30,774 nucleotides of DNA, from the IMG/VR virus record IMGVR_UViG_2609459790_000004, one strand, 5' to 3'. Positions 1-30,774 of the stretch are shown here, piece by piece. Origin of the DNA: a virus. Its lineage: Duplodnaviria > Heunggongvirae > Uroviricota > Caudoviricetes. The notes below the pieces were generated by a model, which saw nothing but the letters and a program-made list of their open reading frames with translations, was not told the origin of the DNA and ran no database searches. A program made the position numbers and the translations under genes. Every line of letters begins with the position of its first letter. Positions within the stretch are counted from its first letter, which is position 1.

Positions 1-981
1 TCACACCGCCAACCCGCCGCCGAGAGGGTTTAACGTTACTGCGTGTTGCAGGTAATCAGGTGCAAGGTGAGCATAAACCATCGTCTGTTGTATGCTGGCG
101 TGCCCCAGAATTTGCTGTAACGCAATAATGTTCCCCCCGTTCATCATGAACCAGCTTGCAAATGTATGCCGAAGCACATGCGTGGCCTGCCCGCGTGGTA
201 AATCGGGCTTAACCTGTCTGAGCCGTTCGCAGAAGTTTTCATAGTCAACTTTGAACAGTGGCCCGGTGTCGCTGGTCTTGATCTCTTTCTCCAGTTCTTC
301 CGATATGGGAACCGTGCGCTTTTTCCCATTTTTGGTCTTAAGGAACGTCACGCGCCCGTGATTAACCTGCTCACCGCGCAGCGTGCTGCCTTCACCCCAG
401 CGTGCGCCAGTGCTGAGGCATAGCAGTGCTACGCGTCGATCGTCGCCGGTCAGAGTGTCCAGTAATTTGCTGATCTCTGATTTGGCGAGATAGGTCATAG
501 ATGGGGGCGCTTCTTTCAGTGGTTCCAGACCCTTACAGGGGTTATCCTTCCTGAACTCTTCCAGCTTTATCAACGTGCTGAACATCCCGGACAAACGGTA
601 AATATCCCGATTGATCGTTGCTGCACTGATACTGTCTTCCAGCCTTTGGCTTCGGTGCTGTGCAATCATTCGCTTGTTCAGTCGGTTAACGGCTGGATCA
701 CCCAACGCCCTGATCGTTTTATTCAGGTGCCGTTTTTCAATCTCGCCATTTTCCTGAGTCTGTCCATACAGCAGCCACCAGGTATCTAACAACTCGCTTA
801 AGGTGCGGCGGTCAACGCTCGCGCCCAGCCATTCTTTTTTGTCGGCGTTGGCTAGTACATAACGCTCAAAAAGAACTGCCTCTTGTTTCTTCTCAAATCG
901 CCTGCGGATACGTTTTCCGTTACGTCCGCGCGGCCATACGTCCACTTCATATTGACCACCTTCGAGCTTCTTAATCGACAT
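1..981 (-). CDS. int: tyrosine integrase (P2 Int-like)
   Basis: 326-aa ORF, ATG at 981 with GGAGGG RBS; N-terminus MSIKKLEGGQYEVDVWPRGRNGKRIRRRF and C-terminal HxxRHT..Y catalytic region typical of P2-family integrases; stop codon is at window position 1-3. Confidence 0.9.
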   Translation of the reverse strand: MSIKKLEGGQYEVDVWPRGRNGKRIRRRFEKKQEAVLFERYVLANADKKEWLGASVDRRTLSELLDTWWLLYGQTQENGEIEKRHLNKTIRALGDPAVNRLNKRMIAQHRSQRLEDSISAATINRDIYRLSGMFSTLIKLEEFRKDNPCKGLEPLKEAPPSMTYLAKSEISKLLDTLTGDDRRVALLCLSTGARWGEGSTLRGEQVNHGRVTFLKTKNGKKRTVPISEELEKEIKTSDTGPLFKVDYENFCERLRQVKPDLPRGQATHVLRHTFASWFMMNGGNIIALQQILGHASIQQTMVYAHLAPDYLQHAVTLNPLGGGLAV

Positions 982-1050
982 AAGAAAGCCCTCCGGCGTT
1001 TATTTCCCCATCCTGATAACAGATAGTGAAAATGTAATGTTTATAAACAG

Positions 1051-1371
1051 TTAACCAGTTTGTTTCTCGGAGCGGTCTGATCCAGTTGACTCTGGCCCAA
1101 TGTGTGCGAGGGCCGGTGCGATTTGACCAGCTTGAGGGGCGGTCTTATCAGTCATAAGCCAGAGCGTGTATTTTGCGAAACGTGAATGCTGAGTGATCTT
1201 AAGCAAGATATCGCTACCAATACTCTCCACTCTTCCTGTCTCGTAATACTTCTGCGTGCCAGCAGGTATTCCAGTTAATTCAAAGAATTGCTGCCTTGTT
1301 AACCCCTCCGCATCCCTGATAGCTCTGATTTTTTCACCCACGCCGCTTGACGGGGTAGGGATCTCTACCAT
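1051..1371 (-). CDS. C: immunity repressor C (P2 C-like)
   Basis: Translation has TRQQ..LTG..YYE.GR and KYTLW..GQIAPALAH motifs shared with P2 C; ATG at 1371 has an AAGGAG RBS 6 nt upstream; track ORF extends to TTG 1410 and a second ATG lies at 1404. Confidence 0.8.
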   Translation of the reverse strand: MVEIPTPSSGVGEKIRAIRDAEGLTRQQFFELTGIPAGTQKYYETGRVESIGSDILLKITQHSRFAKYTLWLMTDKTAPQAGQIAPALAHIGPESTGSDRSEKQTG

Positions 1372-1404
1372 AACATTCTCCTTAAGGGTGGTAATCTCTA
1401 CCAT
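1347..1404 (+). promoter_or_regulatory. candidate early promoter Pe (TTGACG-N18-TAACAT, 1347-1376) overlapped by two 11-bp direct repeats ATCTCTACCAT (1361-1371 and 1394-1404), a candidate C operator
   Basis: Hexamers and repeats read directly from sequence; the face-to-face Pe/Pc layout with direct-repeat operators is known for P2-family immunity regions. Not experimentally anchored. Confidence 0.3.
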
Positions 1405-1471
1405 GAGCAACCGCCAATATAAGCAGTTACAAGCCGAAATAAGCGCCTAGCGCCGATGGGGATTATGACAC

Positions 1472-1753
1472 ATGACAGAGAAAGAGTTAGAGGGGTTCAT
1501 TGAAGTGCGTCACGCCGTTGACGCGGTTCCATACCCTAAATTTGCCGAGTTAATCGGTAAGAAGCCCGCCACGGTTAAGAGCATGATTGAAGACGGTAAG
1601 TTGCCGATCATCCCGTGGAAGAACCCGGACAGCCTGGGCGCCCGTGCTGAGAACTGGATCTATATTCCTGAGTTCAACCGCGCAATGCGTGACGCCTACT
1701 ACAACCGTCCGAGAGAGCAGCGCGACGCTTGGTTGCTGTGGATCGGTCTTTGA
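1472..1753 (+). CDS. cox: Cox-like excisionase / early transcriptional regulator
   Basis: 93-aa ORF divergent from C; FAELIGK..GKLP..W..P and DAWLLWIGL motifs resemble P2 Cox. Confidence 0.8.
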   Translation: MTEKELEGFIEVRHAVDAVPYPKFAELIGKKPATVKSMIEDGKLPIIPWKNPDSLGARAENWIYIPEFNRAMRDAYYNRPREQRDAWLLWIGL

Positions 1754-1763
1754 GGTTATCGCG

Positions 1764-1967
1764 ATGAGCCAGAAAACAGCCAACCACGAAAACCGGGTGC
1801 GTGAATGCAACGACATTCTGGACACCCATTTAAAAGATATGCAAACGGGCTTCATGATTCGCACCAATAGCGGCGAGTTTATGATCAGGGATAAAAAGCT
1901 GATTAAGAAAATAACCAAAGACGTGGCCCGCCATGTTGATGGTGAATTGCTTAAATTGGGAATGTGA
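1764..1967 (+). CDS. hypothetical early protein (67 aa)
   Basis: ATG at 1764 with GAGG RBS 8 nt upstream, immediately after cox stop; in frame with track ORF 1587..1967. Confidence 0.5.
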   Translation: MSQKTANHENRVRECNDILDTHLKDMQTGFMIRTNSGEFMIRDKKLIKKITKDVARHVDGELLKLGM

Positions 1968-1977
1968 GGGGGCTTTT

Positions 1978-2184
1978 GTGGCTGTGCAATTAATACAGTT
2001 AAGTCGTCATTCATATTTATATCGTGGCTTCACTATTCAGAAATGCCCGCGTAATCCTTTTACGTTTAAGCACTCTTATCGTATTTCCAGCAATGGCGAT
2101 TATTATGGGCGTGACTTTGCTTTAGCGGAAGCCATGCGCACGGTTGATCAGATGTATAAGCAAGGGGGCAGTAATGCACGATGA
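1978..2184 (+). CDS. hypothetical early protein (start uncertain: GTG 1978 with GAGGGGG RBS, or ATG 1933)
   Basis: Track ORF 1933..2184; stop overlaps start of next ORF (ATGcacgaTGA). Confidence 0.4.
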   Translation: MAVQLIQLSRHSYLYRGFTIQKCPRNPFTFKHSYRISSNGDYYGRDFALAEAMRTVDQMYKQGGSNAR

Positions 2185-2404
2185 AGGCCCATCACTGGCA
2201 AGCCTGCTTAAGCACGGGTGCCAGGTTACACACTTCAAAAACTCACGCGGCTGGCTGGAAACACCAGACGGAAGATTTTTTAAGCCCGAACCGGCGAAGG
2301 TTCAGTTTATCAAAGGTAAAAATAAACCATTTATTTATACCCAAAGAATAAATAAAGACTTCCTGCTTACACTGGCTGAATTATTTAAAAAGCTAATTAA
2401 GTAA
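2174..2404 (+). CDS. hypothetical early protein (76 aa)
   Basis: ATG 2174 with AGGGGG RBS; in frame with track ORF 2144..2404; AT-rich 3' half. Confidence 0.45.
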   Translation: MHDEGPSLASLLKHGCQVTHFKNSRGWLETPDGRFFKPEPAKVQFIKGKNKPFIYTQRINKDFLLTLAELFKKLIK

Positions 2405-2490
2405 TTCGGTTTTAAAAAATCAACTCTGTTTTCTCCGCCTCTTTATCAAGTGGCGGCGGTTCAACTCATTCTTTTTTTGAGGAAGAGATT

Positions 2491-2703
2491 ATGACCAGAC
2501 GTGATCAATATAGCTTCATTTTGCATGTTCTTTTACCTGCTATCGAAAATGAAGGCTTAACCATTAAAACCCGCCGTGATGGTGAGTTAACCCTTTCTGC
2601 CACTGGATCAGTAACCACAAATTTTATCAGCACCCTGCGCCAGCACTGCATTGAAGAATTGCAGCGCCCTTCTATTCCAGCTTCCCATTACGGAGTCCTG
2701 TAA
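2491..2703 (+). CDS. hypothetical early protein (70 aa)
   Basis: ATG 2491 preceded by GAGGAAG RBS; stop TAA 2701-2703 abuts the Dam start. Confidence 0.55.
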   Translation: MTRRDQYSFILHVLLPAIENEGLTIKTRRDGELTLSATGSVTTNFISTLRQHCIEELQRPSIPASHYGVL

Positions 2704-2704
2704 A

Positions 2705-3676
2705 ATGATCCGCCCGTTCATCAAATGGGCAGGGGGTAAAACCCGTGTCCTCCCTGACCTGCTGCCGCATCTTCCTAAAGCCGACTGCCTGATCGAACCG
2801 TTCGTAGGCGGCGCATCGGTATTTCTGGCGACTGAATACCGCCGCTATGTGCTGGCTGATATCAACCCGGATCTTATTAACCTGTATCGGGAAGTCACCC
2901 GTTACCCGGACTTAGTGATCGATGCGGCCCGCGAACTGTTCAACAGCAAGAATAGCCCGCAGGGGTACAACGAAGTCCGAGCCGCGTTCAATAAGCAGGT
3001 AGGTACGGTAAAAAGCGGTGGGTTGCGTTATGGCGTAGAAATGGCGTGCATCATGCGCGCTGCTCAATTCCTGTATCTGAATCGCCACGGTTATAACGGC
3101 TTATGCCGCTACAGTCGTAAGACCGGCTTTAACGTGCCGTTTGGCAAGTATAAGAGCGTCTACTTTCCTGAAAATGAAATCCGCCTGTTTGCAGAAAAGG
3201 CCAACAATACAAAGGCAATATTTCTTTGCGCGCCGTTCCAGCGTTCTCTACAGGTCGTCACGGGTGGCGATGTTCTCGTTTACTGCGATCCGCCTTACCT
3301 GCCTGAAGGCAAAACAGCCGATTTTACCAAATACCACACCGAACCATTCACGGAAGACAACCACCGCCAGTTAGTCCAGGCACTGCTGGAAGTTAACCGT
3401 AAGCATGGCGTGAAGGTCGTCATTTCCAACAGCGACACCGAAGCCACCCGCGCGATTTATCAGCCCTTCAAGATGCACGAAATCAGCGTGCAACGTTCCA
3501 TCAGCACCGACAAAGACAACCGCCAGAAGGCCAAAGAAGTGATCGGCGTGCTGCCTGTCTGCGACTGCTGCGGGCGTTACGGCGGCGGTTGCCCTGATTG
3601 TGGCGCCGTGATGGGTGATGCGACTTACAACGCGATGGTTGCGGCGGGCACGTCTGACGATCTGGAGGCTTTTTAA
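2705..3676 (+). CDS. dam: orphan DNA adenine (N6) methyltransferase, Dam family, with Cys-rich C-terminal tail
   Basis: FIKWAGGK, EPFVGGASVF, LYLNRHGYNGLCRY and DPPY motifs match the Dam family; preferred start ATG 2705 (RBS ACGGAG) rather than track start 2651, which overlaps the upstream ORF. Confidence 0.9.
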   Translation: MIRPFIKWAGGKTRVLPDLLPHLPKADCLIEPFVGGASVFLATEYRRYVLADINPDLINLYREVTRYPDLVIDAARELFNSKNSPQGYNEVRAAFNKQVGTVKSGGLRYGVEMACIMRAAQFLYLNRHGYNGLCRYSRKTGFNVPFGKYKSVYFPENEIRLFAEKANNTKAIFLCAPFQRSLQVVTGGDVLVYCDPPYLPEGKTADFTKYHTEPFTEDNHRQLVQALLEVNRKHGVKVVISNSDTEATRAIYQPFKMHEISVQRSISTDKDNRQKAKEVIGVLPVCDCCGRYGGGCPDCGAVMGDATYNAMVAAGTSDDLEAF

Positions 3677-3855
3677 TGAATCTTATAGACGCCTGGATCG
3701 TTGAAATCATAAGCGTGAGTCGTGGCGAGATTGCGCCGTATTGGTTGGTTGAGGCGAAAGTAACAGCTTATGGAAGGGAGTCAATAACCACAATTCTGAA
3801 GAAATCAGAAGAGGAAGCCAAAGCCGTTAAAGTAGGGGATGTAGTTCAAATATGA
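3676..3855 (+). CDS. hypothetical 59-aa protein translationally coupled between dam and A
   Basis: Hand translation MNLIDAWIVEIISVSRGEIAPYWLVEAKVTAYGRESITTILKKSEEEAKAVKVGDVVQI; start overlaps Dam stop (TAATG), stop overlaps A start (ATGA); GGAGGC RBS. Below the 60-aa cutoff of the ORF track. Confidence 0.5.
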   Translation: MNLIDAWIVEIISVSRGEIAPYWLVEAKVTAYGRESITTILKKSEEEAKAVKVGDVVQI

Positions 3856-6209
3856 CCACGGAAACCCGTGGCCGTCGCGCCCCTTCTCCACCTCCACCGT
3901 ATCCGGGTAGCACTGACAATGCTATCCCTTACGCTTATGGGGGAAACAGACCATACCAGCCTATTGGCTTTGATGTAGCGCCGGGGCTGGATGGTTTCGA
4001 CTATCTCACGCCGGACGGCACGCGTAAGCATATTGCGTTCAGTGAACTGGTAGCGGAAGACGAAAAGCCGGAGCGCAGCAAGCTGCTGCGTCGCCGTCTG
4101 GCTTCACTTCCGCAGTATATCCGCCGCCACTTTGCCGCGAAGCTGGATGCACTGGAAGCGAAAGACCGCAAAGCGGCAGATCACTGGCTGGTTAATACCT
4201 TTGAGCGCCACGTATTAACGCGAATTGATAGCGTGAACAGTGTTTACCAGCCTGACACTATGATGCCCGGCATTCTGCTGCCAATCCGCGATCAGCTGTT
4301 CCGTATGCTCTGGGCAGGGAAGAAAGAGTTAAAAAGACTGGCTTATACGCTTGCCGATATCTTTACGAGCGAGTTTATACGCGAGTCCGATCACCAATTG
4401 GCACGCACCGGAGATCCTGAGTTCGCGGCGCTTTCTGGCTATGGCCGTATTGCGTCGCTGGCGGTGCATCTGAAAACGCCGATCCCCGGCTGGAGGGCGT
4501 ATTGCAATGAAGAACTGGAAGCGGAGGACGCGTTACGCGCGGTTCTTCGCCTTGAGTCACCGCAGTGGTGGTTAAACCGCCTGCGCCGTATCCATGCCCG
4601 GTGGCGTGAGCATTTGATGATCGCAGCGGGATACGTCCAGAAAAAATCTTCCCCATACAGTAGCGCCCCGTGCCTTACGGAATGGCTGGCCCAGAAAAAG
4701 GCTAACCGTGAATACCTCAAGGCTATGGAACTGGAAGATCAGGATACGGGCGAGCGCATTTCACTGATCGATAAAGTCGCTGGCAGTGTTGCCAATCCGG
4801 CCAACCGTCGCCGCGAACTCATGACGAGAATGCGCGGATTTGAAGATCTGGCGAAGCTGGAAGGGCTGGCCGGTGACTTCTACACGCTGACAGCACCTTC
4901 CCGTTACCACTCCATGCAGCATAACGGGCGCCGCAATAATAAATACTGTGGCGCGTCGCCGCGCGAGACGCAGCAATATCTTTGCAAAGTCTGGGCAAGA
5001 ACCCGCGCAGCGTGGAAGAGAAAAGGGATCCGCGTCTTTGGTTTCCGAGTGGTCGAACCGCACCACGATGCAACGCCACACTGGCATTTACTTCTTTTTA
5101 TGCGCCCCGAATGCGTCGAACAGGCGCGCGAAATCTTCCGTAAATATGCCCTGAAAGAAGACGGCAACGAACCGGGAGCGCAGGAAAACCGCTTTCAGGT
5201 TGTGCCGATCGACGATGCCCACGGCAGCGCAACCGGCTACATAGCGAAATACATTTCGAAGAATATCGACGGCTTCGCGCTGGATGGTGAGAAGGACGAC
5301 GAAACCGGGGAAGACCTGAAAGAAATGTCACTCCGCGTTAGCGCGTGGGCATCGCGCTGGGCTATTCGCCAGTTTCAGCAGATCGGCGGTGCGCCGGTCA
5401 CGGTATATCGGGAACTTCGCCGCCTGGGCGATCGCGAACTGGTGTTACACCCTGAACTGGAAACCGCCCGGCAGGCCGCTAACGGTGGCGAATGGGATAA
5501 CTACGTATTAGCCCAGGGTGGCCCGTTGGTTGAGCGCGATAAGCTGCGCATCCGTCTGAACTATGAAACCACTGAAAACGGTAACGCCTACGGCGATAAC
5601 GTCCAGCGAATCACTGGTATTTACTGCCCGATTACGGGCAATGACTCTTTGATCTTCACCCGCACCACTCAATACAAAATCGTGCCGAAGCGCCAGAGCG
5701 CTGACGGTGTGGCCGTTGACGTTGGTTTTTCAGGCGGCAACGCCGCCCCTCGGAGTTCTGTCAATAACTGTACGCGGGATCCCGCGACAGGTGCAGACGG
5801 TCTTGAACATGCCGATCACGAAGTGGGCGAGACGGTGAATTTTGATGCGCTTTCACGGCAGGAAAAGCGAGAACTGGCGCAGCGGCTTAGTGACGATGTG
5901 CGAAGTAAGCGTAAAAAACAGCCATCGGAACGGGAAGAGAGGGCCGGGCTATCCGTGAAAGAGCAGCAGATCAGTGAACTGCTGGCGCTGCGTGGGATTG
6001 ATGCCAGCGCCGGAATAGTCAGATCGATGATGGCTGGTGCGTCAGTGGCGTGCGGCGATCTTGTTATGACCGTACAAAATGGGCGGCTGGTATCGCGCAA
6101 CCGTGCAGCGTCGGGGCTGGATAAGCTGCCGTCGCAGGTAATGGCTGCGAAGAAAAAGACCAGTGACCTCGTGAACAGGATGAAGGCTGCGTTTTCGGGA
6201 CGGAAGTAG
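3852..6209 (+). CDS. A: rolling-circle replication initiation endonuclease (P2 gpA-like)
   Basis: 785-aa ORF with HWH..L and YIAKYISK motifs typical of P2 A-family initiators; position after the early operon. Confidence 0.9.
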   Translation: MTTETRGRRAPSPPPPYPGSTDNAIPYAYGGNRPYQPIGFDVAPGLDGFDYLTPDGTRKHIAFSELVAEDEKPERSKLLRRRLASLPQYIRRHFAAKLDALEAKDRKAADHWLVNTFERHVLTRIDSVNSVYQPDTMMPGILLPIRDQLFRMLWAGKKELKRLAYTLADIFTSEFIRESDHQLARTGDPEFAALSGYGRIASLAVHLKTPIPGWRAYCNEELEAEDALRAVLRLESPQWWLNRLRRIHARWREHLMIAAGYVQKKSSPYSSAPCLTEWLAQKKANREYLKAMELEDQDTGERISLIDKVAGSVANPANRRRELMTRMRGFEDLAKLEGLAGDFYTLTAPSRYHSMQHNGRRNNKYCGASPRETQQYLCKVWARTRAAWKRKGIRVFGFRVVEPHHDATPHWHLLLFMRPECVEQAREIFRKYALKEDGNEPGAQENRFQVVPIDDAHGSATGYIAKYISKNIDGFALDGEKDDETGEDLKEMSLRVSAWASRWAIRQFQQIGGAPVTVYRELRRLGDRELVLHPELETARQAANGGEWDNYVLAQGGPLVERDKLRIRLNYETTENGNAYGDNVQRITGIYCPITGNDSLIFTRTTQYKIVPKRQSADGVAVDVGFSGGNAAPRSSVNNCTRDPATGADGLEHADHEVGETVNFDALSRQEKRELAQRLSDDVRSKRKKQPSEREERAGLSVKEQQISELLALRGIDASAGIVRSMMAGASVACGDLVMTVQNGRLVSRNRAASGLDKLPSQVMAAKKKTSDLVNRMKAAFSGRK

Positions 6210-6261
6210 GGCGCCGATCGTCTATATTCTGATCGTCGATTAAACCAACGAGGTGATAGAT

Positions 6262-6516
6262 ATGGCAATTGAAGGACAACTCACAATGGAAGCCAGAAAA
6301 GCCCGGCCAGAAGCTAGCGTGCGATTTGAAAGGAACGGGCAGATTTTAACGATGTTCTGGGATTGGGAATATAAGGGCCAAAAGCTGAGTTACAGCAGGG
6401 CGGAACTGCGCCAGGACTATGAAAAAGATCCAGAAATGGTTGGGGCGGTTGTCGATTTTTGTGTGATCCAAATGGGTATTTTGGAAAAAGGAATTGACGA
6501 CGCCGCGCCGCGTTGA
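6262..6516 (+). CDS. hypothetical small protein (84 aa) between A and cos
   Basis: ATG 6262 with AGGTGA RBS; soluble, no recognisable motif; occupies the position of the P2 orf91/tin/old accessory locus. Confidence 0.5.
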   Translation: MAIEGQLTMEARKARPEASVRFERNGQILTMFWDWEYKGQKLSYSRAELRQDYEKDPEMVGAVVDFCVIQMGILEKGIDDAAPR

Positions 6517-6644
6517 AAATCAGTGCAAAATTTCGCGCAAAACCGCACAAATTTTATGATGGTGATTTTTCAGGAGCAGACCAGACGGGGCGGGCCTTCA
6601 GCTGGTCTGCACATTTGCACAAAAACGCGGGGTTTCTGCGTGCG

Positions 6645-6663
6645 GGCGAGGCGGGGGAATGAG
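6645..6663. other. candidate cos (cohesive end) site
   Basis: GGCGAGGCGGGGGAATGAG resembles the P2 cos cohesive-end sequence recalled from memory (GGCGAGGCGGGGAAAGCAC); lies in a GC-rich non-coding stretch between A-side genes and Q, as in P2. Confidence 0.5.
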
Positions 6664-6774
6664 CGCGCGCTGAGGGGTGGGATAGGGTCGGTATTATCTG
6701 CGCCGATTTTCGCGCCGTTGCGCCTCGCTGCTGCGTCGTTTTCGGTTCGCCGTGGTGGTTTGAGGCAAAAGAAA

Positions 6775-6792
6775 AGCCCATGCCAGCGGGCT
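6775..6792 (-). terminator. candidate intrinsic terminator for the leftward P-Q operon
   Basis: 5-bp stem AGCCC/GGGCT with 8-nt loop; on the minus strand it is followed by a U-rich run (CUUUUCUUUUG); ~80 nt downstream of Q stop. Confidence 0.35.
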
Positions 6793-6873
6793 GCTGAGGG
6801 GCTTATGTGCGGTGTGGTCAGTTGCGGCCGTGCTGGCCGCTCCACGGTGGTGGTGGGTGTGTCTGGGCTGGCG

Positions 6874-7923
6874 TCAGATCGCTGCCTGCAATAGTGCGTA
6901 AGGGTTGAAGCGCACCACGTCGATCCCCAGCCAGTCGTTTAACTCTTTCAGGCTTTCTTGTATCGGGGCCAGTTCGTTGATGGAAAACACCTTCGCCGCT
7001 TTCTCTACGTCGCCGAAGCCACCGGAGTTATTAGGCATTACCCCCATCAGAACGGGCGGCACACGGTGCGCGGCTAGCAGGTCGTCGCGGGTGGCGTCTT
7101 TGATGCCGGTAAACTCATCCTTCGCCGCCACCTGGCTGAACGGCATAATTTGCAGGCCGTCTTTTTTCCCGCCCGCCGCGTAGACAAACAGGTTTTTAAA
7201 AGCACCGTTGCCGCGTGCATCTTTCAGCGACTTCTTAAGCTTTTCCACATCGTTATTATTCGCTACCGGGTCAGTGAGGTAGACGATCACCCCCGCATGA
7301 CTGCCGTTAATGTAGTAGTTGCGGCGAAATACCGTTGCTTCACCGTTCAGCATGGCGCTTTGTAGCGCGGCCAGATATTCCGGCGCGCCGTAGATCTCCT
7401 GGTGCGGGCTGGGGTTCTTGATCTGGCAGACGCTGCCTGGTTCGAACGCGTGATCGTCAACGTAGCGCGGAACAAACCAGAATTGCGCCGGGTCTATGCC
7501 GCGCCGCGTATATTTTGCCTGGCTGTGCCGCAGCTCGATCGGCTGGCCGAGTCGGTTGCGGCGGCATTCCATGTAACAGTTACCGAAAATTAAATAATCC
7601 TGCACCCAGGCGGTGAACTCCTGCCGGGTCAATAGCGGGTGTGGTATGTAGCAACTGGCGATAACATTGCGTTTAAATATCAGCGGTGACTGGTGATAGG
7701 CGGCAACGTCGAACATGCGTGCAAGCCCGTAGGGGCTGATCGGTGGTTCATACCAGCGGCCATTGTTATGGCATTCGAGGCACTCCATAAGAGACGCGCG
7801 ATCGTTGACTGCGATCGGGTCGCCAAAGCTGAAAGATTCCACGCTTTCCAGCGGGGTGGCTGCGTTGCTGGCCGTGCTGGCTGGCGCAGCAGTTGGCGCC
7901 CTGAATTTCTTTTTGCCGCTCAA
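6874..7923 (-). CDS. Q: portal protein (P2 gpQ-like)
   Basis: 349-aa ORF adjacent to terminase; length and position match P2 Q; apparent TTG start immediately after P stop with GGAGGA RBS inside P. Confidence 0.85.
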   Translation of the reverse strand: MSGKKKFRAPTAAPASTASNAATPLESVESFSFGDPIAVNDRASLMECLECHNNGRWYEPPISPYGLARMFDVAAYHQSPLIFKRNVIASCYIPHPLLTRQEFTAWVQDYLIFGNCYMECRRNRLGQPIELRHSQAKYTRRGIDPAQFWFVPRYVDDHAFEPGSVCQIKNPSPHQEIYGAPEYLAALQSAMLNGEATVFRRNYYINGSHAGVIVYLTDPVANNNDVEKLKKSLKDARGNGAFKNLFVYAAGGKKDGLQIMPFSQVAAKDEFTGIKDATRDDLLAAHRVPPVLMGVMPNNSGGFGDVEKAAKVFSINELAPIQESLKELNDWLGIDVVRFNPYALLQAAI

Positions 7924-9636
7924 TTAAAACTCCTCCACAAAACTGCCGTTATCGCCGGTCACTTCCGCGCCGATCGGTTCGTTGTAAATGCCCTGCATAG
8001 TTGCCCATGCCAGATCGCCGTGATTGCTGCCACGGGCGCGATCGGACTGGTAGGTAATAACGCCGCCAGCGGTGACTTTACGCACGGTCATAAACGACTG
8101 TGCGAGATCCATCATTCCGGCGTCGAACTCAAAGCGCCCGGCGCGAATGACCATCAACATTTTGAGCACCATCGACCGCTTAAGAACCGGTGAATAGTTG
8201 TATTTAACCGCCTGCGGGAAGAACTTGATCACCAGTTGATAAACCGCATCGCCGATCCCCGTGCCGTCGATAGCAATGTGCTGCACGTTGTAGCGGGTGG
8301 TGATCTCTTTAATAAAATTGGCCTGCTCTTCGTACTCCATGCCGCGTAACTGGTGGCGCTCTACCGCGCGGAACTTACCACCCGGCACGGCTGGCGGGGC
8401 CAGCACAACCAGCCCGGCGCTGTCGCCTTTGCCGCTGCTGCCGTTGGGGTCATAGCTAACCCAGACAGGGCGATTACCCAGCGGGCGGGGTGCAAACGGG
8501 TTCCAGTCCGGCCAAGCGTCCGGCATGTAGCCATCAACGCCGCAGCCCAGAATTGCGTTGTAGTCGAAGGCGCGTTCCCCGGCTTTAACGAACATGCAGC
8601 CGTACAGGTTGGCGTATTCGTCGGGGGAGTTTTCGTTACGGATTTCATCGGTATCAACCAGATCGAAGCCGAGCTTCACGGCGTCTTCCAGCGTGACTAT
8701 CTGGCGCCAGATGTTATCCCCGCATAGCTTGCCGTTTTTCAGTGCCTTATAACTGGTGTCGATATCCACCCGATCGGAGCGGCGGCGGTTTTTATTGAAC
8801 TGATCGCCAGTCCAGAAAGGATAGGCTTCATGTTCTTCACTGGAAGGCGTCGAAAAGTAGGTGCGGCGCAGTCCTTTTTGTGTCGCCATGCCTGCGGCCA
8901 CTGAGCGCAGTTTGATGAAATTACTGATCCAGAAGGCTTCATCAAGGTACAGATCGCCGGTGTAGCTCTGGGCCGTCGCGGAGGAGGTGCCGAGAAAATA
9001 CAGGATCGCACCGTTGCTTAACTCAATGGCATCACCGCCCTTAAGTTCTACTCCTATTTCCCTTGCCAGCTTCTGAATGAACCTCTTGAACTGGAACGCC
9101 TGGGCGCGGCTGGCTGACAGGAATATCTGATTATTTCCGGTTTCCAGCGCACGCAACAGCGCTTCGCGGGCAAAGTACCAGGTGGCACCAATCTGGCGCG
9201 ATTTGAGTATAAAGCGGTTACGCCGGTTCCACTGTTTGAACCAGCGTTTTTGATGCTCGTATAGCGAATCAAAGACCAGGGCGCGAAGCTGGGTTATCTG
9301 TTCTTCGGTGAAATGGTTTTTCGGGGTCTTCGCCTTCTTCTCTTTCTCCTGGTCGCGTCGCTCATGCCGTTCAAAGCGGTCAAGCTGGCGCGCCAGCAGG
9401 TCAATTTCTTTGAAGTCCTTCGGGGTTTTGTCGTCCTTTTCCACCAGGCGCAGGTAACGAACGTGTGTGCGATCCTGCACCCGCTGCATGGGGGTGGCTT
9501 TATCCCATTCGTAGCGGCGGCGCCAACTGTAGATCGTGTTAATGCTCACCCCGATTTCCTTAGAAATCTGAGTGATGCTAAACGCCTGCCAGTAGAGGCT
9601 TTTGGCTTTTGTGCTGAGGTCTTCGGCTGTATTCAT
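7924..9636 (-). CDS. P: terminase large subunit (P2 gpP-like)
   Basis: 570-aa ORF; N-terminal helix-turn-helix region, Walker A-like ILKSRQIGAT and C-terminal nuclease region; ATG at 9636. Confidence 0.95.
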   Translation of the reverse strand: MNTAEDLSTKAKSLYWQAFSITQISKEIGVSINTIYSWRRRYEWDKATPMQRVQDRTHVRYLRLVEKDDKTPKDFKEIDLLARQLDRFERHERRDQEKEKKAKTPKNHFTEEQITQLRALVFDSLYEHQKRWFKQWNRRNRFILKSRQIGATWYFAREALLRALETGNNQIFLSASRAQAFQFKRFIQKLAREIGVELKGGDAIELSNGAILYFLGTSSATAQSYTGDLYLDEAFWISNFIKLRSVAAGMATQKGLRRTYFSTPSSEEHEAYPFWTGDQFNKNRRRSDRVDIDTSYKALKNGKLCGDNIWRQIVTLEDAVKLGFDLVDTDEIRNENSPDEYANLYGCMFVKAGERAFDYNAILGCGVDGYMPDAWPDWNPFAPRPLGNRPVWVSYDPNGSSGKGDSAGLVVLAPPAVPGGKFRAVERHQLRGMEYEEQANFIKEITTRYNVQHIAIDGTGIGDAVYQLVIKFFPQAVKYNYSPVLKRSMVLKMLMVIRAGRFEFDAGMMDLAQSFMTVRKVTAGGVITYQSDRARGSNHGDLAWATMQGIYNEPIGAEVTGDNGSFVEEF

Positions 9637-9682
9637 GGCAACAGGCTATCGCGCTCGCGCGCGCAACAATATCGCCGCTTGT

Positions 9683-9700
9683 TGTCGCCTGAGTCCGACA
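9683..9700. promoter_or_regulatory. Ogr/Delta-type late-promoter dyad TGT-N12-ACA (candidate PO activator site)
   Basis: TGTcgcctgagtccgACA in the P/O divergent intergenic region, ~100 bp upstream of O start. Confidence 0.5.
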
Positions 9701-9789
9701 AAGTGAAGGCTTTGCGCCTTCCTGCTGCAAAGGGAATGATTGGGGCACTGGTTAATATCAATCGCTTACCAACCCGGAGCTTTGTCACC

Positions 9790-10635
9790 ATGCCAATGAC
9801 AAATTTTTTCCGCGTCGCAGTCGAAGGCGCAACCTGTGATGGCCGCGTGCTGGAACGTCAGCACATTATCGAAATGGCCGAGCAGTACGATCCCCAGGTC
9901 TATGGCGCCCGCGTCAATCTGGAACACATTTTAGGCTGGTCTCCAAACAGTGATTTTCGTGCTTACGGCGACGTTGCTGAAACGAAATATGAAGAAATCG
10001 CCGAAGGCCAGTTAAAGGGCAAGTTGGCGCTTTTGGTGAAGGTGGACGCCACGGATGAACTGGTCGAACTGAAGAAGAAACGCCAGAAAATCTACCATAG
10101 CATTGAGGTGCATCCGTCCTTTGCTGACACCGGCAAAGCCTACCTTATGGGGCTGGCCTGTACCGATAACCCGGCGAGCCTGGGCACCGAAATGATGAAG
10201 TTTTGCACCCAGAACGCCAGCGCCAACCCACTGGCCGCGCGTCACTATGCACCTGAATGCTTCTTCACTGAAACCCTGGAATCGTCACTTGAATTCGCGC
10301 AGGAAGAGCCGCCAGCGTCCGACACCGGGAAGAATTTCTTTTCCCGTATCAAGGAAATGCTGACCGGAACCCGCCAGCACTTCGATCGTGAAAATGGTGA
10401 TATTCGCCAGGCGGTTGAACTGGTAGCGGAAAGCCAGGGTGAATTGCTGGACAAGATGGAAAAACTGAGCGCAGGGCAGCTTAAGAACAAACAGACCGCC
10501 GAAGCGGTGGATAAGTTGCGCTCTGAGTTCGACGAGATGAAAGCGCAGCTTTCTACCCAGGACGCCAGCAAATACCGCCGCCCGGAAGCGACCGGCGCAA
10601 CTGAAAAATCTAACGCCCAGCTTGCTGACTGCTGA
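9790..10635 (+). CDS. O: capsid scaffolding protein (P2 gpO-like)
   Basis: Start ATG 9790 (MPMTNFFRVAVEGATCDGRV... resembles P2 O N-terminus); the track ORF from 9313 is an upstream extension overlapping P antisense. Confidence 0.85.
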   Translation: MPMTNFFRVAVEGATCDGRVLERQHIIEMAEQYDPQVYGARVNLEHILGWSPNSDFRAYGDVAETKYEEIAEGQLKGKLALLVKVDATDELVELKKKRQKIYHSIEVHPSFADTGKAYLMGLACTDNPASLGTEMMKFCTQNASANPLAARHYAPECFFTETLESSLEFAQEEPPASDTGKNFFSRIKEMLTGTRQHFDRENGDIRQAVELVAESQGELLDKMEKLSAGQLKNKQTAEAVDKLRSEFDEMKAQLSTQDASKYRRPEATGATEKSNAQLADC

Positions 10636-10675
10636 TCGCCGTCAGTAACGAAGGAACAGTACAGGAAAAATAACT

Positions 10676-11722
10676 ATGCGTAATTCTACCCGTGAATTGT
10701 TTGATGCGTATCTTGAGCGACAGGCCGAACTCAATCACATCAACAAATCCCACGTAACAAAGGCGTTCAGCATTGATCCGAGCGTTGAGCAGACGCTTGA
10801 AGACAAGGTGCAGCAGTCTTCCGAAATGTTGAAGAAGATTAATATCTACGGCGTTAACGATCAGTCCGGTGAAAAAATCGGTCTGGGTGTGAGCGGGCCG
10901 ATCTCCAGCACCAACAATTCCACCACCGATCGCCGCCAGCCTGTTTCCGTCACGGCGCTGGATTCGAACAAATACACCTGTAATAAGGTGAACGCGGATA
11001 CTTTCGCCTCTTATGCGCAGCTTGATGCCTGGGCTAAATTCCCGGATTTCCAACAGCGACTGAGCAATCAGATCATCCAGCGTATCGCGCTTGATCGCAT
11101 CATGATCGGCTTTAACGGAACCAGCTACGCGGATAAGTCCGACCGCAACGCCAACCCGCTTTTGCAGGATTGTGGTATCGGCTGGCTGCAACAGTACCGC
11201 GCAAACGCGCCGCAACGTGTCATGAAAGATATCACCGTGACCAGCCGCGACGATTCCAACCAGGTGATCGCTAAAGGTGATTACGGTAACTACGACTCGC
11301 TGGTTTATGACGCGGTTAACTCACTGATGGACGAGTGGTACAAAGATTCGCCCAATCTGGTGGTGATCACCGGTCGTAACCTGACGGTTAGCCGTTCGTT
11401 CCCGATCATCAATGCCGTAAGCACCAATAACCCGAACTCCGAAGCGCTGGCCGGTCAGTTGATCGCATCGCGTAAGACGATCGGCAACCTGCCTTCGTTT
11501 ATCGCGCCTTTCTTCCCTGACGGCAGCATGTTTATCACTTCGTGGGAAAACCTGTCGATTTACTGGCAGGAAGGTGCGCACCGCCGCCGCATTGTGGAAG
11601 AGCCGGAATATAACCGTGTCTCTACCTACAGTTCGTCAAATGATGCCTATGTTGTTGAAGATTACGGCTTCGGCTGTCTGATCGAAGGCATTACCGCCGC
11701 CGAACCAGCACCAGCACCATAA
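10676..11722 (+). CDS. N: major capsid protein (P2 gpN-like)
   Basis: 348-aa ORF following the scaffold gene; size and position match P2 N. Confidence 0.9.
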   Translation: MRNSTRELFDAYLERQAELNHINKSHVTKAFSIDPSVEQTLEDKVQQSSEMLKKINIYGVNDQSGEKIGLGVSGPISSTNNSTTDRRQPVSVTALDSNKYTCNKVNADTFASYAQLDAWAKFPDFQQRLSNQIIQRIALDRIMIGFNGTSYADKSDRNANPLLQDCGIGWLQQYRANAPQRVMKDITVTSRDDSNQVIAKGDYGNYDSLVYDAVNSLMDEWYKDSPNLVVITGRNLTVSRSFPIINAVSTNNPNSEALAGQLIASRKTIGNLPSFIAPFFPDGSMFITSWENLSIYWQEGAHRRRIVEEPEYNRVSTYSSSNDAYVVEDYGFGCLIEGITAAEPAPAP

Positions 11723-11764
11723 ATCAGCGCAGGCCAGCTAACTGCTGGCCGCTTTGGGGGCATC

Positions 11765-12613
11765 ATGTTGACACCTGCTCAACAACATTTTAATCGCGTG
11801 ATGGCTGAACGCCGCCACGCCAGCCGTGAGCCGTCGCAGCTTGAAATGACGGCATACGAAACCATGCTTCACCGCCTGCGACTGGATAAAGCCCGTTTGA
11901 GCCGTGTCCAGTCCCAGAAGGCTAAAGCGGATTTAAAACGCGAACTCCTGCCGGACTATCAGCCGTGGATCGAAGGCGTACTTACAGCAGATTCCGGCCA
12001 GTCTGACGACGTGTTAACCACCGTCATGATCTGGTGTTGTGACTGCGGAAACATCGCCGAAGCCCTGCGCATTGGTCAGTACGTATTGCGCCATAAGTTG
12101 CCGATGCCGGATCAGTATCGCCGCACCACCGCCACCGTACTGGTGGAAGAAATTTGCGATCCCGTCCTGGCTGCATTCAAAGCTAACCCGGCTGTTGCGC
12201 CGGTCGCCGCTGACCTGCTGGAAGCGTTACGGGGTTTAACCCTGAACGAAGATATGCCGGATGAGGTGCGCTCAAAGCTGCTTAAGGCGCTGGGGTATAC
12301 GCTGCGCCTGACTGACAACGTTGAATCGCTTACGGCTGCGGTTGAATACCTGCGCCAGGCGGCAGTGTTGAACCCGAAAAAAGCAGGCGTAACCCGTGAT
12401 ATTGAGCTTCTGCAACGTGCGCTTAAGAAGTCCGGGCAACCTGCTGACGGTGACGGCGCAGACGGCAAGCCAGAAGCAAACACCACCGAAACCCAGACGG
12501 CAACGCCGCCAGCGCAGCCAAAAGCGAAGCGGGAAACCAAAAAGCCCGCCGCTAAAAATAAGCCGGCAGCGAAGAAAAGAACCACGACAGCCCGCCAGAA
12601 GGCGGCGTCATAA
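11765..12613 (+). CDS. M: terminase small subunit / endonuclease subunit (P2 gpM-like) with basic Lys/Ala/Pro-rich C-terminal tail
   Basis: 282-aa ORF; N-terminus MLTPAQQHFNRVMAERR.. and KRELLP..W..GVL resemble P2 M. Confidence 0.85.
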   Translation: MLTPAQQHFNRVMAERRHASREPSQLEMTAYETMLHRLRLDKARLSRVQSQKAKADLKRELLPDYQPWIEGVLTADSGQSDDVLTTVMIWCCDCGNIAEALRIGQYVLRHKLPMPDQYRRTTATVLVEEICDPVLAAFKANPAVAPVAADLLEALRGLTLNEDMPDEVRSKLLKALGYTLRLTDNVESLTAAVEYLRQAAVLNPKKAGVTRDIELLQRALKKSGQPADGDGADGKPEANTTETQTATPPAQPKAKRETKKPAAKNKPAAKKRTTTARQKAAS

Positions 12614-12715
12614 CCGAACGTGCCCCCGCGCACCCAGGCGGCACGGCAGGCGAAAACAGGCAACGCCGTGTCTTCGTCCTGCCGTCCACCGCCTGACTTA
12701 TACGGAGTAGAGATC

Positions 12716-13204
12716 ATGAGTCTGGTAGCCACTGAGCCAGTACGGCCACCATCCGATCCCGTGCCTGATGATGGCGGCGCGAAAGTTGAAAGCCTGCCAT
12801 TCTGGCCGGTCATTTCGCTGGCTGAACTACGCCGCGCGATGCGTCTTGATGGGCAGGTGACAACCGATCGCCTGATGTCGCGAACGGTGGAAGCGGTGGC
12901 CCATGTTAATGATCAGCTTTTCCTGTGGCGCCAGGTGCAGATTGATGCTGGCTATGAGTCATTGGCAGAAATTCCGGCCAGTCCGGTGAATGGCACTTCC
13001 GTGAAGGTATGGCGCTATAAAAACGCCGTGTATTCACTTACTAAGGCGCTGTTGATTGAAGGCTACCGCGATATTGACACCACCAGTAAAGGCGAAGACC
13101 ACGCGGCAGCATTGAGCACGCAGATCGATACGCTGTGGCGGGATGTGCGCTGGTCAATCCGTGATATCCAGGACGAAAGCCGGGGCCTGGCGGAGTTGGT
13201 GTAA
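12716..13204 (+). CDS. L: head completion/stabilisation protein (P2 gpL-like)
   Basis: ATG 12716 with GGAG RBS; in frame with track ORF 12620..13204; stop overlaps X start. Confidence 0.8.
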   Translation: MSLVATEPVRPPSDPVPDDGGAKVESLPFWPVISLAELRRAMRLDGQVTTDRLMSRTVEAVAHVNDQLFLWRQVQIDAGYESLAEIPASPVNGTSVKVWRYKNAVYSLTKALLIEGYRDIDTTSKGEDHAAALSTQIDTLWRDVRWSIRDIQDESRGLAELV

Positions 13205-13404
13205 TGAACGTTCAGGCGCAGCAAAACGACACGATCGACCTGCTTTGCTGGCGCTATTACGGCAGAACAGCAGGCGTTACCGAGGCAGTGATCGATGCCA
13301 ATAAGGGCATTTCCGCCGCCACTGAGTTGCAGGCCGGGCAGATTGTCTACCTGCCAGAGATCCAGCCGCCAGCCCAGCGGGAAACCGTGCAGCTATGGGA
13401 TTAA
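13204..13404 (+). CDS. X: tail protein X (P2 gpX-like)
   Basis: 66-aa ORF, ATG overlapping L stop (TAATG); size and position match P2 X. Confidence 0.75.
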   Translation: MNVQAQQNDTIDLLCWRYYGRTAGVTEAVIDANKGISAATELQAGQIVYLPEIQPPAQRETVQLWD

Positions 13405-13414
13405 GGTGGAGGGT

Positions 13415-13750
13415 ATGCACGACACACCACCGGGATTACTCGAACAAACAATGAAATGGATCGCTACTTATCTGCCGACACTGTTTGCGGCTGGTGCGGC
13501 GCTGAGTATTTCGGCGCTAATGAGCCTTTACGATGGGCAGTCTTTGCTTAAAACCGCCACCGGATCGCTGGTATGTGGGATTGTCACGCTTGCTGTGGCC
13601 GGTTCGCTGGAATATCTGGGGCTTCCGTCCAACGCAGTAACATTCGTGGGCGCCTCAATCGGATTTATGGGCGCGGATAAAGTCCGCAACAAAGTTACCG
13701 GGTTTATCGAAAACCGAATCGGAGGGATGAAAGGTGGAGATGAGCAATAA
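13415..13750 (+). CDS. Y: holin (P2 gpY-like position), 111 aa with hydrophobic segments
   Basis: ATG 13415 with AAGGTGGAGGG RBS; hydrophobic stretches consistent with transmembrane helices; immediately upstream of endolysin. Confidence 0.7.
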   Translation: MHDTPPGLLEQTMKWIATYLPTLFAAGAALSISALMSLYDGQSLLKTATGSLVCGIVTLAVAGSLEYLGLPSNAVTFVGASIGFMGADKVRNKVTGFIENRIGGMKGGDEQ

Positions 13751-14174
13751 CGGCATCAACATGCTGAAAGGTTTTGAAGGGTGCAGGCTGGCCGCTTATC
13801 AGGATTCTGTAGGCGTCTGGACGATCGGTTATGGATGGACTCAACCCGTCAACGGCGTGCCGGTTGGCAAGGGCATGACCATTACGCAGGACACTGCCGA
13901 TAGCCTGTTGCGTAGCGGTCTGGTGCAATATGAAAAAGGCGTTACGGGGCTCGTTAAAGTCACCATCAATCAAAATCAGTTCGATGCGCTGGTTGATTTT
14001 GCCTACAACCTGGGCGTAAAGGCGCTGGAAGGATCCACGCTGCTGAAAAAGCTGAATGCTGGCGATTACGCCGGGGCTGCGGCTGAGTTTCCAAAATGGA
14101 ATAAAGCAGGTGGCAAGGTGTTGCCGGGGCTGGTTAAGCGTCGGGAAGCCGAGCGTACGTTATTTCTGGCCTGA
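13734..14174 (+). CDS. K: endolysin, phage lysozyme family (P2 gpK-like)
   Basis: GFEGCRLAAYQDSVGVWTIGYGW catalytic-Glu motif of lysozyme-like endolysins; start either GTG 13734 (GGAGGG RBS) or ATG 13740. Confidence 0.85.
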   Translation: MEMSNNGINMLKGFEGCRLAAYQDSVGVWTIGYGWTQPVNGVPVGKGMTITQDTADSLLRSGLVQYEKGVTGLVKVTINQNQFDALVDFAYNLGVKALEGSTLLKKLNAGDYAGAAAEFPKWNKAGGKVLPGLVKRREAERTLFLA

Positions 14175-14182
14175 TCATTTTT

Positions 14183-14228
14183 AACTGTGCTGGCCGTGCG
14201 TATCGAGCGCGGTCATTTTTGACAGTGC
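14183..14228 (+). repeat. 46-bp terminator-like hairpin element, copy 1 (paralog of 21634-21679)
   Basis: 85% identity (39/46) with copy 2; contains a 9-bp GC-rich stem (14191-14199 / 14207-14215) followed by T5; sits 9 bp after K stop. Confidence 0.5.
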
Positions 14229-14249
14229 GAGCTGGCGAGAGGTTTAGTG

Positions 14250-14780
14250 ATGGGGTTGTCACGCTGGAAAGTGATCGTTTGTCTTGTGCTGGCCGCTGCT
14301 GCTGTATGGGGTTTTAGCCACTGGCGTTACAGCGTCGGTTACGGTGATGCCGATCAGCACTGGCGTGAAGAGTGGGCGCAACGTGATGCACGCGATGCCA
14401 CCGCGCTGGCGAAAAGGCAGGCTGAGGCAAGGGCAGAAGAACAACGCCGACAAGGTGAAATTGATGCGATCAGAAAACAAGCCAGCCAGCAGCTTGCTGG
14501 CGTGCAGGCTGATGCCGATCGTGCCCGTGCTGCTTCTCGTGGGCTGCACGACAGGGCCGACAAACTCGCCAGGCAACTGGCAGACCGTGAACGCGCCTGC
14601 GGTACCGGAACTCCCGGCAGAAGCGAGGCAGAAACCAGCGGCGCCGTACTGCTCGCCGACTTGTTCCGCCGCGCTGACGATCGAGCGGGGCAACTGGCAA
14701 AAGATGCTGATGAAGCAAGAGCCAGAGGATTAGCCTGTGAGGCTGCGTATGATGCGGTTAAGTCCGGGAGGGATAAGTAA
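14250..14780 (+). CDS. lysB: i-spanin (Rz/LysB-like), N-terminal TM anchor and coiled-coil periplasmic domain
   Basis: ATG 14250 with GAGAGG RBS; N-terminal hydrophobic helix then Ala/Arg/Gln/Glu-rich sequence typical of Rz-type proteins. Confidence 0.75.
   Translation: MGLSRWKVIVCLVLAAAAVWGFSHWRYSVGYGDADQHWREEWAQRDARDATALAKRQAEARAEEQRRQGEIDAIRKQASQQLAGVQADADRARAASRGLHDRADKLARQLADRERACGTGTPGRSEAETSGAVLLADLFRRADDRAGQLAKDADEARARGLACEAAYDAVKSGRDK
14464..14733 (+). CDS. lysC: o-spanin lipoprotein (Rz1/LysC-like) embedded in the +1 frame of lysB
   Basis: ATG 14464 (AAGGTGA RBS); signal peptide ending in lipobox LLVGC; Pro-rich mature part; entirely inside lysB in another frame. Confidence 0.6.
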   Translation: MRSENKPASSLLACRLMPIVPVLLLVGCTTGPTNSPGNWQTVNAPAVPELPAEARQKPAAPYCSPTCSAALTIERGNWQKMLMKQEPED

Positions 14781-15274
14781 TGCTTAAACCCGATTTGCTG
14801 CGCCAGATGATAAGCCAGCATGTGCCCTGGCTGCGCGAGAATCCCGATAATCTGGCGGTTTACCTGCGTAAAGGCCGTATGGTCAGCACCGGCCAGCGTG
14901 CTGCTGCGTTTGAGTACCGCTATACGCTGGAAGTGCTGGTGATGGATTACCCTGAATCTCTGGATACTATCAGCGTGCCGGTACTGGCATGGGCGCGTTT
15001 ATATCAGCCTGATCTGTTATTTAACCCGGACAGGCAGCAGAACGGCATAACATTCGAAGCCGATATCCTGAGTAACAGCACGATGGACGTGCTGATCCAG
15101 ATTCAGGCTGATGAAGCGGTGATCGTCACCCGTGAAAATGGAGAGATCGTCACCCGTCACCGTGCTGACCCTGCTCCGGGGCCAGAAATTGGCGCGTGGT
15201 CACTGGTATTTGTTGATGAGGTCAGCGGCGAAACATGGCAGGACAACAAACCGATCCCCTCTTCCAGCAGTTAG
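14780..15274 (+). CDS. R: tail completion protein R (P2 gpR-like)
   Basis: ATG overlapping lysB stop (TAATG); 164 aa, size and position as P2 R. Confidence 0.8.
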   Translation: MLKPDLLRQMISQHVPWLRENPDNLAVYLRKGRMVSTGQRAAAFEYRYTLEVLVMDYPESLDTISVPVLAWARLYQPDLLFNPDRQQNGITFEADILSNSTMDVLIQIQADEAVIVTRENGEIVTRHRADPAPGPEIGAWSLVFVDEVSGETWQDNKPIPSSSS

Positions 15275-15879
15275 ACGACTGGCTAGCCAGTGTGGCCGCG
15301 CAGCTTTCGCCGGGGCACCGTCGCAAGCTGACGCGCGACGTTGCGATCGGGCTGCGTAAGCGCCAGCAAAAGCGTATCGCCAGCCAGAAGAACCCCAGCG
15401 GTGAAAGCTATCAGGCCCGCCGCCGCAAAATCCTGCGAACCCAGGGCGGGATAAAGTTCATATGGAATGATGAGGCCAGGGAGTTACGCAACTGGCGAAC
15501 AACGGGCAGGGGTGAGCACCGCGCAATCACCGGCTATGACGTGGATCGCGGTGCCCTGCGCACGTTCTATAAGCGCGATATCCAGCGCTATATTGAAATC
15601 AATCTCAACCAGTCCAAGCAGAACCGCACAAGAAAGGATCCGATGTTCCGCAAGCTGCGCACCGCACGCTTCCTTAAGGCTTACGGTACGGGCGGTATGG
15701 CCGTGGTTGGCTTTCAGGGACATACTGCCGAAATTGCCAGCGTTCACCAGTACGGTGAAGTCGATAACGTGGTGCCGGGTGCCCGTGCACGCTACCCGGT
15801 GCGTGAACTCCTGGGCATGACCGAAGGGGATTTAGACTGGCTGGCCGATACTGTTGTCGCCTTCATGCAAGAGATTTGA
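15235..15879 (+). CDS. S: tail completion protein S (P2 gpS-like); start uncertain
   Basis: Track ORF 214 aa overlapping R by 40 nt; P2 S is shorter, so a downstream in-frame start (e.g. GTG 15292) is possible. Confidence 0.7.
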   Translation: MAGQQTDPLFQQLDDWLASVAAQLSPGHRRKLTRDVAIGLRKRQQKRIASQKNPSGESYQARRRKILRTQGGIKFIWNDEARELRNWRTTGRGEHRAITGYDVDRGALRTFYKRDIQRYIEINLNQSKQNRTRKDPMFRKLRTARFLKAYGTGGMAVVGFQGHTAEIASVHQYGEVDNVVPGARARYPVRELLGMTEGDLDWLADTVVAFMQEI

Positions 15880-15880
15880 T

Positions 15881-15898
15881 TGTCACCAACCCGCCACA
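15881..15898. promoter_or_regulatory. Ogr/Delta-type late-promoter dyad TGT-N12-ACA (candidate PV)
   Basis: TGTcaccaacccgccACA immediately after S stop, upstream of V. Confidence 0.5.
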
Positions 15899-16036
15899 AT
15901 GGCGCCGCGTTGTTTGCGCGCGCGCGACTCCTGATACTGACTGCATAACCCAAAAGCCGAAACGGTCGTAAAGCCTGCTACCGGGTGGAAGCGACGCCGG
16001 ACAGCGTAACCGGCACCACGGGAAACAGTCAGCACT

Positions 16037-16666
16037 ATGAATTTAAACGAACTATATCGCCTTATCTGCAATCTCGCCCGCATTGGCACCGTGCTGGAAG
16101 TGGACACGGAAAAGTATCTTGCACGCGTCGAAACCGGCGAGAACAAAACCGACTGGATCCGCTGGGCAGTGCCGCGCGCCGGTGAAGCCGTGACGTGGTG
16201 GGCGCCGACAGTGGGCGAACAGGTTTATATTTTGTGCCCCTGCGGTGAGATGGAGACGGCATTCATTGCCGGAAGCCTTTACAGCGAAGACGCACCGCCG
16301 CCAGATGCTGGCGCTACCACCTGCGTGATCCTGCACCCGGATGGCGCCAGTATTTCATATGACCCGGAGGCCAGCGCGCTGGTTGTCAGCGGGGTAAAAA
16401 CGGCAAGCGTCACCGCGTCGGAATCCATTACCGCCACCGTGCCGGTGGTAACGGTCAAGGCAGATACGCGCGTTACCCTGGACACGCCGGAAGTGGTCTG
16501 CACCAACAAGCTGATCACCGCCACGCTGGAAGTGCAAAAGGGCGGGGAAATGAAGGGCAATATTACCCATTCAGGCGGATCGCTTTCGTCTAATGGTGTC
16601 GTTGTCCATTCTCACAAACATAGCGGCGTCCAGTCCGGTGGTAGTAATACAGGTGGCCCGGTATGA
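16037..16666 (+). CDS. V: baseplate spike / central hub protein (P2 gpV-like)
   Basis: 209-aa ORF; size and order match P2 V; stop overlaps W start (ATGA). Confidence 0.85.
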   Translation: MNLNELYRLICNLARIGTVLEVDTEKYLARVETGENKTDWIRWAVPRAGEAVTWWAPTVGEQVYILCPCGEMETAFIAGSLYSEDAPPPDAGATTCVILHPDGASISYDPEASALVVSGVKTASVTASESITATVPVVTVKADTRVTLDTPEVVCTNKLITATLEVQKGGEMKGNITHSGGSLSSNGVVVHSHKHSGVQSGGSNTGGPV

Positions 16667-17025
16667 GTACAGTCCGTTACAGCGGCATGAATGCCAGTTC
16701 AGGCCATGCCATCACCGACAACGAGCATATAGCGCAGTCTATCGGCGATATTCTGTTAACGCCGATCGGTTCCCGTGTAATGCGCCGCGCTTACGGTTCG
16801 CAGCTTTTCAACCTGATAGATCAGCCGGTCGATAACGCCATAACGAAGCTGCGCGTTATGTCTGCCATCTACAGCGCCCTGTATTTATGGGAACCGCGGA
16901 TCTCTCTGACCAGTATCACCCTGAGCGCGCCGGGTGCCGGTCGGCTGGTTGCCACTATCCAGGCCAATCGCACCGACAATCAGACGCCATTTAACGCTGA
17001 TATTACATTGAGGGGCCAGGCATGA
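16663..17025 (+). CDS. W: baseplate wedge protein (P2 gpW-like)
   Basis: 120-aa ORF, translationally coupled to V and J. Confidence 0.85.
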   Translation: MSTVRYSGMNASSGHAITDNEHIAQSIGDILLTPIGSRVMRRAYGSQLFNLIDQPVDNAITKLRVMSAIYSALYLWEPRISLTSITLSAPGAGRLVATIQANRTDNQTPFNADITLRGQA

Positions 17026-17933
17026 GCGGCACGATCGATTTATCGCAGCTACCGCCGCCCGTGGTGGTTGAACCGCTGGACTTCGAAACGCTTTTCGCGC
17101 AGCGCAAGGCGGCATTTATTGCGATGTACCCGGAAGACGAGCAGGAAGAGATCGCCCGCACGCTTGAGCTTGAATCGGAGCCGATCACCATGCTGCTGGA
17201 AGAGAATTGCTATCGCGAATTGCTGTTGCGCCAGCGGGTGAATGAAGCAGCCCGCGCGGTGATGCTGGCTTATTCCACGGATAGCGATCTGGATAATCTG
17301 GCGGTCAATTTCAACGTTGAACGTCTGACCATTCAGGAAGAAGACGACAGCGTTACACCGCCAATTGAAGCCGTGATGGAGTCAGACCCAGATTTACGCA
17401 CGCGTACCCAGCAGGCTTTTGAAGGTCTGAGCGTGGCCGGGCCAACTGCGGCGTATGAATTTTGGGGGCGTTCAGCAGACGGGCGCGTAGCTGATATTTC
17501 GGCGGTGAGTCCTACGCCTGCCTGCGTCACCATTTCGGTGCTGTCGCGCGAAGGTGACGGAACGGCCAGCGATGATCTGCTTTCCGTGGTCGCTGCTGCC
17601 CTGAACGATGAAGAAGTGCGCCCGGTGGCCGACAGGGTAACGGTGCAGTCTGCGGAGATCGTGCCGTATCAGATTGATGCAACGCTTTACATCTATCCGG
17701 GGCCGGAAGCTGAACCCGTCCGGCAGGCATCGGAACAGCAGTTACAGGCGTATATTGCCGCGCAGAATCGCTTAGGGCGCGATATCCGTCTTTCAGCTAT
17801 CTACGCCGCCCTGCACGTCGAAGGCGTCCAGCGCGTGGAACTGGCGCAGCCTGTTGCGGATATTGTGCTGAGTGACTACCAGGCATCGCACTGCACCGAA
17901 TACACCATAACGGTGGGTGGTTACGATGAGTAA
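17022..17933 (+). CDS. J: baseplate protein J (P2 gpJ-like)
   Basis: 303-aa ORF; order and size as P2 J. Confidence 0.9.
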   Translation: MSGTIDLSQLPPPVVVEPLDFETLFAQRKAAFIAMYPEDEQEEIARTLELESEPITMLLEENCYRELLLRQRVNEAARAVMLAYSTDSDLDNLAVNFNVERLTIQEEDDSVTPPIEAVMESDPDLRTRTQQAFEGLSVAGPTAAYEFWGRSADGRVADISAVSPTPACVTISVLSREGDGTASDDLLSVVAAALNDEEVRPVADRVTVQSAEIVPYQIDATLYIYPGPEAEPVRQASEQQLQAYIAAQNRLGRDIRLSAIYAALHVEGVQRVELAQPVADIVLSDYQASHCTEYTITVGGYDE

Positions 17934-18540
17934 TGACCTGTTACCACCCAGCGCCAGCCGAATGGAGCGCGTCGCCGCGCGCGTCTGTGCGTCGTTGGGT
18001 GAAGTGCCCGTGCCGCTGCGCCAGTTGTGGAACCCGTGGACGTGTCGGGCTGATCTGTTGCCCTATCTGGCGTGGGCCTTCTCCGTTGATCGCTGGGATG
18101 AGGCCTGGCCGATAAACACAAAACGAAAGGCGGTGGCCGATGCGTTTTACCTGCATAAGTACAAGGGTACAACGGGCGCCATGCGCCGGGTTGTGGAGCC
18201 GTTCGGCTTCTTCATCCGGGTTAACGAGTGGTGGAACATCGACACCGCACCGGGCACCTTCACGCTGGATATTGGCGTGGAAGACCAGGGCATTAGTGAA
18301 GAAACCTATCAGGAACTTGAACGCCTGATCGCCGATGTGAAGCCGTGCAGCCGTCATATGCTGGGAATGTCTCTTCACCTGCAAACAACCGGCGATCTGT
18401 ATATCGGCGCGGGCAGTTATTCCGGCGATACGCTAACCGTGTACCCGTATTTTCCTGAAACCATAGCCGTGGGCGGTGATGATTACACCGGGGCGGCAAT
18501 CCATTTAATTGACACCGTGGAGATCGCAAGTGGCGACTAA
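17926..18540 (+). CDS. I: baseplate protein I (P2 gpI-like)
   Basis: ATG 17926 (GGTGG RBS) overlapping J stop; track start 17917 is GTG. Confidence 0.85.
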   Translation: MSNDLLPPSASRMERVAARVCASLGEVPVPLRQLWNPWTCRADLLPYLAWAFSVDRWDEAWPINTKRKAVADAFYLHKYKGTTGAMRRVVEPFGFFIRVNEWWNIDTAPGTFTLDIGVEDQGISEETYQELERLIADVKPCSRHMLGMSLHLQTTGDLYIGAGSYSGDTLTVYPYFPETIAVGGDDYTGAAIHLIDTVEIASGD

Positions 18541-20023
18541 ATATTATGCCGTGCTAACCAATGTGGGCGCGGCGAAACTGGCAAATGCCACGGCATTGGG
18601 TGCGCAGGTTGAAATCACCCAGATGGCTGTAGGCGATGGTAACGGCGTGTTGCCGACGCCGAACCCGGCACAAACGGCGCTGGTTCATGAGCTGCGCCGC
18701 AAGCCGCTTAATAGTCTGAGCATTGACCCGAATAACGCCAACCAGATTATTGCCGAGCAGGTGATACCTGAAGACGAGGGCGGGTGGTGGATCCGTGAAA
18801 TCGGTTTATTCGATAAAGACGGCGATATGATTGCCGTAGCCAACTGTGCGGAAACGTATAAGCCGCAGTTACAGGAGGGAAGCGGGCGCGTACAGGTTGT
18901 ACGCATGATCCTGATTGTCAGCAGCACCGCTGCCGTAACGCTGAAAATTGACCCTTCGGTAGTTCTGGCAACCCGACAGTATGTTGATGATCAGATCATC
19001 CAGGTGAAAAGCTATGTTGATCAGAAAATGGCAGCGCATGTAGCTGCGGCTGATCCGCATAAACAATACGCACCAAAAGAAAGTCCCGCTCTTACTGGCA
19101 GGCCGACTGCGCCAACGGCGGAAGGCAAAGATAGTTCTACTCAAATTGCAAATACAGCTTTCGTTCAGGCTGCTATTGCTGCTTTGGTTGGCTCTTCGCC
19201 TGAAGCGCTGGATACGCTGAATGAACTTGCTGCGGCTTTGGGTAATGATCCTAACTTTGCTACCACCGTAACAAATTCACTCGCTGGAAAGATGGATAAA
19301 TCGGCAAATGGTTCAGACATAGAAAACGTTTCTGTTTTTCTACAAAACCTTGGTTTGGGAGATGCGAGCGGATACGTTGGTAGGCTGCTAAAAATACAGG
19401 TATTCACTGCCAGCGGGACAGTGACAAAAACGCCAGGCGCAAAAAAATGGCGAATTAAATGTCTCGGGGCGGGGGCCGGTAGTTCAGCTGCACCGGCAAC
19501 GGGTAGTAACGAGGTTTCCGTGAGTAACGGGGGCGGCGCAGGGGCATATGCTGAGGGCATTTATGACGTATCGTCAATAACAACGGCGTCAGTCGTCATC
19601 GGTTCCGGCGGTGCAGGAGGAACGGCGGGTTCAATATACGGCGCGGACGGCGGAACTAGCTCAGTTGGTTCGTTTATTTCATCGCCCGGTGGGAAAGCTG
19701 GATTACCCGCCGGACCGGCAACCCCACCATTTCAGCCCGTGGCCAATAGTAACAGCGATAGCTCGACTGGGTGGAATATTGTCGGCTCATCTGGAGCAGG
19801 GGCAGAACCAGCCGTAGCTGTTGCAAATAGCTATGCCGTTGGCTCGCGTGGTTCAAATAGTATATTTGGGGTAGGCGGAGCAACTCCTGCAATGAATAGC
19901 CCGGCAAATACCGGTGGTGGCTATGGTTCTGGAGCATCAGGCTGCTCGAATGGCCCATCTCAACCAACTAAATCAGGCGCAGCGGGACGCCCGGGAATCG
20001 TAATCATTGAGGAGCTGGCATAA
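18530..20023 (+). CDS. H: tail fibre protein (P2 gpH-like) with constant N-terminal part and invertible, glycine-rich variable C-terminal part (current orientation)
   Basis: N-terminus ..YYAVLTNVGAAKLANATALG..MAVGDGNG resembles P2 H; preferred start GTG 18530 (GGAG RBS 7 nt upstream), track start TTG 18509; the C-terminal ~220 aa lie inside the invertible segment. Confidence 0.85.
   Translation: MATKYYAVLTNVGAAKLANATALGAQVEITQMAVGDGNGVLPTPNPAQTALVHELRRKPLNSLSIDPNNANQIIAEQVIPEDEGGWWIREIGLFDKDGDMIAVANCAETYKPQLQEGSGRVQVVRMILIVSSTAAVTLKIDPSVVLATRQYVDDQIIQVKSYVDQKMAAHVAAADPHKQYAPKESPALTGRPTAPTAEGKDSSTQIANTAFVQAAIAALVGSSPEALDTLNELAAALGNDPNFATTVTNSLAGKMDKSANGSDIENVSVFLQNLGLGDASGYVGRLLKIQVFTASGTVTKTPGAKKWRIKCLGAGAGSSAAPATGSNEVSVSNGGGAGAYAEGIYDVSSITTASVVIGSGGAGGTAGSIYGADGGTSSVGSFISSPGGKAGLPAGPATPPFQPVANSNSDSSTGWNIVGSSGAGAEPAVAVANSYAVGSRGSNSIFGVGGATPAMNSPANTGGGYGSGASGCSNGPSQPTKSGAAGRPGIVIIEELA
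19338..19363. promoter_or_regulatory. hix/gix/cix-like 26-bp recombination site (left), inside gene H
   Basis: TTCTACAAAACC TT GGTTTGGGAGAT; 20-bp inverted repeat with the right site (19/20 identical); resembles the hixL consensus recalled from memory. Confidence 0.6.
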
Positions 20024-20220
20024 TGAGTAATTATGCGATAGTTAAAAATGGCGTCGTTGAAAATGTTGTTGTATGGGACGGGATTGGTAATATTTTCGAC
20101 AATTATATAGTGGTAAATATTGAAAATATAAATGCAGGAATAGGCTGGTTGTATGACGGAGAGGCTTTTACCCCTCCGTCTGAGCTTACGCCTACACCAC
20201 CGGGAAATCAGGCCAGTTAA
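20023..20220 (+). CDS. small hypothetical protein (65 aa) downstream of H in the expressed orientation; possible tail-fibre chaperone
   Basis: ATG overlapping H stop (TAATG); AT-rich; function inferred only from position. Confidence 0.45.
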   Translation: MSNYAIVKNGVVENVVVWDGIGNIFDNYIVVNIENINAGIGWLYDGEAFTPPSELTPTPPGNQAS

Positions 20221-20599
20221 TATCTGGCGCAGTGCTGGTATCAATTACCTGCACTGCGTCGATATAGTCCAGCACTGCGTTTAACCGCGTAGTTTCTGCA
20301 TCAGTCAGCATACGCCCTGCCAGCAATTTCATTTGCAGCACACTAATTGACTGCATTGCTGAATCTATCAGCGACTGTTTTTTCTGCTCGCCTCTCGCAA
20401 CTTCTTCTTCACGCGTCAAACCGATGGGCTCTTGCAATACCGGGTGACCATCATTTCCAGCGGAAATTATTTTTCCATTGGCCTGACCGTCAAACAGCCG
20501 GTGATATTCATCTGAGCTAATTTCTATAGCGTTATCTGGAATGTGGTTATTTAATCCGTCAATATAAAATGCACCATCTAAAAAATAATATTTCATCAT
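20192..20599 (-). CDS. tail fibre assembly protein (Tfa/gpG/Mu U-like), alternative-orientation copy
   Basis: N-terminus MMKYYFLDGAFY and C-terminus ..DAVQVIDTSTAPDINWPDFPVV match the conserved tail-fibre-assembly family ends; ATG overlaps the stop of the alternative fibre segment. Confidence 0.8.
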   Translation of the reverse strand: MMKYYFLDGAFYIDGLNNHIPDNAIEISSDEYHRLFDGQANGKIISAGNDGHPVLQEPIGLTREEEVARGEQKKQSLIDSAMQSISVLQMKLLAGRMLTDAETTRLNAVLDYIDAVQVIDTSTAPDINWPDFPVV

Positions 20600-20982
20600 T
20601 TACCCCACGCGAATACGATGCATCCTGCATTTTCTACTGCTGAAATTTGTGATCCGTTATCTACCCTGCATATTGCCTGAACGCCTGTTTTAGTGAGCGT
20701 ACTCAGTTGTATTGCCCATGTATTGGAAATTCCTGCACCCCAGGCATACGGATTACGCTCTATCACAACAGCGCCCAGGCCGAAAACATCAAAACTGGCA
20801 GGAAAAACAACGTCCGCAGCACCGCCAGAATTTGTATTCCCCAGTACCCACATGATTTTAAAACCCCCAGGGAATCGCGCCACACCGGGCATGTTTAGTG
20901 TTGATGCAAAACTGGACATATCAGGAATCTGATTTGCGCCGGTGCCGACGTTGCGGCGCGACGCTGTACCCAGATCTCCCAA
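20596..20982 (-). CDS. alternative tail-fibre C-terminal segment (silent in this orientation; fuses to H constant part after inversion)
   Basis: No ATG of its own (track start is TTG within the right hix site); after inversion at the 2-bp cores the H frame reads ..QNLGLGD-LGTASRRNVG.. continuously into this ORF. Confidence 0.7.
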   Translation of the reverse strand: MGDLGTASRRNVGTGANQIPDMSSFASTLNMPGVARFPGGFKIMWVLGNTNSGGAADVVFPASFDVFGLGAVVIERNPYAWGAGISNTWAIQLSTLTKTGVQAICRVDNGSQISAVENAGCIVFAWGK

Positions 20983-20999
20983 ACCAACGTTTTTGAAAA
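20974..20999. promoter_or_regulatory. hix/gix/cix-like 26-bp recombination site (right)
   Basis: ATCTCCCAAACC AA CGTTTTTGAAAA; inverted repeat of the left site; strong match to the hix consensus as recalled. Confidence 0.6.
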
Positions 21000-21053
21000 T
21001 GCATAATTATCAGTCAAATGGCATGATTTCTCATTTTAACGGAATGAAAAACC

Positions 21054-21635
21054 ATGCTTATTGGATATGTACGCGTATCAACAAATGACCAGAACACGGC
21101 TTTGCAACGTGATGCGCTGGAGCGGTCAGGATGTGAGCTTATTTTTGAAGATAAAATGAGCGGTAAAACAGCAGAAAGACCGGGGCTTAAAAAATTACTA
21201 AAGCGCCTTTCTCCAGAAGATACGCTTGTTGTCTGGAAGCTGGATCGTCTTGGGCGGAGTATGCGGAACTTGGTCATTCTGGTGGAGGAACTAAAGCAAC
21301 GTTCCGTGAACTTCCGCAGCCTGACTGACAGTATTGATACCTCAACACCAATGGGGCGTTTCTTTTTTCATGTTATGGGAGCACTGGCAGAGATGGAGAG
21401 AGAATTGATTGTCGAGCGTACGCGTGCAGGACTGGTGGCCGCTCGCGCGCAGGGAAGGATCGGCGGTAGACGTCCAAAACTAACACCAGAACAATGGGCG
21501 CAGGCGGGTAGGTTAATAGCGGCAGGGGAATCGCGCCGGAGGGTTGCCATAATTTATGATGTTGGGATATCTACGCTTTACAAAAAATTCCCAGCGACCA
21601 GAGATAAGAATTCCGGCACGCATGGCCGGTTATAA
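21054..21635 (+). CDS. serine recombinase, Hin/Gin/Cin/Pin-family DNA invertase
   Basis: 193-aa ORF; GYVRVSTNDQ (catalytic Ser region), TLVVWKLDRLGRS, MGRFFFHVMGALAEMERELIVERT and C-terminal HTH are near-identical in pattern to Hin/Gin. Confidence 0.95.
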   Translation: MLIGYVRVSTNDQNTALQRDALERSGCELIFEDKMSGKTAERPGLKKLLKRLSPEDTLVVWKLDRLGRSMRNLVILVEELKQRSVNFRSLTDSIDTSTPMGRFFFHVMGALAEMERELIVERTRAGLVAARAQGRIGGRRPKLTPEQWAQAGRLIAAGESRRRVAIIYDVGISTLYKKFPATRDKNSGTHGRL

Positions 21636-21679
21636 CCGTGCTGGCCGTGTGTATCGAGTACGGTCACTTTTAACGGTGC
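21634..21679 (+). repeat. 46-bp terminator-like hairpin element, copy 2 (paralog of 14183-14228)
   Basis: Overlaps invertase stop codon; stem 21642-21650 / 21658-21666 followed by T4; three stem differences from copy 1 all preserve pairing. Confidence 0.5.
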
Positions 21680-21741
21680 TGTAGCACGGTCAGTTATGGT
21701 GGTGTATTACGGAAGACGAAGCAGGCAATGGCCCGCTTTTC

Positions 21742-22191
21742 TTATATCGAAAGGTTGGTTTTCACCAGAGAGAAGAGATCGTCGGTGGTGGTTTCAGCCA
21801 GCTTTTCCCGTATGTCCTCGCTTACCCGTTTCAGGTTGAGCGTGAAATCAATTTTCTTTGCCTTCCCGTCCTTAAAAAACTCCGTCCGGTTTTGCGTGAT
21901 CTGCTCAATTACATACATGCCGTAGATCCTGCCCGTGCCTTCTATCAGGGGCCACGGGCGCCCGGAAAAAGCCATAGTTTCCAGCATGACAAGCGACACA
22001 TCACCGCCGCTTATTTCGGGGTACAGCGTGCCGCTGAGTACGAACGGTTCTTCATCTGCGCCGATGAACTGATAGCGCGGGGATTTCCCCACGCGATCGT
22101 TTTTGACGTGCCGCCAGGAGTTGGTTTTATTCGCACTCTGGTAAGGTGTGGTTTGCAGTGAAAAGGGGAACATCCCCAGAATCATCATCAT
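21742..22191 (-). CDS. U: tail protein U (P2 gpU-like)
   Basis: 149-aa ORF immediately downstream of the tape-measure gene on the minus strand; position and size as P2 U. Confidence 0.8.
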   Translation of the reverse strand: MMMILGMFPFSLQTTPYQSANKTNSWRHVKNDRVGKSPRYQFIGADEEPFVLSGTLYPEISGGDVSLVMLETMAFSGRPWPLIEGTGRIYGMYVIEQITQNRTEFFKDGKAKKIDFTLNLKRVSEDIREKLAETTTDDLFSLVKTNLSI

Positions 22192-22200
22192 GATATTGCC

Positions 22201-25146
22201 TTAGACGTGATCGGTCAGTTGGGAGCGCTTGCGCCGGTCGGCCTGTTGCTTCGCTAACGCAAGTTCTTCGCGCACGCGCCTGATAATGGTTTCTTCATCC
22301 AGTTTCTGGCCGCTAAAGTCGAAGTTAAGGTTATATACATCGCCACCCGGAGCAGGCATCAGCGCAGCGACGGAAGCCGCAGACGGAGACGCAGAAACAG
22401 GCATCCGTGCGGCGGGCTTCTCAACCTGCCAAGGCGTAACGGAAGCGATCAGCGATCCGGCCTGCTGCGTCACCCAATCGGTAAGGGATGGTAGCTGGCG
22501 CTGCGCCTGCTTAAGCGGTTCCGAATATCCGCCACGGATCGGGATATAGGGCTGCTTATTCTTGAAGACAATTTCGCCGGGGCCGTCTTTCTTCTCCGTG
22601 GTATTGGTGGCGATCTTGTCCAGGCTGTTGCTCATCTTCGGCACGATGTTGGCCGGGCCTTTGAGCGAGTTAATTAAGCTTTCCTGCTTTTTCTGCTGGT
22701 CAATGGCCTGCTGTTGCTTCTGGTTGGTTTTCTTCTGCTGATCGTCTTTCGGCGACCAGTTCCAACCCTTTTTAACCATTTTCTTTTGCTGCGGATCCCA
22801 CTCCCAGACAACAGGGTCTTTGTGCATACTTTCCGCAGCTTGCTGCGCTGCTTTTGTTGCGTCGGGGATGGCGCCGAGTTTCTCAAGTATCCATCCAATC
22901 CCGTTAGCGACGGCTTGAATAGGTAGCGTCAGCGCGCTGATTGCGGCCCCTACAACCTTGCCGAACGTTTCCCCGGCACTGGTGCAGGATGCCAGCGCTT
23001 CACTGGAAAACTGGATCGGTTCCAGCAGTTTGGTAAACCATTCCCAGACCCCACTGATCGCGTTGCCGATACTGTCAAAAATCGGGGCCAGTGGTGCAAA
23101 TACGGCGTTAAATGCCTGCGTGATTGGTTGAAGGCCAGTCATCAGGCCGGTAAAGAAGCCGCTGAAAAACGCCTGTATGGGTTGCCAGAATTTAATGACG
23201 GCCACTGCTGCCGCAGCAAAGAGCGCAATCAGCCCCCAGACGGGCGCAGAAATACCAGCCAGTAGAGTAATAAGCGGGCCGAATACCATGCGACCGGCGC
23301 TTAATAATGCCTGCATAGGCGAGCCAGCAAGCCACTGGAACGCACCACCCAGGCGCATTACTCCGCCAGTCAGCCGCGCTATTCCTCCTTCCCCGGCCAG
23401 CGTGGTGAAGCTGAGGCGAACAAGTGCCATCGGGCCCAGCACTGCGCCGATGGACAGCATCAGGCCACCCACGACAACCAGCAACGCGCCTATGGCTGCG
23501 GTGACTTTCATGATTGAACCAACCAGCGCCGGGTTTGCCTCAACCCAACGCCGGACGCTGCCAACCACCTTACTGACGGTAAGCATGATATCCATCAGCG
23601 GTTCGCGGAGCGTTTCCCCTGCTGAACTGAATGCGTTAACCGCGCCGGTTTTGGTCAGTTGCCACTGAGCAGAAAGGGAGTCTTTATTGATATCGGATTC
23701 CCGATTCATGGAACCTTTAGCGGCAGCACCCTGCGTCAGTTCGATCTGGCGCCGAAGTTCGGGCAGGTTGTTCGCAAGTTTCTGTGCATCATCCCCGAAC
23801 TCTTTACCGAAAATCTGGGTAAGGTTGGCTACCTGCTTATCTGGTGCAAGTTTTTTGGACGCTTCCAGCACTGAAATGATCGTGCCCATCGCGTCCACTG
23901 ACATGCTTTTCTGGACTTTCTCAGCATTGACGCCGATCTCATCCAGAGCACCCAAAAATTTATCGCTTTGTACTGTGGCGATCGACAGTTCACGCACCAT
24001 TGCATTGGTGGCGCTGGCTGCAACTTCGGCAGGTGATCCAAGCGTCAGAAAGGTGGAGCCCAGCGCGGCGGCTTGCTTGTAATCCAGTTGGCTGGCAAGC
24101 CCGCCAACGCGCTGGAGCACGTCGATAATATCGGAGCCTTTCGACTTCGCGTTATCGTCCAGGTAGTTTATGGCGTCGCCCAACTGTTCAATATTCTGGG
24201 TAGGGATTTTATACAGCCCGGCAATCTTACCGAGACTTTCAGAAAGCTGATCGGCGGGCAGTTCAAAGGCTACCGAAGCCTTTGCCGCCATGCTGGCAAA
24301 AGCCAGCAGATCGGCTTTTTGCTTTTGCCACGGATCATTGCTGTTTGCGACGCCCATACGCGCGCCACCTTCGACCAGTGCGGCATAGTCAACAGCACCG
24401 TTTGCCATTGGCAGCTTTTCGCTGGCATCCATGATCGCCCGCTGCATTTCTTCATATTGCGGGGTGCGGTTGCCGCTGTCGTCACGCAAGCCGTTTACCT
24501 GTTTGGCTACGCCCTTCATTGCGTCTTCAAGGCTGCTGTAGGATTTAACCGCAGCGGCGACAGGTGCTAGGGTTGCCGCCCCTACTGCGGCGGTTTTCAT
24601 CCCCCCGCTCATCATCTTTTCGCCGGTTTCTTTGGCGCGGCTGTAACGGGCCTGCGCCTGGTTAACAGCGTCAAGCCGTCGCTGCTGTTCGGCAAGCTGG
24701 CGGTTGTATTGCGCGGTGCGCTGGTTGATCTGTTCCGTCGCCCGGCTGGCGCTGCTGATCGCAATGCCTTCGCTGTAGAAGCTGGCCCGCAACTGGTTAA
24801 GCTGTGTCTGCTCGCCTTTCTGCTGCTGGGTTAACTGGCGAATGGCTGCACGTTGCTGATTGAGGGCGGCAACCTGTTCGGCGCTGCGCTGGCGTAACGG
24901 GCCATAGGCCGCCGCCATTTGCCGGGCCTGTTCTTTCGCCTGGGCCAGTTGTTCGGTGGTTTTTTTATTGGCTGCGGTGAGGCGGTCAAAGCTGGTTGCC
25001 TGACGCTCAAGCCCTTTAATGCTGGTTTTAGTCTGGTTGATTTGAGACGCCAACGCGGCGGCACTCTGGCGCGCCGCGTTGACAGGGCGGGACATATTAT
25101 TCAGGGCGCTGAATGCCACCCTGATATTTAAATTGCGGTCTGCCAT
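22201..25146 (-). CDS. T: tail tape measure protein (P2 gpT-like)
   Basis: 981-aa ORF with long Ala/Gln-rich coiled-coil and hydrophobic segments typical of tape-measure proteins. Confidence 0.9.
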   Translation of the reverse strand: MADRNLNIRVAFSALNNMSRPVNAARQSAAALASQINQTKTSIKGLERQATSFDRLTAANKKTTEQLAQAKEQARQMAAAYGPLRQRSAEQVAALNQQRAAIRQLTQQQKGEQTQLNQLRASFYSEGIAISSASRATEQINQRTAQYNRQLAEQQRRLDAVNQAQARYSRAKETGEKMMSGGMKTAAVGAATLAPVAAAVKSYSSLEDAMKGVAKQVNGLRDDSGNRTPQYEEMQRAIMDASEKLPMANGAVDYAALVEGGARMGVANSNDPWQKQKADLLAFASMAAKASVAFELPADQLSESLGKIAGLYKIPTQNIEQLGDAINYLDDNAKSKGSDIIDVLQRVGGLASQLDYKQAAALGSTFLTLGSPAEVAASATNAMVRELSIATVQSDKFLGALDEIGVNAEKVQKSMSVDAMGTIISVLEASKKLAPDKQVANLTQIFGKEFGDDAQKLANNLPELRRQIELTQGAAAKGSMNRESDINKDSLSAQWQLTKTGAVNAFSSAGETLREPLMDIMLTVSKVVGSVRRWVEANPALVGSIMKVTAAIGALLVVVGGLMLSIGAVLGPMALVRLSFTTLAGEGGIARLTGGVMRLGGAFQWLAGSPMQALLSAGRMVFGPLITLLAGISAPVWGLIALFAAAAVAVIKFWQPIQAFFSGFFTGLMTGLQPITQAFNAVFAPLAPIFDSIGNAISGVWEWFTKLLEPIQFSSEALASCTSAGETFGKVVGAAISALTLPIQAVANGIGWILEKLGAIPDATKAAQQAAESMHKDPVVWEWDPQQKKMVKKGWNWSPKDDQQKKTNQKQQQAIDQQKKQESLINSLKGPANIVPKMSNSLDKIATNTTEKKDGPGEIVFKNKQPYIPIRGGYSEPLKQAQRQLPSLTDWVTQQAGSLIASVTPWQVEKPAARMPVSASPSAASVAALMPAPGGDVYNLNFDFSGQKLDEETIIRRVREELALAKQQADRRKRSQLTDHV

Positions 25147-25607
25147 TTAGTGATCTCCACCACTGCGCGCAGCCGCCTGATCACGCCATAACAGTATTTC
25201 CTGTACCGTCATGGCGTCCATCTCTACCGGCCGCCAGTGGAATATGACGGCGATATCTGCCATCAGGTCTTCTATGCGTTCGCAGGGGCATCGGATGATT
25301 CGTTGCCCGTATCCGTCGCGGTCAGATCCGAAGAGGGTTGCAAAAAATCAACCACCGCGTTGGCTAGCTGGCAAAAATCCCAGGTATCCATACGGGCAAT
25401 CTCATCGGCGGTTAGTGCCGGAGCGGTAACGCGGGGCAGCAGAATAACCAGCGCGTCATAGTTGGAAGTCAGCACGTCATAGGCTTTTAAGCCGCGCAGT
25501 GATCCAGCCTGTTTAAGCACGGAAGTGATCGCCACTTCGGTGATTTTGGTCTTACCGCGCGTAATAGGGGCGGTAAGAATAACGGTGTTTTCTTTGGTCT
25601 TGCTCAT
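25147..25607 (-). CDS. E+E' -1 programmed-frameshift product (tail assembly chaperone long form)
   Basis: Slippery site T TTT TTG at 25347..25341 (minus strand); hand translation of the -1 frame gives a 64-codon open extension ending at TAA 25149-25147 that overlaps the T start codon, as in P2 E/E'. Confidence 0.6.
25272..25607 (-). CDS. E: tail assembly chaperone E (P2 gpE-like)
   Basis: 111-aa ORF between FII and T; contains slippery heptamer TTTTTTG near its 3' end. Confidence 0.75.
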   Translation of the reverse strand: MSKTKENTVILTAPITRGKTKITEVAITSVLKQAGSLRGLKAYDVLTSNYDALVILLPRVTAPALTADEIARMDTWDFCQLANAVVDFLQPSSDLTATDTGNESSDAPANA

Positions 25608-25621
25608 GGTGCCGGGTTTCC

Positions 25622-26137
25622 TTATAGGCCGATGTTAGCGCGGTGTTTTTCCAGCACATCCACACCGGCAACTTTGTAGATCATGTTGAGCACATCAACT
25701 TCGATAATCTCTTCGCCGTTGATGGTCAGCTTGTAATAGGTGTTTTTCAGGGTGTACTTATGCGAAGTGTCATCCCCGACTTTTGCCGAACCGGGATCCA
25801 GTTCAGTGAAGCGGCCACGCGTCTGGATTTCGCACGGTACAGCGTCGCCGGTTGCGTCGTCCTGATAGGAGCCAGCAAAACGTGTTTGCATCCCGTCCGC
25901 AGTGGTAACGCCCCATTTTTTCAGCAATCCGGCATCCAGACCGCCAAGCGTGATATCCATATCCAGGGCGCCAGCGTCGAAGCCAAGATCCACCGCAACC
26001 GAACCCGGCATACCACCCGCCTGGTAGTCTTCGGTTTTTTTTGTGAGTTTGGCGGGGGGGATTTCCGGCACCATGCCGAAGTAGTTATCCCCGTCAAAGA
26101 ACATATTGAAATATTTGAGTTTCTTAGGCAGTGCCAT
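25622..26137 (-). CDS. FII: tail tube protein (P2 gpFII-like)
   Basis: 171-aa ORF following the sheath gene; order and size as P2 FII. Confidence 0.9.
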   Translation of the reverse strand: MALPKKLKYFNMFFDGDNYFGMVPEIPPAKLTKKTEDYQAGGMPGSVAVDLGFDAGALDMDITLGGLDAGLLKKWGVTTADGMQTRFAGSYQDDATGDAVPCEIQTRGRFTELDPGSAKVGDDTSHKYTLKNTYYKLTINGEEIIEVDVLNMIYKVAGVDVLEKHRANIGL

Positions 26138-26149
26138 AAGCGCCCCCGG

Positions 26150-27343
26150 TTAGTTATTCACTGCGCTGGAAAACGTAGCGAAATATTCGTCGGTGAACTC
26201 CTGTACCAGGCTGAGATTTTCCAGCGGTGGAACAGGGGTGTAGTTGTACTTAATGGTCAGTTGACCATTGCGCAGGGTTTCCGAGGTATTCGGTTCCGGG
26301 TCATACCAGCAGCTGGCGCCCAGCAGCTTGCCAGCCGTCACATATGAGGTCAGCTTCTTATTGATGCCGTCCACAATGTCCTTAACCAGCGACGGGGTAA
26401 GCGGTTTATCAACATAGGCGAAATGGGCTTCGGCGACGGTATCCGCAACGATCTGCGCGGTTCGGGTATAGCTTTCGAAGATATACGTTTCCGCGTCGCA
26501 GGTACGCGATCCCCAGATGCGGTAGCCGTCCTGCTTGATCAGCGTGGTAACGCCTGCTGCGTTCAGTTCGTCGGCGTCGGTATCGGTGCCCTGCAACGTG
26601 AAATAGATATCCCGATCCATCCCCAGCACGTTATTAACGGGCACGTTGGAAATGGTTTTATGCCAGCCCTGCGTTGCGTCGATTTTGGCTCGCATCCCAA
26701 CAGCATGGGCACCCACGGGCACGGTGGCATTAGCCCCGGCGTTGGTGTCGTAGCAGATGAAATTAGGCCAGATAACCATCATTTCACGCTGGGAGAATTG
26801 CTCGCGGTATTCCTTCACTTCGGCGATTGTGTTGCAACCGTTCGCTGCCACGTAAGCAAACGCGCGCAGCTTTTCGGCAATGACGCCGAGTTGTGCGGCT
26901 ACCGCTTCCGTATCAAGCCCTGGAACAGCCAGTACACGCGGGCGCACACCTACGCGCATTTCGGCAGACAGCAGCGCGTACATGCCGGTAAAGCGCCCGT
27001 TTGCATCGGTGCCGCCAATAACCAGTTGATCCTGGGTCTGTGCGGTGCCGCCTTCTGGCGGTTCGATATTTGCAGCATCAGCAACGCGGATCACAATGGT
27101 TTGCGGGCTGGTCTGGTCTGAAATCGCTTTCAGGGTGGTAAACAGGGTGCCGGTTTTACCTGCCTTGCCCAGCATGTTAGCCACGCGGGTAATCAGTACA
27201 GGGGTATCCAGCGGGAACGCTGTTTCGTCCGCATCATCAGCGGTGCAGACAACGCCGATCACCGCCGAATCAATGTCGGTGATCATCGTGCTAAGGTCGG
27301 TGGTTTCCGTGACGGTTACACCGTGATGGTAGTTAGTGGCCAT
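26150..27343 (-). CDS. FI: tail sheath protein (P2 gpFI-like)
   Basis: 397-aa ORF; N-terminus MATNYHHGVTVTE resembles P2 FI (..YHHGV..); GAGG RBS. Confidence 0.9.
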   Translation of the reverse strand: MATNYHHGVTVTETTDLSTMITDIDSAVIGVVCTADDADETAFPLDTPVLITRVANMLGKAGKTGTLFTTLKAISDQTSPQTIVIRVADAANIEPPEGGTAQTQDQLVIGGTDANGRFTGMYALLSAEMRVGVRPRVLAVPGLDTEAVAAQLGVIAEKLRAFAYVAANGCNTIAEVKEYREQFSQREMMVIWPNFICYDTNAGANATVPVGAHAVGMRAKIDATQGWHKTISNVPVNNVLGMDRDIYFTLQGTDTDADELNAAGVTTLIKQDGYRIWGSRTCDAETYIFESYTRTAQIVADTVAEAHFAYVDKPLTPSLVKDIVDGINKKLTSYVTAGKLLGASCWYDPEPNTSETLRNGQLTIKYNYTPVPPLENLSLVQEFTDEYFATFSSAVNN

Positions 27344-27415
27344 GTATTTGCCTCGCCAGTTTAATGACTGCGAATATCATTGCGGCAATGGCGGGCCGAT
27401 GCGATGGATAAGGGT

Positions 27416-27433
27416 TGTCAGCAACCTGCAACA
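27416..27433. promoter_or_regulatory. Ogr/Delta-type dyad TGT-N12-ACA between divergent FI and D (candidate shared PF/PD activator site)
   Basis: TGTcagcaacctgcaACA; the only such dyad in the 157-bp FI-D intergenic region, 73 bp from FI start and 68 bp from D start. Confidence 0.5.
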
Positions 27434-27500
27434 ATGACGGGGCGTTGTTCATGCGCGCGCGCGTGGCGACGATGTACCCCATCATGATGAAGGGGTTGAT

Positions 27501-28619
27501 ATGGACACGACAGAAAACCGATATTCGCCGCGCCCGGCGTTCAGTATTGAGATTGAAGGTAAGCAGCTTACGGCGCTGGATAACCGGCTGATCTCCCTTT
27601 CCCTGACAGATAACCGGGGCTTTGAAGCGGACACGCTGGATCTGACTCTGGATGATGCAGACGGGCAGGTAGCCTTACCATCACGCGGCGCAAAGATATC
27701 GGTGGCGCTGGGCTGGGATAATGATCCATTGGTTTTTAAGGGCGTGTATACGGTTGACGAGATCGGACACTCTGGCCCGCCTGACCAGCTAACGATCAGT
27801 GCCAGAAGCGCAGATTTCCGCGATACCTTTAACGTGAAGAGGGAATATAGCTGGCACGATATTACCGTGGGGGATGTGGTTGCCAGCATTGCCAGCCGTT
27901 ACGATCTGCGTGCGGGCGTCAGCGAAGAACTGGCGAAGATTGAGATAGATCACGCCGATCAGACGAGTGAATCAGATATCAGCTTCTTAACGCGCATGGC
28001 CGAAATGCTGGGCGCGGTGGCAACCATTAAAAACGGTATGCTTCTGTTTATCACGCCGGGCAAGGGAGTAACGCAGAGCGGCAAGCCGCTGCCGGTGATC
28101 GAGATAGTCCGGTCAAGCGGTGATAAACATCGGTTTAACGTAGCTGACCGCGACGCGTACACGGGCGTAACTGCATACTGGCTTGATCTCAACTTTGGCA
28201 AGAAACCATCCACTACCGTGAAGAAAACCACCCGCAGGCGACGAACCAGCCAGGCCAAAAAGAAAGAACCCGCATCAAGCAAAAAAGAAGGGGATTATCT
28301 GGCCGGGGCCGAAGGCAACGTTTTTGTTATCCGTAAAACCTTCAAGACGGAAAAGGCGGCGAAGCGGGCCGCTGCGGCTAAGTGGCGGGAGTTGCAGCGT
28401 GGAGCGGCGACGTTCAGCATCACCCTGGCGCGTGGCCGCGCGGATTTGTACCCGGAACAGCCCGCCAGCGTCTACGGCTTTAAGTCCACGATCGACAGTG
28501 GGAACTGGACGATAACGCGGTGCGTTCACGATATTGGCGGGGGAGGGTTTACCACATCGCTGGAACTGGAAGTAAAAATCGACGACTGGACAGCGGAGAG
28601 TGACGATTCAACGTCTTAA
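27501..28619 (+). CDS. D: tail protein D (P2 gpD-like)
   Basis: 372-aa ORF; ATG 27501 with GAAGGGG RBS; size and position as P2 D. Confidence 0.9.
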   Translation: MDTTENRYSPRPAFSIEIEGKQLTALDNRLISLSLTDNRGFEADTLDLTLDDADGQVALPSRGAKISVALGWDNDPLVFKGVYTVDEIGHSGPPDQLTISARSADFRDTFNVKREYSWHDITVGDVVASIASRYDLRAGVSEELAKIEIDHADQTSESDISFLTRMAEMLGAVATIKNGMLLFITPGKGVTQSGKPLPVIEIVRSSGDKHRFNVADRDAYTGVTAYWLDLNFGKKPSTTVKKTTRRRRTSQAKKKEPASSKKEGDYLAGAEGNVFVIRKTFKTEKAAKRAAAAKWRELQRGAATFSITLARGRADLYPEQPASVYGFKSTIDSGNWTITRCVHDIGGGGFTTSLELEVKIDDWTAESDDSTS

Positions 28620-28667
28620 GCGTTATACTTGCGTTGATATTAACCAGTCCTGAAAGGAGGCCCGCGT

Positions 28668-28910
28668 ATGGCAATGCGCTGTCCTCGCTGCCGTGCAATA
28701 GCAAAAACCAGAACCAGCGTTGAGCTGAGTTTGCTTGTACGGCGCAGCTATCACCAGTGTCAAAATATGTTGTGCGGGTACTGTTTCACCAGCATGACGG
28801 AAATAGACGGTTCACTAAATCAGACCCAGCCAGCGCCCGGCGCGATGGTGCCACAAGAAGCTTTTCCACGAAGTCACCACGGCGAAGATCAGTTATCGCT
28901 GGCATTATAA
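28668..28910 (+). CDS. ogr: Ogr/Delta-family zinc-finger late transcription activator
   Basis: 80-aa ORF with CPRC...YHQCQNMLCGYCF Cys4 motif matching Ogr; AAGGAGG RBS. Confidence 0.85.
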   Translation: MAMRCPRCRAIAKTRTSVELSLLVRRSYHQCQNMLCGYCFTSMTEIDGSLNQTQPAPGAMVPQEAFPRSHHGEDQLSLAL

Positions 28911-28912
28911 AA

Positions 28913-28933
28913 GCGGCCCCTAAATGGGGCCGT
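28913..28933. terminator. candidate bidirectional intrinsic terminator between convergent ogr and the membrane-protein gene
   Basis: Stem GCGGCCCC / GGGGCCGT with 5-nt loop; T-rich on the plus strand after the stem and U-rich after it on the minus strand. Confidence 0.45.
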
Positions 28934-28936
28934 TAT

Positions 28937-29584
28937 TTATTTCATGTTTATGGCTACAAACCTTGATCGTGTAAGGTTTTCACTTAAATATTGATCGCCA
29001 CTATCCCCGGCCTTTTTGCCCCAGATATCACACGAAGATTCACCGCCCTGAAAAACGTAGCCTTTGGTTAAAATGTCGTTAGTCACATAAATATGATCGA
29101 ATAAACCAGCCTTCCAAGCCCTGTTAGATTCCCCGTGATTGAAATAGCTGATGCATACGGACTGAACGGCACTTTTCGCCTGTAGTTCTTCTATGCTGTC
29201 AAAATTGAATGCAACTACTAAGGCTTTGTTGTAAATGACTGGTTTAACTGTGAGATTCAGATCTCCGAGCGCCTTGGATAAGGCAAGGGGAAGTTGATTA
29301 GTCGCTTCTGAAAAGTCGATAGTGGTTGTTAATTGTTCTTTGGGTTTAGCCGCGGGTTGTGTTTGTTCTGTGTTTGTCACTGCTGGCTGGGGTTTATTTT
29401 CAGCAACAGCTTTCGGCGCGACTGGTGCAACCATTGAACCTATGATTGCTGCCAAGAGGCACACCCCGAAGTAGATAGCAGATGAGCGCTTTCGATTTGG
29501 CATAAAAACCCATTTGGGATTGATTAGCCCAACCCAAAAAGCGATCCCAGCAACAGCGGCGATAACGGTGATGATTGTTTCCAT
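28937..29584 (-). CDS. hypothetical membrane protein (two N-terminal TM helices, Pro/Gln-rich linker, ~150-aa C-terminal domain with two Cys); prophage-end cargo
   Basis: 215-aa ORF, ATG 29584 with GGAGGG RBS; AT-rich relative to surrounding phage genes; no recognisable family. Confidence 0.6.
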   Translation of the reverse strand: METIITVIAAVAGIAFWVGLINPKWVFMPNRKRSSAIYFGVCLLAAIIGSMVAPVAPKAVAENKPQPAVTNTEQTQPAAKPKEQLTTTIDFSEATNQLPLALSKALGDLNLTVKPVIYNKALVVAFNFDSIEELQAKSAVQSVCISYFNHGESNRAWKAGLFDHIYVTNDILTKGYVFQGGESSCDIWGKKAGDSGDQYLSENLTRSRFVAINMK

Positions 29585-29762
29585 TGAGTACCCTCCGTAT
29601 TAAGGCGGGTATTATTGTCGATGGTGCTCAAAAACGGAACAGCCAAGCGCGGTGCGCCTGGCTGCTTCTTTGTCGAAGTGTAGTCAAAATGTAGACGAAG
29701 TTTAGAATAAATCCTTTTATTCCATTATGTTACTGGCTGGATTTCTTCACCATCCCTGTCTT

Positions 29763-29790
29763 CCCCCCCCTGCTGTGGGGGGTTTTTTTT
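29763..29790 (+). terminator. intrinsic terminator upstream of fieF (C8-loop-G6 stem followed by T8)
   Basis: CCCCCCCC TGCTGT GGGGGG TTTTTTTT read directly from sequence; position matches where a cpxP/CpxQ-type terminator would lie if the host flank is cpxP-fieF. Confidence 0.6.
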
Positions 29791-29871
29791 ATCCTCAATT
29801 TGCCTGCTGCTTAATGCATTGCAGATGATTTGCTTCCGTTATACTAGCGTCAGTTGATAGCGGGAGTATTT

Positions 29872-30774
29872 ATGAATCAATCTTATGGACGGCTGGTCAG
29901 TCGGGCGGCGATTGCTGCGACGGCGATGGCTTCGCTGCTATTGCTGATTAAAATTTTTGCATGGTGGTATACCGGGTCGGTGAGTATTCTCGCCGCGCTG
30001 GTGGATTCGCTGGTGGATATCGGCGCGTCGTTGACGAATTTATTGGTGGTGCGATATTCCCTGCAACCTGCCGACGATAATCACTCGTTTGGTCACGGTA
30101 AAGCTGAGTCCCTCGCGGCGCTGGCGCAAAGTATGTTTATCTCCGGTTCGGCACTATTCCTGTTTTTGACGGGTATTCAACATCTGATATCTCCAACACC
30201 GATGACAGATCCAGGCGTCGGGGTTATCGTGACAATTGTGGCGCTAATTTGTACGATTATCCTTGTCTCGTTTCAGCGTTGGGTGGTGCGGCGGACGCAA
30301 AGCCAGGCGGTGCGGGCTGATATGCTACATTACCAGTCTGATGTTATGATGAACGGCGCAATTCTGCTGGCGCTGGGGTTGTCCTGGTACGGCTGGCATC
30401 GCGCCGATGCTCTGTTTGCATTGGGAATCGGCATCTATATTTTATATAGCGCGTTACGCATGGGATATGAGGCGGTACAGTCATTACTGGATCGCGCATT
30501 GCCTGATGAGGAACGGCAAGAAATTATTGATATCGTGACTTCCTGGCCGGGTGTTAGCGGCGCTCACGATCTTCGCACGCGGCAGTCAGGGCCGACCCGC
30601 TTTATTCAGATTCATTTGGAAATGGAAGACTCTCTGCCTTTGGTTCAGGCACATATGGTGGCGGATCAGGTAGAGCAGGCTATTTTACGGCGTTTTCCGG
30701 GATCGGATGTAATTATCCATCAGGACCCCTGTTCCGTCGTACCCAGGGAGGGTAAACGGTCTATGCTTTCATAA
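29872..30774 (+). CDS. fieF: cation diffusion facilitator family ferrous-iron/zinc efflux transporter FieF (YiiP)
   Basis: Translation from ATG 29872 ([49 protein letters not shown]...) matches enterobacterial FieF as I recall it; track ORF begins at an upstream TTG 29854. Confidence 0.95.

Follow-up and report, generated by a model that had tools for sequence, protein, structure and literature searches.

An orphan Dam-family methyltransferase with a cysteine-rich C-terminal extension and a small downstream gene in the early operon of a P2-like prophage

The window, meaning the whole 30,774-nucleotide stretch of DNA analysed here, is a P2-like (Peduoviridae) prophage. It carries a Dam-family methyltransferase gene (dam) whose product ends in a 41-residue tail outside the enzyme fold, and a 59-codon ORF between dam and gene A. 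Our preferred reading, to which we give a probability of about 0.6, is that dam encodes an active, GATC-specific, stand-alone methylase of a P2/186-like early (lytic) operon, that the tail would be a docking module and that the small ORF would be an accessory gene. As a gene call dam is ordinary, because phage Dams are familiar and this one is already annotated in a near-identical phage. What is new here is a module of about 30 residues with four cysteines, found on three DNA enzymes and several small early proteins.

The Dam enzyme and its prophage setting

The genes follow the order integrase, CI-like repressor, Cox-like gene, Fil, Dam and A, and the remainder of the 30.8-kb window holds structural genes, an invertase and a host-type gene. 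dam is placed in the rightward early operon, with the Cox-like gene and A on either side of it and the CI-like repressor opposite. The features of the dam region that are needed first are as follows.

2491..2703, + strand: early-operon ORF of 70 aa (ORF list; phrog_21140, E 4.6e-41; "hypothetical" in phiT5282H and SEN5)
2692..2695, + strand: Shine-Dalgarno sequence GGAG of dam, read from the sequence, 9 nt 5' of the ATG
2705..3676, + strand: orphan Dam-family N6-adenine DNA methyltransferase, 323 aa (PF02086, TIGR00571 and 2G1P matches)
3008..3049, + strand: insertion of about 14 residues (approximately 102-115) relative to E. coli Dam (gap in the 2G1P alignment)
3852..6209, + strand: gene A, rolling-circle replication initiator, 785 aa (PF05840, E 1.5e-105), its ATG overlapping the TGA of the small ORF

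A count over 5426 complete E. coli genomes found the element as a resident prophage in 37, and many other Enterobacterales carry it as well. The Enterobacter phage phiT5282H (NC_049429) shares 97% DNA identity with the window over 2400-4000, and the 70-aa ORF, dam (gp17), the 59-aa ORF and A stand there in identical order. dam is likewise already annotated in RefSeq E. coli genomes. In E. coli 0H26, the sole RefSeq genome inspected, PGAP splits the intact gene into two pseudogene pieces.

The stop codon of the 70-aa ORF lies at 2701-2703 and is separated by 1 nt from the Dam ATG at 2705; the Dam frame closes with TAA at 3674-3676. A TTG at 2651 was considered as the start and rejected, because MIRPFIKW is the N-terminus of the homologues and the ATG at 2705 has a GGAG ahead of it. 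PF02086 matched Dam residues 8-266 over the whole profile (1-253 of 253; E 8.6e-63; 212.8 bits against a cut-off of 22), and TIGR00571 scored 272.3 bits against a curated cut-off of 114.85. The protein thus matches the profiles of the D12-class (alpha group) Dam family over their full length and above their curated cut-offs. Against the host-type equivalog NF008152 (PRK10904) it reached 279.3 bits, under the cut-off of 441. The window Dam is a member of the family, not the housekeeping orthologue.

E. coli Dam (2G1P) matched the window Dam with an E value of 8e-71 and 49.6% identity over 262 aligned residues. The SAM-binding motif I (FxGxG) is present as EPFVGGASVF at residues 31-40, and the catalytic motif IV is D195-P-P-Y198, aligned with D181-P-P-Y184 of E. 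coli Dam. K9, Y119, N120, L122, R124 and P134, which we take to be the GATC-contacting residues in the structures of E. coli Dam with DNA, are all identical in the alignment (6/6); N126 of E. coli Dam is Ser in the window Dam. Judged from its sequence, the protein would methylate GATC. The insertion of about 14 residues sits in a loop of the helical target-recognition region, and the AF2 pLDDT is below 50 at residues 103-107. GATC occurs 209 times in the 30.8-kb window, about once per 147 bp (observed/expected 1.18), and is its most over-represented 4-base palindrome. No GATC clusters hinting at a packaging or origin role were seen in the window.

The preliminary description of this DNA had called the gene a Dam methylase without a restriction partner. 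Both parts of this claim hold: the PF02086 and TIGR00571 matches place it in the family, and no restriction endonuclease partner was found among the genes of the 30.8-kb prophage. dam is adjoined by the 70-aa ORF, the 59-aa ORF and A, so the arrangement is not that of a Type II restriction-modification system. E. coli Dam (2G1P/4GOL/4RTJ) is alike in belonging to the PF02086/TIGR00571 fold family and in having no partner nuclease. It differs in that it lacks the insertion and ends in 11 unrelated residues instead of the 41-residue tail, whereas the window Dam is the product of a phage early-operon gene. T4 Dam (1Q0S/1YFJ, 259 aa) is only distantly similar (E 1e-14) and tailless. The Dams of P1, HP1 and Stx phages are also phage orphan GATC methylases without a nuclease. 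Phage-borne orphan GATC methylases are generally seen as anti-restriction or replication/packaging helpers, and the orphan methylases of mobile elements have been described as anti-restriction devices (PMC12707154). A literature search found no experimental studies of the Dams of phiT5282H, SEN4/SEN5 or SI7/SW3/SW5.

The C-terminal tail and its relatives

The Dam tail comprises residues 283-323. E. coli Dam can be aligned with the window Dam only up to residue 282 of the latter, which pairs with residue 267 of 278, and this leaves about 30 of the 41 residues of the tail as a true extension. In the AF2 model, pLDDT is above 90 for the core and 36-65 for the tail (50-65 at the putative knuckle), and the tail is not docked on the core; its modelled fold is of low confidence. 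These results agree with the earlier proposal that the tail lies outside the Dam core. It is a separate module of three pieces: the knuckle CxxC-x6/7-CxxC comes first, the short helix GDATYxxM follows, and an acidic tip with a final Phe closes it.

3560..3601, + strand: Cys4 knuckle C286-x2-C289-x6-C296-P-D-C299, putative Zn site (conserved Cys columns)
3614..3646, + strand: segment GDATYNAMVAA, predicted short helix (AF2 helix 305-314, low confidence)
3653..3673, + strand: acidic C-terminal tip SDDLEAF (family consensus FD[DG]xE[AGV]F-COOH; position table of 49 tails)

The preliminary description had named the presence of the extension in ordinary Dam homologues as something that would refute it. 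E. coli Dam, T4 Dam and DpnM all lack the extension, yet among the closest prophage Dams (best 113) about 70% have it, so this refuting condition holds by half. The tail type of the window Dam is shared by SI7 and a Klebsiella element. The SEN4/SEN5 Dams differ: their Cys-rich tail is longer and ends with PSDNPETW, and a cytosine methylase replaces the small ORF.

CDCCGRYGGGCPDCG corresponds to Dam residues 286-300 (3560-3604). In 60 homologues with 53-75% identity, and likewise in 25 tails, C286, C289, C296 and C299 either never vary or are kept in at least 90%, while the third Cys, C288, is unconserved. The four conserved cysteines fit the metal-binding knuckle that had been suggested for this string; the metal would probably be zinc. 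The G, T, Y and M of GDATYNAMVAA are nearly invariant across tails. In the last 28 Dam codons, pN/pS was about 0.2-0.35 with pS up to 0.84; by this measure the tail is under purifying selection. An antisense ORF of 69 codons (3501-3710) was considered as the selected frame and rejected, on the pN/pS of the Dam frame and the synonymous changes relative to recE.

When the tail profile was run against the PDB, the module itself was not among the structures, and the only matches were weak ones to generic C4 zinc ribbons (2LCQ, E 0.04; 9QTR, E 0.022). No domain family of Pfam or NCBIfam matched the tail, the lone match being to the interior of the exonuclease VIII equivalog, and a protein search with the 47-residue tail alone had no matches. 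Altogether we found no Pfam family, solved structure or paper describing the tail, and the literature on P2-like Dam, phiT5282H, RecE and zinc, full-length RecE and SSB-tail mimicry gave no description of it. A beta-clamp-binding motif in YNAMV/YQEMF was also considered and dropped, since the spacing misfits QL[SD]LF, the motif of beta-clamp binders.

The exonuclease VIII match corresponds to positions 527-553 of the NCBIfam model. In a tblastn search with the tail against phages, RecE of lambdoid phages was matched, and Dam-linked tail copies were found in P2-like phages only. The tail profile search gave 46 representatives, including RecE, DnaQ-like fusions and proteins of 80-190 aa, and the Pfam partners of the module were Exonuc_VIII, Rv2179c-like, DUF3799 and MethyltransfD12. 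At least 528 IMG/VR contigs carry the module; the best 80 matches comprised 32 Dam, 41 DnaQ-like and 7 RecE-type proteins. The module also stands at the C-terminus of small phage proteins with unrelated N-terminal domains. The knuckle is thus not peculiar to Dam but is also part of RecE, DnaQ-like exonucleases and small phage early proteins. From this distribution, the knuckle and helix together are a mobile module of temperate phages of Gammaproteobacteria.

In RecE of the Rac prophage and its relatives, the module reads VCxxCGxxGGGxCPDCGAVMGDATY (80% identity over 24 residues), lies at residues of about 527-553 and is followed by an acidic stretch. The module itself has nearly no basic residues, and acidic sequence follows it in both Dam and RecE. 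Unlike in Dam, the module of RecE is internal, with the Exonuc_VIII N-terminal domain before it and the PD-(D/E)XK nuclease after it, and has no FDDxExF tip. Over CPDCGAVMGDATY, the amino acids of the window Dam and Rac-SA53 RecE are identical, and 7 of the 13 codons differ synonymously; for this reason we rejected the idea that the common motif passed between dam and recE in a recent transfer of DNA. The carriers thus include the N-terminal region of RecE, a workhorse of recombineering. The function of the RecE N-terminal domain was stated to be unknown in a 2023 review (PMC11611040), and nuclease-less 'RecE-2' proteins were noted as unexplained (PMC12315714).

The acidic tip was tabulated in 49 distinct tails. 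Phe stands at -7 in 35 of them, Asp at -6 in 31 (Asp or Glu in 35), Glu at -3 in 43 and Phe at -1 in 43, and Pro is found at -2 in just 4. In the window copy, S317 replaces the conserved Phe at -7, and no other of the 49 tails has Ser there. The AF2 pLDDT of residues 317-323 is below 50, and SDDLEAF-COOH fits the description of a disordered acidic end with a hydrophobic last residue. Of 104 long tails, 51 have Phe as the last residue, and the last residue is F, L, W, I or M in 74. The same succession of acidic and then hydrophobic residues closes unrelated tail classes (WESEENPIPL, FVDEDAF and PSDNPETW).

The C-terminal tip of E. coli SSB, on which SSB-interacting proteins dock, is MDFDDDIPF (PMC7913777; the tip is also covered in PMC5872125). 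Counted from the free C-terminus, the Dam-tail consensus G-A-F-D-[DG]-x-E-[AGV]-F-COOH agrees with it in F(-7), D(-6), D(-5) and the terminal Phe, and a second Dam tail class ends with EENPIPL, comparable to DDDIPF of SSB. The two differ at -4 to -2 (D-I-P in SSB versus x-E-A), the window copy has its Ser at -7, and the SSB tip is on an OB-fold protein whereas the Dam tip is on an enzyme. The resemblance of the Dam tip to the SSB docking tip covers 4 of 7 positions and was noticed post hoc. The Shine-Dalgarno sequence of the gene that follows falls on the codon of the tip Glu and would by itself suffice to conserve this residue. The knuckle and the tip may differ in job, since the module of RecE and the DnaQ-like proteins is internal and has no tip.

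The 59-codon ORF between dam and A

3664..3668, + strand: Shine-Dalgarno sequence GGAGG of the small ORF, in Dam codons L320-E321-A322, 7 nt before its ATG
3676..3855, + strand: small protein gene of 59 aa (phrog_8110 family, E 4.1e-13; homologues)

The ATG of the small ORF uses the last A of the Dam stop codon (TAATG), and its TGA and the start codon of gene A (ATG at 3852-3854) overlap as ATGA. The preliminary description had reported both overlaps, and they are indeed present together with a Shine-Dalgarno sequence, as coupling requires. The junctions recur in relatives: GGAG or GGAGG counterparts exist in SI7 and the Klebsiella element, and the junction CAAATATGACCACGG to gene A is conserved in loci L008-L011, although gene callers picked a later start in L009-L011. 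This arrangement suggests that the translation of Dam, the small ORF and A would be coupled.

Conservation of the small ORF, which had been named as a check on it, was found at the protein level. Its match to phrog_8110 is full-length (residues 1-56 cover positions 1-56 of the 59-position profile), and 26 loci hold 18 distinct sequences of constant size and position. There are two subfamilies, 44% identical; the 57-aa subfamily keeps this identity over the full length (E 3e-15), together with the hydrophobic pattern and both ends. In the database, the small ORF forms 16 clusters at 88-98% identity. Among close copies, pN/pS was 0.4-0.6, a value based on 8-14 substitutions. AF2, working from a shallow alignment, gave a compact model (pLDDT 74.6) built of three strands and short helices. 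Fold searches with this model in BFVD and PDB found nothing below E 0.04, and a Pfam scan of the 59-aa protein found no family.

The slot between dam and A is highly variable. The small ORF is absent in some loci, and the same type of junction at the Dam end precedes the 59-aa ORF, a 101-aa ORF (L019) or a 67-aa ORF (L041). In several loci the small ORF lies away from A and hence must be more than a leader of A. The earlier picture of Dam, the small ORF and A as a fixed unit thus gives way to one in which the slot varies and the small ORF may or may not fill it. On this comparative evidence, the 59-codon ORF is a genuine small accessory gene in a swappable slot. It had also been called unannotated, which the raw window cannot tell; the nearest records do annotate it, as a hypothetical protein, in phiT5282H (gp18) and in RefSeq E. 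coli (WP_016246746).

Proposed roles and alternative explanations

In the mechanism that we propose, Dam would be co-produced with the replication initiator A and would keep the phage DNA fully methylated while phage replication outpaces the scarce host Dam. Full methylation would shield exported DNA against GATC-cutting restriction and limit the hemimethylated state, which is the target of MutH and SeqA. Anti-restriction, or the tuning of replication or packaging, is a plausible role of Dam; since hosts already carry a Dam, what a second enzyme would add is argued here rather than observed. The tail would serve as a zinc-stabilised docking handle for a partner common to Dam, RecE, the DnaQ-like exonucleases and the small early proteins. 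Because the tip AFDDxExF-COOH resembles DFDDDIPF-COOH of SSB, Dam may dock on an SSB-tail-binding protein, and the tip would then bring the methylase to or near the replication fork. Zinc binding, docking and the identity of the partner are what we infer for the tail. Ribosomes finishing Dam would read the 59-codon ORF, whose termination overlaps the start codon of A.

If a common partner exists, it would explain why full-length RecE behaves unlike its nuclease domain, and it would show a phage targeting a methylase to its own replicating DNA. A bolder idea, which we regard as speculative and rather unlikely, is that the knuckle-helix and the SSB-like tip form an address tag that plugs phage DNA enzymes into one host replication-fork hub. 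The users would be temperate phages of Dam-containing Gammaproteobacteria, the enzymes would be Dam, RecE and the DnaQ-like exonucleases, and candidates for the hub would be readers of the SSB C-terminal tail such as chi-psi, PriA and ExoI. If such a tag is real, Dam would be tethered to the fork, closing the hemimethylation window on phage DNA, and the N-terminal part of RecE would gain its first assignable function.

The tail could instead be a nucleic-acid-binding zinc knuckle that gives an extra grip on DNA (for example single-stranded or nascent DNA) and increases processivity, with no protein docking. Many zinc knuckles bind nucleic acid, all identified enzyme partners of the module act on DNA (Dam, the PD-(D/E)XK RecE and the DnaQ-like exonucleases), and the CxxC-x6/7-CxxC pattern, together with its conserved aromatic residue, is compatible with a small zinc ribbon or knuckle. 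However, a module almost without basic residues and with an acidic flank in Dam and RecE is unusual for DNA binding, and the module also ends small proteins with unrelated N-terminal domains. We therefore consider this explanation a doubtful one. That the tail has no function and is the joint of a cassette exchange, kept for the ribosome-binding site and overlapping start of the next gene, is very improbable. The GGAGG at 3664-3668 and the TAATG overlap do fall within the last Dam codons, and the junction is common to different next genes in a variable slot (59 aa, 101 aa in L019 and 67 aa in L041), but this explains at most the last 3-4 codons. The amino acids of the knuckle and helix are conserved despite near-saturated synonymous change, the module also occurs inside RecE and other proteins where there is no gene junction, and the Klebsiella element retains the tail though its next annotated gene begins 265 nt past the Dam stop.

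Two further explanations concern the use of dam and the reality of the small gene. Dam might be a moron-like methylase that serves the lysogen by altering host GATC methylation and expression, not by acting on lytic phage DNA. The element is a resident of 37/5426 complete E. coli genomes and of many Enterobacterales, and prophage methylases that alter the host phenotype have reportedly been described in other bacteria. Against this, dam is in the early operon opposite the CI-like repressor, and the early operon of P2/186-type phages is repressed in lysogens. A promoter/terminator scan of 900-6900 gave counts no higher than shuffled controls, which shows no separate promoter above chance and is uninformative on internal signals. 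An extra GATC methylase would also add little in a lysogen, because hosts already carry Dam; we hold a lysogen role to be improbable. The accessory-gene reading of the 59-codon ORF has its own rival, in which the ORF is no gene at all but a ribosome-positioning spacer for A or a chance frame. This is consistent with the clusters all being at least 88% identical (16 clusters), with a pN/pS of merely 0.4-0.6 on few changes, with the lack of a Pfam family or significant fold match, and with a slot that may be without the ORF. It is nevertheless hardly credible, given a 57-aa subfamily 44% identical from end to end (E 3e-15), 18 distinct sequences in 26 loci with constant size and position, the phrog_8110 match (E 4e-13), a strong Shine-Dalgarno sequence, a compact AF2 fold (pLDDT 74.6) and several loci in which the ORF and A are not adjacent.

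Dam and the rightward early operon

The window comprises a complete P2/186-like prophage, and when read from the sequence, the coordinates and strings in the preliminary description proved exact.

Features around dam
1-981, minus strand: integrase, at the left end
1051-1410, minus strand: CI-like repressor, after the integrase
1472-1753, rightward early operon: Cox-like gene, followed by small ORFs
2144-2404, rightward early operon: Fil-family gene (PF10893)
2491-2703, rightward early operon: 70-codon ORF, stop codon 2701-2703
2692-2695: GGAG preceding the Dam ATG at 2705
2705-3676, rightward early operon: dam
3676-3855, rightward early operon: 59-codon ORF
3852-6209, rightward early operon: replication initiator A (PF05840)

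The Dam product matched PF02086 end to end (E 8.6e-63) and passed TIGR00571 (272 bits versus a cut-off of 115); it did not pass the housekeeping-Dam equivalog NF008152 (279 versus 441). The closest solved structures were those of E. coli Dam (EcoDam; E 8e-71), whose residues 5-267 of 278 were aligned to query residues 3-282 with 49.6% identity over 262 positions. Compared with EcoDam, the phage protein has about 14 extra residues (about 102-115), which were modelled at low confidence. EcoDam K9, Y119, N120, L122, R124, P134 and D181-P-P-Y184, whose roles come from EcoDam-DNA structures, are all kept in the alignment, and this conservation leads us to expect GATC-specific methylation. No nuclease gene accompanying Dam was found in the gene and profile survey of the window, so the earlier label 'orphan' is right.

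This kind of Dam is already known and is annotated in a near-identical phage. The Enterobacter phage phiT5282H (Peduoviridae, Novemvirus) is 97% identical over window region 2400-4000, and its record already annotates dam, the small ORF (gp18, hypothetical) and A in the same order. Among 5426 complete E. coli genomes, 37 carry the 2400-4000 segment.

GATC is not avoided: 209 sites were observed in 30,774 bases versus 178 expected from trinucleotide composition, the highest observed/expected ratio of all sixteen palindromes of 4 bases, and across the whole window GATC formed no conspicuous local cluster. CTAG was strongly avoided over the same length (9 observed versus 25 expected).

The best-supported reading is that the protein would be an active orphan GATC methylase, produced early in lytic growth along with A and maintaining methylation of the GATC-dense phage genome. 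On the basis of established Dam biology and a review (PMC12707154), the benefit would be anti-restriction and escape from the action of MutH and SeqA on hemimethylated DNA. Overall, the observation in the preliminary description was confirmed, and its interpretation was partly supported.

The C-terminal tail of Dam

The alignment to EcoDam ends at Dam residue 282, after which 41 residues follow in Dam and 11 in EcoDam, confirming the Cys-rich extension. That the extension is foreign to ordinary Dam was borne out in part: it is absent from EcoDam, T4 Dam, DpnM and a few relatives of 277-295 aa, but a CxxC...CxxC tail occurs in about 70% of the closest homologues (113 parsable among the best 120 in the database, mainly Enterobacterales prophage proteins of 305-335 aa). 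Among 60 homologues (53-75% identity), C289, G294, C296 and D298 are invariant, and C286, G290, G293, G295, P297, C299, G300 and G304 are at least 90% conserved. C288 is not conserved in this alignment, and the cysteine pattern therefore gives a predicted metal-binding set of C286-x2-C289-x6(7)-C296-x2-C299. Comparing the last 28 Dam codons with diverged loci gave pS of 0.5-0.84 and pN of 0.13-0.22. In AlphaFold2 models, which contained no metal ions, the core had high confidence and the tail was undocked (pLDDT 36-65), with a single short helix at 305-314. The tail is a separate module under selection, typical of Dam's clade.

In E. coli 0H26 (NZ_CP081782; locus 1501-2472), PGAP annotated an intact 323-codon Dam frame as two pseudogene pieces, one labelled 'missing C-terminus' and the other 'missing N- and C-terminus', probably an artefact of the protein-evidence alignment breaking near the tail. 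The entry 'DNA adenine methylase (x2)' in about 10 of 12 listed RefSeq E. coli records may reflect the same split.

The knuckle is not peculiar to Dam but is a mobile module. Tail residues 285-310 matched the interior of three 'exonuclease' families in the PHROG scan, and Pfam scans returned no family for the motif. Compared with phage genomes by tblastn, the tail matched RecE (exodeoxyribonuclease VIII) from lambdoid phages, Rac-like ones among them, with 80% identity over 24 residues. Further matches were an Aeromonas phage protein and a nuclease-less RecE-like protein adjoining gam-bet-exo. The NCBIfam RecE model has the motif at 527-553 of 877. The stretch CPDCGAVMGDATY has the same amino acids in Dam and Rac-SA53 RecE while 7 of 13 codons differ synonymously, which rules out recent DNA exchange as the source of the likeness and indicates that protein-level selection keeps it. 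A profile from 25 tails, run against 1.84 billion representative proteins, gave 46 matches, among them RecE with a PD-(D/E)XK domain, a DnaQ/Rv2179c-like exonuclease joined to the RecE N-terminus, and many 80-190-aa proteins with the module at or near the C-terminus. In IMG/VR the module is encoded on at least 528 contigs, of which the best 80 comprised 32 Dam, 41 DnaQ-like and 7 RecE-type proteins. Each examined locus carries one copy.

Nuclease-less RecE-2 proteins were listed as unexplained in a 2025 paper (PMC12315714), and no description of the knuckle motif was found in the literature. Dam with this tail is an undescribed architectural variant, and the module ties it to RecE's unexplained half. 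The 690-aa 'exodeoxyribonuclease VIII' of phage PhiR5_2 (2318-4390 of its locus) combines the RecE N-terminal domain with the knuckle but lacks a nuclease domain, lies directly 5' of gam-bet-exo and ends in a hydrophobic segment; its kin among the representative proteins, P0148 and P0149, terminate in the acidic ...DDEHMPDF with a final Phe. In one locus (L009, 1087-1242) dam is directly preceded by a 51-aa piece of an Rv2179c-like 3'-5' exonuclease, and the dam operon of a Klebsiella element has a full 185-aa copy, so these exonucleases, whose family carries the module elsewhere, travel in Dam's operon.

As for function, the main rival reading takes the tail as a DNA-binding knuckle. The module has almost no basic residues, sits on enzymes of differing chemistry and on small proteins, and is found at C-termini or within acidic, disordered linkers; together these features suggest a docking handle.

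The acidic tip bears on a possible docking partner. Phe is the final residue in 51 of 104 long Dam tails, and F, L, W, I or M in 74. Acidic-then-hydrophobic ends recur in unrelated tail classes (...AFDDLEAF, ...WESEENPIPL, ...FVDEDAF, ...PSDNPETW, ...GEEPF). The last nine positions of 49 distinct canonical-length tails read G-A-F-D-[DG]-x-E-[AGV]-F, with F at -7 (35 tails), D at -6 (31), E at -3 (43) and F at -1 (43). In E. coli, many genome-maintenance proteins dock on the SSB tip, MDFDDDIPF (PMC7913777; PMC5872125). Counted from the free C-terminus, the Dam consensus agrees with it at F, D, D and the final F, and a second tail class ends in IPL where SSB has IPF. This likeness is a resemblance, noticed post hoc, and the tip Glu codon is also part of the next gene's Shine-Dalgarno sequence. 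Our most specific guess, a rather doubtful one, would be a partner protein that reads SSB-type tails. The window copy alone among the 49 has Ser at -7 (Ser317, TCT, 3653-3655) where 35 have Phe (TTT); one T-to-C change thus separates the two codons at the position where the tip is most like SSB.

The 59-codon ORF and the dam-A slot

The overlaps described earlier are present: the final A of the Dam stop (3674-3676) doubles as the first base of the small ORF ATG (TAATG), and the small ORF TGA (3853-3855) overlaps the A start (3852-3854) in ATGA. GGAGG (3664-3668) lies within Dam codons L-E-A, 7 nt 5' of the small ORF ATG. The purine-rich AGGGGA belonging to A (3834-3839) is 12 nt distant from its start, so A translation may depend on ribosomes coming from the small ORF. 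The junction sequences also occur in relatives, including L009-L011, where automatic calls put the A start further downstream.

A word-indexed search with the small ORF gave 16 clusters, each with 88% identity or more, including one present on 439 contigs; pN/pS among close copies was 0.4-0.6, a weak value on 8-14 changes. The support that we regard as decisive for a gene comes from diverged loci. A Klebsiella P2-like element encodes a 57-aa homologue with 44% identity over the full length (E 3e-15), and repeated rounds of searching through the collected loci found 18 distinct sequences at 26 loci in two subfamilies, confirming conservation at the protein level. The ORF matches phrog_8110 (E 4e-13), and its AF2 model (pLDDT 74.6) has three antiparallel strands followed by short helices, for which the fold search gave no match reaching E 0.04. 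The diverged homologues, the phrog_8110 match and the model indicate that it is a real small protein gene.

The small ORF does not always accompany Dam and A. Where present, it is always 3' of Dam in the 26 loci, mostly directly after it and in several with a spacer of about 220-260 nt. The dam-A slot holds the small ORF alone in 14 loci, a cytosine methylase in 8 and both in 4; elsewhere it holds a 101-aa ORF starting at the same TAATG (L019) or other genes.

The slot is a cassette-exchange hot spot in P2-like phages, with inserts comprising cytosine methylases, the 101-aa ORF (MAKIYIAGPMSG...), 67- and 75-aa ORFs and the 59-aa family (L019 3675-3980; L041 4084-4595; L002 4806-5795; L006 3644-4791; L007 3909-5240). 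At the junctions read in L006, L019, L041 and the 59-aa loci, the insert start codon overlaps the Dam stop.

Remainder of the prophage

The rest of the window carries genes for portal, terminase, capsid and tail proteins, tail-fibre segments accompanied by a DNA invertase and, at its right edge, a cation-efflux gene of host type. Between A and the portal gene (6210-6870) there is just one 87-aa ORF (6253-6516), with no PHROG match. At the corresponding side of A, phiT5282H (7462-8600 of its locus) has an AAA ATPase and an S8 peptidase, possibly defence cargo. The invertase gene (21054-21635, phrog_125) adjoins segments for tail fibre and tail-fibre assembly in the opposite orientation (20192-20982, minus), and this arrangement (20192-21635) suggests a Gin/Cin-type host-range switch. 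The right end (28937-30774) holds a 215-aa ORF (phrog_3403/3807) with no function assigned and the cation-efflux gene (phrog_7308), which extends past the edge and is probably host flank or a moron, placing the prophage boundary near 28.7-29.8 kb.

Follow-up and report, generated by a model that had tools for sequence, protein, structure and literature searches.

A TTG codon directly after the terminase stop as the probable portal start in a P2-like Salmonella phage

Results

Terminase and portal genes at the junction

The window analyzed here is a 30,774-nt stretch of viral DNA (IMG/VR record IMGVR_UViG_2609459790_000004), to which all coordinates refer. Its minus strand carries a two-gene P-Q late operon. 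The first gene (9636..7924) encodes a 570-residue, P2 gpP-like terminase large subunit that matches the Pfam models Terminase_6N (9.4e-53), Terminase_6C (4.6e-33), and the gpP-like Terminase_5 (2.4e-17), and its homologue in phage SEN5 is annotated as terminase. The second gene (7923..6874) encodes a P2 gpQ-like portal protein, approximately 50% identical to P2 gpQ, that scored 63.2 bits against Pfam Phage_portal PF04860 (cut-off 39.1) and 244.2 bits against NCBIfam TIGR01540 portal_PBSX (cut-off 166.05) and belongs to a protein cluster of 397 member sequences. An earlier reading made from the sequence alone (the sequence-only reading) had described the 349-residue product as being of the expected size, and this description agrees with the 344 residues of P2 gpQ and with the lengths of the homologues, which mostly span 335 to 367 residues. 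The P-Q pair runs divergently from the genes for the GPO scaffold and the P2-family capsid, which lie on the plus strand from ∼9.8 kb. The protein models, the gene neighborhood, and the basic N-terminus described below, which are the features that can be tested by sequence, all agree with a P2-type (gpQ/PBSX-family) portal. When solved structures were searched by sequence for a portal homologue whose N-terminal residues are defined, there were no hits. Approximately 80 nt past the portal stop, a pattern scan identified a terminator-like hairpin with a T-rich tail (6775..6792, minus strand; a consensus match only), placed like the P2 terminator tQ, which the P2 record annotates just past Q.

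At the junction, the minus strand reads GTG GAG GAG TTT TAA through the end of the terminase gene and continues with TTG AGC GGC AAA AAG AAA TTC AGG. The terminase stop codon TAA (7926..7924) is followed by T, where the portal initiation codon TTG (7923..7921) begins, with 0 nt between the two codons. The terminase and portal open reading frames share one reading frame with this TAA as their sole separator, and the stop also closes the portal frame upstream, so that the TTG is the first possible portal start. No other codon between the in-frame TAA and codon 28 of the portal gene could serve as a start. The earlier statement that no ATG or GTG is available in frame near the start thus holds for codons 2 to 27 but not farther downstream, where we found GTG at codon 28 (7842..7840) and ATG at codons 46 (7788..7786) and 70.

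A Shine-Dalgarno (SD) sequence, GGAGGAG (7936..7930), lies within the Val-Glu-Glu codons of the terminase gene. The GGAGGA ribosome-binding site that had been reported inside the 3' end of P was confirmed at 7936..7931, in the last terminase codons, with a spacer of 7 nt to the TTG. The calculated duplex with the 3' end of 16S rRNA was −9.3 kcal/mol for the TTG, −3.3 kcal/mol for GTG28, and +0.3 kcal/mol for ATG46. A duplex as strong as −9.3 kcal/mol occurred in only 0.73% of the 20-mers of the minus strand of the window, and this rarity argues that the TTG and its SD did not come together by chance. The value for GTG28 is ordinary for the strand, being reached by approximately one-fifth of random 20-mers. 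The site therefore has the components of a canonical SD-led site with a UUG start, namely a start codon, an SD located 5 to 10 nt upstream, and a position homologous to the starts of its orthologues.

Comparison of P-Q junctions

The alignment of P-Q junctions across related phages, which the sequence-only reading had proposed as a check, was carried out with 153 unique junctions, and in 140 of them the portal start was located 4 nt or less from the terminase stop. The start codons of these 140 junctions were ATG in 123 cases, GTG in 9, and TTG in 8, and the start offsets were −1 (82 junctions), −4 (23), +2 (14), 0 (14), +1 (5), +3 (1), and +4 (1). P and Q occupied the same frame in 15 of the 140. 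Besides the window clade, a TTG start at the junction was present in Kosakonia (L023) and Yokenella (L033). The nearest relatives read TAA AC GTG AGC (L013) or TAA CC ATG AGC (L014 and L015), and the TTG at 7923 aligned with the xTG AGC of L013, L015, L095, L023, L033, and P2, the AGC serine codon being conserved. Within the SEN4 clade, the TTG and its flanks were identical in all 15 loci, which were assembled independently from Salmonella, Enterobacter, and metagenomes. This clade is shallow, with 1.2 to 2.4% divergence across P-Q, and we rejected the conservation of the TTG within it as a sign of selection, this divergence being too small to be informative.

Codon usage in the terminase tail points to selection on the SD. 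The glutamate codons in the tails of the relatives were GAG in 144 cases and GAA in 7, whereas in the gene body GAG made up 48% (p = 6.6e-37); this excess indicates, from sequence comparison, that synonymous sites are under selection for the SD. A stronger SD in junction lineages with non-ATG starts was not supported (Mann-Whitney p = 0.38), on the basis of which we rejected the general rule that a stronger SD offsets a non-ATG start. The unusually strong SD at the P-Q junction was confined to the window clade; because lineages showed no general SD difference, the notion that the SD compensates for the TTG rests on one lineage.

The window was 99.6% identical in nucleotide sequence across the junction to the plaque-forming phages SEN4 and SEN5 (Peduoviridae, Senquatrovirus), and the 66-nt junction of their portal gene, SEN5_1 (KT630646.2 and NC_028701.2), was identical to that of the window. 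Both the GenBank (KT630646) and the RefSeq (NC_028701) records of SEN5 already annotate the portal coding sequence from the same TTG, abutting the terminase coding sequence. The window differs from SEN5 in being in prophage order, beginning in the integrase gene, and in the content of several cargo regions (in one of them, a segment of ∼2.4 kb that SEN5 carries between gene A and the portal gene is replaced by ∼0.3 kb in the window); at the junction itself there is no difference. Phage P2 (NC_001895) resembles the window in having a P then Q late operon divergent from the O operon, an SD inside the terminase tail (GGAG, the window motif GGAGGAG being longer), and a portal start at the terminase stop. 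In contrast to the window, the P2 ATG overlaps the stop by 1 nt (TGATG AGC), which places its portal and terminase genes in different frames.

The basic N-terminus and its predicted cleavage

Translation from the TTG yields a basic N-terminal extension (codons 1 to 31, 7923..7831, minus strand) composed of MSGKKKFR and a linker rich in Ala, Pro, Thr, and Ser, a predicted propeptide. The window sequence, MSGKKKFR...ESFSFGDP, follows the family pattern of MS, a Lys/Arg run, a linker of ∼29 residues, and FxFGDP; P2 has MSKKKGK, a linker, and EAFTFGEP. At least three Lys or Arg residues were present within residues 2 to 10 in 94 of the 113 unique N-termini of relatives, for which the median length of the extension was 29 residues versus 30 in the window. 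The length of the extension varies from 13 to 40 residues, yet it stays in frame across the 140 junctions. Even in the 13 relatives in which the portal gene is detached from the terminase gene by ∼135 to 800 nt, the extension is still encoded and has ∼29 residues in most.

The portal of the P2 virion is N-terminally cleaved, such that its first 26 residues are absent and the cryo-EM model begins at residue 27 (P2 cryo-EM preprint). Alignment of the gpQ sequences places the P2 position F26|T27 at F31|S32 of the window protein. By analogy, we predict that the basic extension is removed during head maturation in the window phage, with cleavage near F31|S32. A mature virion N-terminus near S32, only four residues past GTG28, cannot distinguish initiation at TTG (codon 1) from initiation at GTG (codon 28). 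The sequence-only reading had proposed N-terminal proteomics of the virion portal as a check and an N-terminus mapping to a different position as the refutation; both the test and the refutation criterion are wrong, since cleavage of the P2 virion portal leads one to expect an N-terminus at a different position whatever the start codon. Removal of the gpQ N-terminus during head maturation, reported for P2 and predicted here, would make virion proteomics unfit to validate the portal starts of this family, and the practical value of the present analysis is a caution against using it for this purpose in P2-like phages.

Geometry and predicted RNA structure of the junction

The stop-start distance of 0 nt lies within the range for termination-reinitiation in Escherichia coli (PMC10666635). 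P and Q are co-directional and separated by the short distance expected of a coupled pair (0 nt here; −4 to +4 nt in 140 of 153 junctions). Folding of the 110-nt junction gave −28.4 kcal/mol in comparison to a shuffled mean of −30.8 kcal/mol (z = +0.83), so that no stable RNA structure masking the SD or the start was predicted, and the centroid structure contained one weak A/U-rich hairpin only. On the basis of this z score, we rejected an occluding hairpin, as in RNA-unfolding models, as the basis of coupling. The tight coupling that had been suggested fits the geometry, namely the 0-nt distance here and the short distance conserved in the family, but is supported by no predicted occluding structure. 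From the sequence arrangement, translational coupling of terminase and portal can reasonably be inferred; the strong SD could also drive independent initiation of the portal gene.

Discussion

The comparative evidence, the SD, and the SEN5 annotation bear out the placement of the portal start directly after the terminase stop, and they strongly support the TTG at 7923 as the real start. The best explanation of the sequence data, to which we assign a probability of roughly 0.9, is that the site is the ordinary portal translation start of a P2-like Salmonella phage of the SEN4/5 type (Senquatrovirus). In this explanation, the terminase and portal genes would be co-transcribed as a two-gene late operon, and ribosomes would start the portal at the UUG (7923..7921) with initiator tRNA, guided by the GGAGGAG in the last codons of the terminase. 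Ribosomes ending the terminase can probably also re-initiate at this UUG, because it stands directly after the terminase UAA. The product would be a 349-residue precursor from which the ∼31-residue basic segment is most likely cut by the scaffold protease, a gpO homologue, as in P2. Compared with the TAA NN ATG/GTG AGC arrangement of the nearest relatives, the lineage has lost the 2-nt spacer, and its start codon begins with T rather than A or G. TTG is among the canonical start codons of bacteria and opens ∼3% of E. coli genes. The earlier designation of a low-efficiency start reflects general knowledge, with UUG efficiencies of 10 to 100% of that of AUG. The UUG probably lowers portal output somewhat, and the phage could tolerate this decrease, since each head requires just 12 copies.

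Initiation farther downstream, at GTG28 or ATG46, would turn the first 27 codons into an untranslated spacer and make the TTG and its SD a coincidence. We consider this very unlikely, although the tblastn alignments with distant P2-like portals start at residues 26 to 30 of the query, so that the strongly conserved portal core starts near codon 28, and the mature P2 portal begins near the same position. The weak SD at GTG28 and the lack of one at ATG46 argue against it, and an internal start would delete the conserved MS and K/R-rich N-terminus that remains in frame across the family. Moreover, in most relatives the codon corresponding to codon 28 is not a start codon, and the annotated start of P2, located at the terminase stop, sets the numbering in which the virion portal comprises residue 27 onward. 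The SD strengths and the conserved basic N-terminus encoded upstream led us to reject GTG28, ATG46, and ATG70 as the portal start; some minor extra initiation at GTG28 may occur. There is a similarly small chance that the TTG is a defect, arising by sequencing error or by mutation of an ATG or GTG in a decaying prophage, with a portal that is poorly expressed or non-functional. Of the 47 genes annotated in SEN5, the portal gene alone starts with TTG, the nearest relatives use ATG or GTG, and the titers of SEN4 and SEN5 are low at about 7-9 × 10^3 PFU/ml (PMC5261728). Other phages of that study had similarly low titers, however, and SEN4 and SEN5 form plaques and were isolated as particles of the myovirus type (PMC5261728). 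The size of the portal protein cluster and the recurrence of this canonical start codon at the junction in two other genera also oppose a defect, and the sharing of the TTG and its flanks by 15 independent loci from different hosts and metagenomes, along with the viability of SEN4 and SEN5, led us to reject a sequencing error or pseudogene.

The single stop codon between two in-frame genes might also be viewed as a programmed read-through site that generates a terminase-portal fusion, besides or in place of separate initiation. A fused open reading frame can exist in an assembly, as P and Q are joined by a 1-nt insertion in a Xenorhabdus locus (L075). Because that fusion corresponds to a 1-nt change in homopolymer length relative to L071, it probably reflects an error or a defect. 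The same-frame arrangement is not conserved, the portal gene has a strong SD and a start codon of its own that are under selection, and the RNA folding predicts no stimulatory structure (z = +0.83). In addition, TAA followed by T is not a leaky context; UAA-U is the most efficient termination context in E. coli. Read-through is therefore extremely improbable, and we rejected the fusion as a designed feature on the basis of the 15 of 140 in-frame junctions and the TAA-T stop. Only slightly less remote is a more speculative proposal, in which a small read-through fraction places a fusion at the packaging vertex or the portal:terminase ratio has been retuned in the Senquatrovirus lineage. The fusion is disfavored by the UAA-U stop, the unconserved frame, and the dedicated SD. 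As a milder alternative, the weak UUG, the 0-nt spacer, and the unusually strong SD would render portal synthesis largely dependent on reinitiation.

We conclude that the portal TTG start is already known as an ordinary annotated variant of a family-wide junction. The finding has little import beyond annotation, the gene callers and the SEN4/5 depositors having placed the portal start correctly. More broadly, P2-like phages conserve the P-Q junction as a unit, with an SD in the terminase tail and a portal start no more than 4 nt from the stop, for which ATG, GTG, and TTG are interchangeable. This junction resembles the gene pairs coupled by termination-reinitiation (Huber et al. 2019, 2023), which are co-directional with stop-start distances of −4 to +4 nt, have an SD in the 3' end of the upstream gene, and encode products of one machine, here the portal-terminase packaging motor; the 0-nt distance and TTG start of the window are both minority variants. 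Gene VII of phage f1 (Ivey-Hoyle and Steege 1989, cited in PMC12548453) reportedly likewise has an initiation site that abuts the end of the upstream gene, a weak site made functional by coupling. The f1 site is reported to have no functional SD and to be intrinsically defective, whereas the SD in the window is very strong, so that the window start is probably competent alone.

Anatomy of the terminase-portal junction

On the minus strand, the terminase ORF (9636..7924, 570 aa) ends with TAA at 7926..7924 and the portal ORF (7923..6874, 349 aa) opens with TTG at 7923..7921, the junction reading ...GGC AGT TTT GTG GAG GAG TTT TAA TTG AGC GGC AAA AAG AAA TTC AGG.... Matches to Pfam Terminase_6N, Terminase_6C, and Terminase_5 identify the first ORF as a large terminase of the P2 gpP type; the second is a portal, matching Pfam Phage_portal and NCBIfam TIGR01540 portal_PBSX, each above its cut-off. 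Their neighbors are genes for the P2-type scaffold protein (GPO), the major capsid protein, and replication protein A. The portal falls in a protein cluster of 397 member sequences. Because both ORFs lie in one reading frame, the TAA closes the portal frame and the TTG is the earliest possible start. The Shine-Dalgarno (SD) sequence, GGAGGA at 7936..7931 or GGAGGAG at 7936..7930, is located 7 nt 5' of the TTG within the final terminase codons (Val-Glu-Glu-Phe), confirming the ribosome-binding site that the sequence-only reading had placed inside the terminase 3' end. The further claim that no ATG or GTG is available nearby holds for codons 2-27 only; an in-frame GTG occurs at portal codon 28 (GTG28; 7842..7840, minus strand) and an in-frame ATG at codon 46 (ATG46).

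Evidence for the TTG start

The strength of each candidate SD was calculated as the duplex energy of the 20 nt upstream of the start with the 16S 3' end, giving -9.3, -3.3, and +0.3 kcal/mol for TTG, GTG28, and ATG46, respectively; only 0.73% of 20-mers on the same strand reach -9.3 kcal/mol or better. Over the final five codons of the relatives' terminase genes, Glu codons are GAG in 144 cases and GAA in 7, compared to 48% GAG in the gene body (binomial p = 6.6e-37). This excess of GAG over GAA shows that the SD embedded at the junction of the terminase (P) and portal (Q) genes is maintained as a signal rather than being a coding accident.

Start positions were compared across 167 related loci, drawn from bacterial genomes and viral contigs as well as exact-protein look-ups, by locating the terminase stop and candidate portal starts in each. 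At 140 of 153 unique junctions, a start-capable codon lies no more than 4 nt from the terminase stop, in most cases preceded at 5-12 nt by a GGAG-type SD. The offsets from the base after the stop were -1 (82), -4 (23), +2 (14), 0 (14), +1 (5), +3 (1), and +4 (1), and the start codons were ATG (123), GTG (9), and TTG (8). Six of the TTG junctions are variants of the clade that shares the window's TAATTG junction and includes phages SEN4 and SEN5; the other two are from Kosakonia (L023) and Yokenella (L033). Outside this clade, the closest loci read TAA AC GTG AGC (L013, portal 76% identical) and TAA CC ATG AGC (L014 and L015), and that of P2 reads TGATG AGC AAG AAA AAA. On the basis of this alignment, TAA TTG AGC GGC AAA AAG of the window represents the same start without the 2-nt spacer and with T as its first base. 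At the remaining 13 junctions the portal begins ∼135-800 nt past the terminase stop at a start of its own (in most cases an SD-preceded ATG) and still carries an N-terminal extension, ∼29 aa long in most; the extension thus belongs to the protein whatever the junction. The extra DNA at these 13 junctions is possibly an inserted gene. The interval spans ∼660-800 nt in L016, L166, L129, L098-L100, L149, L070, L067, and L064 and ∼135-180 nt in L039 and L073.

Portal homologues found by protein search begin with Met, usually Ser, a Lys/Arg run, and an Ala/Pro/Thr-rich linker, followed by the conserved EAF(S/T)FGDP. When the N-termini of the relatives were re-derived from DNA rather than taken from gene-caller output (113 unique), 94 had at least three Lys/Arg within residues 2-10, with a mean of 3.7 versus 0.67 in residues 11-19; the second residue was Ser in 58, and the extension before the conserved Phe had a median of 29 aa (interquartile range 26-30). 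The window portal, with MSGKKKFR and a 30-aa extension, fits this pattern exactly, but only when translated from the TTG. SD strength, SD selection, N-terminal conservation, and start-position homology are in strong agreement and argue that TTG 7923..7921, next to the terminase stop as originally proposed, is the real portal start.

Translation from GTG28 or ATG46 is contradicted by three of these lines, namely SD strength, N-terminal conservation, and start-position homology. Three observations make it unlikely that the in-frame TAA is a programmed read-through site: P and Q are in frame at only 15 of the 140 junctions, the portal has a dedicated SD and start codon, and the TAA is followed by T, a context of strong termination. 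A fused P-Q ORF was found in one relative, L075 (2377-2561, Xenorhabdus bakwenae SF857 chromosome), where one additional T in a T-run (GAGGTCTTTTTAATGAGC versus GAGGTCTTTTAATGAGC in its close relative L071) removes the terminase stop; this is probably an artifact of assembly or homopolymer sequencing, or else a genuine frameshift or defect.

Initiation and possible coupling

Most likely, the strong SD directs initiation at the UUG, and terminating ribosomes would also be well placed for re-initiation at the 0-nt stop-start distance. In Escherichia coli reporters, reinitiation falls by 5-70% when a -1 overlap is changed to +2 nt and by 80-100% at +38 nt (PMC10666635). Because the 0-nt distance falls where reinitiation works in these reporters, the suggested terminase-portal translational coupling is plausible, and that the tight junction is conserved across the family argues for coupling being of some importance. 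The RNA-unfolding form of coupling is not supported, since the fold of the 110-nt junction is no more stable than those of shuffled sequences (z = +0.83). UUG is one of three canonical starts, is used by ∼3% of E. coli genes, and such starts yield 10-100% of the AUG output (Hecht et al.); the low efficiency attributed to this start is a fair expectation. The SD of the window clade is stronger than the family mean (-9.3 versus -6.3 kcal/mol) and could offset the UUG; no trend toward a stronger SD was seen in other non-ATG lineages (p = 0.38).

According to the P2 record, P and Q of that phage make up a single late operon whose transcription start is mapped and whose terminator is tQ. The window shares this layout, down to a terminator-like hairpin and T-rich tail (6775-6792, minus strand) ∼80 nt 3' of the portal stop, placed like tQ. 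The hairpin was predicted by pattern, and matches to this pattern in the region do not outnumber shuffle expectation.

Predicted N-terminal processing

The portal of P2 virions is N-terminally cleaved and lacks its first 26 residues, and this gpQ boundary, F26|T27, aligns with F31|S32 of the window portal. If homologous cleavage occurs in the window phage, the N-terminus of the virion portal would lie near S32, four residues beyond GTG28, and would map to a different position under either start; N-terminal proteomics of the virion portal, the proposed check, therefore cannot confirm or refute the TTG. The N-terminal segment that carries the conserved basic motif of gpQ-type portals (7831-7923 in the window, minus strand) is missing from the P2 virion portal.

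Relation to SEN4 and SEN5

The junction region is 99.6% identical to that of Salmonella phages SEN4 and SEN5 (Peduoviridae, Senquatrovirus), which were isolated as plaque-forming particles of myovirus morphology and annotated by RAST with manual correction (PMC5261728). The SEN5 GenBank and RefSeq records start the portal CDS at the same TTG, directly adjoining the terminase CDS; it is the sole TTG among 47 annotated SEN5 genes (41 ATG, 5 GTG). The feature is of a well-known kind, a UUG start led by an SD where two operon genes directly abut, in a P2-type portal gene; already annotated for an essentially identical phage, it is unsurprising to a specialist. Useful by-products are a description of the P-Q junction across the family and the caution on N-terminal processing.

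The TAATTG junction is identical in 15 of 15 clade loci (Salmonella and Enterobacter genomes, Logan, ENA, and IMG/VR assemblies, and the window). A sequencing error is ruled out by this shared junction, and a dead portal gene by the junction and SEN4/5 viability taken together. The clade is shallow (1.2-2.4% divergence over P-Q), and conservation of TTG within it would by itself be no evidence of selection for TTG.

In contrast to SEN5, the window is in prophage order, beginning inside the integrase gene, and differs in several cargo blocks (6221-6544; 1455-1471, 3590-3992, 19016-21543, and 28913-29655), as well as in the region of the tail-fibre C-terminus and assembly genes. SEN5 has ∼2.4 kb between gene A and the portal, including a DNA methyltransferase, whereas the window has ∼0.3 kb carrying an 87-aa ORF (6253-6516). 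Within 66 nt around the clade junction the sole change is one synonymous AAG-to-AAA substitution; the IMG/VR contigs L092 and L093 have GGCAAAAAAAAATTC, a synonymous change that yields a nine-A run, and so a long homopolymer, right after the start codon, in place of GGCAAAAAGAAATTC in the window.

Follow-up and report, generated by a model that had tools for sequence, protein, structure and literature searches.

An intergenic repeat family of P2-like prophages and its proposed role at exchange junctions

P2-like prophages are among the commonest in enterobacteria, and their variable loci, few in number, carry defence and conversion genes. Several kinds of described stem-loop sequences resemble the element that we report here from one such prophage, and each differs from it in other respects: (i) The ERIC (IRU) and Correia elements are imperfect palindromes of ~100-150 nt, intergenic or intercistronic and in either orientation, which are co-transcribed with their neighbours, can affect mRNA stability or termination, vary through internal deletions and are present in tens to hundreds of copies across host chromosomes. 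Our element is likewise an intergenic imperfect palindrome that is found in either orientation and shows internal deletions; however, there are 1-3 copies of it per phage genome and none was seen in the rest of the host chromosome, there was no sign of a target duplication, and the copies are stably tied to particular junctions. (ii) The PeSL (promoter-early stem-loop) cassettes of T4-type phages border variable gene cassettes, and modular shuffling has been proposed for them. These cassettes, and also the paralogous RNase III sites of T7, share with the present element the property of being repeated, sequence-related intergenic stem-loops within one phage genome. In contrast to the PeSL cassettes, our element has no recognisable promoter, its sequences are unrelated to those of either, and unlike the T7 sites, its copies in the window lack the ~20 bp RNase III-type double helix. 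(iii) The record of phage P2 itself (AF063097) annotates a 'putative transcription attenuator; O operon' just before gene R and a 'putative rho-independent terminator for V operon' after gene G. These signals are hairpin-based and occupy positions in the gene order analogous to the sites called T1 and T2 below, but they are unrelated to our element in sequence and are single hairpins rather than paralogous copies of a composite element; moreover, the P2 attenuator lies within the late O operon, with the lysis genes on one side and R on the other, whereas in the window our element precedes the spanin gene, one gene ahead of that position. A blastn search of P2 with the element returned no copy.

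The window, by which we mean the whole stretch of 30,774 nucleotides that was analysed (IMG/VR record IMGVR_UViG_2609459790_000004), is a P2-like prophage in which the stretch 13000-22500 shows 95.9% identity, over 73% of its length, with the Salmonella phages SEN4 and SEN5 (Peduoviridae, Senquatrovirus). The 121 bases around the second of the two copies discussed here match prophage DNA in ~20 E. coli genomes at 100%. According to the Pfam assignments, copy 1 is flanked on its 5' side by a phage lysozyme (endolysin) gene (13734-14174, TGA at 14172-14174) and on its 3' side by a DUF2514 spanin gene (14250-14780, ATG at 14250), with the tail-completion gene R next in order. Copy 2 shares bases with the stop of a resolvase-type invertase gene (21054-21635, TAA at 21633-21635) and is faced by the 3' end of gene U, which lies on the minus strand (21742-22191, stop at 21742-21744).

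A sequence-only reading of this DNA had singled out two 46-bp stretches, 14183-14228 and 21634-21679, as being alike far beyond chance. This is borne out: 39 of the 46 bases are the same (42/50 over 14179-14228 and 21630-21679), the pair is the best direct 46-mer match within the window, and the best score obtained from 12 random sequences of matched composition (first-order Markov) was only 29-31/46, which rules out a chance duplication. Folding of the RNA also returned the predicted hairpins, with a 9-bp stem (8-9 bp in copy 2), the 7-nt loop GUAUCGA and a T-run. In copy 1 the hairpin (14191..14220, plus strand) is made up of the 5' arm TGGCCGTGC (14191-14199), the loop GTATCGA (14200-14206) and the 3' arm GCGCGGTCA (14207-14215), followed by the T-run at 14216-14220, which reads UUUUU in the RNA; 6 of its 9 pairs are G-C, the loop is of 7 nt and the energy is -14.9 kcal/mol. 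The hairpin of copy 2 (21642..21671, plus strand) has the arms TGGCCGTGT (21642-21650) and GTACGGTCA (21658-21666) around the same loop GTATCGA (21651-21657), and is followed by CTTTT (21667-21671; CUUUU in the RNA); its 8-9 bp include 3 G-U pairs and its energy is -8.2 kcal/mol. The short direct motif that had been noticed on both flanks is equally real, and in addition it makes an outer helix of 5 bp, ACUGU/ACAGU in copy 1 and ACCGU/ACGGU in copy 2. In copy 1 this helix (14184..14226, plus strand) pairs ACTGT at 14184-14188 with ACAGT at 14222-14226, and each strand forms the core of one of two direct repeat units, TCATTTTTRACNGTGC (14175-14190 and 14213-14228).

The differences between the copies had been taken as compensatory changes and hence as a sign of selection on structure, and here we come to another conclusion. 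The three changes in the stem (U-G/G-C/C-G in copy 1, U-A/G-U/U-G in copy 2) do keep the pairing, as had been stated, but each of them is one-sided, so that they are not compensatory. All seven differences between the copies are transitions. By our own calculation ~11 of the 18 possible transitions in the stem retain a standard pair, which gives a chance of ~0.23 that three out of three would do so; one-sided transitions of this kind are thus expected by chance in about one case in 4, and the argument fails. The only two-sided change between the copies is that in the outer helix, from U-A to C-G. Compared with shuffles, the folds of the 61-nt stretches are not unusual either as RNA (z = -1.30 for copy 1 and -0.50 for copy 2) or as DNA (z = -0.38 and -1.18). 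In both copies the minus strand gives the poorer fold, and this, together with the tolerated G-U pairs, is as expected for RNA.

The two 46-bp stretches are true paralogues, and each is only part of an element of 75-110 nt. This larger element consists of two to four tandem units, each ending GTCA-TTTTT-RAC-N-GTGCTG, at spacings of 38 and 26 bp; the first full unit holds the hairpin and the second a small palindrome. Taken as a whole, copy 1 (14175..14246, plus strand, delimited by alignment with 27 related loci) runs from just past the endolysin stop to the ribosome-binding site GAGAGG of the spanin gene (14237-14242), and it has lost a 26-bp unit that is common to most copies at this junction. 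The corresponding copy of SEN5 is 26 bp longer, and its likeness to copy 2 extends into the small palindrome GTGCTSCAGCAC and a further unit. The whole conserved element of copy 2 (21610..21715, plus strand, ATTCCGGCA...ACGGAAG) includes the small palindrome of the second unit, GTGCTGTAGCAC (21676-21687), and a third unit, GGTCAGTTATGGTGGTG (21688-21704), and its left arm encodes the last 8 codons of the invertase (NSGTHGRL) and the stop (21610-21635). Two further partial matches had been pointed out in the window. The one at 7867-7880 does not stand: it lies inside the portal gene and the other motifs are all missing, so it is treated as chance or codon usage. The one at ~6827 (6815..6839, plus strand, TGGTCAGTTGCGGCCGTGCTGGCCG, with a palindrome of its own, GCGGCCGTGCTGGCCGC) does resemble the repeat unit and the 5' arm, at 18-19/25, but no hit was obtained there with the HMM of the family at E<=1, and it is at best a degenerate fragment of the element. 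The stretch is non-coding, with cos on one side and the portal gene on the other, and its position corresponds to that of the putative terminator tQ in P2.

Scanning viral contigs and loci from relatives for the sequence pattern gave 102 matches, 76 of which, 54 of them distinct, carry the rest of the element, the remainder being chance hits in GC-rich coding DNA. Recurrence in related P2-like phages at module junctions, which had been suggested as a check, was therefore found, in these 76 copies at three main junctions. The first, T1, lies after the endolysin gene and before the spanin gene (19 distinct copies; copy 1 belongs here); the second, T2, lies after a tail-fibre assembly gene or an invertase gene, facing U (28 distinct copies; copy 2 belongs here); and the third, T3, lies after the replication gene A and directly before a methylase gene whose product starts MSYLGSK (7 distinct copies). 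All three are occupied together in SEN5, and copies are also carried by the named phages phiT5282H, 3LV2017 and SW5/SI7.

Complete E. coli genomes were positive in 38/5426 cases, at a median of 2 places each, and every E. coli copy inspected lay within P2-like prophage DNA; this rarity and this location rule out a host repeat such as REP or ERIC. Two plasmid records carry the element. When one genome was searched per species, every true hit came from Enterobacterales, apart from one bin labelled as Bacillota, whose sequence is nearly identical to the copies of Kluyvera and Erwinia; the genera with hits are Citrobacter, Kluyvera, Enterobacter, Kosakonia, Erwinia, Izhakiella, Mixta, Dryocola and Salmonella. 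The covariance models of Rfam gave no hit in the window at the gathering score, none for copy 2 at E<=10 and only noise hits for the T1 copy of SEN5 (15-16 bits against cut-offs of 65-72), and a full-text literature search with the characteristic sequence words of the element returned unrelated primers only. The best reading of the element is as an undescribed, lineage-specific intergenic repeat family at mosaic junctions, and as such it could be used in annotation as a marker of module boundaries.

Mosaic boundaries do coincide with the element. T1 is 95-99% identical beside at least three unrelated endolysin 3' ends, with the spanin gene at 90-93%. Comparison of the lineage of the window with the phiT5282H-like one gives 83-90% identity for T2 over 105 nt, while the adjacent U gene reaches 65-72%, only a fraction of it aligning, and there is hardly any alignment of the tape-measure gene; sliding windows over three pairs gave 82-96% across T2 with a sharp fall at +100, and in one of the three pairs the tail-fibre assembly gene upstream of T2 is unrelated. 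The element is, in other words, better conserved than the neighbouring structural genes. Among the loci anchored on the spanin protein at >=85% identity T1 is present in 27/27, of which 24 are full length, 2 lack the 26-bp unit and 1 lacks the 38-bp unit; at 70-79% identity the element is present in 0/8, and there the endolysin and spanin genes overlap at ATGA. The 26-bp unit is gone from T1 in the window and in loci L209 and L221, and in locus L201 the 38-bp unit is gone and the hairpin with it. These deletion variants indicate unequal recombination between the units.

The reading that we favour, with a probability of roughly 0.5, is that of a paralogous repeat element of 75-110 nt at exchange junctions, of which copy 1 acts at the RNA level and copy 2 is a weak paralogue. 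The element would be restricted to a single group of P2-like phages (Peduoviridae) plus a small number of allied mobile elements of Enterobacterales. Non-coding junctions are few in such compact genomes, and the copies occupy them; these junctions would also be the places where modules are exchanged. Since it is conserved while its flanks diverge, it may also serve, by design or as a side effect, as a homology patch for the recombination of modules, and it is a candidate for the sequence on which cargo-reshuffling recombination acts. Some observations run against the RNA-level part of this reading, in that L201 has no hairpin at all, and the element is inverted in other lineages and antisense to its neighbours in two further contexts. 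The inverted form was found in loci anchored on a U gene 78-94% identical to that of the window, at the same junction but on the U strand, where it makes a long near-perfect palindrome (ATCGAGCACCGTCAT...GTGCTGCAGCAC...ATGACGGTGCTCGAT; ~-36 to -47 kcal/mol); the phages that have it still carry T1 in direct orientation.

Alternatively, the element could be a feature of the DNA without an RNA role, either a small non-autonomous mobile or recombination-prone repeat of the ERIC or Correia kind or a conserved linker that persists through mediating module exchange, the hairpins being by-products of its palindromic build. We regard this as unlikely. It would account for the occupation of at least 5 kinds of site in both orientations, for the sharp mosaic boundaries at the ends of the element, for the variation in unit number through deletion and for the fold of the inverted-form palindrome at ~-40 kcal/mol. 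T2 has imperfect terminal inverted repeats as well (TTCCGGCACGCA vs TTCCGGAACACA, with 12-nt ends matching at 9-10/12), but T1 and T3 have no right end to match. Relatives also offer 'empty' junctions; however, the empty endolysin-spanin junctions with their ATGA overlap differ by more than a simple insertion, and no target-site duplication is recognisable. The number of copies, 1-3 per genome with none seen outside P2-like or allied mobile-element DNA, is low for such a repeat, the copies cluster by site type and not by genome, which argues against recent transposition, and the hairpin of T1 is specifically maintained.

This maintenance is a property of one type of site. The T1 hairpin has a median of -14.9 kcal/mol, with 11/12 distinct variants at or below -8, in contrast to those of T2 (median -3.6 kcal/mol; 2/22 distinct variants) and T3 (median -4.4 kcal/mol; 0/6 distinct variants); with its -8.2 kcal/mol, copy 2 of the window is among the best of the T2 hairpins. 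When 40 distinct cores were aligned, 90.5% of cells showed the pairing proposed in the sequence-only reading. The two central stem pairs, however, were broken in 14/40 and 20/40 of the cores and the middle pair of the outer helix in 10/40, and the RNAalifold consensus reached only -7.1 kcal/mol with a covariation term of -0.8. Applied to 32 distinct full-length T2 copies, RNAalifold did not recover the hairpin, and 0/22 of the pairs that it predicted were two-sided. The substitutions in T1 are few and wobble-compatible, and one variant (L010) combines a true two-sided change, from G-C to A-U, with one disruptive change. Selection on structure holds, then, only at the T1 site. At T2 there is almost no variation in the T-run or in much of the primary sequence, including that of the loop and spacers. 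Because the hairpins of T2 and T3 are mostly disrupted and yet their sequence is conserved, either some other constraint acts on them or the sequence has spread by recombination; a function at the DNA level, the binding of a factor and spread by recombination are the candidates. We also considered a long-range fold of T2, which reaches ~-54 to -64 kcal/mol in single sequences, and rejected it, the changes in the 5' half being unmatched in the 3' half.

These comparisons also bear on the proposal from which the analysis started, namely that both copies are ordinary intrinsic terminators under selection for RNA structure, copy 1 ending the lysis transcript and copy 2 that of the invertase, which we now find quite doubtful. 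Each copy has a hairpin and a T-run, both lie at gene ends, the differences between them retain pairing and P2 has putative terminators in equivalent positions. Copy 1 indeed has the sequence characteristics of an intrinsic terminator and came first among the sites in a terminator scan of 12-23 kb (9 pairs, 6 G-C, loop 7, TTTTT), but copy 2 was not called by the scan, failing at the threshold of 5 T in 8, and although it lies at an operon end it is probably not the terminator there. The hairpins of T2 and T3 are broken in most relatives (the medians of -3.6 and -4.4 kcal/mol given above), no two-sided changes appear among the 32 distinct T2 copies, and conservation reaches ~100 nt past what a terminator needs. 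In addition, a canonical terminator hairpin (21719..21741, plus strand, AAGCAGGC-AATG-GCCCGCTT with a T-run) already stands between copy 2 and the U stop, ~50 nt downstream of copy 2, and is kept in all T2 loci. We predict that real termination at the invertase/U junction is done by this hairpin and not by copy 2, which would be the weaker of the two paralogues and belong to the 3' untranslated region of the transcript that covers the tail-fibre and invertase genes. In the window the canonical hairpin has an A-C mismatch (A at 21723) and an energy of -9.8 kcal/mol, against -16 to -17 kcal/mol in relatives.

Copy 1 is internal to the late O operon: the spanin gene, R and S lie downstream of it with no Ogr box before them, the Ogr boxes of the window (TGT-N12-ACA) being located upstream of O/P, V and FI/D only. 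These three genes must therefore be reached by read-through of copy 1; R and S are essential tail genes of the same operon without a promoter of their own downstream of copy 1, so that copy 1 can be at most a leaky terminator, which stands against its ending the transcript. To return to the reading as a paralogous repeat element, copy 1 probably acts, to judge from its hairpin and U5 run, as a partial terminator or as a stabiliser of mRNA 3' ends; that is, it would be a leaky terminator (attenuator) and/or a 3' hairpin stabilising the head and lysis message. This makes the element a candidate regulator of the balance between the head and lysis genes on one side and the spanin and tail-completion genes on the other. 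If it should turn out to be merely a leaky terminator and a decayed copy of it, the feature would be an ordinary one, still to be annotated as one family and not as isolated hairpins.

We consider it very improbable that the units bind a protein of the phage or the host, or that they act as a hairpin signal on single-stranded DNA in rolling-circle replication (for priming, or as a secondary site of the gene A nickase), for although there are three to four similar units at the fixed spacings of 38 and 26 bp, some of them palindromic (ACNGTCA-N4-5-TGACNGT), with primary sequence conserved rather than pairing, and although the P2 record puts the ori nick on the strand bearing copies 1 and 2 and the centre of the element resembles the ori nick region by eye, this likeness is within chance (1.6-37% of windows from the same genome reach its score), the spacings do not correspond to whole helical turns, no such units are present in the immunity or late-promoter regions, opposite orientations are possible within one genome and the folds of the single-stranded DNA are not unusual.

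Several more specific identities were examined and rejected. An ori-like or gene A nick site was considered from the comparison of CC^TCGGAGTTCTGTCAATAACTGT (~5748) with TCGAGTACAGTCATTTTTAACGGTG of the element, which 1.6-37% of windows equal in score, and the similarity of the element to CC^TCGGAGTYCTGTCAATAACTGT of a P2-type origin is likewise within chance, the true ori being at ~5748-5773. The P2-type nick sequence there, CCTCGGAGTTCTGTCAATAACTGTAC (5748-5773), lies inside gene A with a GGCGGC/GCCGCC hairpin before it, and is nearly identical in the window, P2, SEN5, 3LV2017 and other loci. A small ORF on the minus strand (MT[AV]LDTHGQH) has no ribosome-binding site, and its frame is broken by indels of 1-2 nt in T3 and in 3LV2017. 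As a sigma-70 promoter the element offers only a TTGACA in T1, with a poor -10 and no conservation across types, and promoter-like sites are no more frequent in the region than in shuffles; neither does it contain an Ogr box as in P2 late promoters (TGT-N12-ACA, ~55 bp upstream of the start). A by-eye check for IHF, LexA, Pho box and dif-like sites gave no convincing match, and a search for the repeat units outside the known copies found none in the immunity region or at other sites. A crossover site of the invertase (hix/gix/cix) or its enhancer was rejected as well: the real crossover sites, at 19344-19363 and 20974-20993, are unrelated, and the element is also present in invertase-free phages.

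Rousset et al. (2022; PMC9122126) called unknown the mechanism that concentrates cargo turnover at the hot spots of P2-like phages. A bolder reading of our data, to which we would attach only a small probability, is that the element is a dedicated cis-acting cassette which marks variable loci and helps to drive gene exchange at them, and which may insulate incoming cargo transcriptionally. Again as a tentative proposal of rather low probability, the loci concerned would be those after gene A next to cos, at the tail fibre/Z-fun, between S and V (orf30) and in the lysis cassette. If true, this would provide a sequence-level handle on the turnover of cargo, including defence genes, at the hot spots.

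Some minor observations concern the rarer sites and the surroundings of the element. In Dryocola sp. (L182, ~1290-1405) the S-V junction, which holds orf30 in P2, has a copy antisense to both genes. In Kluyvera, Erwinia and Izhakiella (L176, ~930-1090; L178; L190, 6545-6680) copies lie beside the 3' end of an integrase gene and adjoin repeated TGTAAC(T)TTT motifs; they belong to a different mobile element, encoding a large primase, a repressor and an excisionase. In SEN5 a methylase cassette with a T3 element follows gene A. Both are absent from the window, where nothing but a small ORF (6253-6516) and the cos-like sequence GGCGAGGCGGGGGAATGAG (6645-6663; cosL of P2 is GGCGAGGCGGGGAAAGCAC) is found in the region after gene A (6209-6874).

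The tail-fibre region of the window is bounded by an inverted repeat of 20 bp, 95% complementary (19344-19363 and 20974-20993, AAAACCTTGGTTTGGGAGAT / ATCTCCCAAACCAACGTTTT). The 1.6-kb segment between its arms carries opposed tail-fibre C-termini and tail-fibre assembly genes, and the invertase gene adjoins it; this arrangement is a host-range switch of the Gin/Cin type. SEN5 (L001, 14940-15005) has no invertase gene and keeps a remnant of the invertase 3' end upstream of T2, which argues that the element predates the insertion of the invertase. In five loci (L115, L116, L124, L125 and L129) a half-site of the invertase crossover, CCCAAACCAACCTTTGATAGAAG, abuts the inverted element downstream of U, with no invertase gene between this half-site and U.

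Follow-up and report, generated by a model that had tools for sequence, protein, structure and literature searches.

A very probable two-state, invertase-driven tail-fibre switch in a P2-like Escherichia coli prophage

The viral DNA analysed here (30,774 nucleotides, referred to as the window) very probably contains a two-state, invertase-driven switch of the tail fibre in a P2-like E. coli prophage. A segment of 1,638 bp between the cores of two inverted recombination sites, one of them within tail-fibre gene H, holds two alternative fibre tips, and inversion of this segment in the prophage type is more than a prediction: two public assemblies (L022 and L024) carry it in the opposite orientation. 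This kind of switch is already known from the G segment of Mu, the C segment of P1, the P segment of e14 and P2-like prophages; it is textbook biology, and the main value of describing it lies in correct annotation. The features are as follows.

18530..19349, plus strand: Hc, the constant N-terminal part of tail-fibre gene H (Pfam PF12571, E 3e-65)
19338..19363, plus strand: left recombination site (pixL-like), TTCTACAAAACC-TT-GGTTTGGGAGAT, within H, core TT at 19350-19351
19352..20023, plus strand: tip 1 (ON at present), the first variable C-terminus, a glycine-rich domain about 220 aa long (Pfam PF21722 Gly_rich_2, E 4.6e-7, above the cut-off)
20023..20220, plus strand: orf65, a probable minimal chaperone for tip 1, resembling the Tfa N-terminal fibre-binding domain alone
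20192..20599, minus strand: Tfa′, the tail-fibre assembly protein that goes with tip 2 (OFF at present), canonical and with two domains (Caudo_TAP E 3e-22, phrog_188 E 6e-43)
20596..20985, minus strand: tip 2 (OFF at present), the second variable C-terminus, gp53-like and about 125 aa long (Pfam Gp53-like_C at E 1e-4, which narrowly misses the cut-off)
20974..20999, plus strand: right recombination site (pixR-like), ATCTCCCAAACC-AA-CGTTTTTGAAAA, core AA at 20986-20987
21054..21635, plus strand: 193-aa serine DNA invertase belonging to the Pin/Cin/Gin/Hin family (Pfam Resolvase E 7e-50 and HTH_7; phrog_125 DNA invertase)
21072..21143, no strand assigned: putative recombinational (Fis) enhancer, nt 19-90 of the invertase gene, at the position of the annotated enhancer of P1 cin

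The preliminary description of this DNA had proposed two 26-bp inverted sites bounding 1.64 kb, and an inverted-repeat search confirmed their coordinates, with arms of 20 nt (19344-19363 and 20974-20993) that are 95% complementary; this is the only such pair in the window. Over the full 26 bp, the left site (TTCTACAAAACC-TT-GGTTTGGGAGAT) has 22 bases in common with the reverse complement of the right site (TTTTCAAAAACG-TT-GGTTTGGGAGAT). Specifically, a search of the 30.8-kb window with the 20-mer, allowing up to three mismatches, returned just these two sites (and none in 100 shuffles), and the generic core AAACCWWGGTTT with at most one mismatch found the same two only. Dyad symmetry extends to 9 of 12 positions in the left site and 7 of 12 in the right. 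When both were aligned with the pix, gix and cix sequences taken from the K-12 e14, Mu and P1 records, pix was closest (22/26 for the left site against pixL, 24/26 for the right against pixR), with gix and cix sharing at most 18/26 with either. The label Hin/Gin-type, given at first, holds at the level of the family, but the closest relatives of both sites and invertase are instead pix and Pin of e14.

These searches also bear on whether the locus could belong to a multi-site shufflon like Min of p15B, in which more than two states occur. Versions with several cassettes do exist, such as L026, in which the same tip 2 and Tfa cassette lies beside a third cassette and a hybrid site, and a three-repeat, four-variant locus occurs in a P2-like prophage of EPEC (PMC4272514). 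The window, however, has two sites with the crossover consensus in its entire 30.8 kb, and consensus and mismatch searches for extra crossover sites within 19364-20973 found none, which makes a shufflon extremely unlikely and leaves the two-state switch as the preferred reading.

Cutting and flipping the segment in silico at the two cores (19350-1 and 20986-7) brings the N-terminus of H in frame with the minus-strand tip. The most likely start of H, with a GGAG 7 nt upstream, is GTG 18530, because relatives are annotated in this way and a gene of 403 aa is called in L022; with this start, H would have 497 aa as now oriented and 403 aa after inversion, the gene remaining open in both. The earlier claim that flipped H reads in frame into a different C-terminus is thus borne out, except that the new end has about 125 aa instead of 122. 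The order of reading frames described at the outset (H with a glycine-rich end, a 65-aa frame, Tfa, a minus-strand tip, invertase) agrees with the list of open reading frames, and the arrangement of a constant fibre part, tip and chaperone facing a second chaperone and tip, followed by the invertase, is that of Mu G and P1 C, as had been suggested.

Hc has an N-domain of the phage tail-collar fibre type, and its last residues, FLQNLGLG(D), are encoded by the left site; Hc is 100% identical to its counterparts in the prophages of E. coli 0H23 and 0H26, which bear other cassettes. Tip 1, which also matches the tail-fibre families phrog_863 and phrog_6202, has more than 600 homologues (the best 120 at 91-97% identity), and these are attached to a wide range of N-termini in E. 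coli, Klebsiella, Citrobacter, Enterobacter and Shigella, the junction invariably reading ...TT followed by GGTTTGGGAGAT. The tip 2 reading frame (20596-20982, minus strand) has no start of its own and is readable solely after inversion; it also matches the tail-fibre families phrog_1396 and phrog_4209. As predicted, it forms the C-terminus of the 403-aa H protein in the flipped assembly L022, and a relative with 80% identity forms the C-terminus of H in E. coli ET846. Sequence searches of the PDB with both tips gave no meaningful match, NCBIfam had no family match for any fibre or chaperone part, and a literature search on PF21722 found nothing. An AlphaFold2 model of tip 1 was discarded (mean pLDDT 35.9, from 27 near-identical sequences). 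From the PF21722 match and the literature one might guess at a TNF-like fold or a PGII lattice, as in Pam3 gp24 or S16 gp38. In the annotation of this prophage family, H is usually given as one gene and the OFF tip is labelled ‘partial’ or ‘hypothetical’.

In public assemblies the segment is found both ways round. Viral contigs scanned for the exact pattern of the tip 2 junction gave 0 matches; the flipped form was located through the exact Tfa′ protein, which is present in 106 blocks of the public collection and follows H in two flipped prophages, L022 and L024. The window inverted in silico matches L022 (GCA_021853725.1) as one collinear stretch of 8 kb (99.54%), and the present window aligns with L022 in three pieces only, the middle one reversed. 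L024 behaves in the same way, so that the window, L028 and L029 have one orientation and L022 and L024 the opposite one. The junctions of the latter two are reciprocal, the half-site on the H side (TTCTACAAAACC) leading into tip 2 and that on the invertase side (TTTTCAAAAACG) into tip 1. Furthermore, in two pairs of E. coli strains (0H23 and 0H26; 2020N21-246 and 2020N21-246-1) one exact inversion is the sole difference over 6.4 kb, and the breakpoints in both pairs map to TTGGTTTGGG of the same sites, core included. The outer half-site of the right site is identical in these prophages, where inversion is observed, and their invertase differs from that of the window by K38R only. Equivalent segments are thus demonstrably flipped between close assemblies by an invertase that differs at this one residue. 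In one other P2-like lineage, the glycine-rich cassette is ON in four cases (L007, L008, L011 and L012) and OFF in L010.

Inverted repeats of 20-26 bp can mislead short-read assemblers, and these orientation calls rest on assemblies; the differences might in principle reflect the choice of an assembler, or RecA recombination at short repeats. RecA recombination is inefficient at 20 bp of homology, a length much shorter than RecA can use efficiently. In each of two independent pairs of strains with complete genomes, the breakpoints lie at the core where canonical invertase sites cross over; the junctions are perfectly reciprocal, and a dedicated invertase adjoins them. An origin by RecA or by misassembly is exceedingly improbable on these grounds, and site-specific inversion is preferred.

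The invertase gene starts 54 bp past the right site, and Pfam, the PDB and the family alignment agree with the initial proposal of a Hin-family serine invertase directly outside that site. More specifically, the protein has the catalytic Ser9, the YVRVSTNDQ motif and a C-terminal HTH, keeps all family-invariant columns, and matches the structure of Gin (PDB 3uj3) over residues 1-183 with E 1.7e-85; its identity is 83% with Pin (e14), 78% with Cin and 70% with Gin. A CATAAT lies 3 bp after the right site, an observation to which no claim of a promoter is attached. The putative enhancer (gene nt 19-90) is 81% identical to P1 cin, against 65% for the rest of the gene, and contains two candidate Fis-like 15-mers (gene nt 22-36 and 71-85) that begin with G, end with C and have A or T at 4-5 of the 7 central bases, being weak matches to the consensus. 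Among five invertase genes, synonymous-codon identity is 0.60 in codons 7-30 as against 0.36-0.46 elsewhere, in a stretch that is also constrained as coding sequence by the catalytic motif. These signs of a Fis enhancer in the 5′ end of the gene are suggestive only.

It could be asked whether the window holds a frozen relic, with the architecture of a switch but in a copy that no longer inverts (owing to K38, or to lost invertase expression or a lost enhancer), so that the orientation differences would stem from relatives that are still active. Lysine at position 38 is private to the window among six near-identical invertases (the five close relatives compared all have R38), and a scan of the plus strand for the sigma-70 consensus called no promoter for the invertase. 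Frozen copies do exist, because L025 and L027 carry the same segment without an adjacent invertase. On the other hand, the invertase frame is of full length with its family-invariant residues all kept, the two sites and the two cassettes are all intact, with reading frames preserved, and an effect of K38 is unlikely because the family is not uniform at this position (Cin has K, Gin and Pin have T). Pin-family invertases from other prophages can also act in trans on pix sites, as PinQ does on the e14 P segment (PMC12529663). A relic is very unlikely for these reasons, and an active switch is the reading adopted, in which catalysis would be performed by the window's own K38 copy.

The window is apparently an intact, P2-like (Senquatrovirus-like) E. 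coli prophage located next to fieF. Pfam matches to gpU, gpD and the integrase support the P2-like identity recognised from the start, as do E. coli prophages with 97% identity that are annotated with a P2-family capsid, portal, terminase, replication endonuclease, tail protein I and ogr. The genes for integrase, replication, head and tail, those of the lysis region and ogr can all be found, and close relatives have a 32-kb record of their own. The FI-U block is reversed relative to P2, as in Salmonella phage SEN5 of the genus Senquatrovirus. This block (21742-27343, minus strand) was considered as a second, larger inversion driven by the same enzyme and rejected: neither hix-like sites nor inverted repeats were found at its ends, and SEN5 shares this fixed order with all the E. 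coli relatives.

A switch of this type might mainly serve the bacterial host, if a cell-associated fibre tip blocked the adsorption of other phages. This is reported for e14, where inversion of the P segment by PinQ creates StfE2, which blocks T2 adsorption (PMC12529663), and the sites and invertase of the window are nearest to pix and Pin; glycine-rich tips of the gp38 type bind porins (PMC9608196 and further abstracts). Against this, the prophage looks complete, and the cassettes end the late tail operon apparently without a promoter of their own, so that expression is expected in lytic growth and not in the lysogen. A role mainly for the host is accordingly highly improbable, and the segment is better understood as a switch of the phage's own fibre.

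The two fibre-chaperone pairs are unequal, as had been noted initially, because orf65 can be read as a Tfa cut down to its fibre-binding domain. The start of Tfa′ overlaps the stop of tip 2 (ATGA), and that of orf65 the stop of H (TAATG). The conserved C-terminal domain that defines PF02413 (Caudo_TAP) is absent from orf65, which ends where this domain begins in a full-length homologue (L009). Searches of Pfam, NCBIfam and PDB sequences with orf65 gave no match to Tfa, a profile search of the PDB gave nothing meaningful, and a match to PDB 4mkm was set aside as a repeat-protein match with weak per-domain scores. Because it lacks the C-domain and has no database match to Tfa, orf65 is not classed as a member of Caudo_TAP; it does resemble the variable N-terminal fibre-binding domain of Tfa, and its gene lies directly 3′ of a tip. 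On the basis of fold, synteny and this similarity, orf65 is probably a minimal tail-fibre chaperone, a Tfa N-domain without the conserved C-domain, and this assignment is the new point of the present analysis. Each tip then has its own chaperone in convergent pairs, tip 2 with a Caudo_TAP Tfa and tip 1 with the chaperone-like orf65. The assignment gives a function to a common ‘hypothetical’ gene and provides an easy way of testing which function of Tfa requires the conserved C-domain.

A more tentative extension, on which doubt slightly outweighs confidence, is that orf65 and its relatives of 59-68 aa (phrog_14370, ‘unknown function’) form a widespread class of minimal chaperones and, as a related idea, that the 1.64-kb segment is a portable module. 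If so, this class has lost the Tfa C-terminal domain, which is thought to drive fibre oligomerisation, and glycine-rich tips would fold with the shielding domain alone. As for the segment, it is found whole, at 97-99% identity, in several myovirus backbones that are unrelated to each other, with the core dinucleotide as the junction every time, and as a module on at least 10 different fibre shafts. It may be a portable host-range module that is swapped among P2-like, Mu-like, P1-like and other myoviruses at the crossover dinucleotide, in which case swapping would proceed by invertase-mediated exchange between elements and not by homologous recombination.

In the mechanism proposed, the Pin-type invertase would bind both pix-like sites, cut at the central TT/AA dinucleotides and invert the 1,638-bp segment by subunit rotation, probably in a complex with a Fis-bound enhancer in the 5′ end of its own gene; inversion would in that case depend on Fis. 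The late operon V-W-J-I-H would read into the segment, and expression would for that reason be limited to whichever cassette is fused to the constant part of H, the OFF cassette presumably being promoterless. In the present orientation, H would be made with the glycine-rich tip, followed by the 65-aa mini-chaperone, and in the flipped orientation with the gp53-like tip, followed by the canonical Tfa. With switching expected within one culture, a lysogen population would release two kinds of virion with different receptor-binding tips, and presumably with different host ranges. The segment also offers two receptor-binding modules ready for swapping at a defined 26-bp junction, of direct use for the host-range engineering of P2-, P1- and Mu-type phages and of tailocins.

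Several known systems can be compared with the window. The cyanophage Pam3 pairs gp24 (a TNF-like and glycine-rich domain) with the chaperone gp25 (7YPX; PMC9608196), without detectable sequence similarity to the parts described here, and the C-terminal part of gp25 is a helical domain for trimerisation, which has no counterpart in orf65 (PMC9608196). The Mu G/Gin and P1 C/Cin systems share the layout (Sc, Sv and U facing U′ and Sv′, then the invertase), and an enhancer in the 5′ end of the invertase gene is annotated in P1; their segments, however, are of 3-4.2 kb as against 1.64 kb, their sites are farther from those of the window (18/26, with a TC/GA core in Mu), and neither tip 1 nor orf65 is related to their tips and chaperones. 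The e14 P segment with Pin, in E. coli K-12, has the nearest invertase (83% at the amino acid level) and the nearest sites, with the same TT/AA cores, and an alike layout (constant fibre part, tip and Tfa facing Tfa and tip, then invertase), and its inversion in culture has been demonstrated (PMC4272514). Unlike the complete P2-like prophage of the window, e14 is defective and retains a remnant of a Mu/T4-like baseplate, and its cassettes differ in having two canonical Tfa genes and no glycine-rich tip. In P2-like prophages of EPEC, inversion of tail-fibre loci was detected by read mapping (PMC4272514). The paper on the P2-like loci of EPEC E2348/69 (Goldberg et al. 2014; PMC4272514) does not describe the cassette pair of the window, and one of these loci has three repeats and four variants as against two sites and two states; they are nevertheless alike in the P2-like family, in their position at the end of H and in providing alternative C-termini of one fibre, and for these loci coexisting variants have been shown experimentally.

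Inversion of a 1.64-kb segment at the 3′ end of H, the tail-fibre gene, is supported by three independent lines of evidence: a flipped form of the same prophage type, exact inversions between closely related assemblies, and contigs of another lineage that hold one cassette in either state. The reading as an invertible tail-fibre switch offered by the preliminary description is therefore upheld, and ORF calling on the window returned the genes as it had listed them:

H, N-terminal part: Pfam PF12571
H, C-terminal part: Pfam PF21722, glycine-rich domain
20192-20599, minus strand: Tfa, Pfam Caudo_TAP
20596-20982, minus strand: weak match to Pfam Gp53-like_C
21054-21635: invertase, Pfam Resolvase and HTH_7
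21742-22191, minus strand: Pfam gpU

The true start of H is probably GTG 18530, with GGAG 7 nt upstream, from which H has 497 aa at present and 403 aa when flipped. The alternative in-frame C-terminus that had been proposed for the inverted state held in silico: inversion of 19350-20987 keeps the frame, the first 285 codons are common to both orientations, and these are followed by ~220 glycine-rich aa (tip 1) in the present form versus ~125 gp53-like aa (tip 2) in the flipped form. Each tip is translationally coupled to its next gene, tip 1 to a 65-aa ORF (orf65, 20023-20220, plus strand) with the overlap TAATG and tip 2 to Tfa with the overlap ATGA.

The inverted repeat claimed for the segment borders is present, a repeat search of the window giving 20-nt arms at 19344-19363 and 20974-20993 that are 95% complementary. 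As 26-mers, the left site reads TTCTACAAAACC-TT-GGTTTGGGAGAT (encoding the linker peptide FLQNLGLGD) and the right site, in reverse complement, TTTTCAAAAACG-TT-GGTTTGGGAGAT, with 22/26 bases in common. A 20-mer search allowing up to three mismatches found these two sites only in 30,774 bases, and none in 100 shuffles; the generic crossover core AAACCWWGGTTT, at up to one mismatch, likewise occurs in the window at the same two sites only. In an alignment with reference sites taken straight from the K-12, Mu and P1 records, a comparison to which the preliminary description had pointed, the nearest were the pix sites of e14 (pixL 22/26, pixR 24/26, identical TT/AA cores), whereas gix (Mu) and cix (P1) shared at most 18/26. 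The invertase (193 aa) matches the sequence of the Gin crystal structure (E 1.7e-85) and has its catalytic YVRVSTNDQ motif and all family-invariant columns intact. Its identity to e14 Pin is 83%, as against 78% for P1 Cin and 70% for Mu Gin. Given the nearest sites and the identity to Pin, the original label ‘Hin/Gin-type’ is right at family level, but less precise than ‘Pin-type’. In the P1 record the annotated Cin enhancer spans cin nt 19-90. The homologous stretch of the window invertase is 81% identical to P1, as against 65% for the remaining gene, and contains Fis-like 15-mers (gene nt 22-36 and 71-85). When five invertase genes are compared, codons 7-30 reach a synonymous-codon identity of 0.60, the other codons 0.36-0.46; since the same stretch codes for the catalytic motif, this raised conservation is consistent with a conserved enhancer rather than proof of one. 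Inversion would presumably depend on Fis.

The exact Tfa protein was looked up in public assemblies, which gave 106 blocks; two of the ten loci viewed, L022 (GCA_021853725.1) and L024, belong to the same prophage type as the window. In both, H (403 aa) is followed by the exact Tfa on the same strand, with orf65 on the opposite one. L022 is collinear with the in-silico inverted window over 8 kb at 99.54%, but aligns with the actual window only as three pieces, the middle one reversed, and its junctions are the exact reciprocal products (H-side half-site with tip 2, invertase-side half-site with tip 1). Complete E. coli genomes have the invertase and the constant H part at 99-100% around differing cassettes. 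Two pairs of closely related assemblies were then compared over 6.4 kb, 0H23 versus 0H26 and 2020N21-246 versus its derivative 246-1, and the sole difference within each is one exact inversion, whose permissible breakpoints are restricted in both pairs to TTGGTTTGGG, core TT included. Their invertase differs from that of the window by K38R only, and the window's own K38 copy is likely to be catalytically competent as well. Both states of the glycine-rich cassette also occur in a different P2-like lineage: four contigs have it ON, and a fifth has it OFF beside the invertase. Tail-fibre loci that invert had already been demonstrated by read mapping, both in e14 and in P2-like prophages of EPEC (PMC4272514).

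The host is E. coli: fieF, which flanks the prophage on the right, occurs in every one of the 5,426 complete E. coli genomes (at least 99% in most). Beginning with an integrase where the window starts, the prophage extends to gpD and an ogr homologue known from annotation. Its relatives at 96-98% identity lie in about 24 records of complete genomes, which represent 23 genomes. A separate record of 32,330 bp from E. coli 2020N21-246-1 (NZ_JBQJRQ010000002.1) matches 89% of window 1-25000 at 97%, in an assembly that carries a chromosomal prophage copy besides; this may be a phage genome excised as a circle, in which case the prophage type would be inducible. The early region encodes a Dam-like D12-class N6-adenine DNA methyltransferase (2651-3676, plus strand; E 3e-96 to the PADLOC orphan methyltransferase model). 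P2-like phages often have cargo at the ogr-side prophage end, where a 215-aa ORF lies between ogr and fieF (28937-29584, minus strand); neither Pfam nor PADLOC gave a match for it, and relatives have it annotated as ‘hypothetical’. Compared with P2, the order of U, T, E, FII and FI, all tail genes (21742-27343), is inverted: they are encoded by the minus strand, D and ogr still by the plus strand. This FI-U block was considered as a second switch and rejected: no hix-like or invertase-type sites or inverted repeats were found at its ends in the window, and Salmonella phage SEN5 (Senquatrovirus) and all E. coli relatives likewise have it on the opposite strand, so that it is a fixed lineage trait. 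SEN5 differs in that it lacks an invertase and has H separated from its Tfa by a gene for a macro-domain protein (L018, 4550-5374).

A promoter scan found none beyond chance level inside the 1.64-kb segment, and OFF cassettes are probably silent. The two tips presumably recognise different receptors. It is possible that they instead benefit the host by blocking a receptor, as reported for PinQ and e14 (PMC12529663), but this is less likely for the window prophage, which is apparently intact and has its tips within the late operon.

Beyond the switch between tips, the cassettes move between elements. For the glycine-rich tip there are >600 homologues; the best 120 (91-97% identity) are joined to N-terminal parts that vary widely in length, and come from E. 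coli, Klebsiella, Citrobacter, Enterobacter and Shigella. Its DNA junction is always ...TT|GGTTTGGGAGAT, joined to at least ten different fibre-side half-sites, among them one on a P1-like plasmid of 97 kb and one on a Mu/e14-like element at dusA. Six comparison loci (L020, L021, L023, L025-L027) carry the complete segment, both cassettes included, at 97-99% identity on backbones whose remaining similarity to the window is ~75% or nil. Tip 2 with Tfa has one relative only among the 5,426 genomes (80% DNA identity), expressed there as the H C-terminus. In L025 and L027, other P2-like prophages with the full segment at 98%, no adjacent invertase gene was called, and these copies are either frozen or dependent on an invertase in trans. 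In L026 (3600-3640), a Mu-like prophage (GCA_031505805.1), the tip 2 and Tfa cassette adjoins a third cassette, which encodes 251 aa and a Tfa of 134 aa. The two cassettes are separated by the hybrid site ATCTCCCAAACC-AA-GGTTTGTGAGAT, an arrangement that resembles a multi-cassette shufflon of the Min/p15B type.

The small orf65 is a real gene, its alleles showing dN/dS 0.2 at dS 0.7. P1-like and Mu-like elements have alleles that match tip 1 at 95-97% identity (dS 0.06-0.08; dN/dS relatively high, 0.47-0.62) but orf65 at only 78-80%, and this disparity in dS places a mosaic joint at the tip/ORF boundary (20021-20025). In the glycine-rich fibre of cyanophage Pam3, the N-terminal 55 aa of the chaperone bind the tip (PMC9608196), which led to the prediction that orf65 might be such a fibre-binding domain alone, and the tests bore this out. 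Its AF2 model (pLDDT 81.6, good in the best of five models only) has as top Foldseek match a chain of the Pam3 fibre-chaperone structure, 7ypx_a (probability 0.96, TM 0.59, E 0.38, 2.4 Å over 55 columns), a match reported at chain level; the remaining matches have probability ≤0.11. The ancestral, untruncated form is shown by a non-invertible fibre locus, L009 (IMGVR_UViG_3300011612_000025, 2530-4388), where a fibre of 484 aa, bearing a homologous glycine-rich tip, precedes a two-domain Tfa of 134 aa: the first 55 aa of this Tfa are 32% identical to orf65 (E 1e-4), and its last 73 aa are a Caudo_TAP domain 42% identical to the window Tfa C-terminus. From the predicted fold and this homology, orf65 is best read as a Tfa cut down to its fibre-binding domain, although it falls outside the Pfam definition of Caudo_TAP and is therefore not classed as a member.

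The switch was thus correctly identified and its interpretation is supported. It belongs to a well-known kind of system, to which the documented portability of the whole segment, joined at the crossover core, and the mini-chaperone assignment of orf65 are modestly new additions.

What the first reader, a model, noticed from the sequence alone, without database searches (positions are those of the whole stretch)
19352..20220. Unusual glycine-rich variable fibre tip with a 65-aa companion ORF
The currently expressed variable part of H is dominated by Gly/Ser/Ala repeats (e.g. GAGAGSSAAPATGS, GSGGAGGTAGSIYGADGGTSS, GGGYGSGASG). It is followed by an AT-rich 65-aa ORF rather than a typical ~135-175-aa Tfa chaperone. 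The alternative tip uses a canonical Tfa. The AT-rich composition of 20023-20600 suggests the tip and chaperone modules were acquired from a different source than the fibre shaft.
Basis: seen in the sequence. Interest (0 to 1): 0.45.

Follow-up and report, generated by a model that had tools for sequence, protein, structure and literature searches.

The report
Glycine-rich fibre tip with half-size chaperone
The glycine-rich tail-fibre tip is an ordinary member of a known phage adhesin family, and the 65-residue gene after it is the fibre-binding half of a standard tail-fibre assembly chaperone, one of a large family that is still unnamed.

Summary
A P2-like E. coli prophage has a 504-aa fibre gene H. 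Its variable end (21% Gly; Gly+Ser+Ala 50%) is followed by a translationally coupled 65-aa ORF, inside a 1.65-kb invertible segment.

It is therefore an N-domain-only Tfa: the fibre-binding module without the oligomerisation module. Its chaperone function is inferred, not shown. The cassette is also found in P1-like, Mu-like and Klebsiella elements.

The parts
18509..20023 (+). Tail fibre gene H in its current orientation (504 aa; the true start may be 18530). It comprises the P2-type N-terminal collar/shaft plus the variable Gly-rich tip.
   Evidence: PF12571 at residues 9-157 (E 3e-65) and PF21722 at residues 302-501. The public gene call is 497 aa.
19344..19363 (.). Left inversion crossover site. 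It encodes ..QNLGLGD.. within H.
   Evidence: 20-nt inverted repeat, 95% complementary to 20974-20993. Homology to cassettes in other elements begins here.
19364..20020 (+). Variable fibre tip: TNF-like beta-sandwich plus glycine-rich domain (Gly_rich_2, Pam3 gp24-like adhesin).
20009..20014 (+). Shine-Dalgarno sequence GAGGAG for the 65-aa ORF, formed by the conserved Glu-Glu codons at the end of H.
   Evidence: Read directly from the sequence.
20023..20220 (+). 65-aa ORF: an N-domain-only tail-fibre assembly (Tfa) protein, cognate to the Gly-rich tip.
20192..20599 (-). Canonical 135-aa Tfa of the alternative cassette. Its 3' end overlaps the 3' end of the 65-aa ORF by 29 nt.
   Evidence: PF02413 at E 3e-22 and phrog_188 at E 6e-43. 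Its N-terminal half shows no similarity to the 65-aa family.
20596..20973 (-). Alternative fibre tip with a weak gp53-like C-terminal match. It joins H in frame after inversion.
   Evidence: PF21882 at E 1e-4, 23.2 bits, just below the 24.9 cut-off. phrog_2557 and phrog_1396 match. The frame across the repeat was read from the sequence.
20974..20993 (.). Right inversion crossover site.
   Evidence: Inverted repeat partner of 19344-19363.
21054..21635 (+). Serine DNA invertase (Gin/Cin/Pin type).
   Evidence: PF00239 at E 7e-50 plus PF02796, and phrog_125 'DNA invertase' at E 4e-92.

Best explanation
The segment 19344-20993 is a Gin/Cin-type invertible host-range switch in a P2-like E. coli prophage. 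In the present orientation, H ends in a TNF-like plus glycine-rich adhesin domain of the Pam3 gp24 / PF21722 kind. The 65-aa ORF is translated from the same transcript and is coupled to the H stop codon. [quoted passage not shown] It lacks the conserved C-terminal helical domain that trimerises those chaperones.

Inferred mechanism: one copy binds each nascent H subunit at the TNF-like/Gly-rich junction. There it shields the flexible Gly-rich loops until the tip folds. Trimer registration comes from the long P2-type shaft of H itself rather than from a chaperone helical bundle.

Shown here: homology of both partners, the domain architecture, conserved adjacency, purifying selection, and mobility of the cassette. 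Inferred: physical binding, chaperone activity, and whether the protein is released or stays on the virion.
For: Tip:
- PF21722 scores above its gathering threshold.
- The family profile aligns end to end with Pam3 gp24 at E 7e-8.

Small ORF:
- The profile finds 1,937 clusters at E <= 1e-3.
- 72 of 149 top sequences end within 10 aa of the domain, and 48 carry 55 or more extra residues.
- 9 of 10 tested 129-136-aa members are PF02413 Caudo_TAP at E 1e-18 to 1e-29, in register.
- The long-form profile hits the TfaMu C-domain (5yvq_B) at E 1e-13.
- hhalign of short against long forms gives 99.9% probability, E 6e-33, over residues 1-67.

Partnership:
- 24 of 27 viral loci found through the small ORF have it directly after a Gly-rich fibre C-terminus.
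- 80 of 95 loci found through the fibre alone have an N-domain ORF starting at or overlapping the fibre stop. By 60%-identity tip cluster, that is 34 of 47 (20 long, 13 short, 1 intermediate).
- Short forms in Serratia, Cupriavidus, Paraburkholderia, Dyella, Pantoea, Caballeronia and Acetobacter genomes have no invertase and no Tfa C-domain within ~3.5 kb.
- dN/dS is 0.20 against the E. coli 60-aa allele.

Mechanistic precedent: in the Pam3 gp24-gp25 cryo-EM complex, the chaperone's N-terminal beta-sandwich (residues 1-55) binds the junction of the TNF-like and Gly-rich domains, and the C-terminal helices only trimerise. The fibre's N-terminal helical domain trimerises without the chaperone (PMC9608196).
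Against: - No experiment or complex model links the 65-aa protein to the tip.
- The tip model is poor in the Gly-rich loops (pLDDT below 50 for residues 130-218). The profile hit to gp24 carries a high compositional bias.
- In the accepted model the C-terminal domain drives fibre oligomerisation, so a protein without it may be insufficient.
- 13 of 47 tip clusters have no detectable N-domain ORF.
- Loci were fetched through short peptide patterns and are redundant.
- Some short representatives from metagenomes could be fragments.
Confidence: 0.7

Rival explanations
1. The 65-aa ORF is functional but is not a folding chaperone. It could stay on the mature fibre as a cap or accessory receptor-binding subunit. 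Alternatively, it could act as a competitor ('microprotein') that blocks binding of full-length Tfa proteins from co-resident prophages.
For: TfaMu is reported to remain bound to the fibre tip and possibly to bind LPS, and Alteromonas phage chaperones are proposed to act as transient caps (PMC10579305). The protein keeps only the fibre-binding module. The same tip tolerates alleles of the small ORF that differ by ~25% in protein sequence.
Against: In Pam3 the chaperone is absent from virions, and its N-domain binds laterally rather than at the receptor-binding loops. Nothing here distinguishes retention from release.
Confidence: 0.17
2. The ORF is a decaying remnant of a full-length Tfa. It lost its C-terminal half when two cassettes were joined tail to tail in the invertible segment, and the tip folds without it or with a Tfa supplied in trans.
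For: Homology to other elements stops at 20178, exactly at the end of the N-domain, and the tail of the ORF overlaps the convergent Tfa. Nearest-neighbour relations show that short and long forms interconvert often. P0012 (67 aa) looks like a recent truncation of a P0137-like 134-aa protein.
Against: dN/dS is 0.20 with dS 0.66. The start codon, Shine-Dalgarno sequence and stop-start overlap are conserved. Short forms are the majority state in 13 of the 47 fibre-tip clusters, and the genome examples checked, from seven genera, have no invertible segment. About half of the 149 top sequences are short.
Confidence: 0.1
3. The ORF is a chance open frame in AT-rich DNA and is not expressed.
For: It is short, has no Pfam or NCBIfam match, and is annotated only as 'hypothetical protein'.
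Against: There are 131 representative clusters at E <= 1e-10. Its position is conserved across Proteobacteria and environmental phages. It is under purifying selection. The model shows a folded beta domain.
Confidence: 0.01

Closest known systems
Cyanophage Pam3 tail fibre gp24 with chaperone gp25 (PDB 7YFW/7YPX; PMC9608196)
   Different: gp25 is 162 aa and has a four-helix C-terminal trimerisation domain, which is absent here. gp24 is a 280-aa 'simplified' fibre with a short helical stalk, whereas H has a ~280-aa P2-type shaft. Sequence identity is only ~23% for both partners. Here the module sits in an invertible segment.
Tfa / Caudo_TAP family (PF02413): Mu gpU (TfaMu, PDB 5YVQ), P2 gpG, lambda Tfa
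   Same: Long relatives of the 65-aa ORF are bona fide members (9 of 10 tested), and their C-domain matches TfaMu at E 1e-13. They share the gene position after the fibre gene, and the two-module logic of a variable fibre-binding N-domain plus a conserved C-domain.
   Different: The 65-aa ORF has no C-domain and does not score against PF02413. Its N-domain is unrelated in sequence to that of the window's own 135-aa Tfa.
Invertible tail-fibre segments of Mu (G/Gin), P1 (C/Cin) and e14 (P/Pin)
   Same: There is a serine invertase, ~20-nt inverted crossover sites inside the fibre gene, and two convergent tip-plus-chaperone cassettes. The same cassette occurs in P1-like plasmids and a Mu-like prophage.
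   Different: One of the two cassettes carries a half-size chaperone. The host element is P2-like.
gp38 adhesins of T2/T6/S16-type phages, the ALK/LTK glycine-rich domain, and Bxb1 gp33

Membership tests
Pfam PF21722 Gly_rich_2 / Pam3 gp24-like fibre tip | Score at or above the curated gathering threshold of the family model | tested here: met
   30.5 bits against a cut-off of 24.3, residues 302-501 against profile positions 3-224 of 226. All 120 listed close homologues carry PF21722.
Pfam PF21722 Gly_rich_2 / Pam3 gp24-like fibre tip | Sequence homology to the structurally solved member over the whole TNF-like plus Gly-rich unit | tested here: met
   Profile A2 against 7yfw_a/7ypx_A gives E 7e-8, profile positions 28-234 against chain residues 69-274. 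Compositional bias is high.
Pfam PF21722 Gly_rich_2 / Pam3 gp24-like fibre tip | Fold: TNF-like beta-sandwich whose strands extend into a lattice of glycine-rich motifs | tested here: inconclusive
   [not shown]
Pfam PF21722 Gly_rich_2 / Pam3 gp24-like fibre tip | Trimeric receptor-binding tip | not testable with these tools
   Needs biochemistry or a multimer prediction.
Tfa / Caudo_TAP (PF02413) | Family model score above threshold | tested here: not met
   The 65-aa ORF has no Pfam hit at E <= 0.1. None of 60 short-form members hits PF02413.
Tfa / Caudo_TAP (PF02413) | N-terminal fibre-binding domain homologous to that of accepted members | tested here: met
   hhalign of short forms against the N-terminus of long forms gives 99.9% probability and E 6e-33. 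9 of 10 long forms are PF02413.
Tfa / Caudo_TAP (PF02413) | Conserved C-terminal helical (oligomerisation) domain ending in a W-P..P motif | tested here: not met
   The ORF stops 10-15 residues after the N-domain. The only C-domain HMM match in 15001-24000 is on the opposite strand, in the alternative cassette's Tfa.
Tfa / Caudo_TAP (PF02413) | Encoded immediately downstream of, and co-oriented with, the fibre gene it serves | tested here: met
   TAATG stop-start overlap in the window. The same arrangement holds in 80 of 95 fibre-selected loci.
Tfa / Caudo_TAP (PF02413) | Required for folding and trimerisation of the fibre | not testable with these tools
   Needs co-expression or deletion experiments.
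Pam3 gp25-type fibre chaperone | N-terminal beta-sandwich of ~55 residues | tested here: met
   [not shown]
Pam3 gp25-type fibre chaperone | C-terminal four-helix trimerisation domain | tested here: not met
   Absent: the ORF is 65 aa and has no helix in the model.
Din-family (Gin/Cin/Pin) invertible fibre segment | Serine invertase next to a segment bounded by short inverted repeats inside the fibre gene, with in-frame alternative C-termini | tested here: met
   Invertase domains, a 20-nt inverted repeat, and an in-frame ..QN(L/V)GLGD.. junction on both arms read from the sequence. Inversion itself was not observed.

The most novel reading that the evidence does not exclude
Stand-alone ~60-aa N-domain proteins are fully competent, monomeric 'clamp' chaperones (or retained caps) for glycine-rich-domain fibres. 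If so, the conserved C-terminal oligomerisation domain of Tfa proteins is dispensable whenever the fibre has its own trimerising shaft. A family of roughly a thousand unannotated small phage proteins would then gain a function, and they would have to be co-transferred when such tips are used to retarget phages or tailocins.
Probability: 0.45. Interest if true: 0.55.

Novelty: new variant of a known kind. Interest (0 to 1): 0.4.

Why it matters
The fibre tip needs no new explanation. The small ORF does carry three consequences.

1. It gives a testable function to a large family of ~60-aa 'hypothetical' phage proteins. These have no Pfam or NCBIfam model and sit in a PHROG of unknown function.
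2. It is a natural experiment on the two-domain Tfa model. Nature repeatedly keeps the fibre-binding half and drops the oligomerisation half.
3. It matters for host-range engineering. Transplanting a Gly_rich_2 tip, which is common in E. coli and Klebsiella prophages, P1-like phage-plasmids and Klebsiella 'pam3-like' adhesins, probably requires moving this easily overlooked gene with it.

Tried and rejected
- Direct sequence searches of the small ORF or its profiles against PDB gave only chance-level hits. The link to Pam3 gp25 rests on fold and on the partner, not on sequence.
- Pfam, NCBIfam and PDB searches with the single tip sequence were weak or empty apart from PF21722.
- The diverse tip alignment A2 was too divergent to seed locus searches. 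The narrower A3 worked.
- The third protein search with a profile returned only homologues 84-95% identical to the query. The tip structure therefore had to be predicted from a shallow alignment and is poor in the loops.
- I considered that the missing C-domain might be encoded downstream in another frame (a split gene or a frameshift, as in lambda G/GT). The C-domain HMM finds nothing on the + strand of the window.
- I considered that short forms are a by-product of packing two cassettes into an invertible segment. This is rejected because most short forms in bacterial genomes have no invertase nearby.
- I considered that the window's own 135-aa Tfa shares the N-domain. It does not.
- The promoter and terminator scan of 19900-21200 found no more sites than shuffled controls.
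- Literature searches for PF21722, for 'Gly_rich_2', and for truncated or single-domain fibre chaperones returned nothing relevant.

Full report
**Context.** The window is a P2-like prophage. The exact 65-aa protein is on record in E. coli 2-474-04_S1_C1 (GCA_000704565.1) with the same neighbours: GpR, S, V, W, J, I, the fibre, the 65-aa ORF, a convergent Caudo_TAP gene, a short ORF, a resolvase-type invertase, then GpU, tape measure, GpE, tube and sheath on the other strand.

**Anatomy of the locus.**
- H occupies 18509-20023. Pfam gives the P2 collar/fibre N-terminal domain at residues 9-157 and Gly_rich_2 (PF21722) at residues 302-501.
- A 20-nt inverted repeat (19344-19363 and 20974-20993, 95% complementary) brackets 1.65 kb.
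- Read from the sequence, both arms encode ..QN(L/V)GLGD.. in frame. Inversion would therefore replace the Gly-rich end of H with the 128-aa ORF on the other strand.
- The segment holds two convergent cassettes. One is the Gly-rich tip plus the 65-aa ORF. The other is a tip with a sub-threshold gp53-like match plus a canonical 135-aa Tfa. A serine invertase sits just outside.

- The variable part is 21% Gly and 50% Gly+Ser+Ala, against 27% in the shaft.
- The 65-aa ORF starts at the H stop (TAATG), 8 nt after a GAGGAG formed by the conserved Glu-Glu codons of the fibre C-terminus.
- Low GC is real but local. The values are 0.40 for the small ORF, 0.44 for the Tfa and 0.56 for the tip. GC3 is 0.33, 0.43 and 0.43, against 0.49 for the constant part of H.

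**What the tip is.**
- It scores above the curated threshold of PF21722 and matches phrog_863 at E 8e-61.
- Close copies (84-95% identical) occur in E. coli, Klebsiella, Citrobacter, Enterobacter and Shigella proteins. All carry PF21722 and have different N-terminal lengths.
- A profile of diverse tips aligns end to end with the solved fibre of cyanophage Pam3 (7yfw_a/7ypx_A, E 7e-8), though with a large compositional bias.
- An AlphaFold model from a shallow alignment is confident only in the beta core (mean pLDDT 56; loops 130-218 below 50).
- The Pam3 paper describes this architecture as a conserved glycine-rich stem with hypervariable distal loops that are proposed to bind the receptor (PMC9608196). 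A Klebsiella phage fibre of this kind carries host-range mutations in the Gly-rich domain (PMC12671077). 'Pam3 fibre-like' adhesins are already a recognised class in Klebsiella phages.
- The tip is therefore ordinary.

**What the 65-aa ORF is.**
- Pfam and NCBIfam give nothing. PHROGs gives a family of unknown function, phrog_14370 (E 2e-9).
- A profile of the first relatives finds 1,937 representative clusters at E <= 1e-3 and 131 at E <= 1e-10 among 1.84 billion representatives.
- Lengths are bimodal. Of 149 top sequences, 72 end within 10 residues of the domain and about 48 carry 55 or more further residues.
- Nine of ten 129-136-aa members tested are Caudo_TAP (PF02413) at E 1e-18 to 1e-29, with protein and profile positions in register.
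- The long-form profile matches the C-terminal domain of Mu gpU (TfaMu, 5yvq_B) at E 1e-13.
- hhalign aligns the short-form family with residues 1-67 of the long-form family at 99.9% probability.
- Both window proteins therefore map onto the two chains of one solved complex. In that complex the chaperone's N-terminal beta-sandwich (residues 1-55) grips the junction of the TNF-like and Gly-rich domains, while the C-terminal helices only trimerise the chaperone. The authors state that TfaMu has the same modular logic.
- The 65-aa ORF is the first module without the second. It shows no similarity to the N-terminal half of the window's own 135-aa Tfa, which fits an N-domain that is specific to its fibre.

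**Is it a true companion of the tip?**
- Starting from the small ORF, 27 viral loci were found. In 24 of them the ORF begins 0-10 nt after a Gly-rich fibre C-terminus ending ..G.V.I.EYA/K.
- Starting from the fibre tip alone, 103 loci were found (23 from one-genome-per-species bacterial contigs, 80 viral). Of these, 95 are evaluable, and 80 have an N-domain ORF starting at or overlapping the fibre stop.
- Collapsing redundancy to 47 tip clusters at 60% identity leaves 34 with such an ORF: 20 long, 13 short and 1 intermediate.
- Short forms occur in Serratia, Cupriavidus, Paraburkholderia, Dyella, Pantoea, Caballeronia and Acetobacter genomes. None of these has an invertase or a Tfa C-domain within ~3.5 kb, and varied genes follow them.
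- Short and long forms are interleaved as nearest neighbours, so the C-domain has been lost or gained repeatedly.
- Against the E. coli 60-aa allele, the window ORF has dN/dS 0.20.
- The ORF is therefore a real gene under selection, and the half-size state is a stable architecture rather than an accident of this locus.

**Mosaicism.**
- The first ~480-550 nt of H match Salmonella phages SEN4/SEN5 (92.7%) and Enterobacter phage phiT5282H (83.6%).
- From the crossover site to 20178, the DNA is ~93% identical to cassettes in three settings:
  - E. coli P1-like plasmids, after a 751-aa fibre;
  - a Mu-like prophage next to dusA;
  - Klebsiella phage Kp4865-2, with a 573-aa H.
- Only 16 of 5,426 complete E. 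coli genomes have a match.
- Homology ends at 20178, the end of the N-domain. The last 14 codons differ and overlap the convergent Tfa.
- Within the shared part, the tip is nearly identical (dS 0.06) but the small ORF is much more diverged (dS 0.66). A recombination joint therefore lies at the fibre/chaperone boundary, and the same tip tolerates chaperone alleles about 25% different in protein sequence.

**Mechanism.**
- Shown: the homologies, the architecture, the adjacency, the selection and the mobility.
- Inferred: the protein binds each H subunit laterally through the conserved beta1-beta2 hairpin and protects the glycine-rich loops during folding. The long P2-type shaft supplies trimerisation, as the Pam3 authors observed for their fibre's helical stalk.
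- Whether the protein is released or retained, as TfaMu is, is open.
- A hint that the short form suffices comes from the 46.7-kb Kp4865-2 record. It has the 60-aa ORF, only a truncated C-domain remnant of the convergent Tfa beside an IS-like ORF, and no other Tfa-like sequence. That record is flagged unverified.

**Verdict.** The tip is a known family. The small ORF is a new variant of a known kind, a single-domain Tfa, and I found no description of it in the searchable literature. Interest is moderate.

Noticed in passing
window 19364-20178 compared with L001 5013-5827: The Gly-rich tip is almost identical between the window and the P1-like plasmid cassette (dS 0.06). The adjoining small ORF is far more diverged (dS 0.66, ~75% protein identity). 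This implies a recombination breakpoint exactly at the fibre/chaperone junction.
   Followed up: partly
L063 4678-5099: The N-domain (a 68-aa ORF) and a Tfa C-domain lie on the same strand but in separate reading frames about 10 nt apart. This could be a split Tfa, a frameshift, or a sequencing error.
   Followed up: no
L006 / L053 (IMGVR_UViG_2571042420_000006), - strand 4167-4556 of L006: A sibling P2-like element with the same 504-aa H has a convergent Tfa that is itself a long form of the same N-domain family. Both cassettes there may carry Gly-rich tips.
   Followed up: no
L012, L015, L016, L018-L021 (marine and freshwater viral contigs); L020 3598-3873: Intermediate 91-93-aa forms end in a short conserved helix motif (..AKSKL.ALGL(S/T).EE...AFG(I/L)). 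In L020 the preceding 91-aa ORF has an unrelated N-terminus but the same C-terminal motif. This suggests a second, interchangeable C-terminal module.
   Followed up: no
L133 3858-4415 / OK490418.1 about 36716-37270: In Klebsiella phage Kp4865-2 the alternative cassette is truncated. Only the C-terminal part of the convergent Tfa remains, next to an ORF that resembles (from memory, not tested) an IS1-type transposase fragment. The 60-aa ORF is the only intact Tfa-related gene in the record.
   Followed up: partly
window 21742-27343, - strand: GpU, tape measure, GpE, tube and sheath genes are on the opposite strand to V-W-J-I-H. As I recall, P2 itself has both tail operons in the same orientation. 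The invertase lies at the boundary between the two blocks.
   Followed up: no
P0050 and P0094; phrog_863: Some close homologues of the Gly-rich tip are named 'carbohydrate kinase' in public records. The PHROG that matches the tip is labelled 'tail fiber assembly'. Both labels look like annotation errors.
   Followed up: no
window 18509-18530: The start of H is uncertain. The ORF rule gives TTG at 18509 (504 aa), while the public gene call for the identical locus gives 497 aa, which puts the start 21 nt downstream.
   Followed up: no
[not shown]
   Followed up: no

Follow-up and report, generated by a model that had tools for sequence, protein, structure and literature searches.

In the 30,774-nucleotide stretch of viral DNA analyzed here (the window), the tail genes FI, FII, E, T, and U of a P2-like phage lie on the strand opposite to their neighbors, and a flipped block of this kind is usual in a large clade of Enterobacterales phages of the P2 type (Peduoviridae). 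The arrangement is probably the standard late layout of a derived clade, descended from one ancestral, fixed inversion, with the FI-D gap serving as a two-way late promoter on one Ogr operator. The single site between FI and D most likely drives both genes, an idea that is well supported in silico.

Results

The inverted operon begins with FI (26150-27343), which encodes the tail sheath gpFI (Pfam PF04984, PF17482, and PF22671), and continues through FII (25622-26137; tail tube gpFII; PF04985, E = 5.7e-60), E (25272-25607; tail assembly chaperone gpE; PF10109, E = 7.9e-05), and T (22201-25146; tape measure gpT; PF10145, E = 4e-21) to its last gene, U (21742-22191; tail protein gpU; PF06995, E = 4.7e-39), all on the minus strand. 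On the plus strand, D (27501-28619; baseplate hub gpD; PF05954) would head its own late unit together with ogr (28668-28910; PF04606, E = 1.5e-13), the translation of which contains the zinc-finger motif CX2CX22CX4C. The phage encodes a cognate Ogr-family C4 zinc-finger late activator. A serine invertase gene (21054-21635, plus strand) is convergent with U. The first-pass annotation had placed FI to U on the minus strand, from 27343 down to 21742, and D and ogr on the plus strand, and the Pfam matches confirm these coordinates. The matches for FI, FII, T, U, and D exceed the curated cut-off; that for E, at 23.1 bits, is slightly below the curated 25-bit cut-off of PF10109, the gene being in the expected position with its frameshift signal present. 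This signal is a slippery T TTT TTG at 25347 on the minus strand, in the X XXY YYZ register, from which the -1 frame stays open to approximately 25147, up to the start of T. E and its -1 frameshift extension E' (together 25147-25607, minus strand) are thus a candidate for programmed -1 frameshifting, with the signal in the right register, and the SEN5 record annotates the corresponding E' CDS.

Compared with P2 the block is inverted, as had also been proposed, since the P2 reference record (NC_001895) has FI-FII-E-T-U-D co-directional with V-G and annotated as a single F operon. That canonical order is absent here, where FI to U run on the strand opposite to both V to H and D. The genes of the P2 F operon (pF: FI FII E E' T U D), their internal order, and the E/E' frameshift signal are the same in the two phages, but here FI-U has been turned around as a unit, leaving D outside the operon. 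P2 has no promoter before D, the U stop overlapping the D start. The FI-U transcripts of the present phage converge on the tail-fiber/invertase region, whereas those of P2 follow it. In both phages ogr is downstream of D, here with its own promoter-like match and a terminator.

Both late units have a candidate end point. A hairpin at 21719-21738, in the 106 bp that separate the convergent invertase and U genes, abuts the U stop codon and on the plus strand is followed by TTTCTTAT. It was not picked up by a simple terminator scan; the RNA fold of 21630-21745 on the minus strand has a free energy of -31.9 kcal/mol (z = -3.1). The hairpin is likely the terminator where the V/invertase and FI-U transcripts meet. 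The D-ogr unit would end at a predicted two-way intrinsic terminator (28912-28934; 9-bp stem with seven GC pairs and T-runs on both strands). Ahead of ogr is a sigma-70-like match, GTGACG-18-TATACT (28600-28629, plus strand), which is a consensus match only, such matches numbering 7 in the region against 5.5 expected. It occupies the location of P2's own ogr promoter, for which the P2 record gives -35 and -10 signals between D and ogr. No terminator was predicted in the 48-nt D-ogr gap, and this is the one basis on which transcripts of D may be expected to read through into ogr.

To determine how widespread the inverted orientation is, we compared phage records and prophage loci. The layout V-W-J-I-H on the plus strand, U-T-E-FII-FI on the minus strand, and D-ogr on the plus strand is found in SEN5, PhiR44_2, and P88, and the same layout is shared by SEN4/SEN5, P88, 3LV2017, ST16-OXA48phi5.4, phiT5282H, and KSP20. 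Among 49 phage records with a D protein at least 60% identical, all 37 in which the coordinates of FI and D could both be seen have it without exception, the remaining 12 lying outside this count. It is likewise present in 46/46 prophage loci carrying FI and D, which come from more than 20 genera of Enterobacterales, and in several prophage-like loci of Xenorhabdus and Photorhabdus. The phage genera verified as belonging to the clade are Senquatrovirus, Xuanwuvirus, Reginaelenavirus, Reipivirus, and Novemvirus, in addition to many prophages. Where D is at most 56% identical, in the Fels-2 group, P2, and Ralstonia phages, the P2 order is kept: FI and D are on the same strand in SEN8 and SopEPhi (D approximately 55% identical), P2, and three Ralstonia phages, and U abuts or overlaps D in SEN8, SopEPhi, and P2. 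The first-pass annotation implied that the orientation was peculiar to this phage and proposed that relatives be checked; the peculiarity does not survive, because related phages routinely share the orientation, which is a lineage trait. This distribution points to an old, fixed inversion, which is not mentioned in the SEN4/SEN5, P88, and xenorhabdicin literature. Many laboratories have contributed complete phage genomes and closed chromosomes with the same junctions, and the notion that the orientation arose in the assembly or scaffolding of the window, for which nothing speaks except the departure from P2, has a negligible probability.

The relatives closest in layout, SEN4/SEN5 (Senquatrovirus) and P88 (Xuanwuvirus), are identical to the present phage in having V-H on the plus strand, U-FI on the minus strand, and D on the plus strand. 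In SEN5 the block DNA is 94% identical, the dyad is identical, ogr follows D, and the D protein is 99.5% identical. SEN4/SEN5 differ in lacking the invertase, in place of which they have a macro-domain gene. P88 has an invertible fiber segment and an invertase convergent with U, as here, but its operator is TCT-N12-ACA and it has no separate pV, V overlapping S.

An invertase gene abutting the block raises the possibility that FI-U is the enzyme's programmed invertible segment and that the window captures one of two states. The lack of convincing hix-like sites at the block boundaries, reported by the first-pass annotation, is upheld: no inverted repeat links 21636-21741 with 27344-27500. The sole hix-like pair (19344-19363 and 20974-20993, 95% complementary) brackets the tail-fiber segment. 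As in the Gin/Hin/Cin/Pin systems (Mu G, P1 C, and e14 P segments), a serine invertase accompanies hix-like inverted crossover sites inside H, with an alternative H C-terminus and a fiber assembly gene on the opposite strand. This invertible segment comprises 19344-20993 only, and the orientation of FI-U is not explained by it. An invertase match is lacking in SEN4/SEN5 and in most prophage loci, though their orientation is as here, the opposite state occurs in 0/46 clade loci, and a flip would part FI from its promoter. The FI-U block is not an invertase substrate, and programmed inversion by the neighboring enzyme was rejected as vanishingly improbable in the absence of flanking repeats, with the enzyme's own substrate elsewhere and the orientation invariant. 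An origin of the inversion through recombination of two palindromic operators was also considered and found no support: an orphan dyad would be expected beyond the 3' end of U, and TGT-N12-ACA is present within 400 nt in only 1/46 loci.

The FI-D gap (27344-27500, 157 bp) contains exactly one TGT-N12-ACA, the Ogr-type operator TGTCAGCAACCTGCAACA at 27416-27433. As described in the first-pass annotation, this single dyad is roughly midway: measured from its center (27424.5), the FI ATG lies 81.5 nt away and the D ATG 76.5 nt. TGT-N12-ACA as such shows no enrichment across the window, where it occurs 5 times and 5.6 matches would be expected. What makes the dyad significant is where it sits, how it is conserved, and the constant -10 geometry around it. 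TGT-N12-ACA is also found upstream of V and in the P-O gap of this phage, where the dyad (9683-9700) is part of a design like that of the FI-D gap. Each of 42 distinct FI-D gaps, at approximately 44% pairwise identity, has one operator in the same alignment column, with half-sites conserved and the inner 12 nt variable among relatives. In the 23 gaps with an exact dyad, the 18-bp element is 78.5-85.5 nt (mostly 80.5-83.5 nt) from the FI ATG. Both half-sites are altered together in the Providencia loci, giving TCTC...GAGA, and the Xuanwuvirus-like group has TCT as its FI-side half-site, which makes the operator of this group an imperfect dyad. A small protein gene annotated in the gap (SEN5_27, with a similar one in PhiR44_2) was discounted, its open frame not being conserved.

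Predicted core promoters face outward on either side of the operator. Toward FI, the predicted pFI -10 element, AATGAT (27376-27381, minus strand), is 34 nt beyond the dyad, with a predicted start at approximately 27369 and a leader of approximately 26 nt; A2, A5, and T6 are conserved columns among 21 divergent representatives. Toward D, the predicted pD core (27445-27473, plus strand) consists of a -35-like TTGTTC (27445-27450), a 17-nt spacer that includes a (GC)5G tract (27453-27463), and a weak -10-like GACGAT (27468-27473), with a predicted start at approximately 27480 and a leader of approximately 21 nt; TTG and CGCGCGCGC are conserved columns. NANNNT, the background frequency of which is 0.05 (5%), occurs exactly 34 nt past the dyad end in 42/42 gaps on the FI side and in 39/42 on the D side, with two more at 35 nt. 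The gaps come from phylogenetically related loci, though sequence turnover is high, and because of this common descent they do not amount to 42 independent trials. The same 34-nt offset is seen at pV, pO, and pP of this phage, but neither at the two TGT-N12-ACA matches that lie within genes nor beside the pV dyad on its non-coding side. Each -10 element starts 43.5 bp from the dyad center, which places the predicted starts 111 bp apart, 55.5 bp from the operator center on either side, in agreement with the P2 annotation.

The closest known counterpart is the pP/pO pair of P2, in which one annotated activator site (NC_001895, 3057-3087) lies between divergent late operons, as in the FI-D gap. 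The P2 -10 elements are 43-44 bp from the site center on each side, and the starts, annotated at 3016 (pP) and 3127 (pO), are also 111 bp apart. The P2 site is TGT-N12-CCA, in contrast to the exact TGT-N12-ACA here, and the P2 pair drives P-Q and the O operon, whereas the pair described here would drive FI to U and D-ogr from another genome position. The shared-site design is not new in principle, since the P2 RefSeq record annotates pO/pP likewise. In phage Smp131, one dyad was assigned to both PP' and PO' (PMC3931495). A literature search found no paper describing the FI/D promoter pair. The suggestion that one activator site may serve two divergent late promoters, made in the first-pass annotation, fits all of the comparative evidence and the annotated P2 pP/pO geometry, the promoters themselves being predicted.

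Alternatively, the dyad could serve pFI only, as the counterpart of P2 pF, with D expressed by an Ogr-independent route such as a weak constitutive promoter located between the two genes. The distance from dyad to FI is indeed like that from the P2 pF operator to the FI ATG (81.5 versus 83 nt), the D-side GACGAT is weak, and a generic sigma-70-like match points toward D at 27353-27380, though such matches occur at chance level. We regard this alternative as unlikely. The D-side NANNNT keeps its identical offset in 39 of the 42 gaps despite the low sequence identity; the D side has TTG and (CG)n elements, which otherwise occur in the window only at pV and pP; the two arms match the annotated P2 pP/pO spacing; and D is an essential tail protein for which late expression is needed.

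Tracts of GCGCGCGCG occur in the 30.8-kb window only in the pP, pV, and pD arms. A (CG)n spacer is present in those three arms and absent from the pO and pFI arms. The pP, pV, and pD arms would serve low-copy products, and the pO and pFI arms abundant ones. In this phage and at locus L006, pD and pV have a common layout of dyad, TTGTT, (CG)n, and -10 element. Because the likeness is also found in the divergent lineage of L006, with lineage-specific sequence, a recent duplication of pV as the origin of pD is not supported, and we take the likeness to reflect a shared promoter design.

Discussion

We propose that a single inversion of a segment containing the F promoter and FI-FII-E/E'-T-U became fixed in an ancestor of the clade, and that D and ogr stayed behind on the original strand. 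The FI-D gap would have become a two-way late promoter around one symmetric Ogr operator (27416-27433), from which a bound Ogr-family activator, approximately 55 bp upstream of both pFI and pD, could recruit RNA polymerase through its alpha subunit on either side, by analogy with P2. Ogr binds inverted repeats centered near -55 and requires the RNA polymerase alpha subunit (PMC3152322). Transcription from pFI would extend from FI through U as far as the hairpin at 21719-21738, and transcription from pD would cover D, continue into ogr, and end at the terminator at 28912-28934. Such read-through would preserve late positive feedback on ogr, as transcription from pF does in P2.

A further reading, which we offer tentatively and consider possible though doubtful, is that the symmetry of the Ogr operator is what allowed a viable inversion. 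Flipping pF together with FI-U puts the operator's other face before D, so that only a core promoter would have had to arise there. The F operon would then have been split into a high-output FI-U arm and a short arm, D-ogr, giving tighter late feedback on ogr, and the (CG)n difference between the two cores may set the expression ratio obtained from one bound activator.

The impression of a rearranged phage is corrected by these comparisons: the P2 gene order does not hold throughout Peduoviridae, and in a large enterobacterial clade FI-U is flipped. The SEN4/SEN5 reference annotations probably contain start-codon and spurious-ORF errors. The predicted promoter map for the clade consists of three operators and five late promoters, in which two operators serve two-way pairs, and the FI-D gap would provide a natural second example of one upstream activator site feeding two divergent promoters.

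Orientation of the FI-U tail block

Pfam matches place the sheath gene FI (26150-27343), the tube gene FII (25622-26137), the chaperone gene E (25272-25607), the tape measure gene T (22201-25146) and U (21742-22191) on the minus strand of the window, and the serine invertase gene (21054-21635), the hub gene D (27501-28619) and an Ogr-type zinc finger gene (28668-28910) on the plus strand. At 25347 E contains a P2-type slippery sequence, T TTT TTG, and the -1 frame is open there; the Ogr protein has a CX2CX22CX4C motif. Because the P2 reference record has FI-FII-E-E'-T-U-D on the same strand as V-G, annotated as a single operon under pF, the FI-U block is inverted relative to P2, as the first-pass annotation had proposed.

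That annotation had allowed that the orientation would be just a lineage trait if related phages routinely shared it, and they do. The Salmonella phages SEN4 and SEN5 (Senquatrovirus), 94% identical to the window across the block, have the same layout, with V..H on the plus strand, U..FI on the minus strand and D-ogr on the plus strand, and have no invertase. A scan of the D protein against one genome per bacterial species returned 52 loci, and FI(-) and D(+) are divergent and adjacent in all 46 that carry both genes, with D identities as low as 61%. The divergent loci come from Salmonella, Citrobacter, Hafnia, Enterobacter, Pectobacterium, Photorhabdus, Xenorhabdus, Yersinia, Providencia, Morganella, Brenneria, Symbiopectobacterium, Serratia, Klebsiella, Mixta, Erwinia, Pantoea, Kosakonia, Izhakiella, Edwardsiella, and Trabulsiella. 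Loci L043 (Yersinia ruckeri), L044 (Erwinia amylovora), L047 and L050 keep D but no FI-U block; their D is often shortened, ogr is usually present, and they look like decayed prophage remnants. In L043 the truncated D adjoins V.

Among 49 phage records with D at least 60% identical, FI and D coordinates were seen for 37, and the two genes are divergent in all 37, including KSP20, phiT5282H (Novemvirus), 3LV2017 (Reginaelenavirus), ST16-OXA48phi5.4 (Reipivirus), Chuche, PhiR44_2 and P88 (Xuanwuvirus). The P2 order is kept in the next tier, SEN8 and SopEPhi (Felsduovirus, D ~55% identical), P2, ENT90, and three Ralstonia phages. With every close relative checked being divergent and the next tier P2-ordered, these comparisons indicate that the inversion is a derived, fixed trait of a single large clade, and they rule out an assembly artefact as the source of the orientation. 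The inverted order is already present in many annotated phage genomes, unremarked; our literature search found no paper discussing it.

The comparative data also exclude switching of the block by the invertase. No inverted repeat pairs the two block boundaries, and the opposite orientation occurs in none of the 46 prophage loci with both FI and D, so programmed inversion of the block was rejected. The sole hix-like inverted repeat (19344-19363 and 20974-20993, 95% complementary) lies inside gene H and flanks the variable H end and the fibre assembly genes, in keeping with the first-pass annotation, which found no convincing hix-like sites at the block boundaries. The invertible tail-fibre segment carries an alternative H C-terminus (20596-20982, minus strand) and a fibre assembly gene (20192-20599, minus strand), and adjoins the invertase gene. 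The same fibre segment is present in P88, together with an invertase gene that converges on U, whereas SEN4 and SEN5 lack the module.

A single operator in the FI-D gap

The 157-bp FI-D gap (27344-27500) contains exactly one TGT-N12-ACA dyad, a predicted Ogr-type activator site at 27416-27433, centred 81.5 nt from the start codon of FI and 76.5 nt from that of D, confirming the single, near-equidistant dyad first described. A bare match alone proves nothing: the window has 5 against 5.6 expected, with no enrichment. In an alignment of 42 distinct FI-D gaps (21 representatives are only ~44% pairwise identical), conservation is limited to a few columns of three kinds: the half-sites of the operator; three FI-side positions matching A2, A5 and T6 in a -10 hexamer; and, on the D side, TTG, a CGCGCGCGC tract and another hexamer resembling a -10.

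The operator reads TGT-N12-ACA in 23 gaps. The Xuanwuvirus-like group has TCT-N12-ACA, and Providencia (L014, L015, L042) has TCTC-N10-GAGA, so that there both half-sites have altered together. The Xuanwuvirus-like form, TCT-N12-ACAACAAAA (L020-L040 and P88), is found in P88 at both the P-O and FI-D gaps (14216-14233 and 33255-33272). That the variants follow lineage suggests that the operator has co-evolved with the Ogr-family activator and that asymmetry of the site is tolerated. The small hypothetical protein SEN5_27, annotated over the FI-D gap of SEN5 (equivalent to window 27333-27485, minus strand), with a similar one in PhiR44_2, has an open frame that is not conserved among relatives and is probably a spurious call over the promoter region.

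Predicted core promoters

An NANNNT hexamer (mostly NANNAT) lies exactly 34 nt past the operator end in 42/42 gaps on the FI side and in 39/42 on the D side, with 2 more at 35 nt, against a background of 5% of window positions, although the aligned loci are related and counts such as 42/42 overstate independence. In the window these hexamers are AATGAT (27381-27376, minus strand) and GACGAT (27468-27473, plus strand), each starting 43.5 bp from the operator centre. Assuming the usual 7 nt between -10 and start, transcription is predicted to begin at ~27369 (pFI) and ~27480 (pD), each 55.5 bp from the centre and 111 bp apart, giving leaders of ~26 and ~21 nt, followed by good ribosome-binding sites.

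The 34-nt rule also holds for the window's other predicted late promoters, pV (dyad 15881-15898; GATACT, 15933-15938) and pO and pP, which share the dyad 9683-9700 (AATGAT, 9735-9740, and TAGCCT, 9648-9643); it fails for the two intragenic matches to TGT-N12-ACA, and likewise on the pV dyad's non-coding side. In the window and in the divergent locus L006, pD and pV have a common layout of dyad, TTGTT, 17-nt (CG)n spacer and -10. Across the whole window GCGCGCGCG tracts are confined to the pP, pV and pD arms, a feature that places the predicted pD among the late promoters. A less likely reading, in which the dyad serves pFI alone, is difficult to reconcile with the D-side geometry kept among relatives and with the (CG)n signature. 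Alternating (GC)n tracts (9656-9664, 15916-15926, 27453-27463) occur only in the pP, pV and pD spacers, and the D-arm tract is kept in nearly all aligned relatives; the pO and pFI arms, driving the most abundant structural proteins, have none.

The predicted pP -10, TAGCCT, is the same as that of P2 pP, and the predicted start is the A of the ATG of P (terminase large subunit) at 9636, which implies either a leaderless mRNA or a true P start further inside the gene. Relative to P2 gpP, the P protein is shorter by 20 aa, with ~6 aa of the difference N-terminal. For the scaffold gene O, the SEN5 annotated start (window 9736) is upstream of the predicted pO start (~9747), and alignment with P2 gpO points to ATG 9790 as the real start; the SEN5 start is probably an annotation error in reference records.

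Precedent and proposed mechanism

Ogr recognises inverted repeats whose centres lie near -55, and it acts via the RNA polymerase alpha subunit (PMC3152322). The P2 RefSeq record lists a single "activator binding site; pO, pP promoters" at 3057-3087, with P and O operon starts at 3016 and 3127, 111 bp apart. In the P2 sequence the -10 elements, TAGCCT and GAAACT, start 44 and 43 bp away from the centre of that site. With its predicted starts, the FI-D region repeats this geometry almost to the base pair, and the P2 pF site is centred 83 nt from the start codon of FI, compared with 81.5 nt in the window. In phage Smp131, PP' and PO' are both assigned to one dyad (PMC3931495). The shared-site design is thus known from P2 pP/pO, and the pFI/pD pair would be a further instance in a new position. 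One activator site for two divergent late promoters, as the first-pass annotation suggested, fits this precedent and the 34-nt geometry of the aligned gaps.

Ogr bound at 27416-27433 would activate pFI leftwards through FI..U, ending near a hairpin at 21719-21738, and the same bound Ogr would activate pD rightwards through D into ogr, ending at a terminator at 28912-28934. D-ogr would thereby stay a late unit that reinforces itself, like ogr in P2, whose record annotates one terminator for the ogr transcript and F operon. In P2-order phages the U stop codon overlaps or adjoins the start of D and so leaves D without a promoter in front of it, which makes the predicted pD an innovation linked to the inversion.

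In Xuanwuvirus-like phages V overlaps S (P88, 20208-20211; PhiR44_2, 311-314), so there is no separate pV and the O operon appears to run through the fibre genes; if so, two two-way operator regions would control all late genes of these phages. Comparison among relatives shows a clade-wide fixed inversion with one conserved operator and two symmetric predicted core promoters; it is chiefly of use as a clean, testable map of the late promoters in a prophage clade that is widespread.

Follow-up and report, generated by a model that had tools for sequence, protein, structure and literature searches.

The stretch of DNA that we analyzed (30,774 nucleotides, hereafter called the window) is a nearly complete P2-type prophage, in which we recognized int, genes for a short HTH repressor, Cox and a Dam-type methylase, A and a portal gene, together with tail genes, an invertase, D and ogr. 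The ORF of interest lies at its right end, at positions 28937 to 29584 on the minus strand, where it starts with ATG and encodes 215 amino acids followed by a stop codon. The product is 100% identical to WP_016246766.1, which is labelled "hypothetical protein", and an identical copy of the ORF is annotated in E. coli KMi029. The Shine-Dalgarno sequence GGAGGG can be read on the same strand at 29591 to 29596, that is, 6-7 nt before the ATG, and this ribosome-binding site is kept in all five of the aligned cassettes. A previous interpretation of this DNA (the sequence-only reading) described a 215-aa ORF with a strong ribosome-binding site, and both the start codon and the site were confirmed here.

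The left neighbor of the ORF is ogr, the late-gene activator, at 28668 to 28910 on the plus strand (Pfam Ogr_Delta, E 1.5e-13), which is preceded by gene D. As ogr and the ORF are convergent, their 3' ends face each other across a hairpin at 28912 to 28934. This hairpin is terminator-like on both strands, and its folding beats that of shuffled sequence on both of them (z of -4.4 and -3.1); thus, the two genes have a two-way intrinsic terminator in common, as had been proposed. The AT-rich composition described earlier was also found, since GC is 0.42-0.46 in the C-terminal coding part of the ORF vs 0.54-0.58 in D and ogr. When we compared the allele of the window with that of NZ_OY754834, there were 28 synonymous and 12 non-synonymous changes (dN/dS 0.11), and the reading frame was intact in all alleles. 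The ORF is a real gene under purifying selection. One of the alleles is adjoined by an IS4 element.

The right border of the region was determined by alignment with E. coli K-12, which has the order cpxP-cpxQ-fieF and no prophage. The host sequence restarts at 29748, within the cpxQ terminator. The att core, at 29748 to 29793, matches the 3' end and the terminator of the host cpxP/cpxQ transcript, as seen in the alignments with K-12 and with the circular attP. To the left of the core is a conserved phage arm of the attachment site (78 bp, 29670 to 29747), which is present in all sister prophages and absent from K-12, and which, in a circular record of this phage (32,330 bp), continues into attP and int. 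Because the host sequence restarts only beyond this arm, the ORF is inside the phage. K-12 has no counterpart of the ORF between cpxQ and fieF, so that a host housekeeping gene normally found beside fieF is not what we are dealing with, and the cargo reading stands.

In the record of P2 itself, at most 5 nt separate the ogr terminator from the Int-binding arm of attP. The claims that ogr is directly followed by the attachment site in P2, and that the present ORF is inserted between ogr and the host junction, therefore agree with our findings: the ORF sits between the ogr stop codon and the phage att arm. Strain SWYHX138 has a sister prophage at this host site in which the att arm comes directly after ogr and the slot is empty. 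The sister prophages, whose flanks are about 97-98% identical, differ in what they carry between these borders. The slot of TOK-001 contains a 237-aa gene for a full-length homologue of Orf97 of coliphage 186, and such full-length homologues occupy the slot in some of the sister prophages. ECONIH4 has a 240-aa gene, 0H26 has a 127-aa gene on the opposite strand, and 730V1 has a zinc-ribbon gene together with a gene annotated "type VI secretion system-associated protein TagO". That is, the ogr-att interval is a variable cargo slot. The ORF itself is a moron, an accessory gene of a P2-type prophage whose integration site is the cpxQ terminator, upstream of fieF.

Published surveys place the hotspots of P2-like phages at A-Q, the tail genes, int-att and int-primase (PMC13586616), and the hotspot "between a tail protein and CI" of the reviews takes in the ogr-att slot loosely. 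The interval, covered by the reviews only in this loose way, is now documented as a cargo slot. The phage att arm was found in 33 of 5426 complete E. coli genomes; among these 33, an anchor-type cassette leader is present in 15 and the present gene with its head in 5. The species-representative genome collection contained no type-A gene.

The protein consists of three parts. The first is a two-helix membrane hairpin (residues 1-58; 29411 to 29584, minus strand). Its hydropathy profile shows hydrophobic stretches at residues 3-21 and 36-56, in agreement with the two N-terminal TM helices described before, and the loop between them contains four K/R and zero acidic residues, while the N-terminus is acidic (M-E-T). 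The hairpin bears the motif GLI(N/K)P..V.MP.RK(R/K)SS and is homologous to the N-terminus of Orf97. In the PHROGs search, residues 1-76 matched the first 75 of the 243 positions of phrog_3403 (E 2.6e-18), the family of phage 186 Orf97 (E 2e-139). BLASTP against 186 Orf97 gave 39% identity (E 2e-17) in the N-terminal part only. Against the Orf97 homologue of TOK-001, which is itself 49% identical to 186 Orf97 over 242 residues, the identity was 61% over residues 1-67 and nothing was found further on. An alignment of 13 proteins had 25 invariant columns, 23 of which fall within residues 1-54. We also considered that the hairpin might form a stand-alone family; a search with the anchor alone gave mostly short ORFs, which turned out to be orf97 genes that follow tum and are either truncated or interrupted by an IS, and this idea was rejected.

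The second part is a low-complexity linker of Pro, Gln, Thr, Ala and Lys (residues 59-96; 29297 to 29410, minus strand), which is weakly conserved and varies in length among the homologues. The region rich in Pro, Gln, Thr and Ala extends over residues 55-96. The similarity to the Orf97-type cassettes stops in this linker.

The third part is an alpha/beta head domain (residues 97-215; 28940 to 29296, minus strand). The protein has three cysteines, C42, C144 and C185, of which the latter two, both in the head, are near-invariant. Accordingly, the Pro/Gln-rich linker and the Cys-containing C-terminal domain of the sequence-only reading were both recovered. Residues 98-203 matched phrog_3807 (E 1.8e-6). 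We searched the head profile against 1.84 billion cluster representatives and obtained 15 matches at E <= 0.001, among which the stand-alone members of the family were recovered with E values from 5e-27 to 2e-5. Two matches, P0017 (7018 aa) and P0019 (672 aa), were partial and were judged spurious; P0019, when retrieved, was a low-complexity repeat protein. Eleven of the 13 inspected sequences are 127-145 residues long and have a typical Sec signal peptide at the N-terminus. The mature part of the stand-alone relatives aligns with residues ~97-215 of the ORF protein, including both conserved cysteines, and their signal peptides fall exactly where the ORF protein has its anchor and linker. In the head alignment, C64 does not vary and C105 has a conservation of 90% or more.

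The head is an exported domain, because its stand-alone relatives carry Sec signal peptides on the matching mature part. The C-terminal head of the ORF protein is thus predicted to be periplasmic. The export of the head family independently supports the topology expected from the positive-inside rule, in which the basic loop would face the cytoplasm, with the N-terminus and all of the C-terminal part in the periplasm. In the predicted topology, the protein has essentially no cytoplasmic part. It is probable that C144 and C185 form a disulfide that stabilizes the head.

Pfam and NCBIfam scans of the ORF protein gave no usable match. The full-length AlphaFold2 model of the protein was set aside (pLDDT 39.5). 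The model of the head domain alone (~119 residues) was confident, with pLDDT 89, and it matched no solved or characterized structure; its sole structural matches were uncharacterized proteins of P2-like phages in BFVD. A sequence search of the PDB with profiles of both head types, that is, the present one and that of Orf97, also gave no match. The structure prediction suggested before thus yielded a confident fold for the head and no characterized structural relative. The remote-homology search, on the other hand, found phrog_3403 for residues 1-76 and phrog_3807 for residues 98-203. The sequence-only reading had assigned no family, and it is true that no family covers the whole protein, but each half fits one PHROG family of no known function. 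In the same way, all the elements of its architecture are present, but the two evolutionary modules, as well as a hairpin upstream of the gene that is treated below, had been missed.

We then considered how the two halves came together. The cassettes of the ORF and TOK-001 are similar at the DNA level through the leader and the anchor, and this similarity is lost within the linker. For two alleles of the ORF, dS is 0.023 in the anchor vs 0.39 in the head. Therefore, the gene is a recombinational mosaic, in which an Orf97 anchor is combined with a different head. That the two head types might be distant relatives was rejected, as hhalign gave a probability of 0.1 between the two head alignments. 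Judged from these matches, the ORF protein is a chimera, a fusion of modules from the phrog_3403 and phrog_3807 families. Such a chimera might be a decaying, non-functional product of illegitimate recombination between two cargo genes. The rarity of the gene (5 of 5426 complete E. coli genomes), the joining of two families in one ORF and the IS4 beside one allele would all suit this explanation. However, the dN/dS value of 0.11, the frame that is intact in every allele and the conserved ribosome-binding site are against it, and the anchor-plus-head architecture is kept at 54-60% identity in prophages of Citrobacter and Enterobacter and is also present in 11 IMG/VR contigs. We therefore consider a non-functional chimera to be extremely improbable.

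The genomic surroundings of the head family were examined to see in what company the head is found. Stand-alone phrog_3807 genes lie between cI and int of 186-type prophages in all three look-ups (Atlantibacter, Citrobacter and a metagenomic contig) and in six of six IMG/VR loci. In a lineage of Klebsiella phages, the phrog_3807 gene is located between the prophage end and ogr and is convergent with ogr, as in the window (13 of 13 IMG/VR loci), and in Burkholderia phage KS14, gp9, which belongs to phrog_3807, adjoins gene D. The tethered form, with anchor and head, is convergent with ogr-D in all 11 of its IMG/VR loci, and one of these has the genes in the circular order C-int-gene. Whenever a locus includes int, the head gene is on the int/repressor strand, and whenever it includes ogr and D, the head gene converges on them. 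The head family was found in Peduoviridae only, in P2/186-like phage contexts, by the lysogeny genes or ogr/D. The head family thus has a recurrent place beside lysogeny genes. In the literature we found no characterization of phrog_3807 proteins, nor of Orf97 beyond the note in its GenBank record.

When the ORF protein is compared with the stand-alone phrog_3807 proteins, such as KS14 gp9 and the 125-aa protein of Klebsiella phage ST437-OXA245phi4.1, the head with its two conserved cysteines is homologous, and the genes share a position beside lysogeny genes or ogr/D, convergent with the latter where they are present. The difference is in the way of export. The stand-alone proteins (125-147 aa) have a cleavable signal peptide and are free in the periplasm, whereas in the ORF protein the Orf97 hairpin, with a linker of ~40 residues, serves as a tether for the head. 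Because the export device differs, the ORF protein is not a full member of the stand-alone phrog_3807 group.

The slot between repressor and int, which houses the stand-alone phrog_3807 genes, is occupied in Vibrio phage K139, another member of Peduoviridae, by Glo, a small periplasmic protein annotated "periplasmic protein; involved in phage exclusion". As a homologue of the head, Glo was rejected (hhalign probability 0.1). Since Glo is not homologous, it is a parallel precedent by position only.

Immunity proteins and inhibitors, for example the colicin M immunity protein Cmi, are typically small, located in the periplasm or tethered to the membrane, and equipped with a disulfide. The ORF protein could for this reason be a lysogenic-conversion factor that acts on the envelope and not against phages, either as a periplasmic immunity protein or inhibitor directed at a lysozyme, a bacteriocin or a peptidoglycan effector of type VI secretion, or as a factor that affects the envelope, the stress physiology or the interaction with the host. 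The exported head fits this explanation, as does the "TagO"-annotated cargo in the same slot of 730V1, and conversion genes are common in att-adjacent slots generally. Moreover, none of the anti-phage defence models of PADLOC-DB v2 matched the ORF protein at E <= 10. Against it, the cassette consists of one gene without a partner toxin gene, the structure search found no likeness of the head to known immunity proteins or lysozyme inhibitors, the head family is confined to P2/186-like phage contexts beside lysogeny genes, and the sole known relative of the anchor is tied to the blocking of phage infection. Taken comprehensively, a conversion factor seems rather unlikely to us.

This relative of the anchor, 186 Orf97, deserves a closer comparison. 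Its gene (U32222, 29604..30335) belongs to the p95 operon, which is under LexA control; tum precedes it there, and the partial terminator t95a lies in front of it. According to a note in the GenBank entry of phage 186, "expression from plasmid blocks 186 infection". The two proteins have in common the two-helix anchor, including the GLI(K/N)P..V.MP.RKRSS loop, followed by a linker and a Cys-containing domain that is extracytoplasmic in both, and a terminator-like hairpin precedes both genes. In contrast, the C-terminal domain of Orf97 (~165 residues; FYxC..SEY...WC...TTF(R/K)G.N..G) is absent from the ORF protein. Beyond the linker, BLASTP found no similarity between the two proteins, and the profile match goes no further than position 75 of 243. 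Furthermore, the ORF is not in a LexA-controlled tum operon; the prophage is P2-type, with Cox and a short C repressor, and there is no tum between its A and Q. The location in the tum operon may not define the Orf97 family, because full-length homologues are also found in the ogr-att slot. The head, however, does differ, and for this reason the ORF protein is not a full member of the Orf97 family. The phenotype of blocking infection is known for Orf97 alone, from the database note.

Thus, the half of the ORF protein that has a known relative points to the blocking of phage infection. The anchor relative Orf97 is noted as blocking infection, the head family is exported and lies beside lysogeny genes, where related phages carry accessory genes that are expressed by the lysogen as well as a known exclusion protein of the periplasm, and the ORF protein has essentially no cytoplasmic part, and for these reasons we favor superinfection exclusion. 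That is, we estimate an about even chance that the ORF protein is a superinfection-exclusion protein of the periplasm, tethered to the inner membrane. The envelope-acting role of exclusion type that had been suggested from the position and architecture is, with the Orf97-type anchor and a head predicted to be periplasmic, the best-supported reading.

The mechanism that we envisage is as follows. The hairpin (residues 1-58) would lie in the inner membrane with its basic loop in the cytoplasm and both ends in the periplasm, and the flexible Pro/Gln/Thr linker (residues 59-96) would hold the head of ~119 residues in the periplasm, where it would take the place that the unrelated periplasmic domain of Orf97 has on its own anchor. 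The tethered head may bind a component of the genome-delivery machinery of the incoming phage, or a host factor used by that machinery, and this binding would stop the entry of DNA after adsorption. The type of head would set the range of phages that are excluded. T4 Imm, HK97 gp15 and lactococcal Sie2009 are small superinfection-exclusion proteins of the inner membrane, encoded by single genes and with little or no cytoplasmic part, which block DNA entry. The ORF protein resembles them in being a small inner-membrane product of a single phage or prophage gene with little cytoplasmic part; it differs in that it has no relation to them in sequence or fold, judging from the Pfam scan and the structure search.

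The note on Orf97 does not separate exclusion from abortive infection. The ORF protein might also act by sensing an incoming phage with its head, upon which the hairpin would oligomerize and depolarize the inner membrane, so that the cell would die or arrest before phage release. Transmembrane proteins in prophage hotspots are often read as suicide effectors (Rousset et al. 2022, PMC9122126). In addition, conservation is much higher in the anchor than in the heads, both in invariant columns (23 of 25) and in dS (0.023 vs 0.39), which fits an activity that belongs to the anchor itself. However, two helices and a short basic loop with no further domain make a minimal anchor, and the short anchor-only ORFs are remnants of truncated or IS-disrupted orf97 and not an independent gene family. 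The stand-alone heads work without a membrane segment, and therefore the head cannot depend on the hairpin as an effector. We regard abortive infection as quite unlikely.

Two points concerning the proteins themselves count against superinfection exclusion. First, the note on Orf97 concerns a protein with a different head, and the phenotype may reside in that head, which is absent here. Second, the present head has no structural relative of known function, and PADLOC gave no match. A third point is the expression of the gene. On the ORF strand, no sigma-70-like promoter was found between 28600 and 29900. A LexA box was absent from the 5 kb around the ORF, and neither a late-promoter-like repeat nor a TGT-N12-ACA (Ogr-type) dyad lay within 1 kb; from this promoter survey, the ORF does not appear to be a late gene, which counts in favor of superinfection exclusion. 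Rfam gave no significant match around the ORF. An AATAAT at 29616-29611 is conserved, for which inspection revealed no acceptable -35 element.

About 50 nt upstream of the start codon, the terminator scan detected a strong terminator-like hairpin of 13 pairs followed by TTCCGTTTTTG (29638 to 29666, minus strand). The folding energy of the 106-nt leader as a whole (29575-29680), in which this hairpin is included, is -39.1 kcal/mol (z -5.5). The stem is preserved in TOK-001 despite changes on both sides, and the homologue in the Klebsiella phages has a similar hairpin 60 nt upstream. In phage 186, t95a ("partial termination") is in the same relative place before orf97. The DNA of the two leaders is not alignable, and homology of the leader to the t95a region was rejected; the arrangement alone is similar. 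In the circular phage, C, int, attP and the ORF follow one another on one strand. Since C and int are upstream on the same strand, the hairpin is probably the terminator of that operon, that is, it probably ends the C-int transcription that comes across attP. Transcription of the ORF could then result from partial read-through of the hairpin, which is what the annotation gives for orf97, or it could start at a weak promoter within the leader.

In the integrated prophage, the DNA upstream of the ORF is antisense fieF, and the link to the C-int transcription is cut. Because integration leaves antisense fieF upstream, expression in the stable lysogen is not to be assumed. The sequence-only reading had taken the gene to be expressed from the lysogen, and this part of it was not supported: neither a sigma-70-like promoter nor a LexA box was found in the ranges given above, a terminator-like hairpin stands upstream, and integration severs the ORF from C-int. 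The same observations weigh against superinfection exclusion.

They also raise another explanation, namely that the gene serves the life cycle of the phage only while its genome is circular, just after infection or excision, with no advantage for the stable lysogen. It might exclude sibling phages at the stage of establishment or of induction, or it might take part in integration or in the timing of lysis. The order C-int-attP-ORF on one strand and the promoter that was not detected agree with such a function, as does the resemblance of the upstream hairpin to t95a, a partial terminator that is passed when 186 orf97 is read from the SOS promoter during induction. The gene is, however, absent from many sister phages and is therefore not needed for the life cycle, and it is neither part of the lysis cassette nor equipped with a late promoter. 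As for self-exclusion, this version overlaps with superinfection exclusion and does not oppose it. We think that a function limited to the circular phase is unlikely.

In conclusion, the ORF protein is most likely a variant among the prophage membrane or periplasmic accessory proteins of exclusion type, with a modular anchor-head arrangement and an unassigned fold. At least two unrelated types of head are found on the Orf97 hairpin, with a possible third in phrog_28655. We speculate, very tentatively and with more doubt than belief, that the Orf97 hairpin may be a generic inner-membrane tether for interchangeable periplasmic heads in P2/186-like phages, each of which would recognize the ejection machinery of a different incoming phage. 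Such a system of exclusion would be modular and recombining, the phrog_3807 head would be a previously unrecognized exclusion fold, and its expression might be tied to the circular state by C-int read-through across attP.

The gene is rare, and its practical weight is limited for that reason. Envelope-acting prophage genes nevertheless decide which other phages can enter a lysogen, which bears on phage therapy and on the competition among prophages. Our findings suggest that one membrane anchor serves P2/186-like phages as a base for different periplasmic heads, and they show the same head in circulation in a free as well as in a tethered form. Should the specificity of exclusion lie in the heads, swapping them between anchors would offer a simple and testable system for the study of the block to genome entry at the inner membrane.

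We compared the window allele of the ORF (28937..29584, minus strand, 215 aa) with the allele in NZ_OY754834, and calculated the dS value separately for the N-terminal anchor (residues 1-58; 29411-29584) and the C-terminal head (residues 97-215; 28940-29296). The anchor gave 0.023 and the head 0.39. Even inside one gene type, then, these two portions have separate histories. In the allele of NZ_OY754834, an IS4 element (locus L002, 2659-3987) is situated between ogr and the ORF, where it replaces the shared terminator region. A third PHROG family, phrog_28655 (225 profile positions), matched only the anchor, both that of the ORF (E 0.05) and that of Orf97, the phage 186 protein with a homologous anchor (E 3e-4). 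phrog_28655 may represent a third head type carried on the anchor of Orf97 and the ORF.

The interval between ogr and the attachment site holds other cargo in sister prophages, the following examples included. Prophage 0H26 possesses a 127-aa protein of phrog_2320 there (L005 1901-2284), and prophage 730V1 possesses a zinc-ribbon protein together with a protein annotated as 'type VI secretion system-associated protein TagO' (phrog_6586 and phrog_1848; L006 1913-2889). In the Atlantibacter 186-type phage, a 240-aa gene follows int (L010 7643-8365, with the equivalent gene in L011-L013). This gene had no Pfam match and is not related to Orf97; it is further cargo of the int-att-ogr interval. The orf97 locus downstream of tum is evidently undergoing remodelling likewise: in several 186-type prophages, orf97 is cut down to the anchor alone (L022 4001-4177; L023 4001-4168), either because an IS has inserted or because the cargo downstream of it has been replaced.

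Direct repeats belonging to one family, TG.TCA..T...AAC.GTGCTGGCCG..., were found ahead of gene blocks at 6815-6839, 14172-14228 and 21623-21679 of the window. These repeats resemble the late-promoter elements that depend on Ogr in P2-like phages, and within the window no copy of the family was found near the ORF. In addition, a serine DNA invertase (Resolvase and HTH_7) adjoins the tail-fibre and tail-fibre-assembly genes, which are on the opposite strand (21054-21635 and 20192-20982). This arrangement suggests that the window contains an invertible host-range segment.

In an assembly of strain 2020N21-246-1, this phage is present both as an integrated copy and as a separate circular record (NZ_JBQJRQ010000002.1, 32,330 bp) in which attP is intact, and this coexistence suggests that the prophage excises and is active. 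Comparison with K-12 and the circular phage showed that the att core of the P2-like prophage (window 29748-29793) coincides with the part of the host cpxP/cpxQ transcript that comprises the 3' end and the terminator. The stem of the core reads CCCCCCCC..GGGGGG in the window copy, whereas it reads CCCCCACA..TGTGGGGG in both K-12 and the circular phage. Because of this overlap, the phage copy is substituted for the sRNA terminator upon integration.

Follow-up and report, generated by a model that had tools for sequence, protein, structure and literature searches.

A P2-like prophage at the cpxP-fieF attachment site and the correspondence of its att core with the small RNA CpxQ

P2-type attachment sites and the prophage in the window

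The integration sites of P2, WΦ and others have been compiled (PMC3448106), and the cpxP-fieF interval is listed as the site of the P2-type Wphi1 in E. coli W, beside rybB, cyaR and ssrA as P2-type sites (PMC3032704). The same interval is a prophage site in an O157:H7 outbreak strain (PMC7609406) and the site of ΦESI in Salmonella Infantis (bioRxiv 10.64898/2026.03.17.712176). Both the attachment site and the P2-like phage group that uses it are already known. Several phages are known to integrate at the 3' ends of RNA genes, among them 186 in tRNA-Ile, Fels-2 and SopEΦ in ssrA, and P2-like elements at cyaR and rybB. Like the element described here, phages at tRNA, tmRNA and sRNA 3' ends have a long core that equals the 3' part of the RNA gene including its terminator, and the gene is likewise rebuilt at the int-proximal junction, with a truncated copy at the other end. 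This logic of 3'-end integration has been described for tRNA genes and ssrA (PMC3448106).

Here we analysed a window of 30,774 nucleotides (IMG/VR record IMGVR_UViG_2609459790_000004), bounded by the stop codons of a leftward int gene (1-981) and of fieF (30774). WΦ (Peduovirus Wphi) uses the same chromosomal site as the element in the window, with the same core and the same order D-ogr-attP-int-C. The identity between WΦ attP and K-12 attB is 2 nt longer (GA), 47 nt in total, and the published core of WΦ is reportedly '47-nt' (said to be from Karlsson et al. in 2006). The WΦ integrase is homologous over its full length to that of the window but only 67.5% identical, and the WΦ arms are ~75-80% identical to those of the window. 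The arm repeats read TGTAGAC in the window and TGTGGAC in WΦ, although they stand at the same places and are 11-bp phased in both. The window integrase belongs to a sublineage distinct from WΦ and common to Enterobacter phage phiT5282H (Novemvirus) and Salmonella phages SEN4/SEN5 (Senquatrovirus), which were isolated from other genera and whose integrases are 98-99% identical to it. These phages have a P arm of 90-93.5% identity, the same core and a matching P' arm; on this sequence evidence, the attP sites of phiT5282H and SEN4/5 are the true counterparts of the window attR.

The features of the window are as follows.

1-981, minus strand: tyrosine integrase of 326 aa, the leftmost prophage gene (Pfam Int_N and Phage_integrase, PF24624 and PF00589; phrog_1)
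1472-1753, plus strand: Cox-family protein (PF10743 Phage_Cox on the identical gene, 3121-3402, of the left-flank contig L018 described below)
27501-28619: gpD
28668-28910: Ogr/Delta zinc-finger gene (ogr)
28937-29584, minus strand: cargo ORF of 215 aa, two hydrophobic segments near the N terminus (ORF call; start codon 29584-29582)
29585-29670, no strand assigned: upstream region of the cargo ORF, part of the variable cargo module and outside the conserved att site
29671-29747, no strand assigned: P arm of attP, kept at attR (90-93.5% identity to attP of SEN4/5 and phiT5282H, ~75-80% to WΦ-type phages)
29679-29697, plus strand: arm-type repeats TGTAGTCA and TGTAGACG, 11 bp apart, putative integrase sites
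29748-29793, plus strand: att core, 46 bp here and 45 bp in relatives, a direct repeat of attL and attR that is also in attB and attP
29763-29790, plus strand: CpxQ Rho-independent terminator (terminator scan), with the hairpin at 29763-29782 and T8 at 29783-29790
29794-29871, plus strand: host-only upstream region of fieF (promoter and RBS), identical to K-12
29872-30774, plus strand: fieF, a CDF cation-efflux transporter gene, intact and 100% identical to K-12 fieF

The P2-like gene set is complete from int to ogr, and the genes between int and fieF include the Cox-family gene, the replication gene gpA, and portal, terminase, capsid and tail genes. When the integrase is aligned with WΦ Int, its catalytic residues (R194, H268, R271, H294 and Y303) show no change. 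In the lysogen EC09 the annotation of the Cox gene reads Cox family DNA-binding protein, and the product of this gene is presumed to be both the excision directionality factor and a regulator of the switch. The element is almost certainly a P2-like (Peduoviridae) prophage, apparently complete, whose tyrosine integrase uses the WΦ-type cpxP-fieF site.

The right end of the prophage carries variable cargo. The position 29584, at which the original prediction had the cargo gene end, is in fact the first base of the start codon of a minus-strand ORF; a Pfam search of its 215-aa product found no match, and PHROGs gave matches of unknown function only. Other genes occupy the same slot beside attP in related phages: phiT5282H has a cpdA-like phosphodiesterase there and SEN5 a different hypothetical ORF, whereas WΦ lacks any cargo between ogr and attP. 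Because homology to attP begins only at ~29671 (phiT5282H) or ~29656 (SEN5), the sequence at 29585-29670 belongs to this variable module. An imperfect 23-nt inverted repeat at 29628-29676, which is terminator-like on both strands, also lies mostly within it.

The attR junction and the two ends of the prophage

In a megablast search with 29585-29871, host homology starts at 29748 in 5426 of 5426 complete E. coli genomes, and the part from 29585 to 29747 is matched in only 15 of the 5426. These results indicate that the phage/host boundary is 29747/29748. Alignment with an unlysogenised cpxP-fieF region, the check that had been proposed for this junction, gave a match to K-12 (L001) from position 1501 up to host fieF. 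The attB of K-12 lies in the intergenic region 1476-1623, with the cpxP stop at 1475, the core at 1501-1545 and the start of fieF at 1624; after the cpxP stop the sequence reads taaaccctg TTTTCCTTGCCATAGA CACCATCCCTGTCTTCCCCCACATGCTGTGGGGGTTTTTTTT, and the core begins 25 nt after the stop codon. The start of fieF had been predicted at 29872, and an ATG stands at 29872-29874 and opens a reading frame that runs to 30774. The original prediction had also confined attR to roughly 29585-29750. The boundary does fall in this interval, at its very edge, but the duplicated core (29748-29793) extends beyond it. Similarly, integration had been placed into or right after cpxP, and the core does lie 25 nt past the cpxP stop, but it is inside CpxQ (from nt 17) and not in the cpxP coding sequence. 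We put the probability that 29585-29871 contains the attR of a P2-like prophage at the cpxP-fieF site at about 0.95.

Because the window lacks attL, we sought the left end among contigs that encode exactly its 785-aa gpA. Contig JNRG01000015.1 (locus L018 of assembly GCA_000704565.1) matches window 1-11709 with 100.000% identity and is almost certainly the source of the window; it was used as the left flank, the link being the 100% identity over 11.7 kb and not a stated provenance. L018 has cpxA-cpxR-cpxP directly left of the integrase. Leftward from int stand the P' arm (107 bp), CACCATCCCTGTCTTCCCCCACATGATGTGGGGGTTTTTTTTATC, TTTTCCTTGCCATAGA, 9 nt and the cpxP stop, with cpxR and cpxA beyond. 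The complete genomes EC09 and ECONIH5, which have the closest integrases, show the same arrangement on the cpxP side. The left flank is thus cpxP in all three, as had been anticipated, and the shared core that the prediction called for is present at both prophage ends: EC09 has a perfect 45-bp repeat of attL and attR (45/45 identical), flanked by cpxP at the left end and by fieF at the right end, and L018 attL differs from the window attR at 4 positions. Truncation of cpxP by the prophage was also considered and is ruled out by the full-length coding sequence (166 aa) in L018, EC09 and ECONIH5.

The window attR was aligned with attR and attL of EC09, attB of K-12 and attP of phiT5282H, SEN5 and WΦ. 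The P arm is common to attP and attR, the P' arm is common to attP and attL, and one block is common to all. The left host flank of attB is that of attL, and its right flank is that of attR. In the free phages phiT5282H, SEN4/SEN5 and WΦ, attP consists of a P arm, the same core and a P' arm next to int; for the window phage it comprises a P arm of ~80 bp (29671-29747), the 45-bp core and a 107-bp P' arm adjoining int. The P arm bears the two phased repeats in TGTAGTCAAAATGTAGAC at 29679-29696, where the TGTAGNC pattern occurs once in the window (0.01 expected by chance), and a third, degenerate repeat at 29701-29708. Their partner in the P' arm, TGTAGACAAGATGTAGAC at L018 1625-1642, also matches at this one place against a chance expectation of 0.01, and the arm repeats are those grouped as family D1 in the repeat analysis. 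They resemble the published P2-type arm consensus tgTGGaCa (PMC3448106). Int, IHF and Cox would presumably bind at the attachment site.

Recombination between attP and attB mediated by Int would duplicate the core, which is the 3' segment of CpxQ. The resulting attL would carry cpxP, the complete CpxQ and its terminator, followed by the P' arm and int, and attR would carry the P arm and a seedless CpxQ copy with its terminator, followed by the unchanged promoter and gene of fieF. Both the gene and the sRNA would be kept at attL, as they are with phages that insert in tRNA 3' ends. For annotation, the right end of the window may be taken as a textbook attR at a published hot spot, with cpxP, CpxQ and fieF treated as intact.

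The att core and CpxQ

CpxQ is an Hfq-dependent sRNA of ~60 nt that RNase E cuts from the cpxP 3' UTR and that makes up nearly the whole of this UTR (PMC9438474; PMC4817254). A C11G mutant showed that the RNA pairs through a seed at its 5' end with nhaB and cfa (PMC6755755). When the window is compared with the described CpxQ (Chao & Vogel 2016; Grabowicz et al. 2016, PMC4817254), 29748-29790 corresponds to nt 17-58, but the seed (nt 1-16) is absent and the segment does not lie 3' of cpxP. The core CACCATCCCTGTCTTCCCCCACATGATGTGGGGGTTTTTTTTATC equals CpxQ nt 17-58 plus ATC, so that both the single-stranded CCCUGUCUUCC stretch and the Rho-independent terminator lie inside it. This numbering depends on the 5' end of CpxQ, which reportedly reads UUUUCC... 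(Chao & Vogel 2016); such an end puts a C at position 11 and so agrees, only indirectly, with the C11G mutant. The terminator has a C-run/G-run hairpin with a 6-bp G-C stem, folding at ~-17 kcal/mol within an RNA of CpxQ length. The original prediction of a strong intrinsic terminator at 29763-29790 was borne out by the terminator scan; it had been treated as purely host, and it coincides with the duplicated core 29748-29793.

The copy at attR (29748-29790) consists of the internal C/U-rich stretch, the hairpin and U8, and it has no CpxQ nt 1-16, the 5' seed UUUUCCUUGCCAUAGA that includes C11. Upstream of 29748 lies the phage P arm and not cpxP, whereas the attL copy does lie in the cpxP 3' UTR. 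Unlike the tRNA and sRNA targets of other phages, CpxQ is derived from a 3' UTR and has no promoter of its own, so the attR copy is left without the cpxP promoter and without the context for RNase E processing. By sequence, the attR copy is a remnant and not a CpxQ gene. Rfam holds no family named CpxQ, and a scan of the window against it gave nothing significant at attR. The sole Rfam model over the locus, RF02628 (Hrs1), lies on the opposite strand and scores 41.4 bits for K-12, 44.5 for attL and 19.5 for attR, all below the gathering score of 56.4.

In literature searches combining CpxQ with attB or prophage integration, and cpxP with P2-like, we found no statement that the cpxP-fieF att core is CpxQ. 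The site was listed as intergenic in 2011 because CpxQ had not yet been described, and this 'intergenic' site of WΦ is the 3' two-thirds of CpxQ. Given the identity of the core with CpxQ, the P2-type sites rybB, cyaR and cpxP-fieF of E. coli W (PMC3032704) all lie in small-RNA genes. The equivalence is a small addition to what is known of the site and not a new kind of system.

It is doubtful that the 42 nt of CpxQ in the attP of this P2-like phage group are more than an address label. They might be expressed and functional, either as a chimeric, seed-swapped sRNA at attR or attP, composed of the P arm, CCCUGUCUUCC and an Hfq-type terminator, or as an anti-CpxQ RNA arising at attL by read-through from C-int. 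The antisense form is favored in that, in L018, no terminator-like site was found on the minus strand from the int stop to the core. The kept CCCTGTCTTCC is an internal near-repeat (D3) of CCCTGTTTTCC, a stretch overlapping the 5' end of CpxQ, and in cells infected with lambda CpxQ features prominently among the phage-host RNA chimeras (bioRxiv 10.1101/2024.10.31.621285). For the chimeric form, a weak sigma-70-like match, TAGTCA-16-TAGAAT (9/12) at 29681-29708, would yield an RNA of ~75 nt up to the CpxQ terminator. We rejected this match as the promoter of an attR sRNA, as it is marginal (6 such matches in the region against 3.0 expected) and overlaps the arm sites, and its -35 element is not conserved in WΦ. 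Moreover, the conservation of the core is fully explained by the need to match attB, and the attR copy attains its low score of 19.5 bits on the Rfam locus model. We therefore consider a function of the phage-borne core improbable; were the attP/attR core or an anti-CpxQ RNA expressed, lysogeny would be coupled to the Cpx envelope-stress circuit.

Even less probable is a disruption or alteration of CpxQ by the prophage, with a changed Cpx envelope-stress output in the lysogen. Such an effect is suggested by the integration itself, which lies physically within the CpxQ sequence from nt 17, and by the loop base A, in place of the K-12 C, at attL, where the 3' part of the sRNA and its terminator may be derived from the phage. 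However, a full-length CpxQ is encoded at attL of L018, EC09, ECONIH5 and LY180, and its 58 nt are identical to those of K-12 except for this one loop base. The hairpin with A in the loop is the commonest version, found in 29 of 119 Enterobacterales copies among the matches listed. The predicted fold and energy at attL are the same as in K-12 (-17.4 kcal/mol), and attL scores as well as K-12 on the Hrs1 model (44.5 against 41.4 bits). Because cpxP and CpxQ are rebuilt intact at attL, an effect on CpxQ is not expected, and we infer that the expression of CpxQ and of fieF would be unaffected by the prophage.

Hairpin variants and occupancy of the site

The window hairpin reads CCCCCCCCTGCTGTGGGGGG and differs from K-12 by A>C at both 29768 and 29770 and by an additional G at 29777; the other 1024 host positions of the window are identical to K-12. 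Without these three private changes the hairpin is CCCCCACATGCTGTGGGGG, and L018 attL has the ordinary CCCCCACATGATGTGGGGG, so that the cores of window attR and L018 attL differ at 29768, 29770, 29773 and by the G at 29777. An exact search for the variant hairpin CCCTGTCTTCCCCCCCCTGCTGTGGGGGGTTTT gave zero matches in IMG/VR, the GTDB species representatives and the JGI metagenomes, and the variant is also absent from the 5426 E. coli genomes and from the 34 hairpin versions catalogued among the matches listed. It folds like the wild type (-17.2 vs -17.4 kcal/mol), and the assembly shows no indel noise against its relatives, with 0 gaps over 11.7 kb against L019. Three origins are conceivable for the private changes: a true mutation in a remnant that is not under selection, an earlier allele of the host, or an error of the local consensus at a GC hairpin. 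The four hairpin differences between attL and attR might, though this is improbable, impair excision in this lysogen and lock its prophage in.

That the junction is instead the edge of a decayed or recombined island abutting the CpxQ terminator, for which one could cite the imperfect window core with its three private changes and the existence of remnants with the same flanking repeats (e.g., Rosenbergiella L034), is hardly credible in view of the full P2-like gene set from int to ogr, the intact catalytic residues of the integrase, the matching attP in free phage genomes and a boundary whose nucleotide position is shared by lysogens from several genera.

The hairpin also bears on where site-specific integration exchanges strands. 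The loop base is A at L018 attL (phage type) and C at the window attR (K-12 type), which suggests, for this one lysogen, that strand exchange took place left of the hairpin loop at 29773. The Int overlap region may fall within the core stretch CACCATCCCTGTCTTCCCCC. EC09 and LY180 have A in the loop at both ends and are uninformative on the position of the crossover, and in the small remnants L034 and L120 the hairpin is of the host type at either end.

With a K-12 probe, the empty site is uninterrupted in 4591 of the 5426 complete E. coli genomes. In genomes with a split site, the K-12 match stops, among the matches listed, at the last base of the core or at most 3 nt from it. The remaining 835 genomes (15.4%) are read as occupied at this point, 790 of them with a WΦ-type P' arm and int and 45 with a window-type int, which sum to 835. 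Deletion or probing of CpxQ in natural isolates should take into account that ~15% of E. coli would carry a second, truncated CpxQ copy at attR, and that the 3' half of CpxQ in those strains may be derived from a phage.

The site is also conserved well beyond E. coli. At least 120 species-representative genomes contain the first 19 nt of the core, and the genera with the core among the matches listed are Escherichia, Salmonella, Citrobacter, Klebsiella, Enterobacter, Serratia, Pantoea, Erwinia, Rahnella, Edwardsiella and others. An invariant TTTTCCTTGCCATAGA stands upstream of the core in 110 of 119 usable Enterobacterales copies among the matches listed; this segment was outside the search pattern, and the 110 copies are attB or attL. 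In at least 110 species-representative copies, which come from many genera of the Enterobacterales, CpxQ nt 1-36 do not vary. Among the matches listed, the 119 copies show 34 versions of the hairpin, whose stem is kept by paired changes. Over 11.7 kb, phages with 99.2-99.65% identity to the window are found at the same nucleotide in hosts with different cpxP and right flanks, and the invariance of CpxQ nt 1-36 can account for such near-identical phages (99.65% over 11.7 kb) at one nucleotide in different genera. Several representative genomes have tandem or attP-like junctions at the site, and some have decayed remnants, such as that of Rosenbergiella L034, which is 2.6 kb long, has no int and is flanked by the same repeats.

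The cargo slot beside attR

Two features lie at the right end of the prophage next to attR:

window 28937-29584, minus strand: cargo ORF of 215 aa, between ogr and attR
window 29628-29676: inverted repeat of 23 nt, imperfect (74% complementary), situated between the P arm of attP, kept at attR, and the start of the cargo ORF

The cargo ORF is preceded by a strong RBS and encodes two hydrophobic segments at its N-terminus. It has no Pfam match, and the only PHROGs matching it, phrog_3403 and phrog_3807, are both families of unknown function. In the Enterobacter phage phiT5282H the same slot is taken by a cpdA-like phosphodiesterase, and the ORF in the slot of the Salmonella phage SEN5 also differs from that in the window. 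Because the slot contents differ among these three, the cargo slot adjoining attP is a variable moron locus. The inverted repeat is terminator-like on both strands and may act as an insulator between the cargo gene and the att region. The ogr/Delta-like gene (window 28668-28910) is an intact ORF of 80 aa in the window, whereas its counterpart in the closely related prophage of the E. coli lysogen EC09 (L002 2084-2164) is annotated as a truncated pseudogene.

Sequence variation and repeats at the two att ends

Three changes are private to the attR hairpin (window 29763-29782): A>C at 29768, A>C at 29770 and an additional G at 29777. Its predicted stability is the same. These changes are found neither in the copy at attL on the same contig (L018 1513-1531) nor in any of the collections searched, namely 5426 E. 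coli genomes, IMG/VR, the GTDB species representatives, the JGI metagenomes and the 34 hairpin versions catalogued. Either they reflect a genuine mutation or the assembly is wrong at this spot.

At attL, the U-tract of CpxQ together with the beginning of the P' arm, the int-proximal side of attP, makes up an inverted repeat (L018 1528-1562) whose halves, GGGGTTTTTTTTA and TAGAAAAAATCCC, are 85% complementary. The motif CTTAGAAAAAATCC in P' arms of the window type is kept across the lysogens examined. This arrangement may mark a protein site close to the core, or may simply be due to chance.

Other occupants of the CpxQ site

The order P arm, core and P' arm is seen at junctions in L026 (5566), L029 and L080 (Salmonella enterica s1) and L045 (94). 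At the L045 junction the two arms are both window-type, while the junctions of L026 and L080 combine a P arm of the window type with an unlike, WΦ-like P' arm. In Kosakonia, Salmonella and Citrobacter, these attP-like junctions suggest that the CpxQ site holds P2-like elements in tandem, or else an excised or circular form.

In Rosenbergiella gaditana (L034 2663-5330), attL-like and attR-like core copies lie only 2.6 kb apart, and in L120 (5822-7120) they are separated by just 1.25 kb. The L034 interval lacks an integrase and contains just a fragment of a tail-fibre-assembly gene and two small ORFs beside attR; it looks like a decayed prophage retaining both att ends and its attR-proximal cargo. 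Enterobacterial CpxQ sequence (the cpxP 3' end) also occurs on CACSKA010000012.1, labelled Chryseobacterium sp. 18061, which is probably a contaminant or mislabelled contig.

Rfam Hrs1 and the CpxQ strand

The Rfam family RF02628, Hrs1, an Hfq-regulated sRNA of Erwinia, matches the strand opposite CpxQ over the full CpxQ length:

L001 (K-12 locus with empty attB) 1470-1542, minus strand: RF02628 match
L018 (attL contig) 1467-1539, minus strand: RF02628 match

The scores of 41-44.5 bits are below the gathering score of 56.4. Since the RF02628 model consensus reads as the CpxQ reverse complement, the Hrs1 family probably models the CpxQ locus, but on the wrong strand.
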